A stretch of DNA of 64,000 nucleotides from NCBI GenBank assembly GCA_965637545.1, contig OZ281499.1:9858001-9922000 (forward strand), in the 5' to 3' direction. Made by a program: the position numbers and the translations under genes. This stretch comes from Phallusia mammillata (lineage: Eukaryota). Positions within the stretch are counted from its first letter, which is position 1. Each line of letters starts with the position of its first letter. Under the pieces are notes generated by a model. It ran no database searches. It saw only the letters and a program-made list of their open reading frames with translations, and was not told where the DNA came from. Of this stretch, positions 1-64,000 are shown in pieces.

Positions 1-9
1 CAGCAATAC

Positions 10-3000
10 CTGTGCTTGAACTTATAGGAGCGCTGTGACATTTCTGTATGTAAGTAAAGTGAAGTTTTTTTGAAAAATTATTAATTCTCAACATACTTAC
101 AATAAGAGGTGGTTTTGTTGTCTTGTCTGGAGTTTGACTTGAGAATTCACTGAAACAAAATAAAAATGTCATTTGGCCGAAGACAACTGTTCAGTGTTCG
201 GAAATAAAAACGTTTTCCGTTGCGTAAAACCCTTTTCTTATGCTATTGAACACACGGATACAGTTGTCAGGATCAATATGTTGCCGTTAGTTGCAAAGCA
301 TTTATTTTATTCAGGCGTCAATCTAGCCAACAGTAGAAGGTCGTAATCCAATCGTCAAACCATTGTTGGTTAGCAGAAACAAACACGTCATTAAATTGAA
401 CATATTTGCATCTGTACTATGGACGTAAAATCGGTAGAGCTACTAACACCATAACGCAAATGACAACCAAAAGTCGATTGGTTATATCTCTAAAAATGCT
501 CACGGTTAGGGCTATTAGGGTCGGGGTACCCCGGGTAATGTATTAGCACTTAAAATTCAATAAAACTAACCCAAAAAATTAGTTACTAATGTAAAAAATT
601 TAAAAACTTATTTCCCAACCCAACCCGTTTATAGCCGCTAAATAAAAAATTCAGCTCTTTACGCCCCCTAATTTCCCAAGGTTGTCATTTGCGTTATGGT
701 GTTAGTAGCTCTACCCAAAAAATCAACGCCATGATAAAAAAGTTTTCTATGGCACACTGTCACTTTTATGACGCAAGTAGTGTCCAAAAGCACATCAGCG
801 TACAATACCCTAGGCCAGGGGTGGGCAACCTGCGGCCCTTGGTTCAAGGTTGTGCGGCCCGCGGAGACGCTTGAATTTGAAATGTACTGACAAACGAGTC
901 TAACTATTATACATTTTTGAGCAGATTAATGCACCGATGCTATTTTTTTGCGACCTGGCAATATGTTGCTAGAATCAAATGCGAATTTTACTACTAGTTA
1001 TGTATATTTGGTAAGCAACAAAGTAAAATCACCTTGTGTTATACACCGTGTGCGACCCGCGAGCTAATTTTGGCTTTTGTTTTTGGCCCCACAGTAACAA
1101 AGGTTGCCCACCCCTTCCCTAGGCCATAACAGAATCAACCGGTATATACAATGTTGCCACATAATTTATATTTTTTTAATTTAATTTTATAAAAGGTTTT
1201 GACTTATTCTGTTTCTACAAACGTATGCGCTCTATTCAAATAGAATTGCAAGTATTATGCCTCAACAATATAATCAATGCAATTTTGTCTTTCAAAATTT
1301 ATTTACACAAGCATATACCTCGTTGCTGATGGACTTCTTTCATCGACGAACAGATCTTAAAAAATACACGTGCAATGTTATTTGTAAAGTTGTGCTTACA
1401 CAAAAAACTTCCTGAACCAATATGCGCTCAATACAGACAAAAATACTGGTTTTAATGTACTGAATGCTGTAGTTTAGTATGCAATGATATTTGATAACAG
1501 CTAGGTTTAAGAAGCTGCATAGCCTACCGTTTGGATTGGTTCTGTCGCGAAGTGGAATTGGCGGAGGAAGACTGCTCTCATTTTGTTTCGGGATAGGAAC
1601 CGAATCCAGTCTTTGCCTAAGAAATGTGTAACGTTAAGTTAAGCCAGTCATGTGTTTGCAAGTTTGTTATTTGAAGAGTAACATTTAAGGTAGAAAAATA
1701 AACAAAAGCAAGTAGCTACAAAAGATTATACAAAACAATGTAATCAGCATAACTAATTGCAGCCATTTTGCAGCAATTGTTGAAAATACGCAAGTACTTA
1801 CAGTAGCGGTATGAACTCTGATCTGTAAGCAGGTACTAAAAACAAACAAAAAAGAGGAATGCTTTGACTAAATATGAACTGTTACACACAGAACTAATGA
1901 CAAAAAGCTACAGAACCTATCGTTGTTAGGTATATGACAACGCGTTTAGACTCCAGTTAACGACTTTCAGCGAATATCGTTGACATTTGATCAATTTTAA
2001 CCGCAATTGATGCAGTATTGTTTGTGGTTTAAAAAACGGAAAAGGTGGGTTAATTGCATTTAATCTCATTATGTTTGAAAATACACTCCAAAAGTAATCT
2101 CTCGTAACTTACCAGCTCTAGTAAATCATTAATTTTGTTTCGGACATTAACTTGTTTTGTGACAAGTAGACATGACATGTTGGCGCACTTAGCACAGATT
2201 TAAGTGGTCATTTCTGTGGATCCCCGCGACATAGTTAACATGTAGATATTTACCATATGTTTTCAGTCAACTATACACTTAAAAATATTTGAAATATTTC
2301 AGTAACAAATTTGTACTGTTTACCTGCCCTCGAACTTCCAGGAGCACTTCTCGAGTTCTGCAAAAACATTTTAACGTTTTAAATTAATCTGTCAAAACTG
2401 GGACATGTGAATTGACAAACCAACCTTGCAAGTTTATTTTATTTTTGTTCCTGTCTTATTATTTAGCATTAAGTTCTATTTTAGGATTTCACTTAACCCA
2501 CGTTTTTTTAGACTACCCCTTGCTACTTCAGCCATATGGAGGACTGCTTTGACATACTTTACCTATTTTGATCTGTTTATTTTTATTACCTTGGAATCAA
2601 ACTTACTGTCAATGGTCGCTTTAATCTTGGAGGGGTTTTTGGTCTGACTCCACCACCAAACGTCCTACAAAAGACACGATTAATATAGTAAACAAGAAAA
2701 CTAAAATTGGTCGTTATAACGTCATTAGCTATTTGATCACGTCATACAAAAACGCAAATGTTTATTTTAGGGAATTGTACGTAGAACAACTTGGAACTAA
2801 CAATTATCATAAAAAACACAAATACACTGCAATTTTACAAACCAATAGAAACAAAATGACAACATTTTGTAGGTGATAACGTCATCGAAAAAAATGTCTT
2901 TAATCTGTAAATTTTTTTATACCTAACAACTTTTCCAAAGAAAGTTTCTGCCTATCTTTTACCGATTTTGATTATTTAACATTAAAACGCAAGATCATGT

Positions 3001-6000
3001 CTAAACGCAAATTTGTATCTAAACAAATTCAGCAGTCAAAGGGGTACCCCAAAAATGTTGTTTCAATTTTACTCACATGTCGTTGGGAATTTCGACAGCA
3101 TGGTCTGAAATTTAAACAAACATTTATATCATAATGATAAGTTTTTATTTGTGGCAACGCCAAAGTAATCCCACCTGGCCTAGGTGGCAATGGCGGACCG
3201 AAAGATTTGAAATTATTTTTGATTGTACGTGTTCCTTCTTTGTCACTGTAACACATGAAGTTAGATGTTGAAATGCCACACACTCTTCTAATTGAAGAAA
3301 AAACTGAAGCACTTCTCGTTCTTTCTTCGCCGAAACTGCAACCGTGAGAAAAACACTGTTTTCAACAGGGGTATTAAAACTGAAACGTGACTTAATTGTC
3401 CATGGAGCAGAAATCAGTTAGCCAGATAGCTTAAATGACTGGCGATGTCTGGCAAACCAAAAACCTTCAAACCAAAAACAACTATTACCGAATCATGATT
3501 CTAAAGTAATAAAAAAAAACTTACAGTGGTTTTGTAGGAACTTGATTCACGCGCGCAGCACCTAAAAAATGATATCTTCCGAGTATCCATTTGGTTTAAA
3601 TGTGATAGAATAGACCACACCAGATGGTAATTTTTTACTCGATTCTTAAATTCACGTGTCAGTTATTTGGATTAAGAAACGTATTTTGTGTCTTAGGTAC
3701 GCAATTCACGGTTTCAAAGATTCTAACCAGAAACGAACAAGCCAATATATTTGTATCAAGCATGACGTTTCGACATCAACTTGTGTCATTCTCAAATGAA
3801 TAAATCTAAAAACAAGCAGCGCGTAAAAGCAGTAAAAGGGCTTTTTATCGCCGTTATCTTTACGTTTTAAACTGCCTTTCGCGCTAGTGTTTTTTTTGCC
3901 TTTTTTAATGCTTTTTAAACTGGTTTTACGCGCTGTTTGATTTTAGATTTATTCATTTGAGAATGACACAAGTTGATCGAAACGTCATGCTTGATACAAA
4001 TATTTTTTTTTCTGGTTAGTATTTTGTGCCGTTGATGGAAACAGAAGGCTTGCTGGAAGTTTGCCAATACTCTTTAATTTCAACAATATGACTAACCTAA
4101 AAGTTTCCTTCCAATTCGGGCATCAATAAGCGCCAACAACACAACACAATTTTCTTACCTGTTCGTGTCAATGGTCTGTGACTTACGAGGGTAGGGTTTT
4201 GGCGATTCGAAAAAGGTGTTGAAAGCTGTACATTGGGACTTTCTAAACACAAGTATCTTGCGTCAAATATTTTTTTTTAACTTTGCAGTTTTCAAGTTAA
4301 TACTACCTTGCTAAAAAAAAACAGTGCAACAGTTCAACCAAAGAATGCTAATTTGTTAACGTACGAAAAACATTTGCCTTCTTCTAAAAAATGGATGCAT
4401 TTACCTCCTTGATAATTAAGGTCTATGTATGATTCCTCGTCTGAAGACGATGATAGTGGGAGTTTTACTTCGGTCTCACTTTCGTCTTGTTGCATTCGGT
4501 TATAATGCTCCGTTTCGGCTGTGGATAAATAACTTTGTAAAGTTCCACTTAGAAATCTGTAAACTAAACTGTTGTATTCTTATCCACAAAACGCCAAATT
4601 AAAAATTCTTTGAGACTGCCAAAAGAAAGGCCAATTTAATATGAACTAAAAACTCCATGTGGTGTCTCTAGCTTTGACAAACTTACCAAGCCCACGGTTG
4701 AATGCGTGGTTGTACTCATTGCTGTGTTCGAAACGTGTTTCAAGCAAGTAAGGTTCCGAGTCTGAGGACGAACCTAAAATAACCACTAACAATTACTCTA
4801 CAATGTGACTATGTCACTAAGTTAAGAGTTAAGCCACATTATAAGCCTTACCGTTGGACATAAGTAGATTTACAAGTAGCCTACACAACGAGTAAGTTCT
4901 CAGCAAAGTGGAAAACTTGTGCACTAAGTAATAAAATTCGAATGTACTTTTGCTGTGCTGTTTCATTTTTTACTGGAACAGTAATGTTATGTATGTTTAT
5001 CGTATTGAATTTACAGCTCTCTATAAAGTTAAGTCCTGCCAAAATATGTGCAAATGTAAAGACTGTTTTTAGTACCTGATAGACAGGATGAATTTTCTGA
5101 ACATTCATCCTCAGAATCATTATTCGAGCTCACCCAGTTGCCACATGCACCTGGATCTACAAATAAAAAGAGTTCCAACTTATACCGGTATTTAGGTAAT
5201 CTAGACCACAGTTTTATCTATGTTCTTCAACGATGAACTTTCCTTTGTAATCCCCCGTGATAAAGTGGCAATTTAATCTTACTGTTAAAAGCCCCTTTTT
5301 AATTACACAATCTTAAAACCACAATATAGTCTTGTGTAAGCATGATGCACAAACACAAAGAAATACATAGGAATAAAAGTTGTGTCAGTCACGTTAATAT
5401 CCCCACCTCTCCCACTTAAAACCTTGCCATTACTCCAAATTTCGCCCCTAAAGAGTCAGTGATATTTAAGTTAATGGAAACCGTGGAGTACAACAGCCAA
5501 TATTTTCCAATTTTACACATTTTCTTTTGTTTTAGTAACCTGCTTTTTAACAATATTGTCAGTAATCTTGCTTAAAATGTTGAAATCAGACCCGAAATTG
5601 TGGTCCTAACCCGCTAGCAGAAGTCAAAAACTTGGGCCGAAACTGCATTAAAACCACCTGAAAATAGTCCCGAAAGTTAGTTTTGACAAAGCTTAAATTA
5701 CAATAAAAATGTTGTCGAGTGTCAAGTCAGGTTTAAACTATGTCTGTGTTTGTTTAACTTAAGTTCAAACCTGATCCATACCCCAAGCTAACCCGAAAAA
5801 CGGCCCGAATTAGGCCCGAAAGGTAATTTTACCAAGTTCCAGTTACAACACAAATGTGGCGTAACCCGGTTTGATTTACCACACTTGTTTGCATTGTTGC
5901 ACAACGGCTATTTTTACAATGTAATGTTTGCTAACCGAACAACGTTTCGACAGATGGTTGGCGTAAGTCAGCAACTGCTATCGGTTGTATTTGAATAAGG

Positions 6001-7284
6001 TAAATAAAGATTCATTTTTATCTGATCTGTTTTTAACGCTTTAGAGCCAATGGTTATGTGGAATGAACATGATACTATTTTATAAAGTGCGACTTGATCG
6101 TGTTTTCAAAACCCGTTTTGATTGATTTACCTTGTTTGTCAACACACGAATCCAGTGTTGGCCATTGCGCAGACGGAGGCCGCGGAAGCTTCTGTCGTTT
6201 GGGCATCTTGTCAAGAATGCGACCAACGGCTTTGTGCATCGCAAGTTGCTTTTGTTGCTCAACCAAATCAAGCAGTTGGATTTTTACATTGACCATTGCC
6301 GGTCGTTTTGATGCTGGCCCACTCCAACAACTTTCCACTATTTCTTGTAGTGTTATGATTGGAGAACGAGACACAGTCAGAGTTGGACGTTGTCCATTTA
6401 ATATTTCACTAAAGAGTGCCCCGTGCATCGCATTCTGGTATGGAAGTCTACGTTCCAACATAACATACAAAGTCATCCCATAGCTGTAAACGTCTTCCTC
6501 TTTTCTCATTGCAACGTGGGGATCCAAGAGTCTTTCAGGGGCTGCATACATGAATTTTACTTTGGTGCACTTGTTTTCCAACTCTGTGCTACCTAACCCT
6601 GTGCAATCGATGATCAATGCGCTGCCGAAAGTACCAATTTTACATCTTAAGTCGTCTGTCAAGAGAATGTTGTCTGGTTTCAAATCACAATGAGTCAGAC
6701 GTTTGTAGTCGGTAAAGTTATGCAGATGGGAAAGTCCATCGGCGATATCATAGGCCATACGAAGCAGCAAAATGTCCTTTATCTCAGTCGTGCGATCCAG
6801 CAGGAGACTTTTTAGGGTGCCGCGCGGCATGTGCTCCATTAAAATTCCGAACCCAGAATCCCATTTTGAAGCTCCATAAACACGAATAATTCTTTCGTGG
6901 CTGGCTTGTTGCAGGATGTCAATCTCTGTAAGAGCTCTAAAGCAAACACTGTCATGGTTATTATAAACAACAAACACAAAGATCAGGATGGATTTAGAAA
7001 GAGCACCCACTATTTCGTTTAAAATGACTGCGAAACACAAGCCTACACTAATGTACTTTCCACATTAATGAACGTAAATAAATCGTTTACATTATGTTTG
7101 ACAAAACTTACTCGTTTTCCTGTTGTTTCTGGTGTACATCTCCTTGGATGGAAACGCACTTGACTGCAATGTAATCGAGTGATTCATGATGACACAGTCT
7201 GCCGATACCAGATGACCCTGACCCCTGTTGACCCCTTCCACTCAAAGGAACACAACGAATGCTTGATGCTTCATAGTATTTTGC
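10..7284 (-). CDS. RIPK-like Ser/Thr pseudokinase with long acidic/Pro-rich tail (gene C). The first coding exon was not located and the gene runs off the left edge.
   Basis: Exon 7284-7112 encodes GSGSSG and IAVK. Exon 6936-6131 encodes HCDLKPDN, KIGTFGS (DFG>TFG), YAAPE, DVYSYG and CW..PAxRP. Phase-compatible downstream exons: 5156-5076, 4773-4687, 4563-4405, 4242-4159, 3561-3525. Further plausible exons lie near 3335-3170, 2664-2607, 2357-2324, 1617-1529 (LPPPIPLR), 149-101 and 43-10; that distal chain is less certain. The two kinase exons have the same boundaries and phases as gene B. Confidence 0.85.
433..715. mobile_element. MITE with perfect 36-bp terminal inverted repeats
   Basis: GGTAGAGCTACTAACACCATAACGCAAATGACAACC at 433-468 has its exact reverse complement at 680-715. 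The flanks CGTAAAATC / CAAAAAATC match 7/9, a possible decayed 9-bp TSD. Confidence 0.8.
816..1116. mobile_element. hAT (Charlie/Buster-type) MITE
   Basis: TIRs CAGGGGTGGGCAACC / GGTTGCCCACCCCTT; perfect 8-bp TSD CCCTAGGC at 808-815 and 1117-1124. Confidence 0.9.
3761..3798 (-). ncRNA. Minimal type I hammerhead ribozyme motif, U3-A8 core variant
   Basis: The minus strand reads CAT-UUGAGAA-U-GACA-CAAGUUGA-UGUC-GAAA-CGUC-AUG: 3-bp stem I (CAU/AUG), 4-bp stem II, palindromic ACGU stem III, GUC cleavage triplet. Confidence 0.65.
3954..3989 (+). ncRNA. Hammerhead motif, second arm of the foldback, with stem II damaged by a 2-nt deletion
   Basis: CAT-TTGAGAA-T-GACACAAGTTGATC-GAAA-CGTC-ATG; identical to the left-arm motif except for the 2-nt loss in stem II. 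Confidence 0.5.
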
Positions 7285-7709
7285 CTGAAACCAAAAAGTA
7301 ATAATTAGTAAGAATATACTTGATAATAATTCGTGTCGTGACTTTAGGTCTGAGTTATATCCTGGCTAAAAACATCAACTGGAGCCCTTTTTACTCTTAG
7401 TAAGACTGATGTTGCAACTTACCACTAACATTTGCGACATAATAGATGCCTAAAGCTTGTCGGTGGCAAATCTTTTCCGAACGCTATAATACGGGCAGTC
7501 AAACTGACGAAGACAATAACGGAAAATACCTTTGCGTTGCAATGATATTGCCTAAAAATTCCTAGCTATTCGTTACTGATTAATCCTACAGGGGAACCAG
7601 ACAGAAAAAAATCCCCATCAAATCGCCCCAATTCTACAGGGGAACCAGACAGAAAATACGTTTTTTAAGAAACACCGTAACGGCCTTGTTTTCACGGGGT
7701 TTAAACCCA

Positions 7710-7719
7710 GGAAACTCCC
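7710..7719 (-). promoter_or_regulatory. Candidate NF-kappaB site in the divergent intergenic region between genes C and A
   Basis: GGGAGTTTCC on the minus strand matches GGGRNNYYCC. A single 10-mer could occur by chance. Confidence 0.25.
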
Positions 7720-8535
7720 TGGGACGAAAATGTATGTCTGTATATGCGTCAGCCCCGCAAACTTTTGGTGATGCTAAAAATGTGATAAATGGCTCTTGTT
7801 TCAACATGCAGAATTTAATGACACCAAAAACCAAACCAAATATTTCAAAAAAATACTAAATTTGAACAAAATAAATTTTTCGTTGCCATGGTTGGGCCTG
7901 GACCATATATAGTACGTATTCATTTTTATTCGTGATTTTTATAATCTTATAAAGTAAGGAGAAACGGACACACAACAACTCTGGGAATGCAAGTTGCGCT
8001 ATTAAGTCAAATATAACTGTGGGACTTTACGCTCTTTTGTGAGGTGAACCTGTTGAACTTGTAATGATGCTTCACTTGTTCCGAAGTGGCTCTTTTAGCT
8101 TTATTAGCAAATAGTAAAACTGGTATTTGAAAGGGCAAAACTAAATATCCGATGATGTGAATGACATAGTTTTTGTTGTCATAATTTTTTGTTGTTAATT
8201 TTTGTCGTTTTGTTGTTTACATTGTATTGAAACACTAACAACGCTCGTGTTACGAGAAATATAATTCCTATAGAACTTAAGTCTTAAGACAAGCATATAA
8301 GGTGTGTATGAATAAACCGCGCAAGTAAAACATTAAAAAAGGAAGAATATATCGACTTTAATAAACAAGTAACTTAGCCTAAGCAATCCTCACATGTTTA
8401 CAAAACACAATTCTGTGGAAGAAGGTTCTTTTGGCAAGCGAAGGCTGGGTTTTATGGTTGTGTGCACGAGAGATTTAATAACTTGGAACGATATAATGGT
8501 GGTGGCGTTTGAGCTCTATGGAAGTTCTGCAAAAC

Positions 8536-11500
8536 ATGACTGAAGTAAGTTTGTTTGGTAAATAGTTCTGATTACAAATTAATCAGATTTTACTGATTGT
8601 CAGTATCAGGTTAGCATACTATTGGCTACAAATATGTATATAACCAGAAATACCATTTAAACGTTACTGAATTAAACTTATGTTTGTGTAGTAAATAGTG
8701 GAAAGTCGTTTCTCTTACCAAAACGGTGTAATCTTCCTTTTAGCCCGGATTAGGCCTAAGTACCAACTTTACTTATGGTTTGGACTCGCCAACAATCGAT
8801 AAGTGTTTACTTAACGAAGCTGCACCTCCTACTGGTAAGAGTTTTCAGGGCACATTGGTGTTACAAACGTGGTTTATGCCATGAACAGTGTAAAACTTCA
8901 GTTGAATTGGTATATAACTGATGTTGATTGAGACCCTTGATTGAAATGTTGATTGAAAACAAAACGGTCTTTTTCTCATATGTAGGACTCACTTATAGCA
9001 AAACTGATTGATGTAGTGTCTTGTCATTTGAGGGTTGTTTTTAGCCGTAATTTGATATTCAACAAATGTGTAGTTCGAGTCGACACCAATCAAATTAATT
9101 TCTATTTGTTTTACTTTCCAGAACAAGTAACTAATGAAGATACTGACAGCGATTCAGACCTCTCCTTTGTATCCGCGTGTTCTCATTTTTCTTCGGGTCG
9201 GTACTTTTATCACTGCTTAGCAAAATGAGTATCATCATTAACACTTGCTTGTTATAACTTAGATGACGGTATAAGCCCATGTGTTGAATCGTGGAGGTTG
9301 AACGATCTAGAAGAAAAAACAGAACCTCTTTCAATTGGTAAGTGTAGTAATAACAAGTATTAGTTTCGGTAGAACGCCTCCAATGGGCCTGGCGTACTAT
9401 GATTTACGTATGAGTGTGTCGTGATTTGTTGCACCTATAACGTATTCAAAATGTTTATCTTTTTATTAAAAAGCACAATGCAAAATCTAGCCTGCACACA
9501 ATTTTTAGACCCTTTTTAGTCATTGGATAACACCTAACTTTTAATCGCTTTTTTCTACTTTATTACCCCAATTGTATTTTGGCGTTAACTTTGTTTGTTA
9601 ATAGGATGAAGATAGATATAATGGATTTTAGTCTGCTATAGTGTGATCGTAAACACGATCGCTGACAATTTTTTTGATCGATGTTTGATTTCAAAAATAG
9701 TTATGGTTTTTAGAAGGTATCAAACTATCTCGTGATCGTCAACCATCATATGTGGACTTTAACGACCAAGGATACGAAGAAAACAACAGTTCCTTTCCGA
9801 ACGGTAACTTGCGTTTTTATTGACATAAACCTTAATAAACTGACTTTGAGTGGAGTTTATTTCACGACATCATTGCACTGAACAATTTAGTGACATTTAG
9901 TATTTCATTTTTGGCCCAAATTTTTTTGCACACAGGAAAAATTAAGTTTAAAAACCTGTTTTGCGTTCTCAGAATATGAAATACCAATTAAACAGCCCTA
10001 CCAGGGATCTACAACAGATGAAACCACTGCAAGAGGTGCGAACATCAAGTATTACATTTCGGTTTCTAAGGTTTTACTTTCGTAATGTGTTGATCACCAT
10101 TGACTCTTAATGTTGGGGCAAGTTTTACTGGCAAGGATAAAGGGTGACATTTTATGAGGTTAAACTGTTTCTTTTTTCTCATTTTTCTACATAGTGAAAC
10201 AGTTATATAAAGCAGTGGTCGGCAACCGCAGGTCCGCAAAAAGTTCGTTATCGGGACGTATAGTTTTCAGGTTAAATAACTTACTTTGCAACATTTCCCG
10301 TGCAAGTTTGTTTAAAAATTATCCATCAGTTAGAGAAATAAATGTAGTCACCAATTTTATGGCTTGGAAATCTATTAAGTGTTCATCTGTTTCAGACAGC
10401 AATTTGGACGATTGCAGCGAATTCGATACAGATGAAGAGGAATATTTTGAACGAGTGTCTGCCTCAACATACAACGTACCACCACATGAAATCCAACAAG
10501 GTCGGGACAGACTATAACGAACTATGCTCTTGTTCAAATTTGTAAAAAAATGCAGGAGAGATTTGAGCACATAATGGACGGTGTTTGCTTTTCTATAAAG
10601 TTTATGGCCCCGTGAGCTGTTTCAAAAAGGATGATGACTTTAAACATTCCATCGTCGGTCACACATTTGGGCGTTTCGATCGTTAACTCAAAATATTTTT
10701 TTCTTACCTTGTCGTACAGCCAACAAATCGTATTTGCTTTTAAGTTGCAATGCAACACGTGTAATTGAGTGCAGCATACGTTAGGTAGGTATAACTTTAG
10801 GACACCTGGAATAAACGATTGTGTGTATGTCGGTTTAATTACCCAATTAAGTACACAGAAAAAAACATATTTGAAATATCTATAAAGTAATAAATCATTT
10901 GAACTTAGAGATGAAACCTTCAAGACCTTATTTAGTATGCATTGGGGTATTTGCAAAAGCAAGACAATTAGATTTCTGTGAGACATGTCGGGCAAAAAGA
11001 TTGGATCTCAAAGGGTCAAGCAAAATAACTTATATCAATTCCCAGCAAGTTCTAACTTATTGCTCCACACAGAACAAGAAAACCGCCACACAGATGGTCA
11101 CGTCTATGACGTTGTGAACGATCATTTCGGCCAATACGGACTTGTTCCAGACCATGTTAGGCACAAAGCCGCAATGTTTAAAGGTGAGTGTTTTAGTAAC
11201 CTGAAAATACCCAAACTGTAATAGACTATGTTACATTTCAGGCATGAAAACAATAAGCAATTTTCATACAATTTCCACTCAGTTTTTTCATCAGCCAAAC
11301 GAAAAGCACTAAAAAGTTATTTCAATGTGTGACGGGAGATTTTGTACTAAGAAAGCGCTTTAATAACCGTTATTGCAGACTTATCATGTTATGTGTCGCA
11401 GGTCGTCCAGAAGTTCCTCCACGAACAAATCGTCCAAAGCTACCGATCCCACAGTAAGTGATTTTACTAACATTAAAACAACTTCTATTTTGCTATTGAT

Positions 11501-13705
11501 CGTCGGTCAAACACGCGGCTTTGAAGAAATGATACAGCGTTGTGCAGATTAGCACATTCAGATTAAAACATGATTGTCAGAAAAGCTCGCGTTATGTTGA
11601 CAATAAACGTCTCGAAATTCCGTCTAATGTGCCTCGGCAAGGTCTTTTAACTAGTTTGTGTAATTACAAAACAAATTTCAATGACGAAACAACGTCTCGT
11701 TAAAAAATACTTTATTTTTTTGCGTATAAATAAATACGTAAACGCAATTTTTTGTTTTTTTTTTAATTTCAGGACGCCCGCAGACTCTGTATCTGGTGCT
11801 TCTGTAAGTTTTGTTGCCATATTTTTACAATCGAGTTTTCACATGTAACATTTTCAGCAACCATTACGGGATAAGGAGAAACAGGGATCTTCCGATACAA
11901 AAGGTTGGTATGCTAGTCAAATAGGGATAAATTAACAATTAAAATAAAATATTAACATTACAAAACATCCACCGACATCATGTGATTCAAGATGTGAGGT
12001 TTTTACAATTTTAAAAGCAACTTGCCAAATTACTTTTTTTCAGCAACGAGCCAAACATATACATTTTTAATCTTTTCTTAGCTAATTCGAAATTACAAAA
12101 TTGTTTTTGTCGAAACTGCAAATTAATAAGCCTGTTTAGCGTATGACTGACTGTCTGTAAGTTATATGCAGATAGCTATGTCTACAAAACAACAGCAATT
12201 ATTCTGATCTCAAAGAGGTGTTTGAAATGTAAATAGGTCATTTTCCAACTGGCTTTAATTTTTTTTTCCTTTACATAGATCCTTACATACATTCCAACAC
12301 AACTGCAAAGGCAAATCAGTCCAAACCACAACGAATTCCCTGTGGAAGTCATCTCACTTCTTACTTGACCAACAGAAGGCGACGTCTTAGTTTGTTAACA
12401 ACGCGAGGTGATTGTCAGGTTTCCTATTTCTAGACAATAACATGGCTTTGTAATGTGTTGCCACATCCCTAAAATAAAAATACTACTTCTTTGCGCCCTC
12501 TGGTGCCTATAAGCAATTGTATAATTAGTCTCGAAAAAATGTCATGAAATAATGCCAATATACATCATAGGGTGTTATATCTGATTGTATTAATGATTGT
12601 AGAAGCTGAGCAATTAGCAAATTTAACATTTGTAGTATATTTTTACAGTAGAACACAGCAAAGGCCGAAAAGCAAGTTTTCAAAAACGACTGTCGACGTT
12701 TTTAAAGAACAGAAGTAAGCAAAAATATCGAACAAGAATGGCCGAAAACAGCAACGTACTAAAAACGCAAAAAAGGGACATTATTTTCATGCTTTACAAT
12801 ACAAATAGAAATGTAACTTTTGCAAGAAATGCTTACTTAAGGTTTAAACAACTTTTACAATACATTGACAAATTGTGTTAATTACACAGCAGAGGCGACC
12901 TTTCATCAACACCTTTACCTGAAAGTCGTTGCTTATCTGAAACCAAGATTCAAATTATGTTTGCTGTCATGCAGATTTGAACTTGTACGCAACCCTAACC
13001 ACGGACAAAGCGATAAAACTCCGCAAAGAGGCAAAGACGTGCTTTAAGCAAGGGAAACAAGAAGCTAAGACACATGCTGCACAACTAGCGAAACTAACAT
13101 CCTCAGATGACCAAGATTCAACTTGCAATAATTTACTTCAACTTGCCGCTGAAGAACGAAGCAAAGGCAAATTAATTGACTCAGCAGTGCTTCTAATGAT
13201 GACAGCAGAGTGCCATGAAAACATACCGAACCCTAACTCCAAAATCAAAGGTTTAGCTGAATGTGCCCACGAGTTTTGTGTTCTTGGTGAGGAACTTGTA
13301 AATAATGGAAAGACGAATCTCGTTGTAAATCAAATTTTGCCTTACGTGACCGGGATTAAGCTAAAAGCGTCGCGAATCCATTGCAACAAAGCTTACAAGA
13401 TCGTGCTTGTGTTTGAGTGCGAATACAACCTTGGTTTACTCGAACATCTGGTTGGCCACAACTTTGCCGCAGAAGCCACCCTCAGCAGGGCCTCCTACTG
13501 GCCAGCTAAAGTGGTAAGGGGAATCAGCATCTATGTACAGTGCCTTATTGAACTTGGAGATGTTTATATCGACCAAAGTCTGACTACTTGCAATGCTGCT
13601 GTTGTAGAAAATGTAATCTCTTCTCAAGCAAGCCAAAATGCACAAGGGTTACTCAGGCCTAAAGAATATGTGGAGAAGGCGATTGATTGTTTTGAACGAG
13701 CATAA
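8536..13705 (+). CDS. Kinase-deleted paralog of gene B (gene A): linker plus TPR-like helical domain, about 557 aa
   Basis: Exons 8536-8544, 8744-8834, 9122-9196, 9263-9337, 9714-9803, 9973-10035, 10396-10500, 11073-11183, 11402-11453, 11773-11803, 11858-11903, 12279-12407, 12649-12714, 12975-13705 total 1674 nt in one open frame. Apart from the chimeric 8744-8834 exon, each is homologous to an exon of gene B. Only the last ~60 nt of the kinase exon remain (8777-8834). It ends at a TAA where B has CAA. Confidence 0.7.
10213..10370. mobile_element. Truncated hAT MITE (one end only)
   Basis: CAGTGGTCGGCAACCGCAGGTCCGC terminus; no matching second TIR seen. The right boundary is approximate. Confidence 0.5.
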
Positions 13706-14299
13706 GGCGCAATTCCGCACAGTCAGGACTTGTCCATCACCGAACGTGATCAATTTTGATTAATATGCAACAAAAAATTGCAACTCGCACTTGCTTCGAA
13801 AAAAGCTTTGGAGGAAATGGACCGTGAAGAACAAGCAACTTAGGCATATTACGAAGAGGTTGAAACCGTGTAATATACACTTTGTTTTTATCGTGTTGGT
13901 ATATACGTCCAACTGTTGCTGTGTGCAGACATACATTATTTGCCATTTATTGCGTGTCGACATAGGATGCCTACTGTTCTCGGAAAGGTCCCTTAAAAAC
14001 AATATATGTCAATTAATGCATGTAAGATACAAAAAGTGATATTACGATGTTATTATTGTACGTTATTACTGTACAATTTTTCTCTTTGTTGCCTTCCGAT
14101 AGAATTTAAAACGTCGTAGTATTTTAGCATGATATAACGAGGATTTTTCTGTGTCATGCTTTCAATCCCACATTTATTTCACTTTTTGGCAATCGTAGGG
14201 TTTTGCATTTGTTTTTCGCCACAGTGACATGATACCTAGACAGAAACGTGACATGAAGTAGCTTGCTCTTATGATAAATCCTATATAAACGTGTGGAAT

Positions 14300-14490
14300 C
14301 CCTTCTCGAGCAGGCCAAAATGCACAAGGCTTACTCAAGGCGAAAGAATGTGTGGAGAAGGCGATTGATTGTTCAACAAACACAAGGTGCAAATCTGCAC
14401 ACTTAGGAACTGTCTATTACCGAACATCCTATTTTTATCAAACATGTATGGAAAACGTACAGTTCGCACTTACTTCGAAACGAATGGTGT
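14300..14490 (+). pseudogene. Degenerate third copy of the 3' part of the TPR-like last exon
   Basis: CCTTCTCGAGCAGGCCAAAATGCACAAGGCTTACTCAAGGCGAAAGAATGTGTGGAGAAGGCGATTGATTG matches 13621-13690 and 22896-22965, with indels further on. Confidence 0.7.
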
Positions 14491-15385
14491 AACATTTGTT
14501 TTTGTCACATTGGCATAACCGACCAATTGCGGCTATGTGCAAGTATTGATTTTTTTATTGGCAGTTTGTCAATTGTGAGTCAGATCCAAAAATTGATTCT
14601 TGCTATTTGATTTCGCTTTTCATTCACTTTAATCAAAAACGTATAATACCCCGTCAACATTTTTCGCTTTTTATTCACTTTTACAGGGTTCAAGCACGAC
14701 CATCTTCGAGGTAGCAGGTCGCAAATTTTCCCTTTTGTCATAAGCAAACACTAAAACAACAGGTAAAGGACAAATGTAAATAACAGCTGTAAGTTTATGT
14801 AATAGAGAGAAAATGCTACGCTTGGAAAGCAGGTGGCGCCATTGAGTCAAGTATAACAGTCGGATTTTCCACTGTTTTGTAAGTTAAAACTGTATAGAGT
14901 GTTTTATTTTTAGTTTTGTCAGCAAATCGTAGAACTTGTATTTGAAAGAACGAAACCAAATATGTTAATATTTATTGTTTTTTAAAGATGTGAATGTCAT
15001 AATGGTTTTGTTGTTGACATTCCATTGAAATATCAGCAACGCTCGTGTTACAAAAAATAAAATTCGTACAGAAATCAAAATAAGCATACGTGTGTATGAA
15101 TAGACCGCGCGATTAAGAAAATAATAAAGTTAAAAATATATCAGCTATAATGAACAAGTAACTTAGCCTGGGTTATCCCCACGCGTTCACAAAACACAAT
15201 GCTGTGGAGGATGGTTTCTTTTGCAAACAAGGTTGGGTTTTATGGCTGTGTGCATGCGACTAACAATCCGAAGTTTGGATAGCCCATTATATTCGCCCAC
15301 GGCAGCATATAACCGCGGTTGACTGGTAGTTACGACAAAGAGATTTGATAACTTGGAGCGATGCTCTATGGAAGGCCTGCAAAAC

Positions 15386-18300
15386 ATGGCTGAAGTAAGT
15401 TTGTTTGGCAAATAGTTGTAACGAAAATAGTTGGCTATGAAAACATGGATTTAATAACACACATGTCACTTTCATTGGATTAAACCTGTATACTTATGCA
15501 GTGATGTCTAAAGTGTTGTTCGTGCCGAGACGGTGACAATGTTCATTTTGGCCCGGATTAAGCCAATTACAAGCTATATTTTTTTCAGCCTAAATACTTC
15601 AGGGCATCGAGTATTAGATGTGTGCCATCCAGTGCAGGGGGTCAACTGGGGTCGGGATCATCAGGTATTGTTAGATTGTGTCATCACACATATCATAACT
15701 ACATTGCCGTCAAATGTATTTCGATATACGGAGATGAGCAGCAAAGAGCAAGACAGGAGAAAGAGTAAGTTTTATCATTATTTTATAATAGACATGTGTT
15801 TTGAACTAATACAAACAACTGCGATATGATGATAGCCTACCGGTTCAGTAATAAATATACATAAGGACGTAATACCGGAATTTTCATTACTAAAACACCG
15901 TAATACAGCTCTAGCTTTCAAAACAATATTTTTTTTAACATTTAAATAACATACATATTTTACTCAAGTTTATCAACGTTGTTGTTTTTTAGGTTTGAAA
16001 AAAAACGATTGATAATTCTGTGTTAAAAATGCATATGTTTAGAATCCTTAACGAGGTTCAAATGCTTCAACAAGCCAATCATGAAAGAATCGTGCGCTTA
16101 CATGGGGTATCGAAATGGCCTTCTGGGATGGGGATCCTCATGGAGTATATGCCGCGTAGCAGCTTGAAAGATTTGCTGCTAAACCCAGCAATTCCTATTG
16201 ATGACGTACTGTTGCTTCGTATGGCATACGACGTAGCTGATGGACTTTCGTATCTCCATAACTTTACCGACTACAAACGTCTAACCCACTGCGATCTGAA
16301 ACCTGATAACATTCTTATGACCGATGACCTTAGGTGCAAAATTAGTGACTTTGGCAGTGCGAAAATAATTGATCAAACTTGGGTAGAGGGGCAACCAGAA
16401 AGAGTGAATGAAATTGCAAAAACTACATTCTTTTACACCGCCCCTGAAAGATTGAATGACTCGAAGATCGCCTTTAGAAAGGAAGAGGATGCCTATAGCT
16501 TTGGTATGACCTTGTATGTTATGTTGGCGCGAGAAGTACCGTATAAATGGCTTGGTGGTCTTTCGCGGGCAATCATAAATGGCCAACGGCCAAATGTCCC
16601 TCAGTCAACTTCAACTGCACTTGACGAACTGAAGACCATAATGCAAACGTGCTGGAGCGGAAAACCATCGTTACGGCCATCATTGCAAGAAGTAAAAATG
16701 CATCTTTCGAGGCTGGGTGGCAATAGGAATGACCCTGAAGTTTTAAGGGCAGTTGTGAAAGTCACTGAGAATCTTCCATTGCAAGCTATACCACCTTCTC
16801 CTGGTTTAGAATGGCCAACAATCGATCAGTGTCGTATTAATGAAGCTATACGTTCTACTGGTAAGAGTCTTAGTGTGTTACAAACTTAGTTTATGTACTT
16901 GACAGCAAGGTACTCATGCCAAACGGTTGGTGCACACTAAAACTGTTTAAAATCAAGTACAGATCAGACTTTTGTAAAGGTATTGGTCTCAGCTTTTTTT
17001 AAATCAGTGCAAAGTACGTAATTTGTCATCGTGCTGCTAGTTGATGCTGTTGTTTTTAACGTAAAGATTGTTTTCGGGAGTAAAATCACAACCAAACTTG
17101 AAAGATGGCACAAATGAAAGCTTACAGTTTAGGTGCGAGATTTCGGTGCACCTTCAAATAGTTGCCAGGTACGACATGTGATGGTTAGATTACATCATTG
17201 CGTTTGGGCTGTGAAAACATTTAAACGGAGCGGACAGCGGTTGTGGTAATTAAAGACATGTGACTTTTTGACAAGAATTCCTAAAAAATTAAATTGTAGA
17301 AGACGGATACAGTTAGAATAGGCATTTTCTCACTAAACCCGATCTTTATGAGTATTTCAATCGTTTTATGGGTGTCTTTCAACCAAGACATGAAAGCCAC
17401 ACGTTGTTTACACAACAAAGCTAATTTGAATGCCTTTGTCAGCCGCTAAATGGTAAAAGTTTTTGCGCTACTTTGAAAGTTCAACAGAAGAATCTTGCGC
17501 AATGTCAATACCATGTCGTGTTGCAACAGCTGAACAATGTCAAATGCGTAACAATTCTTAGAACTCTCGTTTACGAGGATAAAGTGAAAGTAAATAAAAG
17601 TTTAAACTTCTTTGTCCCTAACCACGTTAAAAAGTCGTCACTTTTAGTGAATGTTTTTTAATCTAATTATTTCTAACGCAGAAACCAATCTATACATTGC
17701 ACACATTTTTGAAATTATAAAAGCTGACATGTTTAGATTTGTTTATTTTCATGATAATATACTTGGCATTGTTTAATACGTTACTTTTAAAATAAAAACC
17801 ATTACTTGTCCCCAAAGAGAGAGATTTTGGGATAATTAAGTGCTTTCTCTAAGCATTTTATCACGATTTTTTGACAGGTATTTTTTTGCGTGTGATTTAA
17901 CCTATGAAAGTCAAACATTTTTTACACACGCTTGGAGGGCATCTATAAGGCTAACTTGATTGCTTTTGTCAATTGCAAAAGTTTTTGTCCTGCTTCGGAA
18001 GTTCAACAGAAGCATCTTGCGCAATGTCAATACCATGTCGTGTTGCAACAGCGGAACAGTGTTAAGTGCGTCATAATTCCTAGAACTCTCGTTTACGAGG
18101 ACAAAGTGAAAGTAAATAAAAGTTGGAACTCCTTTGTCCCTTACGATTTAAAAAAACGTTATTTTACGTGGATGTTTTTTAAACCAATTTTTTTTGACGC
18201 ACAAAACCCTAACCAGCCTATACATGGCACACCTTTGTAAAATTAAGCTAAAACGATTAGATTCGTTTTTATTTATTTATAATATTATACTTGACATTGT

Positions 18301-21300
18301 TTATTACGTTATAACGTAAAAATAAGAAAATACACTTGCAAAATTGTTGCCTGCATGGCATTGTTTATCGGCGCCGATGTAATACTTTGGGGCCAATTCT
18401 AAGAAACAATACTCATGTGCCCATTTGAGATCATTGTTGTAGTTGAGTCGACACTAATAAAACTAATTTATTTTTATTTCACACTCCCAGGACAAGTAAC
18501 TAATGAAGATACTGACAGCGACTCAGATCACTCCTTTGTATCGGCGTGTTCTCATTTTTCTTCGGGTCAGTACTTTTGTCACTAGTTAGTAAAGTTTTTA
18601 TCATCATGAGTTAACACTTGCTTGCTGTAACTGAGATGACGTTGTAGGTCCATTTGTTGATTCAGAAGAGTTAAACGACTTAGGAGAAACAACCGAGGCT
18701 CTTTCAGTTGGTATGTGTAGCAAGTCTAAGTCTCCGTTTCATAAGATTGTATTTTACAAAACCATCCAACATGATGTTGGTATATGTGTTCTACCTAACG
18801 TTTTTTGAGGATTACAATTAATCATGCTTTTTAGAAGGCACCGAAGTATGTCGAGATCGTCAACCATCATATGAAGGCACCGATAACAACAGTGTTTTTC
18901 TAGATGGTACTAACGTTTATTATGGCAAAGAAGCTTGGTTAACTGACATTGAGTTAAGTTTATTTCACTTGGTGGAAGAACGCACAACGACACAATTGGA
19001 CTCAAAATTCAATTGTTTTAACTGGACACAAAATTATTTTTATAAAGGACGGCATCACTGAAGCTGTTTGTAATGTTTTAAAATCTGTTTTCCGTTCTCA
19101 GAGAATGAAACACCAATTGAACATCAGGAAACAACGTATGAAAGCATTTGGTGCGAAACAATTGGTGCAAACACCAGAAAACGTAATTTACATTTTGATT
19201 TTCAAGTTTTTACATTTGTAACCGTGTGTTGCCACATACACTATAAACTATTATTTGGCTATTCCGTCGGCTAGACCAGACTAGAAGCTGTAAATTTATA
19301 CCCTGACTTAAGATTTGTACTAAAGGTAAGCAACGTATATGTTTTCTTATAAAATTGTACTGTTATTTGTTTTGGTAGTACCACCTTCCGATCTACACGG
19401 AGTGATGGGATCTCAAGCAAATGATGAAACAAATGAAAACATACAACTTGATCGAGAAGGTTAATTTGGTTTTCAAAAAACGTACATCTCTAATTTATTA
19501 TTTTTATATTTTTTAAACACATCTTTCACTAATAATTTGCAAGTTTTAGTTTGCCAAGAATAATTGGTGATATTTTGATAAGGTTTGTTTAATTCATTAT
19601 ATTTTTCTATTATTGTTTTTTACAGTAGTAACACGACAAGGTAGCGTAGTTCATTTAAAAAAGCAAGGCATCTTTTTTAGACGATGAGTTGGAAGATTGC
19701 CGTGAATTCGATTCCGATGAGGAAGCAAATTTTGAGCAAATGGCTCCATCAAGTGACAACTTACGCCAAGATGAAGTCCAAGAAGGTAAGGACAGCTATA
19801 ACATCAAACCCTTTGTCCGCGCTCCTGTTAAAGTCATCAAATGAATTGTTCCTATTGTCTGACGCAGGGGTTGAATACATAAGCCGTGTTTGCCTTTCAA
19901 TAAAGTTATTGTGTCGCCTAAGCATTTCATCGTCGGCCACACAATTAAACGTGCGTCGCTTCCAACTCCAACAAGTTTTTTTTGTCGTACGGCCAACAAA
20001 AATCGTAATTGCATCCCAACAGGACAGCTATCCGTGCAATTGTGTGGAACATAGCTTAGACAGGTGTAGGACGCCTGAAACAAACCAATTAAATTATCAG
20101 CGAGTCCTAACTCATTGCTCTCTACAGAACAAGAAATCCGCCACACAGATGATCACAACTACGACGTTGTAAATGACCACTTGGGCCATTACGGACTTGC
20201 TCCTGGCAACGTTAGGGATAAAGCCACGAAGTTTAAAGGTGAGTGTTTTGGTAACCTAAAGATACCGAAACTGTCATAGGCTATATTACAATTCAGGCAT
20301 AAAAACAATCCACAATTTTAATACAACTCTTTTATTTCATCAGGCAAACGAAAAGCACCATAAAAATGTTCAACGAGCAAATTATGTGATAGAAGGCTTC
20401 ATACTACTAAAGCTATTTTCTAAAAGTAATTGCTGATTTATTATGTTATTTGTCGCAGGTCGACCTGAAGTTCCTCCTCAAACAAATCGTCCAAAGCTAC
20501 CAAAACCAACGTAAGTGATTTTACTTACAGTATGTTTGCCCCCACGCGTCTGCCAACTGCATTTATCAGATAACAGGAAAAAACAAAATCGGAGTTTGTT
20601 CTTTGTTTCTGTCAAAGATCAACATTGAAAATTTCAGAGAGCGTTGTAAAAATTGTCACATTGAGATTAAAACAATATGTCACAAGACTAGGTCTACATT
20701 CTGGTAGCAATTAATGTGTCGTAATTCCGACCTTTGCAAAACAAATGTTAATTACGAAACAATGTCTGATCTTAACGAGAAACATTCCTACATTTTAATT
20801 TTTGCACGTCGAGCTATACCCCAAACCTAGCTCCTTATAGGTCCTACAGTCAGAAATTAGGCGCTCAAACAAAAAACGTGGAGAACAATTGCAATGACAC
20901 AGAAATTAAAACTGATTCGTCTATGGTTCCAATATTCTTTATTTAAGGACTGTTCTCTTATTTTGGATTGGATTGGATAAATAAATACGTAAACGCAATT
21001 TTATTTTGTTATTATTTCAGGACGCCTACACACTCTATATGTGGAGCTTCCGTAAGTTTTGTTGGTATACTTTTACTGTCAAGTTTTCACTTGTAATGTT
21101 TTGAGCAACTGTTGCAGGATAAGGAGAAACCGGGACCTTCCAACACAAAAGGTTAGTATGTATGTGCATACATATTAAACACTTTACAATATCAAACGTG
21201 AGCTCTGTTTCAAATTTTTTTGTGTTTAAATGGGTATAATATCACTTACAGCACATAAGTATCACTTAAACCATCCACCGGCATTGTATGATTCGGGGCG

Positions 21301-23148
21301 CGTTATATTCACAATTTTGAAAGAAAAAAATCTAACTCAAAGATATTTAAATTATTCTTTTTTAATTAGCAGTGGTAAAATTATTACGCCAGTTCGTCTG
21401 ATCGCAGCAATGACTCACTGTAAGTTATATGCATATATTATATTGCTATGTCCACAAAACAAAAACAAAAAATTCTTGTCTGAAATAAGGACTTAAAATG
21501 TAATTAGGTCATTTTTTCTAACTGGCTTCACATACAATTTTTTTCATAGATTCCGACCCCACGACTAAAGAAAATCCTTCCAAACCACAACGAATTCCCA
21601 GCGAAAGTCATCTGACTTCCTACTTGACGAACAGAAGACGACGCCTTAGTTCCTTAACCACGCACGGTGATTGCCAGGTTTTATTTCTTGGCAATAAAAA
21701 TGCAATGACATAACTTTGTAATGTGTTACAGCAAGAGTAGACTGATATATGTAAGCACTTGATGCCCTCTGGTACCGAACAAATTACAGTTGTAGTCTTA
21801 CAAAATTTTAGCCTTGACAAACCGTAATATATGGTACATCAGTCGGTTTAATAATAATTGTTACAGATTAGCAATTACCAAATTTAACATTTGTAGTTTA
21901 TTTTGCAGTGGGACAAAGCAAAGGCGGAAAAGCAAGTTTTAAAAAACGACTGTCAACGTTTTTGAAAAGCAGGGGTAAGTACAAAAGACTAAAACAATGG
22001 TTCAGCCAAAAACAACAACGAAAAAAATTGGGGCACATTGATATTTATTTTCATGCTTTAAAGTACAAACAGAAAAGTAACTTTCACATGAAAAACGTAC
22101 TTAACGTTTAAACAGATTTTACTTGACAAAATGGGTTAAACAGCGGAGGTGAATTTCCATCGACACCTAAAAGCCATTGTTTACCTTCAACCCATATTAA
22201 AACTTATGTTTGGGGCCGTGGCAAAGTAATTCAATCAGTAAATTTGCAGATTCGAATTTGTACGCAACCCTTATCACGGACAATGCGCTAAAACTCCGAA
22301 AACAAGCCAAGTCGTGCTTCAAGGAAGGAAAACAAGAAGCAAAGACATACGCTGCACAATTAGCCAAACTAACACCCACAGATTACCAAGATTCAACTTG
22401 CAATAATTTACTTCAACTTGCCGCTGAAGAACGAAGCAAGGGCAAATTAATTGACTCAGCAGTGCTTCTAATGATGACAGCAGAATCCTATGACCGCATG
22501 GTGAAACCTAACTCTAAAATCAAAGGTTTAGCTGAATGTGCCCACGAGTTTTATGTTCTTGGTAAGGAACTTGTAAGTGATGGAAAGAGGAATCTCGTTG
22601 TGAATGTAATTTTGCCTTACGTGACCGGGATTAAACTAAAGGCATCGCGCATCCACTGCAACAAAGCTTACAAAATCGTGCTTGTGTTTGAGTGCGAATA
22701 TAACCTTGGTTTAATCGAGCATTTAGTTGGTCACAACTTTGCTGCAGAAGCCACCCTTAGCAAAGCGACGTACTGGCCGGCTCAAGTGGTAAAAGGAACC
22801 AGTATCTATGTACAGTGCCTTATTGAACTTGGGGATGTTTATATCGACCAAAGTCTGACTACTTGCAATGCTGCTGTTGCAGAAAATGTAATCCCTTCTC
22901 AAGCAAGCCAAAATGCACAAGGGTTGCTCAGGCCGAAAGAATACGTGGAGAAGGCGATTGATTGTTTTGAACGAGCACAAGGCGCAATTCAGCACAGTCA
23001 GGACTTGTCTATCACCGAACGTCCGCAATTTTACCGAATATGCAGAGAAAAATTGCAACGTACACTGGCTTCGAAAATATCTCTGGAGGAAATGGACTGT
23101 GAAGAACCAGCAACTTACGCATGTTACGATTACGAAGCCGTTCAATGA
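15386..23148 (+). CDS. RIPK-like non-RD protein kinase with disordered Tyr/Pro-rich linker and C-terminal TPR-like helical domain (gene B), about 936 aa
   Basis: 17 exons: 15386-15394, 15589-15764, 16043-16860, 18491-18565, 18636-18710, 18835-18906, 19102-19164, 19379-19459, 19626-19640, 19681-19785, 20128-20238, 20459-20510, 21021-21051, 21106-21151, 21550-21666, 21909-21974, 22250-23148, totalling 2811 nt in an open frame. Intact motifs: GSGSSG, IAVK, alphaC Glu, HCDLKPDN, DFG, YTAPE, DAYSFG, CW..KPSLRP. Confidence 0.9.
17418..18330. repeat. Intronic tandem duplication (about 380-bp units, about 520-bp period)
   Basis: About 17418-17800 aligns with about 17947-18330; both share GTTCAACAGAAG(A/C)ATCTTGCGCAATGTCAATACCATGTCGTGTTGCAACAGC. 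Confidence 0.8.
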
Positions 23149-23499
23149 AGTCAATTGGTGTAACGCGCACGTTTGTCTGCATTAGTATTTACGTCTGGCT
23201 GTGTCTGTGTACAGATGATTGCTTTGGTAATTTTGGTTTGTCATTTAATGTGTGTAACATAAAAAAGTGATCATATTTTGTTATTACGGTTTATCATTTT
23301 TTTGTTATGGATTCAATTTTTTAGGAGTGATCCAAAATTTTCGTCAAAGTAGGAAATCGTAATTTAATTTTCGTGGTGTTTTATGCCTTTGGTCAAAGGA
23401 TCGCGACAAAGATTTTTATTTAGTTTTAGTCACAGTAACATGATACCGGGATAGTAGCTTGGCATAGATTGGTTTGCTTCTTTCGTACGGCAAAAAGAC

Positions 23500-24720
23500 A
23501 TGTCACTTTGGCCATATGCTGGCGTTTCCATAAAATACGGTTTATTTTCGTTTGCTATTAAATATTTGTTTTTATTAGTTATTCACAAACAAACAAACGA
23601 GTCCATCAAACCATTTAATGTACCTGATCGAACTGAAATGTGATTCAATAAATGCAGTTGTCCCACATGTAGTTTTCTAAATCATCAAAACGTGATCAAT
23701 AATGTATTACTTCTCCAAGTTTTAAATGCAGTGAACAGTTTACTCTCAATAGAGTTGGTTTGACAATTTCAGGTAAAAACATCTCTCAAATAACAGTGAA
23801 CAGGAATTTGTAGATTCGTGACAATTACCGCAATCAGAATATTTTATACAATGTAAAAGAATAGATTAAATTTTTTAAAAACTTGTGGAATTTTGCAAAT
23901 TGCCATAGTATATATGCTTAAAATATAAAATAAGATATTTAAAAAAAATGCTTAAAAAAACGTAGGCCTATTTAACTTGCAAATTTGCAGGAAGTAATTC
24001 GTAATTATATGATCCAAACATTAAGTAACTTAATAGTTGGTTTCGTGCAGTTACCAAAACATTTTACAATTTTGTTCCAGTTAAAATTTGTCAAACTGCT
24101 TGTCTTTACATAGTATACGTAATATACTCGACAGAGTTTGTACAGGTTAAAGTTTAACTAAACCGGACTTCATTCGGGCACTGCATTTATCACTTAATTT
24201 CAGTTTTCTGTCTTTTTTAATCTCTTCTAAAGAGTCGCCACTTTAAAACATAGGCGCAAGAAAAGTGTTTTTTTTTTAAGTTTTATCACAAAACCAGTAG
24301 GATTTGGTAAGAAAACATATAGCACTCTAACTTTTCCTTGAAAATACGAAATAAGTGTTAGTGATAAAACAGTTTGCTTTGCCAAACAAACGTCGCAACT
24401 TGACCATGATAGCTTCTATGGCGCTTATCTTTCTTTAAAAGAGTTGAGAACATTGCCAAAAGTGTTTTTCATGACAAAAGCCCCGAACTAAAAAGCGTGA
24501 TTTTAAACAACGACTAAAACTTACAATCAGTATACTCAAACACATATGCGCGCACCTTGATGATTTAGTGATTACAATTAATTTGTGTCCACATACTGAC
24601 TCGTCTCGAGCGTATACGACTTTATTAAACTATTTGGACATATCTGTATTGTATATATTTATCGCTAGATGTCGTCCCTGTGTTGTGACACTTGTCGCAT
24701 ATAACATCGTATCAAGAACA
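23500..24720 (+). repeat. Duplicate of the 5' and 3' flanks of the 7TM gene with the CDS missing
   Basis: 23510-23740 resembles 25255-25510. GTCAAACTGCTTGTCTTT at about 24082-24099 matches the sequence just before the ATG at 25788. 24540-24700 resembles 27484-27650. Confidence 0.65.
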
Positions 24721-25787
24721 GGAACTTGGCCGAACAGTCAAGGAGCCTGACCATCATACAGTCATGAAAACTGTTGTATTTCTTTGTATTGTTCGCTTAA
24801 GGAGTAAAATAGAATGAAAAACGAAACGAACCAAGCATTTGTAGCTTGGATAATTTCAAATTTACGTAGCACACACGAAAAGTAATCAATGCAGACAAAA
24901 CAGTAATGAACGCGGTACAACTAACGAATCACGTGACTGTGGAATACGGGTGCGCGATTCACTGTCTTAGGGAAAGTACACGAAGCGCAAATATAACAAA
25001 AACCTTAAACGGGATTTGTCTCTGGTAACGTTATGCTTAGCCAAAAACAAAACAGTATGCTGCGTCTTAAACGGTACACCGGCAACTGCATGAAACAGTG
25101 TTTAATTCTTGACAAAACTCACAAGATATTTCTTTGTAATACTTTTCAAGGCGCCAAAAATGTTTGGTGGGAAGTTCTTCTAACATTAACCGAGTAGTAA
25201 AGCATACCTAGACATTTAAATATGATCACAGAAGCTTATTGAATTTTAAACCTAATGGCCATGCTGGCGTCACCAAACAATATGTTGGTGTTAAATATTT
25301 TATTTTGTTACGTATTTGTAAACCAGCGAGAGTCCATTAAATGTTCCGTTGAACCCGAATAAACTGAAACATGATTCAACAAATGCCTTTTGTGCCATAT
25401 GTGGCTTTTTATTTCGTTATAACGTGGTCAAATCTGTTTTACTTCTCGGAGTTTTTAATTGTAATAAACGGTTTATTTAGGCAGTTGATTTGGAAATAAG
25501 AGTGAACAGAAATAGAAATATATAGACTCTAACAGTTTGCACAAGCAGAATATTATATAAAACTTACGAGCTAAAAGACTAATAGCCGCGTGTTTGAAAT
25601 AAGCTTTGGTATTGTAGAAAAAAATGTGTAAACTGTTTTCACAACCGAAAACGGATTCCAATTGAATCGAGTGAGTTGTGACTGTTTTATTAAAACATTT
25701 AGTAGTAGCTGGTTTCGTCCAGTAACTGATATTTTTTTATTATGTTGTTGCAGTAGTGTTGTCAAACTGCTTGTCTTTGTATAAAAC

Positions 25788-26792
25788 ATGACAAACAACA
25801 CATCACTTAGCGTGGTAAACGCAACTGCGCCAAGTACGGCAATGTTAGCTGCAGAATGGAGTTTGCTTGGATTTTTGATTCTCACCGCACTTTACTTGAC
25901 GGTAGCATCGGCAGTTTACCAGTTTACTTCAAATCAACCAGGATTAAAGCTGAACAACAGATTATGCACATTGTCTGGCATTATGCTGCTGTTTTTCTCG
26001 GTGGCACAAGTGGTTGACAACACCCGAATCTTTACTTCAGTAGCAGTTTGCAGATGGTTCACTAACCCATTTCGCCTGTGCTTAGAAATTTCTCGCTTCT
26101 CAGTCTTCTTATCTTTATGGCTTCGACAACATTAAGTTTACAACTCCGTGCACACGACAGCAATATGGACAAAGGTGGCTCAAAAGTTGAGTATGACAGT
26201 AATTGTCGGGATATCATCGTTTTCGATTATCCTCGGTATTGGCATTGCCATCAACTCATTGGCACCCGCAGGAACCCATGAATGTGGAGAACACCCCATA
26301 GCAATATTACTTTTTGTGATCAGCCAAATAGGTTTTACAATTTCACAATTGATCTTGTTGTTACTTTTGCTTTTACCTTTTTGCAAATACTTCTCACATT
26401 TGTCAGATGTCAACACGATCTACGTGCGTTGTGCAAGTACCGCTGTTGTATGCGTTGTTTCAGATTTATTGATCACTGTCGCCATGGCATTTTTGCAAAA
26501 TCTAAAAGCATATGTCTCGGAAATGTTTATTAGTAACCTTATCTACGCAAACTTTGTATTGAACGTGTCCGCTTTGATATGTTCTTTCCCTGATTACGCC
26601 ACAAGGTTGTTTCCCTTCAAACTGTTGTCAAGCACACAAACTACAAATGTAGTAGTTTTGTGTGAATCAGCTTACAAAGGTGATGGAGTTCAGGAAGCTG
26701 GAAATTCAGAAAGACCCAGAGTTATTATCAATGCTTGGGAGAAAGACGTAAAGATAACCACTGTCTCATCCGATATTGATGCATCGAAATAA
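25788..26792 (+). pseudogene. Intronless orphan 7TM (GPCR-like) gene with one in-frame stop
   Basis: ORFs 25788-26135 and 26148-26792 are in the same frame, separated by TAA at 26133-26135 (...LWLRQH*VYNS...). Together they give 334 codons with seven hydrophobic helices, N-terminal sequons (NNT, NTS, NAT) and a Cys at the top of TM3. Confidence 0.8.
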
Positions 26793-27739
26793 TAGAAGTA
26801 ACGATTTGATGTTTATATGTACAAGCAACCTGTTTTGCTTATGTCTTTTCTGGTCTGTTTTCTGTTGAAAGTTTCATGATGTTACAAATGTTTTATTCTA
26901 AGTTTATGTTTTTGTCTCAACGTTGTAAAATCAACATGTGTCCTTGCTAACTTGTATAATTGTACAGTCTTCGAAATATGTAAAAGTTGCACAGTCCCAA
27001 ATCAACTCGTTTTTTACCCAAAGGCCGTCAATTAGAGTTTTACCGTGTTTTTGTCGATGCATATGTTGTTTTATAATTAGATATAATCCTAGAATAATAA
27101 ACAAAAAGAATTTGTGTGTTGTGTTGTGTGATGTTACAAAATTGTTAAAGCTGGTCAAAAAAGAAATTAGTACTTAGACCTTAAACTTTCAATTATGAGA
27201 AAAAAGGACGACTTTAGACTTTTGCTGGGTGCATATGATGTTCCATAGTTATATATGGCCATAGAACAATAAACACAAAAAATATGTATGTTCTGTGATG
27301 TTACTCAATCTTTTAAAGCTGGTTAAAAAATTAGGGCTCATACTCTGCCCAAATCGACCGCAATTTGATTCAAATGCAATAAAAGTAAAGCAACTATAAA
27401 CAAGGTTTGGCAATCGTAACACTTGTCCACCAACAAACAACACTCTAAACGAAATAATTTTATCGGATTAATTACACATAAACAAATATGCGTGCACCTT
27501 GATGATTTGGTGATTACAATCAATTTTTGTCCACATACTACATCGTCTCGTGTGTAGGAGATTTTATTGAACTATTTGTAATGTATGTATTTATCGCTAG
27601 ATGTCATCACTACGTTGTGACGTCACCTGTCGAATATCACATCATACCACACAAAGCTAATGCTGTGCCTATTGTACTACCAGGCGTTTTTCTAAAAGAC
27701 CTCAAAAGGACAATGTTTAAGTTTATCTAACAGTTCGAG

Positions 27740-28925
27740 TGGAAAAATTTCAGCGGACTACGTTGTGTAGAAAGATTGAGGCTGAGAGAATTAATATGCT
27801 GGACCTCGACGCGTATTTGGCGTCACTCAGTGTTACATGGATCATCCGGCCCTTCAGTGATTCGTATGCGTCTCCCTGGAAAACCATCGAAACCTCACTT
27901 GTCAGAAATGCAAGACGTCAATTGCCTTTGCCTCTTGGGGCCACCCGCCTTAGCGCCGGTCGTACCTGGAAATGGACATTTACGTTTTAATTGACCGGTT
28001 CTGTCGCATTTGAAGCACCTGCGTTCACCTTAATGTACTGGACTTTACCGTAAATGTTCGCTCGTCCTCTATAGTGTCGTCATTTCTACTTCCGTGGCTC
28101 AGATGGTTCACGTCAGTTCGACGGTTCTCTGCAAGGTCCGAAATTGCCTATCCTCGAGCTTTATAAGAATCATTTCCATATCCGGAGTAAATTAAGTGTG
28201 ATGTCATAACAGACTACAAGAATCAGCCTCTGTAACAGAGTGGTGACCGACAGATCTGTCTTCGCTTGTCAAGTATACAAAATATACTCATAAAGAGTGG
28301 CAGACGATCAGCGTTAGTGTAAAGTTTTATTTGCAACAGAAATATTAATTTCGCCTATTAAGGCATCGTCAGTTTCTGTCTTATTCAAATAATATCCGGA
28401 GTATTTATGATTCCACCGCAGCTAACAGGAGCTGGTGTGGTCAATAACCAACTGAGCCGCACTCGCGAAATCGCGCGAGTATTTAATGAGATACGAAATT
28501 AAGTTGGCCAAGCGACAGTCGTGTAAACCTCGCAACATAATTACTTACAACATCTCGTTCCTAACGCGGCATCGGAACCATTGCGGTAGGCAAAATCCCT
28601 AAAACACGGAGTGTCAGTCAGTTTATTCCTGCGGCGCTCATTTGCCCACTGTGCTTGTGGCGCAAAGCGCGTTTCTTCAACACTTCGTACTCGACTTCAT
28701 ACCTGTAGCAGTCCTTGTCTTGCAGGGCTCATTTTAGATCCTTATCTATGGTCGAAAGAAACAAATGATCAAGGGCCTTGTGACGCTGCAGCAGCAGGAC
28801 TCGAAGACGATAAAATACCGAGCCAGACCGTCTCCATGCTTCAGTGTTGGATCTTGCATCATGAAGTCAAAAGACATGATAAAAATATAATAAGACGTTA
28901 ACCTAATAAATCACAATAAAAAACA
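27740..28925 (+). mobile_element. 5'-truncated, degenerate non-LTR retrotransposon (L1/Tx1-like ORF2 C-terminus)
   Basis: RTTLCRKIEAERINMLDLDAYLASLSVTWIIR...PWK resembles the post-RT region of Tx1/L1 ORF2. IPAALICPLC followed by a frameshifted LQHFVLD resembles the C-terminal CCHC knuckle. There is an A-rich tail near 28900-28925. Confidence 0.6.
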
Positions 28926-28929
28926 GTCT

Positions 28930-29900
28930 TCCCAGCGAAACCAGCGGGTCGTGGTGGCAGGGTACTGACATGCTCGCCAATTGGTTACCGAATTGCTTTG
29001 ACAGCCCTGGTATTGGGTCTAACGATTTCACGTGGCAGTATTACCTTCGATGAATAAGTTTCAAAACTGCCGATCTGATCTATTTCTCGAAACTGTCTCA
29101 AACGGTCCAGAAGCCTGCAATAACGGCTCACCACAAGAGCCACATCTAAGTTATAACACCTACAATGTTACACCAACGTCGACAAACTAGTGCTCTTTAC
29201 CTGAAAACTACCACAGTATGTGGAAACAAGATCACAAGAAAACGACCGTACACCAGAAGCCCACAAGGAGACTGCCCCGTCCTTAAAAACACGTGCCAAA
29301 CCGAATTTGGCTCGCGGGCCGTTAAACAATCATTGGCTTACACAATTTTACAAGTTGCCTGGTACATCCAGGAGCGCCAATCAAGGATGCGGAAAATGCG
29401 GCGGGGAAAAGGCAGTGCGTGGAAAAAGCGTGCCACTGGAACAACGAAAATGAAAACGGCATTGAGTGGAAATAAGGGAATAGGTGAAAACAAAGAAAAG
29501 TTGTAAGTGATTTTAAAATATAACACATAAGAAATACATTTAATGGTGAACAAAAGTGAAAAGGTATGTGCACAAGTGAAATATATGAAACACAAGTGCG
29601 ACATTTATCCCAATTGACATAAACAGATAAAAAACGTGTTATACAAAACAAATCAACAAGAAAATGTACAGCGGCTAACACGTGAAATATTTTCGCCACA
29701 ATACGTAATAATAAGACGAGACTTTGTGTATTCGTCGCAAATTTCACCTGTCTGCTTTGTTGTGAATCGAGTTGGCTGTGGTGTTTAGTCGGTGTCAGTA
29801 TTAAGCGTATAACTTCATTTAAAAGCGACAAGAAAACCAGTACATAAAAATTGTAGACTGCCGATTGCCATCGGGGAATACCCGAATGGTGCTGAACCCA
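28930..29900 (-). repeat. Dispersed repeat of unknown class (copy 1), possibly a LINE 3' UTR
   Basis: Shares a 34-nt core (28/34 identical) and a long plus-strand purine-rich tract with 36800-37500. Boundaries are approximate. Confidence 0.4.
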
Positions 29901-30066
29901 AAGGCAAACATTAGTCACAACGAGAAGGCTTTATGAGAAAAAAGTGCACAGCGTGCTTCCACGTGTATAGGAACTGTCAGATAACGTCTTTCGTCGCAAT
30001 TTTTGGCTGGCATCTTAACAGGAAACATTTAGTTTACCAGTATTGTAGACTCTTATTTCCTTTACC

Positions 30067-33000
30067 ATGGGAGACATAGAAAACGCTCACAAATCATTTT
30101 CCAAGGACTTGCCAGTTCTTGTTGAAGGTCAGATTAAATGGAGAGGAATCAAGGTCAATGCACCTAATCACAAACTTTGCAGAATAGAAATCAGTAATCG
30201 CGAAGTTTTGTGCAATGAAGAATCTGTTACTGAGGAGGATTTGCCTACAGTGTAAGTACAACCTTTGGATGCCTAAATTTAGGTGTTGTAAGCAGAGTTG
30301 TACGTCGGGCCGGGCTTAACACACTGTGTCGGTATTTTTATTTTGAATAAACTATCTAAGTAACCAGTTTCGGGACCGAAACTAATGTCAAACAGTCCTA
30401 AAACGCCTTGTTCAAGACCAATCGTCTATTGTGTTTGTTGTCTTATCTTTCCTGATGCTTCAGTGTATAGACCGGTCAAATAAACTTTCGGGCTTAAACA
30501 GACTTTTCAAAAACGATTCGGGTTCGGGCTTTCGGGCTCGAATTTCAGGACGGTTTACAACTCTGGTTGTAACTACGACCATCATCATCATTATTGCAAG
30601 TCATCGAGCAGAGATACGAAACTTGCGTTATAATTGTTTTATGTTTGGTGATATTTTAAAATATTGACATATAATGCGGAACAATACAGTATATTTCAAT
30701 ATGATATCGCAAATAACAGATCAAACCGTTGGAAGCAACTGCGCAACGCAGGGCGAATACAGTCAAATCTGCGACATCCCAATGTACAACGGTTTTACGG
30801 GGCAATATGCACACGTAACACTTTCAGGTAAATGAATTCTAACAAAAACAAACTGTACTTTATGTGCAACAATATCTCAAAATTGTCAAATAATAAATTT
30901 TAACTTTAGCATTGTCTTGGAAAACGGATTTCGCGGTCATTGTGATGAGTTTATGAAACAGATGGTCAGTAATTCGGTAAACGGACTGACGGTGCAAAGA
31001 ATGAAATGCAAAATAGCTTTGGAGGTATTTTACTGGTTTTACAATATAAAGTAACAAGAATGCTTTAGGTTTTTTTTTTATCAGCAGTATTTAATGGGGG
31101 AAAAACGTGATATCAACAATAATGGTGCCATGAGCGTCTGCCGAAACGTTTGAACAATAAAGCATGTCGCTTTTCATGTCTCCAAACTTATAAACAGATT
31201 TAGTTCCAAAATAGCAGTATTAAAATGGCATAATACGACTCTTGAAACAGGAACATCAATAAGCGAAACAGGAACATAAAACGTTTTACATCTCCTAAGC
31301 TTAAAGCGGAACATAAAATTGGGTTTTTAACGTCATAGGATATGTCTGTGTAGCTGTGGTCGTTTTGTGCCTTCATTTGTCACGAGTGGTTGAATGCGAA
31401 TAGAAAAGGGGAACTACGGTTTCGTTGTAGTAGTCTCACAAATATTTCTGATTTTTCGCTTCGTACCTTTCAGGTTGTTGAGGGTGCGGAATATTTGCAT
31501 GGACTTGCACCATCTGTTTTTCACATGAACCTGAGACCAAAGAATGTAATCATCACCCAGAACTTTACTGCTAAGGTATTTTTTGAAAGTGCGCCTCCCT
31601 TATGGGAGTTTCATAAGCCACATTACAAGCCTTGTAATCGGGTCTGAAAAGTACAGTGATGTGCAATTTGCTTTACAAACTTATATGAATTTGAACTTAT
31701 GAATTAATTTCATATAAATGATTGACGTCTGTTACAATCATCATCAAATACAAATTTCAACGTAATTTCACCTGATGATGTCCTTTGGAAACGTGTAAAA
31801 GCCTACGTTTACTAAATCACAATCTTTTCACAGTTAACTTCTTTTGAGTATTCCATTCGTTCCCCAGAAGGTATGTTATGACTTGACTATCTAACGAACG
31901 CAGTTTTTTTGATTTGTTTAAACAATCTATTGATTTAAGGTTCGTCAAACTCGTGGAAACGAGATCTTCCAGAAGATTTTGAAGAATATTTGCCCCCGGA
32001 GAGTGCAGATAAGAATGCTATTCCTTCTCAAAAGTGGGACGTGTACAGGTTAAACCCTTATAGTTCTGATATATACCAGGATGATTGAAGTCGAGTTTAT
32101 TTTGCTTGTTGATAGAAAACATACCAACACAATTGCACTAAAGCAATCACCATGCGTAAATTGCTGCGCACTGTTAAAATGTTATGGAGCGCAAAACAGT
32201 GAAGGGTACATTTGGTGGATCAGGACTAAACGAGCTGCAGCTACACCGTTTTATTAAAATTGACACCGTTTAAAAAGTTAAAACAGTAGGTTATTACGCT
32301 TCTGTTTTCTTTTCTTTAGTCTGGTGGTCAAATATTAACCAAAAAAGCCTAAATATAACACACGTTTATTATTGTTCACAGCTATGGGAAGTTTTGGTTC
32401 CAGGTTTATGAAGGTAAAGGCATTGATTTAAAACATTTTAAAATATTTTGTTCAAAATTCAGTTATAAGCAACACGATGCTTTGTGCCTTAAAATGAATA
32501 ACCATTTATTGTAATTTGAAGCGCAGTAATAAAACTTTAATGAACATATTATTATATTAAGATGCCGAAGTCACGAAAAACGGTAAATGTGATGCCAAAA
32601 ATGAAAATGAGTTTCCACCAGTGCAAGAATTCATGGCAGCGGCTACGGAGGCTTTGGAACTAAAACCTCTATCAAGACCAAGTTTTAACGGTAAAAGATT
32701 TTTTTTGTGAACAAGAAACTTTTGACCTGGGCTTTTTAAGTTACTGTATTTAAATTGGTGTTCATTTAATCTGTTGCGAGTAACATTTTTCGGGGAAATT
32801 CCCACGTAAATTTTTAGGTGTTTTCCCAATCGGTTCTTCAGTGTCTAGAGTCTAGACCAGGGGTGGGCAAACTTTTCAGTGCAAGGGCCGCATTCAAAAG
32901 TTCTAAATCTTATCGGGCCGCATAGTATTTCACCAACGGCCGCCAATTGCTTGCTTGTTTTTGTTTTAAAATAACTGGTGTAAAGAATTAGGTTTATATT

Positions 33001-36000
33001 ATATATATACCATTTAAAGCCACCTAAAATGCTTAGATTAATAGTTTCTAACATGGTGCATAAGTTTAGCTAAACGAAGCTGATTGTTTATGACATCATA
33101 ATCTGTATTGTGACGATTACTGTGCCTGTTTTTTCGGATTCTTTGCACACAATAAGCGGATAAACAGGCACCGCATATAGTTAATAGGCTGGTAATCTTT
33201 TTTCCAGTCACACGAAATCTGTTTTTAGCAGTTTAAAATAGTTGGCAAAATAGTTTTAGATACGTCATGGCCTCCAGTGCATGTATTTTAATAAACATGG
33301 TCACAGCCGCACAAACCCGTCTCCGCGGCCGCATGTGGTCGTACACGCCTGATTTAGCCCAAAATATTAACATAGCATATTTTCAGCTATAAACATAAAT
33401 TTGTTGTCAGTTGATTGGACAAACATTGGTTGAAACGCTACAATTGTAATTGTTTCAAAATAAACAAGCACGTTGTTTTGTTAATAAATTCCTTGCGCCA
33501 ACATTAAACAATGCGAGCCGCATTTAGTATCCATCTTTAGGTGTTGTGCGGGTCTGTGTTAACGATTCTGAAGCTATTTTTTGTCTGTTTCCAAAGTACT
33601 GCAAAGACGTAAACTTGATCCAAAGTGACCAAAGTTTTCGCGTCAACAGTGCAAAGTGGGCTGTATTTAAACACGTGAATCGCTTTCACTTTTATCGAAC
33701 GAAGAAATTATGTCAAGTGACGATTTGTATAAGAACGTGGCAGAAACAACAGGCTAAAGCACGAAAAAAGTATCTGTGTTTAGTTCCAAAGTATGGTACG
33801 GTTACAGATACTGCACATGGTATAGGTATCGGCAAGTCGCACCCGCGGTATTTATTTTTATTTTTTAAAACTGTACGCCTGTGCTTATAATAACTTACTA
33901 TTCAGCGTTGCTCGGTAACTATCTTTTTAAAATTTACTAACATTTGGCGGGCCGCATGAACTCCTTTGCCGGGCCGCATGCGGCCCGCGGGCCGTAGTTT
34001 GCCCACCCCTGGTCTAGACAGTTGTTCAGGCTCGTTGGTTTTTGAGCGCGAATCGGTAAAACGTTTACATTCTAGAATCTAGACATTCCTAAATCACATG
34101 GTTCCTTATTTCCAGCTATGTCGCAATATTCTTTTCGAGCGCGAATCATACATATAAGGCCATTTTCGAACGGATATGAAATATCAGGTCATTCTACTTC
34201 AATATAGGTACTAGCAATAAGTCTCACTTAGCTCATAGCTGGGTCATAATGTTCCGATTTGTGAAACACAGCAGTTTTGACCGGAGACAGGCAGAGAGTA
34301 TTCGAGCTCTAGACGGTTCCAAATACGGATTTTCAATATTTTTACACGTATCATGGCTGTAATGCTCACCAATTTCCTCTACGGCCAGTTTTTCTACTCT
34401 CACAATTTTCAACAATCTTTGTTTTTCAGATCTGCAACAAAACTTGGCAGAGCATAGCTTGGATTGCAACCTCAGAGAAAAAGAAAAGGAAGAAATTGAT
34501 GAAAAATGCCCCAAGCAGGTTTCATTTAATCCTAAACTTTTAAAGACTGTGATTTTACTGAAGCGAACAAAAATAGGCTTACAATATTGTTTAAAAGAAG
34601 CTTACAGCTTAATATACAAATATAAATGTTGAACTATTATTTGACAACATTGTAATTTTTTGACATATAGAACGCTGAAGAACCACCAGTCGTTACTGGG
34701 TTAGTAGAATCCAACGGGGCTTCCGAAAACTTGAATAATGAGGCTTCTAGGAACAGGACAAGTGAAACCAATTTTCGCCACCGCCCGAAAAAACTGATTG
34801 AAATAGTTGGAAACGGGAGACAAAATGCAAATGTCCGTCCTGGTAACGCCGTGGCTGTAGTCCGACCAAATATGGCTATTCGTGTGTTTGGTAAGTTCTT
34901 TCATTCGAATAACTTTACTTTTAGATGTGGTAACTTAGTTCCTGTTTAAATGTCGTGGAAACTTTATAACCTATGAAGTACAAAATATAAATCAAAAACG
35001 TCTGAAGGATTTCCATGTTTTGGCGATATATAAGTTATACAAATTAATTTTGACTTTGGTAGGGCTAGTATGAAATCCAGCGAAAATAACGTGTTTTGTC
35101 GCTTAGTTTGTTTTACATGTCTTTAACAACTCTCTCCTTTCTAAATTAAATCGTAAAAAGCATCTCTCAGTCAATCCGTTTCTGTACACCAAAAACAATC
35201 AGAAAGTTTAAACTGTATTCCTTTTTTGCTTAGGAACACTATACACGGACTTGAAAAGTAATTTTGATTCTTATCTGTTTTCTACGCCACCTTTCTAAAC
35301 GCCAGTTCCCTATTATCGCCTGTGACGTCACCTCACACACCTGGCATTTACCTTTTTTCCCTAGTGCTTTATATACCGTGTTCAACAGCTTGATTGACAC
35401 TGATGATGACAACAGAGATTGTCGAAACGTCTGAACGATGTATTCTATATAGACCAGTACCTTGGCAGTAATGTTTTTGATCAAATTATTCCTTTTTACT
35501 TTTGCTCTTTTCTTTCCCTTCTATCATTATTCTTAGGTTTACTTTACTTTTACTGTGTTTTGCAGATGAAGGTTACAGAGTTTACTGGAGGCTGGACGCA
35601 GTTGCACAGCGTCATCCAGTGTTAGCCTTCCTTGCACTTTTGTCAGTAGTTATCGGGGTTGCTGTGGTTTACATTGGCGTTCCCAATAAACGTAAGTATA
35701 GCATCGTTCCTAATAACAAGAAAAGTAGACCGAATAGCATAGTTGTTATTACTTGTCTGTTCAAGTTATAGTTTTAATTTCGGTTTTGAGTGGACATTCT
35801 ACAAACACGGTTTAAAACAAATGTTCTTTTGTAGGCTACTTTGTTCAGTAAATATGTTTGTAATTTCGTTTACAAGACAAATATGTTAGAACTCGTTGAT
35901 CGCAAATTTTACTTTGAGACAAAATTGTAGGCTTATGTACTTTGACCACTTAAATCACGTGCAATAAGTTTGCACTCAAGTCACCTAATGAAGACGACTC

Positions 36001-39000
36001 ACAATCGTTAAGATAATAACGACTGGAGTGACCCCAGGTTAAAAAGGAAAAAGCTTATGTGATCCGAACTACGTTAACAACAATATGTAATATTAGTAAC
36101 ACTAAGTGATAATTTCTGCAACACTAATAATAAAAGTAATCTGTTACAGCACCTTCATGTCGACCTCGCCCAAGTCCTGCTAATGGAGGCAGCTCTTACT
36201 GTTTCATCGATGATCGAAACATGCAGATGTGTGAATACACTTGCCCCGCCGAATCTGTTGTCATACCAGTTTGCGCCTCCGCCACCTGCTTGGATTTTGA
36301 TCCTCCAATTACAGCCACTTGCGTCGCTAACGATACTTGGAATTTAGAGGTTCCCTACTGTCAAAAAGGTTGGTTTAAGCATCATCAGAAAACCAAAAAT
36401 GTGTAATGCAATCTGTGGGTCACTGCTTGTAGAAATGGTAAAGCTGCAGCGTGTATATAATATCATCTATCCACCGCCCGCTACTTTTTCACGTTTACCA
36501 TCTGTACTTTGTGAGGCTATTTCCGGCTTTAGTGTATTGCAATTGTGCTGCTACGATTAATTGCAACCGGCGAAATTAACTCAACTCAACTGAAGGCAAC
36601 CAAATCAGAACAAAGTAGTTTTAAAAATTACTCTACAAATCTAACAATGTGCCACATAGTTTTAACTCATTTCGGACAAATAAAAGGGTGGGACTGCTTT
36701 TCAACAGTTGCATGGCAATTTGTTTCTTCAAGCTACAGATACAATGTCAGTGGGCAAACTCGACACATGCGAAAAGTAAAAAAAAATAGCTTTAACAAAA
36801 CTTTTAAAACTTTTTAAACTTGTCGAAACTTTTTAAACTGTATATGGCTAACTTTTTCGACAACACTTAACTGGTTGTCTATTCTTCGACGAACGCATAA
36901 CTGCCGGAATAGTGTGACTGAATTATGGTGACCTCGATCTTTAACGCAAAACCTTCCCAACTATCCCGGTTGTATCTTAGTACCCGAGGCTACCTCCCTA
37001 ATTCGTAAAACGGTCCAAGACCCTGCACTAACGGCTTACCGCTAAAACCAATTGTTACAACGGTGACTTCACTACTGGCTAAATAATATATATTATGATG
37101 AATAAAACCTTTGAAAAGTACTTTTCAATCACATTACGTTACACCATACCACACAGCAGCACAACAGCACCAAAAACAAAGCGCACACTTCTCCAGGGCC
37201 AGGAGAAAACTGGTGCACAAACAGAGGAACCACTACCACATCACATGCCTCTAGCAAAGTAACCAATCACGACGCGCCACGGGAAATCACTAAAGCGGGG
37301 ATGCGTTCGAATTTTACCGGCGTTAACATACAAAAAACTATTAAGTGAAAAAGGGTGAAAATGTAACACAAGAAAACAAAAGCGGAAAAACAAGAAGTGA
37401 AAGGAAAAACGTGAAAATAAATATGTCCAAACAAATTATACGAGAAAACAAAACAAAAAAACATACATTTATAGGTAAGTAAGATTATTGTGGAAAATAA
37501 GTGCAATAACTAGATGTTAAGTAAGCGTGAGAACAAAGGTGAGACATTAACAGTGAATAACGAAACTAAGTGAACACCGGTTAACGTTACATTAGAAGAT
37601 ATAACTGATCATATTCCGGTTTCCCAGTAATGATGTTGGCTTTATGCTGCAGAAATTTCGTGCATGCCATTTCATGCTCCTAAGGAGATCAGTCGTTCAT
37701 CCTATTGTGTAAGAGGAGATGTTAAGTGGGAGCTATATCCAGATCAAACCTACACTGATTTGAAAAACGGCACCATGTGCTCTGTGGCCTGCTGGTCAGG
37801 TTATAACGCTGAGCCACAATCAGTTGTTTCTTGTCTAAGCACTGGCGAATGGAATTTGGAGCAACCAAAGTGCAAAAAGCCAGGTATAATTACAGTTTTA
37901 TGTTTCACTCACCTAGGAAACTGTTTTAGGCAGTGGTTCACAAACTTTTTCTGATTCCGTATACCACTTTGCGTCGTCAGGGCTAATGGCTTGGGATTCA
38001 ATAGCACTTGGAAACTTAATTGTATGTGTACATTCAGTAATACCTATATTTAATAAATGCCAAAATACGGTGCAAAAGTGAAAGTAAAGCGCTATGTTAG
38101 CCAACTTTATTGGTCTCTCTACCACAAGTTGAGAACTACTGGTTTGAGGCATTTATAATCCAACAAATCAAAAAATTTACTATATGATAAAACATCATAA
38201 CTTAGAATACAGATCATTCAAAGCTACATGCTGTGATGTGCAATGTTTTTCACACAGCACACAATTTTACCGATGTTAAAGTGTTTGATGTTTTCTGTTT
38301 ATTGATTGCTAATTCAAAATGAAGGCACATTGTTTCAACACAGTTTTAGAATGTGTTTTTGCTGTGACGAAAGTCTAGGCTGGTGCTGTAAAGTTTGTAC
38401 AGTGTAACAGTGTAAACCATAGTGTTTTCAATTATAATCTAGTAAGAATCTAGTAACATTTTACCGCATTTTTAACAGTGTGTCCGCATTTGAAACTTCC
38501 TAACTACGTTTCGGCCAAATGTAACGATGACAATGTGGTGGGTTCGGAGTGCAAATTTTCGTGTACACACGGAAGACAGATGACGGTAAGTAGTATTTCA
38601 CAGTACAAAGATCCCTTGTTGTCGCATTTAAACTTTATTAAAAGTTTATTAACATTTTTCAGGGTCCCAAAACTGCAGCTTGTCTAAACAGCAGGACCTG
38701 GTCTTCTGACACCCCGAGTTGTCAATGCCCACGCTGCAAAACAGGTCCTAATTGTGAATATACAACCAGTTGGAGGCAGATAGCAAGTAACCTTGGTTCT
38801 AACAACAAGGTAAGCTCTCAACGTCTATGTTTCAATACCTCATATCCTGTATTTGCAATTGCTAATAAGCCCTATAGGGCCAATTACAATGTAACGCCAA
38901 TTACATTTATTGCATTAAAAATCTTACAAATAGATATTGTAGTAACTAGACCCAAAACCGTAATAACCGAAATTTTGATGTTTTATATCCAATTACAAGG

Positions 39001-39635
39001 TCTTGCTGATGCAACTCGATATGGGTTAATTGTTTTACCGACAAAATACGTAGGTCAAATTCAAAATTATACTTGATGTTAAGAATAAAACTCGGCTAAG
39101 TTAACTTGATTTATATTAACATCCATCACCATAAATTAAACCTGATTCTTAATTCGGGAGATTTCACAAATATGCAGCATAATGATTGTTTTGTCGTTTT
39201 ATGTTTAAAACTCAGTGACAACAAATACAGGTGCCCATGTTAAAGTTTAAAATCACATTTAAAAACTATTTGTTATCTTAAAAACCTTTTATGTTTTAAG
39301 ACCTTTTCACGAAAAGAATTAGTCTGTTCTATCGCAAACTTTAATGTTCGAGAGCCTTCAAAAATTCATAAGATTCACCCCCCTTTATTTACCCCTTTTT
39401 ACCCCTGCAGATCAATTATGCCGGTCACGAAATTGTCTGCGAAAGTGACTTAGAATTTCTTCGTGGTCAATACAGATGCGAATGCTGGGGATTGGGAAGA
39501 CGAAAGAGGTGTGGGCTGTACGGCAGTGATGGTGGTTCTTGTGAACATTCATTATCATACTTTATTCGTGACTTAATGGCAGATGGCACTTTACCTGAGC
39601 CATGTGACAAAGATCATATGGCTACAGGCTGCTAA
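30067..39635 (+). CDS. Type II (inverted-topology) receptor pseudokinase (gene D): N-terminal pseudokinase, TM helix, 3 Sushi/CCP domains, EGF-like motif, Cys-rich tail; about 693 aa
   Basis: Exons 30067-30251, 30690-30827, 30910-31024, 31474-31575, 31834-31870, 31940-32048, 32382-32413, 34430-34518, 34671-34890, 35566-35691, 36150-36368, 37653-37883, 38479-38585, 38663-38809, 39411-39635 total 2082 nt, all phase-compatible with no internal stop. Kinase-fold motifs: LRHPNVQRFYGA, EYLHG...FHMNLRPKNVII, LTSFE, YLPPE, WDVYSYG. TM: VLAFLALLSVVIGVAVVYIGV. Sushi C..C..W..C patterns lie in the exons from 36150 to 38809. Confidence 0.8.
30293..30565. mobile_element. hAT MITE
   Basis: TIRs CAGAGTTGTA / TACAACTCTG; TSD GTTGTAAG / GTTGTAAC (7/8). 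Confidence 0.8.
32557..32829 (-). mobile_element. GIY-YIG endonuclease-like fragment (possible Penelope-like remnant) next to a hAT insertion
   Basis: KIYVGISPKNVTRNRLNEHQ resembles the Y(I/V)G...R...RL.EH core of GIY-YIG nucleases. The N-terminal GIY half was not seen. Confidence 0.4.
32858..34011. mobile_element. Non-autonomous hAT (Charlie/Buster-type) element in intron 7 of gene D
   Basis: TIRs CAGGGGTGGGCAAAC / GTTTGCCCACCCCTG; perfect TSD GTCTAGAC at 32850-32857 and 34012-34019. Confidence 0.92.
35398..35433 (+). ncRNA. Minimal type I hammerhead ribozyme motif (Penelope-type)
   Basis: CA-CTGATGA-T-GACAA-CAGAGA-TTGTC-GAAA-CGTC-TG: canonical core, 5-bp stem II, ACGU stem III, only 2 bp of immediate stem I. 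Confidence 0.6.
36800..37500 (-). repeat. Dispersed repeat of unknown class (copy 2)
   Basis: The core at 37009-37042 matches 29101-29134, with a similar compositional layout. Boundaries are approximate. Confidence 0.4.
37931..38141. mobile_element. hAT MITE
   Basis: CAGTGGTTCACAAACT / AGTTGAGAACTACTG; TSD GTTTTAGG / GTTTGAGG (7/8). Confidence 0.8.
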
Positions 39636-39961
39636 GTACAAACCTATTTTGTATATATTGAGTTGGACCAAAAAAAGTTCCACATTGCATTGTATAATTA
39701 AGGGTAATTTTTTTTCCATAAAACCTAAACTTAACCAAATGTTGTAGTTTTGTCGTTGCTATAACGTTCAAGTCACGTTTAAAATCATCTCTTTTGGACG
39801 CCTGCCATGTAAAGCATTAGCCAAATATGTATTTTGGCAATATTTCCTTAACACTATTGTGACTGCATTTGCAGCGTAGTTTACCAAAAAATGTCACTAT
39901 ATGTTGCGCCTTATGTCGTCTTTATAAACCTAATGTTTTGTCTTACGAATATCAGCTAGTA

Positions 39962-40177
39962 CAATGGTTCTCAACTGGTCGTCCATGATGACTTTTTTGG
40001 TGGTCCACAGGACGTCAACTAAATTTGTTAATAAACTAGAGATAATTACATATTACATATTGAAAGAGTATCAAAATGTTAGCTGTTAATAATTGTGTCT
40101 CACTTCTTTAAAATTGGTTTTAAGCCTCAAAGGTTAATTGTTTCGTATGCATACTTAAAACGAGTTGAGAACCACTG
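39962..40177. mobile_element. hAT MITE
   Basis: CAATGGTTCTCAACT / AGTTGAGAACCACTG; TSD AGCTAGTA / AACTAGTA (7/8). Confidence 0.82.
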
Positions 40178-41558
40178 AACTAGTAATTGTGTCTCATTTA
40201 TTTCACACGATAGCCGTAAGGACCCGCGTGAGTTCTATTTTGTTGAGTTGCCTATCCTGAAGTAAAGTACAACGCCACTGCATTTTATATGGTTAGAAAT
40301 ATATTTAGAAAAAGACCAGTTACAGCACATAAAGCAGTATACGCATAGAGACATGAAATACTGCGATCTTCAAATTAAACGCAAAAATGCACAGTGAAGT
40401 GTTTTACTCCAAACTGTTACACATCATATTTACTAAACACCAGCAATATTTGAAAAAAGAGAGAGAAAGGCAATTACTCGAAAGAAGAAGTGGTCAGTTA
40501 CACTCGACTTGGCACCGATAATTTTAATGGGGCTAAATTAGCAGTTCTACATTGCGTGCAATTGCGTGCAAACCAACTACTACAAAATCGCGTGTGAAAG
40601 ACTTAAAACAAAACAAGATACATTTACCTAGAGATGCTGATTTGACAAATGCACCTTATCTACATAACCGAATATAAAAGGGATGAGGGTTCCGAACGTT
40701 TGTGACGTTTGTGGCTATTTGTGTGACCAAGTTCTTGACGGTTAATTTAAACGTTTCTTTGACTTATATAGCGTGTTATGTCATAAAATGACGCAACACT
40801 ATATAGACCGGTCAATAGAAAGGGTGTTTATATTTCAATAGTTACCACAAGTCAAACCACAAAGTAAGCATATATACAATAGAACCATAGGATTTTTGTA
40901 CTTTAGTTTAACGACTTTCATAACTATACTAAATTTGACGAGCCATTAAAATTGTTTTTGTTTGTTTTTTACTTTTTAATGTATTTCCCAAAAAGAAGCT
41001 CAATTAGTTTAAACATTTTTGCTTGGAGTATGTCTTTACATTTATACAATTACAAGTTCGAAGTGTAGAAGTACATTTTAAACTGAATTAGTTTGGACTG
41101 TGGTGTTAATGTGGGAAATGAAACAGTTATGCGAAGGCGCAAAGATATGGATATTAAATTGGCACACTTAAATCTGCAAAACGAAAATACATAACGGGCC
41201 CTGATTGGTCAGAACAAGGTTGTGAACGGGCCTAACTCTGCAGCCCGAACCCGACTTGTTAGTTTGATTGACAGGCCTATGCACCTTGAACCCCAGGAAA
41301 GATCAAGACAATAACTTAATATACAATAACAGACAATTTACCTTTTGAACAAGGCGTTTTTGGACTGTTTGACAGTAGGTCAGGTTAAGCAATTGGCTAC
41401 TTAGCTAGTTACTTTTTTATATAATACTGACACATAGTGTAAAGCCAGGCCCGAATGTAGCATTTAATCCTGAACCCGGTCCGAACCCGGACGGAACCGC
41501 CCGAGCACGCCCTGGAAAGTCCGGTCCGACCTGCAACTCTGGGCTAGAACACTTAGAT

Positions 41559-41778
41559 TAGTGGTTACCAACCTTTTTGTAGTCGCAGAGCCCTTTTATA
41601 AATTTTATAAGTCTGCGGACCCCCAATGTAATTTACCGTAAGTATTTTTTTATGTTTTATGTTTCTTGCATTATATTTTTTTGGTTAATGATACTTAAAA
41701 AAGCTTGCCTTCACGGACCTCCTAAAACCATCTCACGGACCCCCCGGGGGTCCGCGAACCCCAGGTTGGGAACCACTG
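41559..41778. mobile_element. hAT MITE
   Basis: TAGTGGTTACCAACC / GGTTGGGAACCACTG; perfect TSD ACTTAGAT. Confidence 0.88.
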
Positions 41779-41835
41779 ACTTAGATATTCACCAACTGGA
41801 ATACTCGATCGGCTCTGTTAAGTTTACACACTTAC

Positions 41836-44113
41836 TCTGAATCTTCCTTAATGGTTTCTTGATGACCGATAAAATCATATTCGAAATCGCAATAATGACA
41901 AAGGTCGGAAAACTTTTTCCAGTGTTGGTCTCTTGTGGCTAAAACGTTCGAGTTTGCTCTCACAAGAAATTTCACGAATGTGCTAAATGAGGGAATCTTT
42001 TGACCTGCAAAAAAGGTAGCAGTATTTATATATTTTCATTTATTTTTGGGTTCTTAGTAAGAGCAGATTAGAGCAAGTTTGGAACCTATGGCTTGCAAAT
42101 CTTAAAATCGATTTATAACTGCGTATGGCTCATACCCTCTTAGTTTTCATTTTGTAAAACCATAAGTAACCAGTAATTAATTTGTGTATTGAGTTCTTTG
42201 AGTAAAACAAAAAGGAAAGACTACTTGAGACTCCAAATCAGCGGTATTTCGCTGCCCCGCAAGTATAATGTTTATGTCCAAGTTTCCCTGTTGGTTTCGT
42301 TTCATTTTCAAGGCAAATAAACCAACCTAAACGAATTTTAACATTTTGTGTGAAAATGCTGACGGCTATGGTTATTTAGGTTGGATGAGGCTAAAAGATA
42401 ACAATAAAGCTAACTGAAAAACTTGGTTCCTAACCTTCATTAGTTCCAAAGGCTACAATAAGTTAATTGTGGTTTTTGTGGCCTTAGGAATTCAGAAAAC
42501 TTTAGTGATTTTAGTTAATATATATAAAACATAGGCGTATTTAAAGGAAACGCTAAAAATACATAGCTCTTCCTTTGAATATACCTATGTTTAAAATATC
42601 AACCACTCCAAGAAATGACTATAGACGATATAGTAAAAGGGTCAACAGTTTCCTACCGTTATACTCGGGGTCGCTTTCATCACCAAATAGTTTTTGTATC
42701 TCCTGTCCCGCTTTAGAAAAGGGCGAATGCTCTATTTTAGATCTGTATGCCGAAATTAAACGTTCCATCGGCTCGCGGACGATCGTCATTTTTAACCAAT
42801 CAGGATCAGTCAGTCGATGTACTTTTTCCTCACCTCTTACTTGATATTTCTCGAAAAACAATGCTTCCTGAGAAAAAAATGCGATTAGTCAGTACTTTTA
42901 ATAATTTAAAGACCTCCTCTTGATCGTGCTTACATAGTTTATATTCGTATTTAAAACCTGTGCTGTAAAACTCTGTTTGCCAGCATATTCTTTCGACTGA
43001 ATGCAAAATCACGTAGGCTAATATGTTTTAAACTAAGAGCAAACATAATTACAAAAGGAAAAATCATAAAAATAACAAATAGGCTTTTAATAACTTAAAA
43101 TCTTGAAACAAGTGACAACTAAATACATCAAACATGATTCCTTTTAAGTCTGAAAAGAGGCGTTTCCAATTGGTGATTCCTGTTTTCGGTATTTGACACA
43201 CTACGGTCTTATACTCTGAAACCGTAAGCAAAAATTCCCGTATCTTTTTCCAGTTGTGTTGAAGTCCTGTCAAAAATAACACAAAAAAGGTACATAAAAA
43301 GTGGTTTCTACTGCAACTGAGCAAAACGTGTATTGAGATTTTTAGATACCCTAGACCAGTGTTTCCCAGCCTTATTTACTGTGCTACCCCCTTTAGAGGT
43401 TTTCTAACACAACGCGACGCCCATCAGAATGTGTTCATACATTTACTAACAAATTTCGTACAAAAAACCCTAAAATTGTGGTTATGGCTCATGTCACTAT
43501 AAGCTTTCAAGTAGTCTGCAGGAAAGTTTTTATGATACGGAGAAAATGATTCTGAAAAGGATTGCGTCTTCGCGAACCCTTCAAAACTGCTTGGCGACCC
43601 CGCTACCCCCAGATTGAGAAACAATGCCCTAGATTTAACAAACTAACATTATTTGTATTTTACCTAACGTTTTGCATTTTTTTTGGATTCTTGCTTTTCG
43701 CTCATCCATCCTAACCTTCATTCTTTCCATAAATAGTGCTTCAGTTTCTCCGATTTGCAAAGCTCCTTCTGATTTGGATTGGTCTTCTTCCATTTTGATG
43801 TCTTTATCAATGAACACAGTCTGCTTTAATAGCACAGGCTTACCCATCGCTTGTTCTGTTACTGCAGGCATCTTCAAAGCAGGCGCTTCTAAAGTAGGAC
43901 CTTCCAACTTGCGGTTTTGTAATTCAGAATTTGTGTTTTCTTCTGTTACCTGATTTGATTCAAATGTTTCGAACACGGACTCGTCTTTGACAACAGAGCC
44001 TTTATATTCTGTAATGTCAGGTGGAGCAAGTTGATCAAACTATTGTAATATGCTAACATAAGTACATAAGCTCCAGCAATTATGGTCAATAAACGAATAA
44101 TTGTCCTTTTCAT
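41836..44113 (-). pseudogene. Carbohydrate sulfotransferase (HNK-1/CHST8-14 family) copy 1, frameshifted and lacking the last exon
   Basis: Exons 44113-43664, 43266-43127 (CQIPKTGITNWK, the 5'-PSB motif), 42867-42657 (VREPMERLISAYRSK, the 3'-PB motif), 42004-41836 (DQHW...LC..C...YDFIG). A 1-nt deletion near 44036 (AAT AGT TT- GAT CAA; copy 2 reads YYSSFDI) shifts the frame. No match to the terminal exon was found in 39.7-41.8 kb. Confidence 0.8.
43357..43626. mobile_element. hAT MITE
   Basis: CAGTGTTTCCCAGCC / TTGAGAAACAATG; TSD CCCTAGAC / CCCTAGAT (7/8). Confidence 0.8.
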
Positions 44114-44945
44114 TGTACACTTAACAGTTTTTCCAAACATAAATAAATCTGAAATCATAAAACTGTGTAGATCGTGTAGAACTGTATATTATTTAAAAAC
44201 ATGCAGGCAAATTAGATAAGCTATTAATTAACAATGTACTAAAAAACAACCTAAAAGTCAAAAAGCTCACAGTCAAACAGAATTAAAGCGGGCAGTTATA
44301 TCGTAGCTATTGAAACTTCCTGCACTAAACAGTTTTGTCTACACGTTCACCCACTGCGCACCAATCCCCAATACAGCCACCTCATGCTTTATACAGAATT
44401 TATCTGTAGCAGGTAACCTGTAAGTTTGTCATCTGTTGCACAGATATTCGCACAACACAGATTGGTTATCATCTCCTGTCAAAACGATGGCACGTAAATC
44501 GCCTACAATACTTGCTTTGTTGCGAGCCCTATTGTTGTCTAATTTAATATACTGTACATAGGTTACCAGCATTTGTTTGAGGAAGTATAGTAACATTTTC
44601 TAAATATCTGCTACAACCTGGCATTTTTGCCTTATATTGGCCACGTAACTTCCTATTAACAAAAGAAAAGCAAAAAAAAAAAATATAAACGTATTTTTTC
44701 AATTATGAGCTGTTGCTCACATAAATCATCAGCTCCTAATCATACATTGGTAGTTGTTTATTCTGCATTACAAGGTTTTACAATAATGATATCTCAAAAT
44801 TTTATTAAAACAAGACTTGATTTGTATTTTGCTTGTTGAAATAAAACATGAACTCAATTAATCAATGACAAATTAACTACAAAAACTGCATATATAAGTT
44901 CAAAGAAATAAAAAATAACTGACTGATTTATTGTCCTAAACTTCA

Positions 44946-47900
44946 TTAAACCACCAAAGTTCTATTTTGGCTTTCACTGAACAGTTGGTCGAGCCATGAC
45001 GGTCGAGGATAATCAAATAAAATGTATTCGTCCTTCAGCATCTCGTAGAGTTCCAGTACCAGCTCACGTGGTTTTACTGTAGAGTAATAGCGATAGGCAG
45101 TTTCGTCATCAGTTCTGGTTCGGTAACCGGGTTTTAGTGAAAACTGCCTTGGCGCGCCAACGAGTCGCAAAAAGTATCTGAAAAAAAAGTTTACTAAATC
45201 CATTAGTCTGAGAGGCGATTGGTAGGACCACAAGACACACACTTGTACAAATACGAACCAAATAATCTCAACCTTGTGTCAATGCTATAATTATTATCTT
45301 TAAAATATTTTTTTAACCCAAAGCCAATTTATGAAACCAGAAGTTTTAAGACTTTAAGTACATTTGAAACTAAATTGTATGGACTGCAATGTAAATGTGG
45401 AAATCAAGCTGTTTGTGGTAGACGCAAAGAAATGTGTATGGCAGTGATTCTCAAACTGTGTGCTGTGTGAGATTACCAAGTTTGCCGCAAAATATTTTCT
45501 ATTTTAAAGTGCAAACATTCCCGGGTGTTTTAGGACTTAATAGCGAAATACTGGAATGCATGGCAAAGATGCAGAGCTAATATTTTTGTTATTGTTATTA
45601 AAAAGCATCCTCACCTACCACAATGAAGTTTAAAATAAACATTCTTTGTTTGTTTATGTTTACCGCGAAGCGTGTCGTGGAAAAAGTTAAGTAAGTTAGT
45701 TTAACACGCCGCATGCTGAAAGTTTGAGAAACACTAGTGTATGGTATTAACATACAGGCAACTACCTAATGGGCTCTGTTAAGTTTACACACTTACTCTG
45801 AATCTTCCTCAATGGTTTCCTGGCGACCGATAAAATCGTATTCGAAATCGCAAAAATGACACAGGTCGGAAAATTTTGACCAGTGTTGGTCTCTTTTGGC
45901 TGAAACGCTTGAATTTGCTTTCACAAGAAATTTCACAAATGTGCTAAATGTGGGATAGTTTTGACCTGCAAAAAAGTGTAAAACTATTACCTATTTTTTC
46001 CATTTTATTTCTGGTGCCTAATGACAGTAGATTAGAGCATGGGTCGGGAGGCTCGCGAGCTTGTTACTTTGATACAGTGGTTCCCAAAGTATGCGCCGCG
46101 GCACACTGGTGTGCCGCGAGATGTCATTAGGTGTGCCGCAAAAAATATTGAAATTAAAATCAATCAAGTAGAGTAGTAGTATACCAGGTGCTTAGACCAC
46201 TAGGCCAACATGCTCCATGTCTCTGAGATGTTCAACTAGACCAGAGGTTCTTTTTTTGTTGCGACGCCCCTGGAAAAGTTTTCTGGACTTGCGACGCACC
46301 AGCAAATAAAAGTTAATGAGGAAACTTATTATTAAAGTTATGTTTATTGATACAACAACAAAAAGCCACGAAACGTTTCTGCGACGCCCTTGAAAAACTG
46401 AAACGACGGGCGTCGAGGCGTCGCGACGCACAGTTTGAGAACTACTGAACTAGGCTATTTAACTATGAGAGTGACCTGCATAGCGGCTTTATGACCTCAT
46501 AGTGCCTTTGTCAGCTAATTTGCTGTGCCATTTTAAACTGAAATAAAAAATTGAAATATATTTTTTATTCAAATGTTCGTAGTGCGCCAAATAATGTTTT
46601 TTCTAAAATGCGCGGGAACCACTGCTTTAATACAAAGTAATAAAAAGTCAATCGATATACTGAATTCTTTCTGTAAAACAATATTCTAAACAAATACTAG
46701 TCTGTGTTACTTTAGCATAGTTAAACTCTAAATTTGTTGTTCTTAAATTTGAAAAAAACAGGACTTAGAAACGACTAGAGAAGGTACAGTTTAAAGTTTA
46801 CAAAACACATTTCTTACTTTTGTAGTCGGGGTCGCTTTTGTCACCAAACTCTTTTTGTATCACCCGTGCCACTTGAGTAGTATGCGGAGGCTTTATTTTT
46901 GATCTGTATGCTGAAATAAGACGTTCCATCGGCTCGCGCACGACCGTCATTTTTAGCCAATCAGGATCAGTCAGTCGACGTACTTTTTCGTCGCCACTCA
47001 CTTGATATTTCACGAAAAACGATTGTTCCTGTGGAAAATAAAAACTTTAGTAGTAGATCAAAACCACCAACAGCATGGCGTAAACTGACGATCACTGTTT
47101 GCCTTTTTAAATTAAATACAGTAAAACTAATGGACAATAAAATCCTTGGTAAAACAGAATCAGTCGGTTAAAGTTGGTTCAGGTAGCTTTGGCAGTTAGT
47201 AACAACATTCTCTTGTTTAATTGCTATACTGCTTCACTTTTATATCGATTTGTGTTTCGATTTCCAGGAACTGATGATGCCACATATGCGAAATATATAT
47301 TCCTTTATTTGAACCGACTGATTCTGTTTTACCAAGGATTTTATCGTCTATTGGTTTTACTGTATTCCTATGGTAAATATTGCGATTAGTTAATATTTTT
47401 AGTTTCTTATGTTTATTTTTATTTTTAGTTAAGGAACTTATTCTATTCTTGTTTGCATTTGGGCATATTAAAAACATGTGGTGCAAAACTATTTGTATCA
47501 GTATTTTCCCAAAATAGCTATTTGTTTTGACTGTATGCGAAATCATCGGTGTAACAAGTTTTGTCAGGGCTGGGGTCATTACAAAATAGAATATTATTAA
47601 TACAACAAATAAATTTATTTGATAACCTAAAATTTTGAAACAGGTGACAATTAAATACATTAAAATTAATTCCTTTTAAGTCTGAATAGAGTCGTTTCCA
47701 ATTGGTGATTCCCGTTTTCGGTATTTGACACATTATCGTCTTGTACTCAGAAACCGTAAGCAAAAAATCCCGTATCTTTTTCCAGTTGTGTTGAAGTCCT
47801 GGCCAAAAATATTTGATATAGTTGTGATATGATATGAACAACGATACTTAAAAAACTGTTTTTTAGTAGAGATGTACCGAATATTCGGTTTGCCGAATTT

Positions 47901-49165
47901 ATTCGCCCGAATCGGTCATTTTTGCAAAGATTCGGTTTCGGCCGAATAATTTGTTGCGATTCGGCCAAAACCGAATCTTTTACGAACACAAATTTAAAGC
48001 GTTAAACGTGTCTTTTCTGCTTATTACGGCCTAAGCAATCTTTCAAACGCCCAAACATAACGAAAATCGCGTCATTTTTTATCTTTTTCAATACATTATC
48101 GTTTTTCCCACTGTATTCAAACAAATTAGTAATTCATTGGCAATTTGCCAATCATGCTTGAGGCAATTTTGAACCCCACAGAACTGAAATGAGGACGAAG
48201 CACAACTATTCTGGTTGCCTGGTTGATAAACATTTTTTATTGCAAACGCGTAGCGTACCACTTCCCGTGACGTCATAAATGATTCGGTTGATTCGGCCGA
48301 ATTTCTTCGGCAAAACCGCCGAATATTCGGTTTCGACCGAATCAAAATTTAGCCGATTCGGTACATCCCTAGTTTTTAGTCCAACTGAGCAGAACGTGCA
48401 AAAAGATATTGTTGGATACTCTACATCAGTGGTTTCCAACCTTAATCGACATATTCTTCATTTAACAATTTAAAGCATTTTTATTCTTTTCCAGTAGACT
48501 ACATATGGTCATGGTAGATGCTAAACCATACAAAGATCATTTGAAGGAGTATTTTATCATCTTCACAGGTTATATACATATTCAGGTTGTGTCAGCTAAA
48601 GTCTCTATTTACAAACGACGTGTACAAATTACACCAAATCTTTCCTTCAAGCTTAAAAAATCCTCCCTGGGGAGAAATTCTCCCCTTGGATTTAACAAAT
48701 CGACAATATTTGTATTTTACCTAACGTTTTGCATTTTTCTTGGATTCTTGCTTTTCGCTCATCCATCCTAATCTTCATTCTGTCCATAAATAGTGCTTCA
48801 GTTTCTCCGATTTGCAAAGCTCCTTCTGATTTGGATTGGTCATCTTTTAGTTTTATGTCTCTATTAATGAACACTGTCTGCTTTAATAGCACAGGCTTGT
48901 TCAGCGCTTGTTCTTTTAATGCAAACTTTTTCAAAGTGGGCGCTTCTAAAGTAGGACCTTCCAAATCATGGTTTCTTAATTCAGATCTTGCGTTTACTTC
49001 TGTAACCTGCTTAGATTCAAGTGCGGGCTTGTTTGTGACAACAGAATCTTTATGTTCATTAATTTCGGGATTCTTCTTGAGGATGTCGAACGAACTATAA
49101 TATGCTAATATGAGTGCATTTACTCCAGCAATTATAATCAATAAAAGAAAGTTTGTCTTTTTCAT
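44946..49165 (-). CDS. Carbohydrate sulfotransferase (HNK-1/CHST8-14 family) copy 2, type II Golgi membrane protein
   Basis: Exons 49165-48721 (N-terminal TM and stem), 47798-47659 (5'-PSB), tentative 47517-47476, 47028-46818 (3'-PB), 45965-45797, 45177-44946 (LY...D/EY.LFDY tail). The small third exon is uncertain. Confidence 0.82.
45442..45736. mobile_element. hAT MITE
   Basis: CAGTGATTCTCAAACT / AGTTTGAGAAACACTA; perfect TSD GTGTATGG. Confidence 0.88.
46075..46624. mobile_element. hAT MITE hosting a nested MITE
   Basis: CAGTGGTTCCC / GGGAACCACTG; TSD CTTTGATA / CTTTAATA (7/8). Confidence 0.8.
46242..46447. mobile_element. Nested hAT MITE
   Basis: CAGAGGTTCT / AGAACTACTG; TSD AACTAGAC / AACTAGGC (7/8). 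Confidence 0.78.
47117..47364. repeat. Foldback with 53-bp arms
   Basis: 47117-47169 and 47312-47364 are reverse complements (50/53). Confidence 0.88.
47267..47303 (+). ncRNA. Minimal type I hammerhead-like motif in the foldback spacer
   Basis: GGAA-CTGATGA-T-GC-CACATAT-GC-GAAA-TATAT-A-TTCC: 4-bp stem I (GGAA/UUCC), weak 2-bp stem II, palindromic AUAUAU stem III, AUA triplet. Confidence 0.45.
47867..48371. mobile_element. hAT (Ac-type, TAGGGATG terminus) MITE, copy 1
   Basis: TAGAGATGTACCGAAT / ATTCGGTACATCCCTA with many CCGAA(T) subterminal repeats; TSD TTTTTTAG / GTTTTTAG. Same family as 62587-63098, in opposite orientation. Confidence 0.9.
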
Positions 49166-50003
49166 CGTGCATTTAAAAGCAGTGACGTAGCCGTATTGTG
49201 ATGTGTAAACCAAGGTCTGTTTAAAACATGCAGATAAATTTAGATAAAGCGTTAAAACGAACACCACTACCAATGCACTAAAGTAAACAAGTCGAAAAGC
49301 TTACAAAAAAATAGAATGCAAAACCAATAACCTCCTAGTACCTACATTAAAAGCTTACTGCAATGAATTTACTCTGCGTTAACTCAGCTCGGCAGTACTA
49401 AACAACGCTACGCTATACTTTTTACGCCATCTAAATTTTGGCAACATGCCTTTATTAACTAGACGTGTTTACCATTACGCCAACATCGAAATGATCCTTA
49501 ACTGCTGCTAAACCAGCTAACAGCTGCTTGCTATTGCAACCTGTAGTTTTTGATTGTCATCAGTTGTACAAGCTCATTTCTATTTGTTCCCACGGGACAG
49601 AATGGTTATCACTTCCTGTTAAAAAGTTACTGGATGGTAGCGTGTAAACCGAATTAATATATATGCTTTGTTTCAAGCTATATGCATCTTTGTTTGACGT
49701 AGTAGGCTATATCAATATTTTCTAAATGTCTGGTGCAACATGGCATTTTATGTATTATTCAGGTCGTTCCACATAACGCGTCTATTCTTAACCATTGGGT
49801 GTTACAGTACAGTAAAGCTAGTAGTTTACACTCATTACCTAATTGTTTTCACGTTTTAAAACAATCGCATCAGTCTTAAAAAGAAACTGCACGATAAAAA
49901 TATTTACTTTAATGTCTGATAACACAAATATGCTGAGTTTATTAAGAAAACAAAACGGGGAAAAAACGTAGCAAACTAATACGAGTAAAACACCATGTTA
50001 AAT

Positions 50004-53000
50004 TTAGGAGTCATTTTGCTTTTCGCTGAACAAACGATCAAACCAGGATGGGCGGGGATAACCAAACAAAATATAATCCTCTTCGTACAGTTTGTAAAGC
50101 TTCATCACCCGGTCAATAGGTTTTACAGTTGAATAGTAACTGTAAGCCATATCATGATCGGTCTTGTTTTGACGACCGTGAGGCAGTGAAAACCGTTTGG
50201 GAGCGCCAACGAGTCGCAAGAAGTATCTGAAATAAGATTAATTTAATATTTTAAACAGTAGACCAACCTACCCTGACATTGAAAGTAAAACACTTAAATT
50301 TAACGTAACAAGTGCAATTAAACGTAAAACAAAGTTTTGCAAAACTTGTACCCTTTTTGCCGCTCATTTGTCAGCATTTTCGGGAATGGAAACAGGTGAT
50401 ACATAAGAACAAAAAATATGACATAAGAACGAATAATGACATAAGAACAAAAGTTTTGCGCGTTGACGCTACAGTTAGAGATTTCTTGCTTATTAATATT
50501 ATTATCTCTAACGTTATTGGAGTGACAACTGCTAAAACTTTAGTTTTTATGTCGTGTGCTGCAAAGTAACATTAGACCAGGTTAAATCAAAACAACCAAG
50601 GTTTTGTCTGTTTGATTTGTAAGTATTATTTTTCTTATTATTAATTAGGCTACTTGAAATACTTACTCTGAATCTTCCTGAACAGTCTCCTGGTGACCTA
50701 TGAAGTCATATTCGAAATCGCAAAATTGACAGAGTTTGGAAAACGTTGCCCAATGTTGATCATATCGGTAGGAAATCATAGGACTTTCCGTCACAAGGAA
50801 ATTCACGAATGTGCTAAACGTGGGAATCGTTCGTTCTAGAACAAAAGTTTTTGTGTTGCAACATTGGTTTACAAAACTTACACATTGAATACGGTAACTT
50901 TCATGAAATAAAATTTACACCTTTTATTAAGCGGGCAAAAACTAAATCACCTAGGTTAGAAAACAAATTTACTTCGCTACAGCACATTTTTCGCCGCAGA
51001 AACTAATTTTTGCGGCTGCGCACATGCTATACTGAAATGTCTTAGCAAACTTTATTACTTAAAACCAGGTTTTTCGATAAACTTGAGACTGATACGCGGT
51101 TAAAATGGCGGTACAGATAAACAATTTGAGAAACACAGCTATGCTTCATTCACAAATAGTTTATCAAAACATGTTCAAAGATGGTAAAGTTTTGAAAAAA
51201 ACGGTTTGCTAGTGGAATATTGCAAAACGGGGAAAACTGGCCTATATGTTACACATGTTGCCTGTTAACCAAATTGCTGTACCTTCGTAGTCAGGGTCGG
51301 TTTTGTCAGCATACATTTCTTGTATTTGTTTGGCCAGTTTTGCAAGTCCAGGGTCGGTAGGAGGTTCTATCTTTGATCTGTACGCCGAAACCAGTCTTTC
51401 CAGCGGCTCCCGAACGACCGTCATTTTTAACCAATCAGGATCATTTAATCGTTTGTCCCTTTCTGCACCACTAATTTGGTATTTGCTGAAATACCTTGTA
51501 ACGTATCCTTGTCCCTGTAAAAAGCAATAAGTAAAAAAAACCAAAAAATGATTATGGATTTGGACTCCGTAACTTTTGCCAATCATATTAAAAAGCTTTT
51601 ACACTTGACCTGCGGTGGTTAAATTACAAAATCATTAAACTTAGTAATAATATTCATTTCAGTTATATTGTGAACTAATATGGAATATTTAGTAACATTC
51701 GCTTTATGGCGGCCTTTTTCCCAGATAAAAATTATTGGTTCGTGTTTGTGTGTAGAGAATTAAGCCGTCACACGCTTTCAAATAACGTATGAATGCATCT
51801 GTCTGTCAACGGGGTATATGTTTGTGATTCTTTGTGTGTTTAGGAACACGAATTTGGGTCCTAGGCAGACAAACTTTTTTTAATTTTTAAGTTTTGGCAA
51901 TTCAGGTAGACCAGGGGCGGATCCGGCCCGCGACGGGATTTTGAGCGGCCCGCAGACAGTTTCCGGGTCTTACATGGTAATGTAGCCCGCGGCCACAGTC
52001 TGCGGCAATACCCCACTACATGCATACTACGTCAAATTATAGTTGTAACGGACAGTAACGCTCCCCAATAGCTAAAAACTTTCCCGCCGTTGTTACCATT
52101 GGACCATACGTCCATTGTTACGGTATAACTGCCAACCTTGTGTGTGGCTTGCTTTCACGGTTGCCTTTGTTTCCACACGTGTAGCCTAGTTAGTGTTATA
52201 GCAGTATCTAAGTCTGTGGTGTATGCATTAAATTTGCTGTGGGGAATAATTTTATGTTATATCAGTTTGATTGTTTGAACTGTATTGTAATTGTGACGTT
52301 CTTGATTCTATTTGGTTTAGGTCAGGGTTCTTCAACGGGGGCAATATCGGGGATTTTCAACGGGGATTTCGTCCACCCGGGGGGCGATAGTGACATTTTT
52401 GGGATTGGGGGGCGATTTTACTTCCAAGGGGGGCGATTTCAAAATTACTGATTGTTTAAAAATATACAAGAATTGTGAGACTAGGCTGACTTACGAGCAA
52501 ATTTTATTTGTCTTGCAAACAAACACCAGGCACGTGGGGCGCATTAGCTTTTGCCTCCGTTTGAATAAATTGCTTTTGGCGATTTGTTTGTACTTTTTGC
52601 GATCTCGAGAGCAAAGTTGGGCTGTTTATTTGGTCACAGGGAACGCTTAATTAAGGCTGTGTATGGTGACCGGCTATACCTTTTCAATATAACGGTAACG
52701 AGCTTTCCCTCAAACTTGTTTCACTTTTACACTTTCTATAGGTCTGCTAGCGCTTCAAAAACTGCGAAGTTTTTGTATCATCCTTAAATTTGATAAATCT
52801 AGTGTAAGTTATTAATGTGGAAAGTATAGTTTTCTCTGCTGCCGAGTAATGCCCCATTTTAATCAAAATAACAAAAATAGCTATTGTTTGCGCATAATCG
52901 TATGATGTTATCTTGTCTATGACGTCACAAACTTTGCTTGGATGCGTTAGAATTGCGTGAAATTGACCCTCAGTGTTGTTGTAGCAATTAAATAGGGTTT

Positions 53001-54016
53001 TAACTGTTAACATATGCATTCGTTGGTGCTGGGTAAATCTAATTGCACGCAAATGCCCAAGAGTCAAGAACTTTAAAAAAACGATATAATGGGGGGCGAT
53101 ATTGAGTCAGTGCCCTAGCAAGGGGGCGATTTCGCTAAAATGGTTGAAGACCACTGGTTTAGGTGGTCAAAAATCCGTTTTAAATCACTGGATAAATACG
53201 CGATTAATGTATCGATTCAGGAATCCGGCCCGCCAAGTACTTCATTTTCCCATATCAGGCCCGCCGATTGGAGAAGTTGCCCGCCCCTGAGGTAGACTAA
53301 CCGAATTTTCAGGACTAACCGAAAAGTCGATTTCTTTGAGATCGGCGAAAAGCTGTTTCCACATCGTAATTCCCGTCTTTGGTATTTGACACATAACCGC
53401 CTTGTACTCAGATGAACTAATTAAACTTTGCCGCATGGATTTCCAGTTGTGGTGAAGTCCTAAAACATATTCGTCAAACTTCAAAATTTGAAGCAATAAT
53501 AATAAGGTTCATTATAGTCTTCATCCACCAAGCAATGAGCTGGGAGAATCTGGTTTAAAGTTTTAATATCCTGTATTACAAATTTTGAGGCCAACCTAAT
53601 AGGCTATTTAAAAACAAATACCACTGTATTGTTTCGTTCTTACCCAACTGTTTGCAGTTTTCTTTGACTCTTGCTTTTCTTTCATCCATTCGATGTTTCA
53701 TCCTTTTCATAAATTCCATATCTGTTTTATTTAATAACGAAACCGATACGAATGTTTTAGGATCTTTAAGGATCGGCCCTGTAATTTTATGGACACTTTC
53801 AGTTTCTTCAGTAGCCGTTTTTGATTCGATTCTTTCCAATGCTTGATTATTTTCCTCAACAGAATCTCTAAATTCGATTTCTACAAGAGAATCTTCAAGT
53901 TCTTGAGTTTGATGCTTTACTGAAACCAATACAGAGTCGAACATACTCCCGTAAAAGGCCAACATAAGAACTGTAAATCCAGTCACCACAAAAACATGGT
54001 AAAATAATTTCTTCAT
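50004..54016 (-). CDS. Carbohydrate sulfotransferase (HNK-1/CHST8-14 family) copy 3
   Basis: Exons 54016-53644, 53459-53320 (CQIPKTGITMWK), 51514-51283 (VREPLERLVSAYRSK), 50835-50667, 50226-50004. A small internal exon in 51515-51903 was not resolved. Confidence 0.82.
51912..53289. mobile_element. hAT (Charlie-type) non-autonomous element; left TIR internally deleted
   Basis: CAGGGGCGG... / ...GTTGCCCGCCCCTG; perfect TSD AGGTAGAC at 51904-51911 and 53290-53297. Confidence 0.88.
52323..53156. mobile_element. Nested hAT MITE
   Basis: CAGGGTTCTTCAAC / GTTGAAGACCACTG; perfect TSD GTTTAGGT. Confidence 0.88.
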
Positions 54017-54676
54017 TGCTTGTATAACCAGATCACCTTTCACACTCCAATACAAATCAAATACGTAATTGTTTGTAAAAGCTTTCTATAAGTTGTATCG
54101 ATTGTACTGATTGTTAAGTAAATTCATCAGTTGTAAGATAGAAGTAAGTTTCCCGTTTCATGCAGCATCGTACAAATATACATAACAAATAAACTTTGAA
54201 TTTGATGTTAGTCCAAATATTGTCAAAAAATGTTATACCAAATACAACTTAAATATACAGCTCCGCTTTTATCTTAACAGGCGTAAACAGAACAAGCATT
54301 CCTTTTGTGAATGCACTATAGTCGTTATGTGACATGGCTGTTCGAAACAATGTGTGTCACTGTGCAGCTTATTAACGCAAAAGAATGAGATCTTTTTCCG
54401 GTGTTCTATTGTGCAAATATACATGTATTGCTGCGTGGCGGTTAATACCAGTGCTGGTTGGCAAAACATTATAAATGCGACGCTGTTGAAAACGTTGTTT
54501 GTACTTCCCACGCACCATCAATAACAACAACAGAACCAAGTATCGTTCACCAAAAAATGTTGCTATATCCTGTACCCAAATCATGCTAATACTTAGCGCT
54601 TTATGATCTGAACATGTAAATGCCACAACTACTTCGGTATTCGTAGTTCCCCATCAAAAACACATAGTATTTAGTT

Positions 54677-54831
54677 GATCATAGTACGCCAGGCCTATTC
54701 ATGGCGTAATACCAATTCAAGCCGGTCTCTCAAACATTCCCGTGTGCAAGGCGTATAAGCCTGCGGTGGGATTTGAGACCACGAAAGGAGCCCTTCCGGG
54801 ACTCCTGCACTACCAACTAAGCTGCACAAGC
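54677..54831 (-). mobile_element. tRNA-derived SINE
   Basis: A 73-nt tRNA-like head (54831-54759) has a 7-bp acceptor stem, box A (GCAGCTTAGTTGGTAG) and a degenerate box B (GGTCTCAAATCCC). The tail GGCCTGGCGTACTATGAT recurs on the plus strand at about 9386-9403. Confidence 0.75.
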
Positions 54832-56529
54832 ACCGTTTGCCTGCCTCGTATGTTATAGTATGCCTTGATCACTGTTCTGCATAAACGCTTCAGGGCTGAT
54901 CCCAGTATGAATGTATTTTCATCTTAGCTGCAGGTCTATTTGGTTGAAATTTGTGCACTAACCTAAACGCACAAATGCAGCAATGCTTTGACCTTAAAAG
55001 CATGTCAGGTCACATGCATGTGTTTACGCGTAAAGCAGTGGTTAATCAGTGATGTTATGTGCTTGGCCATATCGGTAGTAAACCGGTCGTAAACATATAC
55101 GCGTGTTTCTGCGCATGTAAAGCACACATCGTGTTATGTACTTGTCCCTAACTGTCGTACACTCTCAACTAATCCGTATTTGATGACGTTTAATGGTCTT
55201 GTAGGTCAACATAAGTCCAAGTCCCATTACCTCGTTACGTAGCTTCACAATTAAAGAGTAATGACTGTCAGTTGGCCACATGTAGTGTGGATTTGATTCA
55301 GATACCTTGCAACAAAATCTGTCTTTCAGCGCCAACGGGTCGCAAAAACACCGAAACTATTAATTTGTTAACCGAGCAAACTTATAAGTTATACGATCTA
55401 CTAACGGTAATAAGAATTGTGTATATATTCAGTAAAGTTGGACTTGGAAGTCCAGACCATTTAAAAAAAAATTATATCGTTGTAAAGATTTAAAGTTAGT
55501 CTATATTCCTATGTCAGGCCGGTTTCTGTTAATTATGATCTAATAGTTTTAATATTCCAGTTAATACAAATGTACCCGTCTGCTTACTAATATACGGCAT
55601 AAATCAACGGTCACAAACCGTAAAAGTCATTGTCATGTTGATACAACAAGCAAATTGGCAAGCTGCATTTAAAATGTTGCCGGCACCCATTCTCTTACAT
55701 CAGTTAACAAAAAAGCAGTAAAGTATATTTTTCTGTAAAAGACTTAATACGGTCATTCCTAGATAAATGTTGGTCGTGTCCATACGCACAGAAATATATA
55801 TTACTGGATCAAAGATATACATAGTGCATTGCAACAGTCATAGAGATGTGAAAGAAATAGACATTTTTCAGCAAACTCTTTAGTAACAGGTTCAATAAAA
55901 CAATATGTTTGACAAAATGAAATAAAAATTTGCTGACAATCGGTTTAAAAACTTCTACACAGTTGACAAAAAGTTGTAAAACACAAAAAGGTAAAAGCTC
56001 TTAACAAAAACGAACAATCGTTATGGTATCCATTGGAAAGTAAGAGACACGACATGCAACAGCAGATACAGACTTTATAATTTCGTAATAAAAATATTTC
56101 TCATGCACAGATCCTGTAACCTAATACAAGCATATTGAGCATGCGTGTGTTAATGCATTAGAGAAACCTTGTCCACAAAGCTATTTCTTATTACAATGCA
56201 GGTTTTAATTTCTTGTCAATACCGTGATTTCTTACTGCAAAAAGTTGTTTATTCTTTCAAACTTGTGGGGTAAGTCACACTTTTTATACCGAAGCGATGA
56301 TCAGACCATTTCTTAACCGTTTAGGTTGAAAAATATAATTCATACTTGTTTAATGTAGGGTGGTTGAGTTTAAGGACAAATTTTATCGTGCGGATTTGAG
56401 AAACACTAAGAAAAAGAATACAAGAAGTGTGTACCTATGTTTGTACGTTATTATTAATATCAAAAGTTTGTTATAAAATTCAATATAATAGTATTAACAC
56501 AATGCACATAAAACTGCTTTAAATAACAG

Positions 56530-58766
56530 TTACTCTGTCATCGAACGCAACACAAAGAACATAGTCAAAATGAGTGCGCCGATAGAGGGCAGCAAAGCGG
56601 CTGTCCCGCAACAGAGGGCAATATCTGTTTTTGGTCTCACTGGACCAGTTGCATTGAACTCACTAGGAAAATTAAATCTCGTTGTATTGGTGACGTATTT
56701 CCTGAAAGCAGTTGGACATTGGGGTTTTGCTGAAAATTAAAAATATATTTTAGATACGATACAAACTTTGTTTAAAGTTACTTTGTCCTGTAGCTGCAAT
56801 GTTTGTAGGACAAAGGATTCGCCACTCTTGATATAAAAACTGAAAAAAGAGTTGATGAAACTCTATATTTTGAACTATCCAATTCGTTAAAAATGGACAT
56901 TGCCCAAATACGAAATCTAATAAAGATGATAACCAGGAGAAATTAAACATGCCTATTGCAACACAATATATTACAAAGGTTTTAAACAAGTACGTGTTTG
57001 CGTCTTTAAAGGCCAGTTAAACTTTTATAATCCAAAACATTAAAAATAAAAAAATGCTGCATCTGAAATTGACACGTTTTCAGCTGATCAATTAAAACTT
57101 ACAAATGTTTTTTGGAACAATAAGACAATCAAGGACTCGGTCGGTGGCTGTAGGGAGAAAGAATGGGGTGTAGAACTCATTGTTGTTCACTTTGAAAGAC
57201 GAGTCAAGTTCCGATTGGTCGTAGTATCTAAATTCAAAGTAAAGGTGGTAGTATCAACAGAGCAAAGGTATGACTCTTTTTGAGCAGAGGTAAGTTTCAT
57301 CACGTTAAAAGCAAAAATATTAAACAGTAAACAATACATTTTATTGCAAACGCTCTTGAACAACGCAATTGTAACGATCAGCAAAAACGTCCAACAATTG
57401 TTAATGACAACAACAATTAACAAACTTTTGCAACTAAAACGTTTTGAGTTTGCCTGAGCAACTTTGTTAACTCCTGCTCCCATATCTTTAAACTTCAACA
57501 CAGTCAAAATAAAAGATCAACGAGACAGATACTGATTACACATAGAATATTCTGTAGTATAAGTATAAGAGATATGAGCAGGATAGGTATTTAAGTGGAA
57601 AACTTACATGTAGGCAGACTGGTAAGATGGAGCGGTTCTGTATGTTCTGTATCGTGGCCTCGTCAAAAACAAGACGCTTGCAACAATAATCGTGCTTCTT
57701 ACCGGTAACCTACAGAAAAGGTTTGGTAAAAATGCTTCAGTCTGTTTATGAAAAAAGAGAAAACTGTTGGAAGTATGTTGAAAATTAGGTACTATGTCAC
57801 TTCAATGTTCTACTTGACTCTGCGGAAACACTTTGTTGTTACAATACTGACAAATTGGCCAGATCTTAAGACCTTAAATAGCTGTAAGCGAGTGAAGGTG
57901 AACACAAGAAGAGTAAGTAGGTTGAGTTGAGTTTGTTTTGCTCAGTCAAAGAAAAGATAGCAGCACAGTTACAATAAGACATGACCAAGCCGGAGATAGC
58001 TTTGCAATGTTAAAACGTTGTAGACTGTAGAGCATAAATAGTTGAAGGCACAATCGGTGGGTGACGCCAAAACGCATTGTATAGCTACAGTGCACCGTAT
58101 TATAAAGCGCTATGTGGCGGGAGTTCACAAGAAAGTACGTTCGGCGCGGTGTGAGTATATACGACTTGGAGGAAACGTTGGTGGGATCAACAGAGGGCAT
58201 CCCAAAAACTTACCATCCAATTAGCTTCCAATGCAGCATGCATGGTATTGTGGAATGGATGATTTCAATTTTTACTGTTTAGAATTTATTTTGCGATATT
58301 AAGGTCGGATTGTTCAGTTGCATAGCCGACTTAAAAGCTCTGCGTTAGTTTTGGTGCCATGTTTATGATAAATTGTAAGGACAGGTATGTGTTGTTTTTT
58401 TTAAATCTAGCAGCAGTATTTTCAAAGAAATTTTTAGAATGCAATTAAATATACATGCTAATGAAAATTTCTGCTTTATCAACGAAATTAATCGTGATCA
58501 AATGCCCAAGTCATGGTGACAAGAGAGTAAAGGCGCCGTTATGTTAAATATCATTTGCTTGAGTTCGTATTGGATAATTCCACTAACCTGGACTTTGAAC
58601 CTCCCTTGTATCTCGTAGTGGTTTTGGTACGTGAACCTCCACGACCACGCGATCCACCACCACGTGACCCTCCACCTCTTCCTCCGCGTGCGAGGGCGAC
58701 CTGGAGATGTTCACCCAGCAATAAGATGCAAACCAAAACAACACACAAAGTTCCTATACGAGCCAT
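56530..58766 (-). CDS. Small secreted, probably GPI-anchored RGG-rich protein with Shadoo/prion-like layout, about 201 aa
   Basis: Exons 58766-58588 (signal peptide, then ARGGRGGGSRGGGSRGRGGSR), 57709-57608 (STIIVASVLFL, TRPRYRTYRT), 57227-57103, 56729-56530 (NTT and NAT sequons, CGTAALLPSIGALILTMFFVL GPI-like signal) total 606 nt in frame. An extra phase-compatible exon at 56952-56782 is possible. Confidence 0.75.
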
Positions 58767-61700
58767 CTAAGACAAACCACAAATAAATTCCAGTTACACT
58801 TTTAGATTCATCATGTTAGTACAGTGGTTATCAAACTGTGGTACATGCAGGGTTTTTTTAAGGTTTGGTTTGGGTGACCGCTAAGTAGTTTTAAGAGACC
58901 TCAAGTGTTTCATTTAAATACCAAAAAATAGCCATATTTGCTTAAACAAATTATTTATTAGGCTACTGGCAATTTTGGGAAACCGCTGGAGAAATTTGGG
59001 GGACCGTTTCGGTCTATACTTATTTCAAGCCATATCAAGAATTGATGCTTAACTGACTCAACTGATCACCCCTGATTTTTTTGCAGAATCAATGTCTAGG
59101 AAGCTTATAGGGAATGCTAATATGCTGGTTTCATAAATTAGCTAGTGTAGGTGGTATACAGCGATAACAAACGTCGCCAGGTACGAAATCAGTATATGTT
59201 TAAAAACCATTACGTTAAAAGAATGGAACTCTCAAAAAGTGGTGAAATTTTTGCGTTTTTATGATGTCGCTTACTGGAAAAGGCAGTTACGAACGTTATT
59301 GTCCGACAAACTTGGTGAAAAGCAAATTTTTCATTTGCCTGGATATATTAAGTTTGGTTTCACAATACGGTCCTGTAGAAATGTTTGTAGTGGATGTGAT
59401 GTGGAAACTAATTTGCTACAAATTAAATAACAAATTTTTCAATATGACAAATAAAATTAATTATCGCTTGAGACAAAAAAGGATCAACTTTCCATTACAG
59501 CTAAAAAGCAAATTCCATTAGTTAAAGATCGAGTACTTTTCTAAACGTTGATATCGATTGTAAAGCACTTTTTACCTAAAAAGTCGCCCGAACGCTTTAA
59601 AAACTGAATAATTTACAAGAAATTGATACATCTGACAGGAAGCTTCAAATAAAGAGGCCGAAATCAGAAGACAGCGATTTAAAATGTAAAAAAGTCTGAT
59701 GAATTTAATTTGTTTTCGCATGATAAATCACGAATATGGAATTTTTTGCTGATTAATGTTACGAGCATGAATATGACGTGACAAATCCAAGCCTTTTGTT
59801 ACCCAAAAAACACGTTGATTGGCATGTCGGCATTCTCGCTGTTGTGATAAATATTTCATGGGGCCTTCGTCACTATTACTACAAGCCAGTGTCTGCACCA
59901 ATGACTTTCAGTATCACTGTAAACATTGAATCCCAGTACAAAACCTTTTGTTGTATACCTCTATTAGGAAACTATATTTTTAGGCTACATATTTTTTTGT
60001 GGTGTGGTCAACAAAACAGAACTACGAGTTCAACATTTTTAAGGCGACGAGTATCTAACTTTAAATGGCTTAAAACTTAAATGGAATTTACACGCTTTTG
60101 TACGTAATGGACCTAAAAAAGACACATCATGTATTAGGCCTACACGGTGATAGTTGAACAGACTAATACTTAAATAAACGGGATAATAGTATGCATGAAT
60201 ACCAAAGGGTTCCATTTGGCAATGCTTTTGTTTTCAATGCCATTTTGCCCTTTTCGGGTGCAAACTTCTGTTGCCGTGGGCACATGACCGAAACTACAGT
60301 CATGAGTGCGTGATCGGGCTTGCTATACGTCAGTCATTATTCTACCACGTTTTCTTGGCGTCTATTAGTCTTCTACCCCAATAAAGCGCACGACTTCCGA
60401 AAATAAACCAGTGTACAAAACCAATGCTATATGTCAGTACTGACAGTCACAACATTTTTGAGGAGAATTTGTTCAATTGTTTAGAATTGAAAATATTTTC
60501 CAAGTAACAAAATCACTTGATAAATTTACATAGAACATATATATTTTGCCCAACTAGCATCTTAAGTTCCCATAAACCGCAGGATAAAACAAACTAAACG
60601 ATGAATAGTGTAATTAGTAATTAAATCATAACAGTAATGCAGACACCAGTTTCGGCAACCAGAAATCCCTTTAATACACATCGCATAGTACCATTGGCAA
60701 ACGAAAACTCAACTAAAACGAATTAGCTATTATAAGGTGAAGATATTCTGCACAAACATGCTTTTGAATACCCAAACAAGCACTAAATACACTGCCTACG
60801 TAATTCAGTCTACCAACACAACTGTGCTGTGCTTTTAAATTAAAAAACTGTGCTTTATTGATTTGATCATCGATTTAGCATTAATGATGCCAAACAATCC
60901 CCCAATCATGAACCATATTTTCTATTTACCGTTTTCTAAACCTGTTAGCAAAGCAAGCAAGTCAGTCAGGGTAATGCAGCTTGTCCAGGATTTCCTGTAT
61001 AAATGCTACAAGCAAGCACATAACAATTGACAACTCTAGCAGCTCGTATGAGTGAATGTTGTTTCAGCAGGTCAGACTGCGGTTTTGCTAGCTTTCGTTT
61101 TCGCCAATTTTAAAGCAAATACCAATTGTAACATTTTGCACTCGACAGACAGCATTTATATACTGGTTGATTAATTATATAACCTCTGATTAACTGCTTG
61201 TAAACCAATGCGGTATACCACGCCCCGAGGCAAAACAACGCACGCGTCTCACTCTCCACTCTACACTTCTGGCGTTGTAAATTGGATTGAACGCATCGAA
61301 AAGAAAAAAAAGGGGAGTTGTTGCGTGTGTGTGACGTCATAAGTCTGGATGTTTTGCTTTGTCGTGAACAGTCGCGTTGAATTTCTTTTTCTGAGCACTC
61401 GTGCCTTACGAAAGCGCCAGAATAACGATCACCTGTTTACATGCTTTTATACTTTATCCGTGCTTCAAACAATGGATTTATGAAAATGCTTTCAGAGTTT
61501 TGCGATAAACATAGTTTTCATTTCGGCATGGACGTAATAAAATGTGTTGCAATTTCATTAGTCATAACGTTCTGTCATGAACACATTTGCCAAGTTTTTT
61601 AAACAGTCGCAAATAGAAATCTCTTTAATAGCTATGCTAATTTACACACTCACAATAATGATCATTTAGTAATCTAAAGCATGTGACACACATTCTGACA

Positions 61701-62312
61701 GTTTGCACATGAAGACCAAAACGATTGGTTATTATTTTAAACCAATGCAAAACCAAGCCTAAACCAACTTATAAAATATTTTCTCTTGGGGACTGACCGT
61801 TAAATAGGCTATCTGACGAAAACGCCCCAACACAGGCATTTATATCATGTGTGCTGGGCGGCTAGACACATAAAATTTTCCACAAAATTTTCCATAAAAT
61901 GTTTCGTGTGACGCAGAATCACGTGAAATCTCGAAAGGTATCTTCACAAACCTGATTTCATGAAAAAAACATAAAAATTCTACTCGGTTTTAGATCAGAA
62001 ATAAACACAAAAGTGAAAATTGTTTACCTTTTCTCATAAGTATTGTTTTGCTTTCAAACCTACACAGATACAATTAGTCGCTTAAAAAGTAGTGACCTAT
62101 TTACCCCGAAATCGATGCTATATGTCCTATTGTTGACCGGGATCGTTATAAGCTACAAGTTAAATAGCAAACCGGCGTTTAAAGTTACAATTCTGACGGT
62201 ATATTGCTGTACCACGTCAGTTTCGCTCTTATGTTTTAAGGGAAAACTTGATATTCAAGTGCGTGATGATTTGACAAAGAAATTCTTTTTGAAAATTTTT
62301 CCACTTACTAAA

Positions 62313-63504
62313 CAGGGGTGTCCAACCTCTTTGGCCAAAAGGCCACATGCGGTTTACGAATGATTGCGCGGGCCACTTGAGTGTTTACTGCTAATTTGTA
62401 ATCTTAAAATGGCTGTCCACATGCATGTCCACTTTTCTTAGTATATTCTGTTAGCGTTACTTGCTTTTCGTTTCTTATTTGGCATAATCTATATAGCTGC
62501 AGAGTGCGTAAGATATTTCACTGCTGAATGCGTTTTGTGCGATTGTTTGATATCAGATGTACAACAATGAAGCAAGAAGTATTAACTAGTGATGTACCGA
62601 ATCGGCTAAATTTCGATTCGGTCGAAACCGAATATTCGGCGGTTTTGCCGAATAAATTCGGCCGAATCAACCGAATCATTTATGACGTCACGCGAAGTCG
62701 TACGCTACGCGGTTGACATGATAAAATGTTTATCTACCAGGCAACTAGTACAGAATAGTTGTGTTTCGTCCTCATTTTTGTTCTGTGGGGTTTATAATTG
62801 CCTCGAGCATGATTGGCAATCTGCCAATGAATCACAAATTTTTTTGACTACAGTGAGAAAAACAATAATGTGTTGGAAAAGATAAAAAATGACGCGATTT
62901 TCGTTATGTTTGGGCTTTTGAAAGATTATGTGGTACCTTAATAAGCAAAAAAGACACGTTTAACGCTTTGAATTTGTGTTCGGAAAAGATTCGGTTTCGG
63001 CCGAATCGCAACAAATTATTCGGCCGAAACCGAATCTTTGCAAAAATGACCGATTCGGCCGAATAAATTCGGCAAACCGAATATTCGGTACATCTCTAGT
63101 ATTAACTGACTCTTGAAGCAATAGTAAGATTGTGGACGTAACAATGCAGAAATTGTGATGTGAACAATGTGCATTGTGAAGCAATAGAAGTAACTTGAAC
63201 AGTTGAGTATTACCCTATTAACAAAGAAATAAAGCAAACAATAAATGCCAATCCTCGAAAGATCGCCATAAATTGGGCAGGCGTTAAATTTTATTTTATT
63301 TACTTTTTTGACTCTACCGGGGACGAATCCCGATCAGGGTTTTTTATGTCTGAATATGGGTCAGGCGCGCCGGATCATTCGGCCAAGTTCCTGCCCTGGC
63401 GTTAAAGTTCATGATATAAGTCATTTCGAAAAATACCGCGCGGACCACTCAGAACCTTCCTGCGGGCCACATGTCGCCCGCGGGCCACGGGTTGGTCACC
63501 CCAG
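62313..63504. mobile_element. hAT (Charlie-type) element hosting a nested MITE
   Basis: CAGGGGTGTCCAACC / GGTTGGTCACCCCAG; imperfect TSD sharing TACTAA. Confidence 0.78.
62587..63098. mobile_element. Nested hAT (Ac-type) MITE, copy 2
   Basis: TAGTGATGTACCGAAT / ATTCGGTACATCTCTA; perfect TSD GTATTAAC; near-identical to 47867-48371. Confidence 0.92.
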
Positions 63505-64000
63505 TACTAAGACTAAACAATAACATTGCCTCACCGTTTTAAGACATGACGTTTTTAAGTGTATAAAACGTTTTTAACCGAAGCTTATGCTTTGCTGAAA
63601 TATTCAGCTTGGACCGCGAATGTATCCAGCCTCGCTAAAGTACTTAACTAGTTCTCTTTGCTAATAACCCGTTTGCCTCCTAAGTATGTTAACCATTTTA
63701 TACACTGACCCCGTATTGGTTCAAATTTGGACAAAGAAAAGGCTTTGTAATGTGCCAATTGCCTATATGTGATTGCTCAACTAAGTTAGTTATAAATGAT
63801 TTCAGCGAAAAAATTAAAACTTTAAATTTATTGCAGTATGTAATAACAAACGCAGATCAATAGACTTTACCTACACTTTGTCTTGATTGATCTACGATTG
63901 TGTTCAAGTGGTTCTTCATAAGCCTACATTTGCAATGACGGACTTTTGTTGTAGCTGGGTCAAAGTTAAATAAGCTGTTGTTGCCAGGCAAATTGTATCA

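What the first reader, a model, noticed from the sequence alone, without database searches (positions are those of the whole stretch)
8536..13870. Kinase deleted but reading frame rescued by a new splice acceptor: a probable decoy paralog rather than a pseudogene
Seen: relative to B, A lacks about 1.2 kb (B about 15575-16800) holding both kinase exons. At the junction A reads TTCCTTTTAG|CCCGG where B reads CATTTTGGCCCGG, so A has an AG acceptor B lacks. The resulting 91-nt exon (8744-8834, phase 0 to 1) joins the ATG exon to all downstream exons in frame. All 14 exons are open up to TAA 13703-13705, while two more stops occur in the next 55 codons. Inference: selection preserved a protein of about 557 aa that keeps the YDVV/YEIP and PEVPPR docking motifs and the TPR-like domain but cannot phosphorylate, like cFLIP or MyD88s decoys.
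Basis: partly seen in the sequence, partly recalled or inferred. Interest (0 to 1): 0.78.

Follow-up and report, generated by a model that had tools for sequence, protein, structure and literature searches.

The report
Kinase-less copy of sea-squirt kinase gene
A sea-squirt gene copy has lost the enzyme part of its immune-type kinase neighbour but keeps an unbroken reading frame that looks protected by selection, so it may make a non-enzymatic partner or competitor protein, though no RNA evidence could be obtained.

Summary
A (8536-13705) and B (15386-23148) are tandem paralogs. B encodes a RIPK1-like kinase, an acidic/proline linker and an orphan all-helical C-terminal domain. A lacks about 1.2 kb holding B's two kinase exons. 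A 14-exon, all GT-AG model gives an open 557-codon frame ending at TAA 13703-13705, with two more stops behind it.

- For selection: E3 to the stop (509 aligned codons, 23 splice sites) carries no disabling lesion. Under neutrality that bounds drift to about 0.02 substitutions per site, under 15% of A's lineage. In the last exon dN/dS is 0.23.
- Against, or untested: there is no outgroup, so constraint cannot be assigned to A alone. The age of the deletion is unknown. The remnant of the kinase exon evolves at dN/dS about 1. The 8744 acceptor is mediocre.
- RNA contigs of three runs showed neither A nor B, so that test is blank.
- The AG is probably not new. The same intron-1 13-mer with AG occurs in an older paralog, Z, so B's GG looks derived.
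- YEIP and PEVPPR are not conserved in B.

A decoy role is pure inference. A recently dead pseudogene remains a serious rival. The scan has noted this gene family elsewhere in this genome.

The parts
8536..8544 (+). A exon 1 (ATG ACT GAA), donor GTAAGT
   Evidence: 8513-8567 is 93% identical to B 15363-15417. P = 0.002 against a 77% background, chosen post hoc.
8738..8750 (+). Intron-1 13-mer TTTTAGCCCGGAT holding the AG used as acceptor in the model
   Evidence: Exact copies of the degenerate 13-mer occur only in intron 1 of Z (7359-7371, AG), A (AG) and B (15546-15558, GG).
8744..8834 (+). A exon 2 of the model (91 nt, phase 0 to 1). The first 10 codons or so come from former intron 1. The last 19-20 codons are the remnant of kinase exon 3.
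   Evidence: Among 14 AGs in 8560-8830, only 8744 and 8804 give an in-frame open exon. The remnant has dN/dS 1.1 over 19 codons.
8770..8778 (+). Approximate junction of the 1.2-kb deletion (B about 15580-16789 missing)
   Evidence: Three-way alignment. X2 contig spans it with 0 differences.
9122..9196 (+). A exon 3 (phase 1-1)
   Evidence: Homolog of B 18491-18565.
9263..9337 (+). A exon 4
   Evidence: E3-E4 dN/dS 0.29.
9714..9803 (+). A exon 5 (18 nt longer than B's)
9973..10035 (+). A exon 6 (holds YEIP; B has NETP)
10396..10500 (+). A exon 7 (acidic)
   Evidence: E5-E7 dN/dS 0.67.
11073..11183 (+). A exon 8 (YDVVN motif, shared with B)
11402..11453 (+). A exon 9 (RPEVPPR...RPKLP, proline motif; B has PEVPPQ)
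11773..11803 (+). A exon 10
11858..11903 (+). A exon 11
12279..12407 (+). A exon 12 (donor GTGATT as in B)
12649..12714 (+). A exon 13
   Evidence: E10-E13 dN/dS 0.27.
12975..13705 (+). A exon 14: helical C-terminal domain, 242 codons, 87% identical to B's, ending in TAA 13703-13705
   Evidence: With remnant R as outgroup the T at 13703 is derived in A.
13706..13870 (+). Former coding tail behind the stop (homolog of B's last 56 codons), with stops TGA 13757-13759 and TAG 13841-13843
   Evidence: Differences 8/9/7 by codon position. 15 of 50 codons changed in protein sense, against 32 of 242 before the stop (p = 0.006).
15386..23148 (+). Paralog B: 16-exon model, 927 codons. Kinase exons are 15589-15764 and 16043-16860.
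6133..7440 (-). Older paralog Z, head to head with A: ATG exon 7440-7423 and kinase exons 7284-7112 and 6936 to about 6133. The DFG triplet reads TFG.
14294..14480 (+). Remnant R of a family last exon, lying between A and B; decayed

Best explanation
A is a tandem duplicate of B, whose layout is a RIPK1-like kinase, an acidic/proline linker built of phase 1-1 mini-exons, and an orphan all-helical C-terminal domain.

Shown:
- A 1.2-kb genomic deletion, running from the end of intron 1 into kinase exon 3, removed the whole catalytic domain.
- A C-to-T change at 13703 cut off the last 56 codons.
- What remains is an ATG exone with conserved flanks, a 91-nt bridging exon, 11 linker exons and 242 codons of the helical domain. 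Together they form one open 557-codon frame with every splice site intact.

Inferred from substitution and lesion patterns: this frame was kept by purifying selection for at least about 85-90% of A's time since the duplication. Most likely it is still translated into a kinase-less protein.

Inferred without a test: the bridging exon uses an AG that already existed in a conserved intron-1 element of the family, not a newly made one. The product would bind partners of the shared linker motif (YDVV) and of the 87%-identical helical domain without phosphorylating anything. It would therefore act as a competitor or adaptor for B-type kinases.
For: Structure: the structure and frame are. The junction is confirmed in a second data set.

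No disabling lesions:
- E3 to the stop (509 aligned codons, 23 splice sites) carries none.
- Substitution-only simulation gives P(no stop) = 0.06 at t = 0.05 and 0.0025 at t = 0.1.
- Adding frameshifts (intron-derived indel rate of 0.05 per substitution) and splice sites gives P = 0.04 at t = 0.02. The 95% bound is t about 0.019, which is 8-14% of the per-lineage distance.

Exons versus introns:
- Aligned introns are 67% identical with 45 indels, 34 of them not multiples of three. Exon lengths differ only by 18, 12 and 12 nt.
- dN/dS is 0.23 for the last exon and 0.40 for the linker.
- The last-exon total dN of 0.065 is below the 0.14 that a neutral A lineage alone would contribute.

Contrast at the stop:
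- Codon-position differences are 20/13/40 before it and 8/9/7 after it (p = 0.036).
- Protein-changing codons are 13% before and 30% after (p = 0.006).

Upstream parts: the ATG exon flanks are 93% identical to B. E3-E7 contain no internal ATG, so they can be translated only from an upstream start, which the E1-E2 model supplies.
Against: - A carries two large lesions typical of pseudogenes: loss of the catalytic exons and a premature stop followed by decay.
- There is no outgroup, so all dN/dS values are pairwise and partly reflect B's constraint. The codon-position pattern alone would allow A to have been neutral for up to about a third of the time.
- The age of the deletion is unknown. A deletion within the last ~0.02 substitutions per site would explain everything without any selection on a kinase-less protein.
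- The remnant of exon 3 inside E2 has dN/dS about 1 and lost the Trp shared by B and Z.
- The acceptor at 8744 is mediocre. An in-frame open bridging exon would arise by chance in roughly 1 case in 5.
- With R as outgroup, the tail behind the stop is fast in B too (A-specific 7, B-specific 4). The contrast at the stop is therefore partly a property of the region.
- dS is lower in the last exon (0.28) than in the linker (0.50), so some gene conversion from B is possible.
- RNA contigs of three runs show no A exon, though they show no B either.
- The T at 13703 is not confirmed by the second data set.
- The genome holds many such kinase genes (unchecked notes). An intact-looking truncated copy could be picked out by chance among many.
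Confidence: 0.5

Rival explanations
1. A is a young unprocessed pseudogene. It was a working full-length kinase paralog, already tolerating a shortened C-terminus, until a recent deletion removed the kinase. The rest of the frame has simply not had time to decay, and the in-frame AG is a coincidence.
For: - A has two major lesions.
- The exon-3 remnant evolves at dN/dS about 1.
- The acceptor is weak.
- The chance of an in-frame open bridging exon is about 0.2.
- No RNA was seen.
- A decayed family fragment, R, lies next door, which shows birth-and-death turnover at this locus.
- Constraint cannot be dated relative to the deletion because there is no outgroup.
Against: - It requires the deletion to fall in the last ~0.02 substitutions per site, 8-14% of A's lineage.
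- The ATG exon and its flanks are kept at 93% identity.
- The AG-bearing intron element is retained in A although B lost the AG.
Confidence: 0.35
2. A is a live coding gene, but not with the modelled 5' end. It would use another first exon or a spliced-leader acceptor, or exon 2 is skipped or replaced. The protein would then start differently, and the 'rescued frame' is not what is used.
For: - The E2 acceptor is mediocre, and the intron-derived E2 codons show no detectable constraint.
- My own knowledge, not tested here: many tunicate genes are trans-spliced.
Against: - E3 is a phase-1 exon with no in-frame ATG before exon 8, so it needs an upstream start in the right phase.
- The E1 flanks are conserved.
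- Joining E1 directly to E3 runs into a stop at once (sequence).
Confidence: 0.12
3. The deletion or the stop is an assembly or haplotype artefact.
For: The T at 13703 is not seen in X2 contigs. The only contig laid there is B-like, at about double depth.
Against: - A contig of a second data set crosses the junction without a single difference.
- A-specific and B contigs have equal depth.
- A and B differ by about 20% throughout.
- The hole in the last exon is explained by six A/B-identical runs of 31-55 nt.
Confidence: 0.03

Closest known systems
cFLIP (CFLAR), the catalytically dead tandem paralog of caspase-8/-10 (from general knowledge, not tested here)
   Same: It is a tandem duplicate sitting beside its active enzyme paralog. 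It keeps the interaction parts, has lost catalysis, and is proposed to compete for the same partners.
   Different: cFLIP keeps a full-length pseudo-enzyme fold, and its expression and function are proven. A has physically lost the catalytic exons and part of its C-terminal domain, and nothing is known of its expression.
Kinase-less or kinase-dead regulators of death-fold and RIPK/IRAK signalling, such as MyD88s and IRAK-M (general knowledge)
   Same: A non-catalytic relative keeps docking parts of a signalling kinase pathway.
   Different: MyD88s is a splice form of one gene. IRAK-M is a pseudokinase with an intact fold. A is a separate gene made by genomic deletion. No RHIM, death domain or other RIPK/IRAK docking domain was identified in A or B.
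Unprocessed (duplicated) pseudogenes in birth-and-death immune gene clusters
   Same: It is a tandem copy with a large deletion of essential exons and a premature stop followed by decay. A decayed fragment, R, lies nearby.
   Different: The remaining 509 aligned codons and 23 splice sites carry no lesion and show a coding pattern of substitution.
RIPK-like kinase / linker / TPR-tail gene family noted elsewhere in this genome (scan notes s1-399058, s1-385371; unchecked)
   Same: B has exactly this layout. A has the linker and tail of it.
   Different: A lacks the kinase. A's helical domain found no relative among 1.84 billion representative proteins. I could not confirm that it is the same tail domain as in the other cluster.

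Membership tests
Pseudogene (non-functional duplicate) | Frameshifts, internal stops or lost splice sites in the remaining exons | tested here: not met
   There are none in 14 exons and 26 splice dinucleotides up to TAA 13703. P = 0.04 at t = 0.02 under neutrality.
Pseudogene (non-functional duplicate) | Loss of essential parts relative to the parent gene | tested here: met
   Both kinase exons are deleted. The last 56 codons are cut off by a derived stop.
Pseudogene (non-functional duplicate) | Neutral substitution pattern (dN/dS about 1) on its own branch | tested here: inconclusive
   Pairwise dN/dS is 0.23-0.40 in E3-E14 but 1.1 in the exon-3 remnant. No outgroup was available to isolate the A branch.
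Pseudogene (non-functional duplicate) | No transcription or translation | tested here: inconclusive
   Three RNA-labelled runs show no contig on A exons, but none from B either.
Non-catalytic decoy paralog (cFLIP-like) | Derived from an active enzyme paralog, with catalysis lost | tested here: met
   B's kinase carries the VAVK-type Lys, HCDLKPDN and DFG motifs. A has no kinase sequence.
Non-catalytic decoy paralog (cFLIP-like) | Keeps the interaction domains of the active paralog | tested here: inconclusive
   The helical domain is 87% identical over 242 residues but lacks the last 56. YDVV is kept. YEIP and PEVPPR are not shared with B. No binding partner is known.
Non-catalytic decoy paralog (cFLIP-like) | Maintained by selection after loss of catalysis | tested here: inconclusive
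   There is strong evidence for constraint on the frame overall, but the deletion cannot be dated.
Non-catalytic decoy paralog (cFLIP-like) | Expressed and inhibits signalling of the active paralog | not testable with these tools
   This needs cDNA, proteomics and co-expression assays.
RIP kinases (for B, the parent type) | Kinase domain closest to RIPK1-4 | tested here: met
   The best PDB sequence matches are RIPK1 (E 3e-26) and RIPK4 (5e-24), only slightly ahead of EGFR, LCK and JAK2.
RIP kinases (for B, the parent type) | RHIM, death domain, CARD or ankyrin tail | tested here: not met
   There is no Pfam family on the C-terminal exon at E up to 0.01. The small linker exons were not scanned separately.
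TPR repeat domains | Match to TPR sequence profiles | tested here: not met
   No Pfam hit for A's or B's last exon. No relative at all among 1.84 billion representatives.
TPR repeat domains | Stacked helix-turn-helix repeat fold | tested here: inconclusive
   The AF2 model is all-helical (13 helices), but mean pLDDT is 51 and only residues 1-130 are confident. The Foldseek best match is the kinesin light chain TPR at E 0.06. VIA best Z is 11 with solenoid/TPR-like chains, within the range common for any helical repeat. Atlas features point to TPR families at 0.93-0.94 with low recognition.

The most novel reading that the evidence does not exclude
The kinase in this sea-squirt family behaves as a removable cassette, and A is a selected 'cassette-less chassis'. 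A conserved intron-1 element carrying a dormant AG (present in Z and A, lost in B) allowed the ATG exon to be rejoined in frame to the linker once the kinase exons were deleted. The result is a kinase-less linker-plus-helical-domain protein that tunes signalling of B-type kinases by competing for their partners. It would be an invertebrate-chordate, gene-level analogue of cFLIP for a RIPK-like pathway.
Probability: 0.15. Interest if true: 0.6.

Novelty: new member of a known kind. Interest (0 to 1): 0.36.

Why it matters
If A is expressed, it is a natural example, in the closest invertebrate relatives of vertebrates, of a signalling kinase turning into a non-catalytic regulator through a single genomic deletion. 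The active parent gene lies next door for direct comparison. It would give a simple handle, A against B, on an expanded and unstudied RIPK-like family whose helical tail domain has no known relatives. If A is not expressed, it is an ordinary young pseudogene in a birth-and-death cluster. In that case the lesson is methodological: an intact frame in a truncated duplicate is not enough without an outgroup or RNA.

Tried and rejected
1. RNA test. One run search found only two holders of the stretch, both DNA-like (share 0.93 and 0.89), and twelve RNA-labelled runs with no words of it. Laying three of those runs at 80% likeness showed only interspersed repeats in A's introns. No exon of A appeared, and no B transcript appeared on the 90%-identical last exon. 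There was thus no positive control and the test is blank.\n\n2. Outgroup hunt. HMMER of A's last exon against 1.84 billion representatives gave 0 hits. An exact-product look-up of the ATG-started part of the last-exon ORF found nothing on record. The scan-notes look-up by sequence was blank. A branch-specific dN/dS test was therefore impossible.\n\n3. Was Z the 'missing' kinase of A, moved by an inversion? Rejected. Z has its own ATG exon and its own copy of the exon-3 end that A also keeps. It is also more diverged from B (55% amino-acid identity, about 70% nucleotide identity) than A is.\n\n4. B exon 8 (19379-19459). No remnant was found in A intron 6: local alignment score 15, against a shuffle mean of 18.\n\n5. 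Remnant R as outgroup for the 3' end. It polarised the stop (derived in A), but counts were too small to show an A-specific speed-up.\n\n6. Literature. Two searches for RIPK-type kinase-less paralogs or tunicate RIPK families gave nothing specific.\n\n7. The 1-mismatch copy of the intron 13-mer at 47796-47808 lies in unrelated sequence.\n\n8. Exons were searched by reference only.


Full report
**What is there**

The window comes from a sea squirt (scan note). Its GC content is 34-43%.

Two tandem genes on the + strand are paralogs: A (8536-13705) and B (15386-23148). blastn aligns their promoter region, the ATG exon and every downstream exon at 68-93% identity.

I built both exon models by hand from the sequence and checked them by script.
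- B has 16 exons and 927 codons.
- A has 14 exons and 557 codons.
- Every intron in both is GT-AG.

B exon 2 (15589-15764) and exon 3 (16043-16860) encode a protein kinase.
- Pfam PK_Tyr_Ser-Thr matches at E 1e-36.
- The closest solved sequences are RIPK1 (E 3e-26) and RIPK4, only a little ahead of EGFR, LCK and JAK2.
- The catalytic motifs are present.

Behind the kinase come small, mostly phase 1-1 exons rich in Asp, Glu, Ser and Pro. A large last exon follows.
- Its 298 residues match no Pfam family.
- A's 242-residue version matched none of 1.84 billion representative proteins.
- An AlphaFold model is all-helical but confident only for residues 1-130.
- The best fold matches are TPR or solenoid proteins at non-significant levels: Foldseek E 0.06 and VIA Z 11, within the range normal for any helical repeat. 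Language-model neighbours are TPR families.
- 'TPR-like' is therefore a reasonable label but not established.

The three-way alignment shows the following.
- A's intron 1 follows B's intron 1 up to about 8775.
- From about 8778, A follows the last 70 nt or so of B exon 3.
- About 1.2 kb of B (about 15580-16789) is missing. This stretch holds the exon-2 acceptor, exon 2, intron 2 and most of exon 3.

At 8742-8743 A has AG where B has GG. An exon 8744-8834 (91 nt) joins ATG-ACT-GAA (8536-8544) to exon 3 (9122) in the frame used by all later exons.

The frame is open up to TAA 13703-13705. TGA 13757 and TAG 13841 follow in the same frame.

A contig of another public run crosses 8300-9191 without any difference. 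A-specific and B contigs have equal depth. The deletion is therefore not an assembly slip. That run is probably from the same animal, as it shows no difference over about 4.5 kb.

The T at 13703 could not be confirmed there. The only contig laid at that place is B-like, at about double depth. A and B share six identical runs of 31-55 nt in this exon, which break or collapse de Bruijn contigs.

**Is the frame selected?**

Pairwise Nei-Gojobori values for A against B:

| Region | dN/dS | dS | dN |
|---|---|---|---|
| Last exon before the stop | 0.23 | 0.28 | 0.065 |
| Linker exons E3-E13 | 0.40 | 0.50 | 0.202 |
| 19-codon remnant of exon 3 inside E2 | 1.1 | 0.276 | 0.304 |

A neutral A lineage alone would contribute dN of about 0.14 in the last exon, which is more than the total observed.

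The contrast at the stop is as follows.
- Differences by codon position are 20/13/40 before it and 8/9/7 after it (p = 0.036).
- Protein-changing codons are 32 of 242 before and 15 of 50 after (p = 0.006).

Aligned introns are 67% identical and carry 45 indels, 34 of them not multiples of three. Exon lengths differ only by 18, 12 and 12 nt.

I simulated substitutions on the 509 aligned codons from E3 to the stop.
- The chance of no new stop is 0.06 at 0.05 substitutions per site.
- It is 0.0025 at 0.1 substitutions per site.

Adding frameshifts at the intron-derived indel rate, and hits on 23 splice sites, gives P = 0.04 at t = 0.02. The 95% bound is about 0.019, which is 8-14% of A's share of the divergence.

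So A was kept as a reading frame for nearly all of its history. If it is dead, it died very recently.

**Limits of that argument**

- There is no outgroup. The helical domain has no hits anywhere. Exact look-ups and the scan's sequence index were blank. The constraint therefore cannot be assigned to the A branch or to the time after the deletion.
- With the decayed fragment R (14294-14480) as outgroup, the stop is derived in A. But the tail behind it changes fast in B too: A-specific 7, B-specific 4. Before the stop the counts are 2 and 2. Part of the contrast is regional.
- The lower dS of the last exon leaves room for some gene conversion from B.
- The exon-3 remnant evolves neutrally and lost a Trp shared by B and Z.
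- The genome is reported to hold many RIPK-like kinase genes (unchecked notes). A freshly truncated copy could be picked out by chance.

**The 'new acceptor'**

A third, older paralog, Z, lies head to head with A on the minus strand.
- Its ATG is at 7440, and its kinase exons are 7284-7112 and 6936 to about 6133.
- It is 55% identical to B's kinase.
- Its DFG triplet reads TFG.

The 13-mer TTTT[A/G]GCC.GGAT occurs exactly three times in the window, each time in intron 1: Z (AG), A (AG) and B (GG). Shuffles expect 0.67 matches even when one mismatch is allowed.

By parsimony the AG is ancestral and B lost it. The acceptor is therefore a pre-existing intronic AG, not an innovation of A.

As an acceptor it is mediocre on a matrix built from the 29 other acceptors of A, B and Z.
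- It scores 2.5, against a leave-one-out range of 0.1-12.8.
- 17% of all AGs in the window score at least as well.
- Among the 14 AGs between 8560 and 8830, only 8744 and a hopeless one at 8804 give an in-frame open exon.

The model is the only simple way to translate E3-E7. These exons have no internal ATG, and joining E1 directly to E3 hits a stop. Still, an in-frame outcome had roughly a one-in-five chance.

**Motifs**

- YDVV(N) is shared by A and B. A similar YDVIN sits in the neighbouring gene at 33148-33077.
- YEIP (B: NETP) and PEVPPR (B: PEVPPQ) are not conserved between the paralogs. Calling them retained docking motifs is not justified.

**RNA**

Contigs of three of the RNA runs, laid at 80% likeness, covered only three interspersed repeats in A's introns. 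No exon of A appeared. Nothing from B appeared either, even on the last exon where B is 90% identical. The test is blank and not negative.

**Verdict**

- Most likely (about 0.5): A is a kinase-less, C-terminally shortened paralog whose frame is kept by selection and which still encodes a linker-plus-helical-domain protein. A competitor or adaptor role towards B-type kinases is inference only.
- About 0.35: A is a very young pseudogene.
- About 0.12: A is a live gene with a different 5' end.
- About 0.03: the deletion or stop is an artefact.

In kind it resembles known non-catalytic paralogs such as cFLIP beside caspase-8 (general knowledge). It is a possible new member of a known kind in an unstudied tunicate family.

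Noticed in passing
window 6133-7440 (-): Older paralog Z lies head to head with A, with the two ATGs about 1.1 kb apart. Its kinase frame is intact, but the DFG aspartate is replaced (CKIGTFGS against B's CKISDFGS), so it may be a pseudokinase. Acidic and proline-rich ORFs further downstream on the minus strand (4334-4495, 3029-3283) may be its linker exons.
   Followed up: partly
window 7359-7371 (-), 8738-8750 (+), 15546-15558 (+): A 13-mer, TTTT[A/G]GCC.GGAT, is conserved in intron 1 of all three paralogs although the introns are otherwise diverged. In Z the stretch from this AG to the exon-2 acceptor is 81 nt, in frame and open. It may be an alternative acceptor or a regulatory element.
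   Followed up: partly
window 14294-14480 (+): A decayed fragment of a family last exon lies between A and B (77-81% identity to A and B, with a 2-nt deletion relative to A and B). It is a relic of a further, mostly deleted copy.
   Followed up: partly
window 9365-9425, 10211-10277, 10866-10963: Short interspersed repeats in A's introns are present at very high depth in the DNA run (up to about 156,000) and in contigs of all three RNA-labelled runs.
   Followed up: no
window 17417-17783 and 17947-18311: A 365-nt direct duplication (79% identity) lies inside B's long intron 3.
   Followed up: no
window 19379-19459 (+): B's 81-nt phase 1-1 mini-exon has no counterpart or remnant in A. Linker exons seem to be gained or lost as in-frame units.
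   Followed up: partly
window 33077-33148 (-): A weak match (tblastn E 1.6) of B's 'RH..HN..YDVVN' exon falls within the neighbouring gene at 30-39.6 kb (YDVIN). That gene may belong to the same wider family.
   Followed up: no
window 13000-13775 (+): In run X2 no contig with A's own letters was laid over parts of A's last exon (for example 13157-13240 and 13439-13760). B-like contigs lie there at 266-656 depth. This is probably graph collapse between paralogs, but it is unexplained in detail.
   Followed up: partly

Follow-up and report, generated by a model that had tools for sequence, protein, structure and literature searches.

A Phallusia mammillata reading frame combining a kinase-like domain, a transmembrane helix, sushi-type modules and a cysteine-rich head

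Receptor tyrosine kinases, TGF-beta receptors and plant receptor-like kinases are type I proteins with a signal peptide, an N-terminal ectodomain and a C-terminal kinase. A locus at positions 30067-39635 of the analysed window (64,000 nt of Phallusia mammillata contig OZ281499.1) appears to encode the inverted order, kinase first. Does this locus encode one fused receptor, two separate products or a decaying remnant?

Gene structure and predicted domains

The open reading frame is located on the plus strand, as are all exons given below, and extends from an ATG at 30067 to a TGA stop codon at 39633-39635 (2211 nt, 736 codons). The spliced frame is free of internal stops, phases are consistent across all exons, and all 15 introns are of the GT..AG type (30/30 splice dinucleotides canonical). 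The first-pass annotation had reported a phase-consistent frame of 15 exons. The single frame is retained, while the exon number is corrected to 16; exon 5 is divided into 5a and 5b, hence the 16th exon carries the number 15. The encoded order is a kinase-like domain, a tail, one transmembrane (TM) helix, three sushi-type modules and a Cys-rich C-terminal domain. The proposed kinase-tail-TM-sushi order thus holds within one open frame of 736 codons, to which an ortholog from Clavelina lepadiformis is colinear.

Exon 1 (30067..30251) contains the start codon, preceded by a stop at 30046-48, and a degenerate kinase N-lobe that lacks a visible Gly-rich loop. It ends at a GTAAGT donor, no RNA was seen for it, and it aligns to Clavelina exon 1, with a phase-2 intron following both. 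Exon 2 (30690..30827, RNA contig depth 0) encodes alphaC and subdomain IV (..LRNAGRIQSNLRHPNVQRFYGAI..), and the subsequent intron agrees with Clavelina in position and phase. Exon 3 (30910..31024), covering subdomains V-VIa (IVLENGF..RMKCKIALEV), was found by tblastn with residues 105-148 of the Clavelina protein P0010 (39% identity, equal exon limits). In the catalytic-loop exon 4 (31474..31575), HMNLRPKN replaces HRDLKxxN. This segment alone matches Pfam Pkinase (E 0.0024) and is also part of the local kinase HMM match; its intron position is common to both species. Exon 5a (31834..31870, LTSFEYSIR) carries SFE in place of DFG, and exon 5b (31940..32048) the activation segment with LPPE at the APE position and KWDVY. 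The 69-nt intron between them (31871-31939; donor GTATGT, CTAAC branch-like site, acceptor TTTAAG) is Phallusia-specific; as it carries a stop codon, it has to be removed by splicing. The intron after exon 5b is in phase 2, as in Clavelina. Exon 6 (32382..32413, (S)YGKFWFQVYE) encodes subdomain IX and exon 7 (32562..32690) subdomains X-XI, ending in ..LKPLSRPSFN; the phase-1 intron after exon 7 has the identical aligned position in Clavelina. Exon 8 (34430..34518, RNA contig depth 0) completes the last kinase helix (DLQQNLAEH) and continues into an acidic linker. Subdomain XI, previously described as apparently absent, is encoded by exon 7 together with the start of exon 8. Exon 2 has an alternative acceptor at 30720 and exon 8 an alternative donor at 34548; as both choices are in frame, these two limits are ambiguous from sequence. 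Intron 7 contains a transposon-like repeat block (32846..34016) that lies outside the gene product. RNA contigs cover this block at high depth, with mismatches, and break off in loose ends at the borders.

Exon 9 (34671..34890, RNA contig depth 0) encodes the predicted cytoplasmic tail, in which short hydrophobic-alternating repeats (IEIVGNG, VAVVRPN) occur, and ends at a strong GTAAGT donor, in phase 1 into the TM exon. The long reading frame starts at ATG 30067; an in-frame ATG is found neither in exon 8 nor in the TM exon, and the only one in exon 9 (34872) is located six codons short of the exon end. Exon 10 (35566..35691) is the TM, or signal-anchor, exon, and its acceptor doubles as a spliced-leader trans-splice site. 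It is followed by exon 11 (36150..36368), encoding an atypical sushi-like module 1 with 8 Cys and an NDT sequon, and exon 12 (37653..37883), encoding Sushi module 2 with an NGT sequon (Pfam PF00084, E 1e-5). Module 3 is split between exon 13 (38479..38585, contained in the public protein P0001) and exon 14 (38663..38809), which also carries the CPxCxTGxxC knot that opens the C-terminal domain. Exon 15 (39411..39635) encodes the body of this domain, including an RRKR strand, and the stop codon.

For the kinase-like domain, an HMM was derived locally from 18 TKL kinases, all non-ascidian. The Phallusia product is matched over residues 69-287 with 65 bits (E 4e-19), through subdomain XI; the best score among 2000 shuffles was 4 bits. 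Pfam matches of the individual upstream exons are weak or absent. The catalytic motifs are replaced (HMN at HRD, SFE at DFG, Gly at the alphaC Glu position) and, in the pairwise alignment, VLC is located opposite VLK of Clavelina, with no Gly-rich loop visible. Structural motifs (H-x-N, DVYSYG, RPSF) are kept. Pseudokinases under selection usually show this combination of retained structural and lost catalytic motifs. The earlier description of a kinase fold devoid of catalytic residues is borne out, and the domain, being predicted to be catalytically dead, would act as a pseudokinase. It is too diverged for direct placement among the RIPKs, and its RIPK assignment is made via the Clavelina ortholog.

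The Phallusia product contains a single hydrophobic segment, PVLAFLALLSVVIGVAVVYIGV (residues ~403-424), located after the kinase. No signal peptide was found in the Phallusia or the Clavelina protein, and the N-terminus is not hydrophobic. Each species has one TM segment; in the Phallusia product, 30 Cys as well as the NDT and NGT sequons are located C-terminal of it. A type II single-pass topology is predicted, with the kinase inside and the Cys-rich modules outside, in agreement with the first-pass annotation on signal peptide, TM helix, topology and sequons. The order of kinase, TM and C-terminal repeats is present at the reading-frame level in two species, the topology being predicted. 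Of the three Sushi domains proposed earlier, modules 2 and 3 score above the Pfam gathering threshold (P0001 vs PF00084: E 2.9e-12, 2 stretches; exon 12 alone 26 bits, cut-off 20.7). Module 1 has no Pfam hit and a poor AF2 model (pLDDT 51); it is sushi-like by its Cys/Trp pattern and by its alignment to the Clavelina module (32-37% identity) only.

Conservation in Clavelina and a kinase-less ascidian family

Clavelina lepadiformis, a member of another ascidian order, has an orthologous gene of 16 exons, and 14 of 15 intron positions and phases are common to both genes. In one Clavelina assembly, the gene is a single 757-aa frame (P0010) whose RIPK1-like kinase is intact. P0010 and the Phallusia model are colinear over the full length (28.8% identity; kinase 26.5%, ectodomain 34%), and every Cys of the C-terminal domain is kept. 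Exon 8 of Clavelina, the counterpart of Phallusia exon 8, holds the kinase end (EIKERLNFE) together with the start of the tail (MNDQQ..). RefSeq divides this locus into a 'RIPK1-like' and a 'ZP3R-like' gene. The division is due to a CGA>TGA nonsense SNP in the assembly used by RefSeq, which is absent from the other assembly. A nonsense codon in the kinase of one haplotype implies that the kinase half is dispensable at least in heterozygotes.

The P0010 kinase is matched by Pfam over residues 35-300 (E 3.5e-36). Among PDB sequences, its top 13 distinct matches are all RIPK1 (E 1e-26), followed by RIPK2/4/3. It keeps VLK, the alphaC Glu, HLD, DFG and the GxGxxG loop. No Pfam match to RHIM, death domain or CARD was obtained in P0010 or the tails, although short cryptic RHIM-like motifs may be present. 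The kinase N-lobe begins after only ~35 residues in both species. The suggested RIPK/MLKL-like origin is therefore upheld for RIPK, to which the Clavelina ortholog is nearest, and dropped for MLKL, whose N-terminal helical bundle is missing.

The gene structure common to two ascidian orders indicates that the fusion is old and not Phallusia-specific. Exon shuffling, as proposed earlier, is a fair description of its origin, with the addition of this age. A third species with the kinase fusion was not found in word-limited protein searches.

The C-terminal part had been read as an EGF-like motif followed by a six-Cys tail, at the tip of a selectin-like ectodomain. The family alignment instead places the CPxCxTGxxC motif and the Cys tail in one conserved domain of ~100 aa, which AF2 models with confidence (pLDDT 89, pTM 0.80). 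In Foldseek, the top PDB match is the shrimp anti-LPS factor (ALF) 2job, and the top six Swiss-Prot matches are all ALF or scygonadin (TM 0.56-0.64, probability 1.0). Re-ranking by VIA-align gave Z 6.7 for ALF vs 7.0 for generic alpha-beta-beta-beta-alpha (dsRBD-like) domains, and none of 7 family members had an ALF profile match in Pfam at E up to 10. As modelled, the receptor head is a disulfide-rich alpha/beta domain that resembles arthropod anti-LPS factors, at the fold level only.

A search of 1.84 billion representative proteins returned P0001 (100% identical) and six relatives, P0002-P0007 (E 1.3e-6 to 3.1e-4). In the longer members P0002, P0003, P0004 and P0006, the C-terminal domain is matched at E 1e-6 to 7e-5; C53, C55, C64, C74, H76, C95, D96 and C104 are invariant in the domain alignment. 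Type II anchors are present in P0002 and P0003. P0002, derived from an RNA contig with a 5'UTR, is kinase-less and has its own AUG, and P0004 from Styela is a kinase-less, secreted form with a signal peptide. No kinase exon was found within 10 kb upstream of three further family loci. By sequence, the gene belongs to an ascidian family with the order tail, TM, sushi and C-terminal domain, whose members are mostly kinase-less.

Transcripts and competing readings of the locus

The RNA data come from two studies and comprise four Phallusia contig sets. Over the kinase and tail exons (1-9), depth is 0 in all four sets, and over exons 10-11 it is 5-12. A contig of run X5 has GGGATTCTATTTGAATA before 35564 and begins at 35566. 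Its 5' end, GGG plus ATTCTATTTGAATA(AG) joined at 35566, is a 16-nt spliced leader (SL) at an AG acceptor, and the SL sequence is the same as in Ciona (PMC1488885 Table 1). Contigs of runs X2 and X3 stop at 35567/8 without SL. Junction 35691|36150 is present in 3 RNA runs, a loose contig end behind 36368 runs on into 37653, and the downstream exons are backed by RNA junctions and by P0001. This public protein of the locus has 285 aa, with a Met inside sushi module 1 as its first residue, so its transcript model also lacks the upstream exons.

In the SL mRNA, the ATG at 35566 opens a 19-codon out-of-frame reading frame, and exon 10 lacks an AUG for the TM-sushi frame; translation from the first AUG in that frame would yield a sushi protein without signal peptide or TM. 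Because an AUG in the receptor frame is missing, the truncated mRNA is read as non-coding for the receptor. Ciona pre-mRNAs receive the SL at their first functional acceptor (PMC11155486); applied to the SL at 35566, this rule places the transcription start within intron 34891-35565. Over one segment of that intron (35230..35560), depth is 26-95 and contigs have loose ends at 35230-35232 and 35399; we infer that this segment acts as the start site. The only RNA known so far is a 5'-truncated, SL trans-spliced transcript of exons 10-15, which we take for an internal-start product and not for the coding message. The first-pass annotation had set two separate genes, one of them a sushi gene with its own start, against its model. 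An mRNA that starts at 35566 with an SL was indeed found and the kinase exons are uncovered, but it offers no start codon for the TM-sushi frame.

The locus probably is one gene from which the fused type II receptor protein is made, and a full-length mRNA would be produced. This is supported by the joining of kinase end and tail start in Clavelina exon 8, by the 736-codon frame with GT-AG introns throughout and 14/15 intron phases as in Clavelina, and by the explanation of the Clavelina split by one nonsense SNP. Points against it are the zero depth over the kinase and tail exons, the SL contig beginning at 35566, the P0001 model without upstream exons, the Clavelina nonsense haplotype and the unsuccessful search for a third fusion species; for the ALF-like head, the fold-level likeness without Pfam match also counts against it.

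Alternatively, the pseudokinase with its tail and the TM-sushi-ALF-like part could be made from separate messages, the fused frame being translated as a whole rarely or never. The downstream message would arise by SL trans-splicing at 35566, as in an operon or from an internal promoter, with a non-AUG or internal Met start. The SL contig, the junction 35691|36150 in 3 runs, the uncovered upstream exons and the Ciona rule (PMC11155486), which places a transcription start in intron 34891-35565, are as expected from two products, as are the divided public models in both species (P0001; the RefSeq pair) and the kinase-less relatives with their own AUG (P0002) or in secreted form (P0004). We nevertheless consider this unlikely: the TM-sushi frame lacks an AUG in the SL mRNA, frame continuity and intron phases over the junction are conserved in two ascidian orders, a nonsense SNP and not gene structure divides the Clavelina gene, and exon 8, which enters the tail directly, is required to complete the kinase domain of Clavelina.

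More doubtful still is that the Phallusia gene is a decaying relic, with a dead and silent kinase half, a 3' half giving sterile RNA from a repeat-derived start, and no functional protein. Such decay would fit the loss of every catalytic residue, the absence of RNA over exons 1-9, the truncated mRNA without usable AUG, the repeat insertions in introns 7 and 9 and the nonsense allele segregating in Clavelina. However, 736 codons are free of stops and frameshifts and all 30 splice dinucleotides are canonical. The kinase identity to Clavelina of only 26.5% implies a long time since catalytic loss, with the frame still intact. Only catalytic kinase motifs were lost and structural ones kept, and the ectodomain is 34% identical to that of Clavelina with all Cys of the C-terminal domain retained. 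Finally, that the upstream half is a chance chain of open segments and only the TM-sushi gene is real is effectively refuted: a dynamic-programming exon search in this AT-rich region also built alternative open chains through obvious repeats, single-exon Pfam hits are weak or absent and phase consistency alone is weak evidence, but the spliced product reaches E 4e-19 against an independent kinase HMM and the chain stands above chance because its exons match those of Clavelina one for one with equal phases.

Proposed receptor and comparison with known systems

In the fused receptor, a cytosolic RIPK-family kinase domain of ~290 aa would form the N-terminus, followed by a cytosolic tail of ~110 aa, a signal-anchor TM helix, an extracellular stalk of three sushi/CCP-type modules and the disulfide-rich alpha/beta head. 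Membrane topology, ligand binding and signalling are inferred. A ligand bound at the head may cluster the receptor, and the clustered dead kinase domain would scaffold or allosterically activate partner kinases, candidates being the RIPK-like kinases whose genes lie a few kb upstream within this cluster. With its catalytic residues all in place, the Clavelina ortholog could signal directly.

The Clavelina kinase is of the RIPK1/RIPK3 type (TKL; nearest to RIPK1, then RIPK2/4/3) and non-RD (HLD); the context points to innate immunity. RIPKs are soluble adaptor kinases, whereas here a TM helix and an extracellular domain follow the kinase, the Phallusia copy is dead, and no death domain, CARD or Pfam-detectable RHIM is present. 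In having lost catalytic residues and kept the fold, the Phallusia domain is comparable to MLKL, HER3 and plant BIR2-type pseudokinases, and it would likely act as a scaffold or allosteric partner. The first-pass annotation had compared its SFE to GFE at the DFG position of MLKL. MLKL has an N-terminal four-helix bundle and brace; the ascidian proteins have only the ~35 residues before the kinase and are predicted integral membrane proteins with an ectodomain, and MLKL similarity was not specifically detected.

The chain order read from the frame and the predicted topology (kinase, linker, TM, C-terminal sensor repeats) correspond to those of bacterial PknB/PASTA kinases. Their ectodomain consists of PASTA repeats, in contrast to sushi modules and an ALF-like head, and the kinase here is a eukaryotic TKL/RIPK kinase; the likeness is one of analogy and not of homology. 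Animal receptor tyrosine and Ser-Thr kinases and plant receptor-like kinases similarly couple a recognition domain to a kinase fold in a single-pass protein, in the opposite orientation. Drosophila PGRP-LC is a type II immune sensor with a cytosolic N-terminal signalling tail, a TM helix and an extracellular C-terminal microbe-binding domain. It has no kinase and its ectodomain is of the PGRP type; the tails of the present proteins yielded no RHIM-like motif.

A literature search found no paper describing a kinase-TM-sushi layout, in line with the earlier remark that no such family was known. The proteins may represent a receptor-kinase architecture undescribed in animals, of type II with a RIPK-family kinase, a sushi stalk and an ALF-like head, the kinase being active in Clavelina and a pseudokinase in Phallusia only; we propose this tentatively, at slightly less than an even chance. 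If true, the invertebrates most closely related to vertebrates would possess a sensor-kinase for microbes made of one chain, its topology being that of bacterial PknB.

By Foldseek, the last ~90 residues, modelled as a helix, a four-stranded sheet and a long helix, come closest to ALF/scygonadin; further points of likeness are the cationic strand RRKR and the predicted extracellular, disulfide-bonded state. ALFs are free peptides with one disulfide, whereas the domain here has five and is tethered to the receptor, and binding of lipid A is only putative. The kinase-less family (P0002) and Styela P0004 share the C-terminal domain, the CPxCxTGxxC knot and the sushi stalk with the Phallusia gene. 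In these relatives, the first part is either a signal peptide or a short tail that has its own AUG, whereas the Phallusia and Clavelina genes add a full kinase domain; if the proposed architecture is true, the kinase-less and secreted paralogs would be decoys.

Gene model and kinase half in Phallusia mammillata

The exons of the gene at 30067-39635 (+), which lies in AT-rich animal DNA, were rebuilt from the coordinates of the first-pass annotation, with open segments and splice sites considered first and a relative from Clavelina lepadiformis used as a guide second. The resulting model has 16 exons from the ATG at 30067 to the stop codon at 39633-39635, comprising 2211 nt and 736 codons with no internal stop. 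All introns are of the GT..AG type and the 30 splice dinucleotides are canonical. The first-pass annotation had counted 15 exons; the additional one results from a 69-nt intron (31871-31939) within the activation segment. The ATG at 30067 opens the long ORF, and the sole other in-frame ATG 5' of sushi module 1, at 34872, lies six codons short of the exon 9 end. A chain obtained from a splice-score dynamic programme alone was wrong, as it passes through repeats, and was replaced by the homology-guided exons. Because this programme built other open chains through repeats, phase consistency by itself proves little here, and support for the model comes from homology. In some searches, the spliced 736-aa protein was represented by its 757-aa Clavelina ortholog (P0010), the 285-aa database protein of the Phallusia locus (P0001) and single exons.

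Single exons matched Pfam only weakly (Pkinase, E 0.0024, on the exon encoding HMN). With a kinase HMM made from 18 non-ascidian TKL kinases, the spliced product scored 65 bits (E 4e-19, residues 69-287), compared with 4 bits for the best of 2000 same-residue shuffles. The HMM alignment places HMNLR at the position of the kinase HRDLK and SFE at that of DFG, as had been proposed from the sequence. The proposed loss of the VAIK lysine and the Gly-rich loop is borne out by the pairwise alignment, in which VLC stands opposite the Clavelina VLK and no Gly-rich loop is seen. The position of the alphaC Glu is occupied by Gly. The structural motifs LRHPNV..YG, YLH, LPPE, DVYSYG and RPSF are retained, and subdomain XI, previously considered missing, is encoded by exon 32562-32690 and the start of the exon at 34430.

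Two further RIPK-like kinase domains, each encoded by a single exon, are found at 16002-16751 (+; HCDLKPDN and DFG, apparently active) and 6240-6962 (-; TFG at the DFG position). They share 24-26% identity with the Clavelina kinase and form a RIPK-like cluster beside the receptor pseudokinase. A tblastn comparison of all open segments of 30000-35600 with the window (E 1e-3 and E 5) revealed no paralogy to these neighbours; an origin of the pseudokinase as a recent copy of them is therefore ruled out.

Relatives and the Clavelina ortholog

When 1.84 billion representative proteins were searched with the C-terminal exon, the hits were P0001, six relatives (P0002-P0007) and two repeat-rich proteins, the latter taken as chance matches. 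P0001 is from P. mammillata, a phlebobranch ascidian, is 100% identical to the exon and is named after the Ciona gene LOC100176290. P0002, encoded on a Logan RNA contig (L002) with its own AUG and 5'UTR, comprises a tail, a transmembrane segment, three sushi modules and the C-terminal domain, without a kinase. P0003 (C. lepadiformis, 'ZP3R-like') consists of a 120-aa tail, a transmembrane segment, three sushi modules and the C-terminal domain, and P0004 (Styela clava, XP_039265261) of a signal peptide, a coiled coil, one sushi module and then the C-terminal domain. From the layouts of P0002 and P0004 it follows that the family has secreted, anchored and kinase-fused forms. Proteins with sushi modules and this C-terminal domain, either type II or secreted, form an ascidian family that includes the Phallusia protein; most members lack a kinase.

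Further fused proteins or a Ciona ortholog were not found with P0001 and P0010 residues 420-757 and 1-330 as queries, in a search limited by shared words and length, so that absence is not implied; the ESM Atlas contained no large cluster with Pkinase and Sushi together. Exons for one sushi module and the same C-terminal domain are present at L004:6086-10756, L005:7525-10273 and L006:9090-10195, three loci filed under ENA/JGI metagenome assemblies (GC 36-37%) that look like tunicate DNA in environmental assemblies. Kinase exons were not detected within 10 kb upstream of these.

The cluster of P0003 also contains two RefSeq 'RIPK1-like' proteins (268 and 275 aa) and P0010, which has a complete kinase domain ahead of the P0003 sequence, in the same frame. 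Pfam assigns a kinase to residues 35-300 of P0010 (E 3.5e-36) in addition to sushi modules. Its nearest solved relatives are RIPK1 (E 1e-26), followed by RIPK2, RIPK4 and RIPK3, and GxGxxG, VLK, the alphaC Glu, HLD, DFG and APE are all retained. Mapped to the Clavelina locus with a single ORF (L001), P0010 is encoded by 16 exons. Exon 7 ends with ..WAHSPEIRPGFE, and exon 8 carries EIKERLNFE-MNDQQ..; a single exon, in one frame, thus encodes both the final helix of the kinase and the start of the RefSeq 'ZP3R-like' protein. At the same locus in the RefSeq assembly (L003), the exon 2 donor of the mapped model is GC, not GT (L003:5416-5417).

A CGA>TGA change, predicted behind the end of the RefSeq kinase model (..EENF), was confirmed in the RefSeq assembly: C at L001:14386 corresponds to T at L003:9841, which turns Arg codon 276 (CGA) into TGA. 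Two genes are annotated there, 'RIPK1-like' (275 aa) and 'ZP3R-like' (454 aa). Both assemblies have intact splice sites throughout, and the coding sequences differ at 13 synonymous and 13 non-synonymous positions (4/5 in the kinase, 7/7 in the ectodomain), too few to show selection. The split annotation is thus due to a segregating nonsense (truncation) allele, not to gene structure.

Over their full length, the proteins of Phallusia and Clavelina share 28.8% identity (kinase 26.5%, tail 17%, transmembrane segment 33%, ectodomain 34%). The intron phases are 2,2,0,0,2,1,1,0,0,1,1,1,1,0,0 in Clavelina and 2,2,0,0,[1],2,1,1,0,1,1,1,1,0,0 in Phallusia, where one intron is additional and one of the tail is missing. 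The species have 14 introns in common, nine of them at the exact aligned residue. Within about 10 kb of the gene, the window showed no synteny with the flanks of the Clavelina loci. Given the corresponding exon plan, the gene, with its order of kinase, tail, transmembrane segment, sushi modules and head, is likely to have been present already in the last ancestor shared by Phlebobranchia and Aplousobranchia.

Predicted membrane topology and C-terminal head

Exon 10 (35566-35691) encodes the sole hydrophobic segment of the Phallusia protein, and an N-terminal signal peptide was not found, in agreement with the first-pass annotation. The segment has basic flanks on both sides; in Clavelina, five Lys/Arg precede it and four follow. 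Mainly from the disulfide-rich, sequon-bearing C-terminal part, we infer that the kinase and tail are cytosolic and the 30-Cys part lies outside, an orientation that the Clavelina flanks fit weakly. Of the three Sushi domains proposed initially, modules 2 and 3 exceed the Pfam cut-off, whereas module 1 is atypical, with no Pfam match and an AF2 pLDDT of 51.

The tail (exon 9, 34671-34890) contains short repeats of alternating hydrophobic residues followed by R/G-P/N, such as IEIVGNG and VAVVRPN. The same type is found in Clavelina (IIIIDRP and LILERNP, P0010 residues 340-375) and in P0002 (NVIVNISG, residues 1-40). A comparison of the tails with Pfam detected no RHIM or other domain. The repeats recall amyloid-type interaction motifs, and a cryptic RHIM-like role is possible as a lead only.

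The EGF-like motif and the six-Cys tail, originally described as separate parts, merge into one conserved domain of ~100 residues in an alignment of the C-terminal domains (A1). AF2 models this head as a helix, four strands and a long helix (pLDDT 89, pTM 0.80). The top solved structure in Foldseek is a shrimp anti-lipopolysaccharide factor (ALF; 2job), and each of the best six Swiss-Prot models is an ALF or scygonadin (TM 0.56-0.64, probability 1.0). Comparison of the C-terminal domains with the ALF family profiles gave no Pfam match, and on re-ranking with VIA-align the ALF match (Z 6.7) was not above generic alpha-beta-beta-beta-alpha domains. The modelled head thus bears a likeness to ALFs at the fold level only. 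It has a cationic strand, RRKR, and may bind anionic microbial lipids.

Transcripts, alternative readings and proposed function

Logan contigs from four small RNA runs of two studies were placed on 30600-36599. The junction 35691|36150 (GT..AG) was seen in three runs. RNA contigs of 1035-1129 nt span exons 10-15, fitting the 1055 nt of these exons plus a short 3'UTR, and start at 35564-35568. In a contig of one run (X5), 17 unmatched letters, GGGATTCTATTTGAATA, precede 35564; together with the AG at 35564-65 they represent the 16-nt ascidian spliced leader (SL) with three G ahead, by comparison with the Ciona SL (PMC1488885, Table 1). The message abundant in the sampled runs is thus one trans-spliced at the transmembrane exon, and the kinase and tail exons have a depth of 0 in all four runs. 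The remaining covered stretches (31140-31174, 32846-34016 and 35230-35560) show very high mismatched depth with loose ends on both sides and are dispersed repeats within introns of the gene.

A separate Sushi transcript with its own start, which the first-pass annotation had set against a single gene, exists in that the SL mRNA begins at the transmembrane exon, but it offers no AUG for the receptor frame. On the trans-spliced mRNA, the first AUG would be the one at the SL acceptor (35566, MKVTEF..), at a distance of 16 nt from the cap. It lies in another frame, and its ORF overlaps the transmembrane frame and ends after 19 codons (35566-35625). The transmembrane exon has no ATG in its own frame. 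With the first ATG out of frame and none in the transmembrane frame, the SL mRNA cannot encode the receptor conventionally. Its first in-frame ATG lies inside sushi module 1 and yields exactly the 285 aa of P0001, without signal peptide or anchor; P0001 is an N-terminally truncated reading of the trans-spliced RNA. In Ciona, the SL is joined at the first functional acceptor of the pre-mRNA (PMC11155486); by analogy, transcription of the short RNA would start within the repeat-containing intron 34891-35565. The 19-codon ORF could be an upstream ORF, involve leaky scanning or be nothing.

The fused protein is probably made, in tissues or conditions outside those sampled. The receptor half has no start codon of its own in Phallusia, and Clavelina exon 8 bridges kinase and tail. 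Against one gene, no reads or contigs join both halves in the four RNA runs, and a nonsense allele is tolerated in Clavelina. That the locus instead gives rise to separate products is rather unlikely: the predominance of the SL RNA and the uncovered kinase exons speak for it, and the missing receptor-frame AUG against it. A non-functional relic in Phallusia is less likely still, as the 736-codon ORF is intact although every catalytic residue is replaced; an intact frame at such deep divergence is typical of a pseudokinase under selection and not of decay. An operon was also considered, in which a first cistron, extended by read-through, would end at 34947 and a second, downstream one would carry the SL; it is ranked lower, as this second cistron lacks an AUG. 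The complete exon plan is conserved in a second ascidian order, and a model arising by chance is scarcely credible.

The finding is a receptor (pseudo)kinase of predicted inverted topology and new domain combination. The transmembrane segment would act as a signal anchor, directing kinase and tail to the cytosol and the sushi modules and head to the outside, and clustering of the heads would bring the cytosolic domains together. The Clavelina kinase could then phosphorylate; the Phallusia domain could only scaffold or allosterically regulate partners, for which the neighbouring RIPK-like kinases (16002-16751 and 6240-6962) are candidates. RIPK-family kinases are known as soluble adaptors that are recruited to receptors via death domains, CARDs or RHIMs. 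By similarity the kinase, as placed through its Clavelina ortholog, is of the RIPK family, but the RIPK partner domains are absent here. At the level of the ORF, the chain order parallels that of bacterial PknB-type kinases, which is an analogy only; the receptor logic is similar to that of plant RLKs, and the predicted topology to that of Drosophila PGRP-LC. In the animal receptor kinases described so far, to our knowledge, the ectodomain always precedes the kinase, and a literature search of limited reach returned no description of a kinase-transmembrane-sushi protein or a tunicate ALF-like domain.

If this reading is true, a conserved chordate gene would combine a RIPK-type kinase with a type II receptor whose head is a candidate for lipopolysaccharide binding, a new design of innate immune sensor, and Clavelina and Phallusia would provide a natural active/dead pair for studying the takeover of signalling by a pseudokinase. 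For annotation, one nonsense SNP is enough to split the Clavelina gene in RefSeq, and trans-spliced RNA yields the shortened Phallusia database protein.
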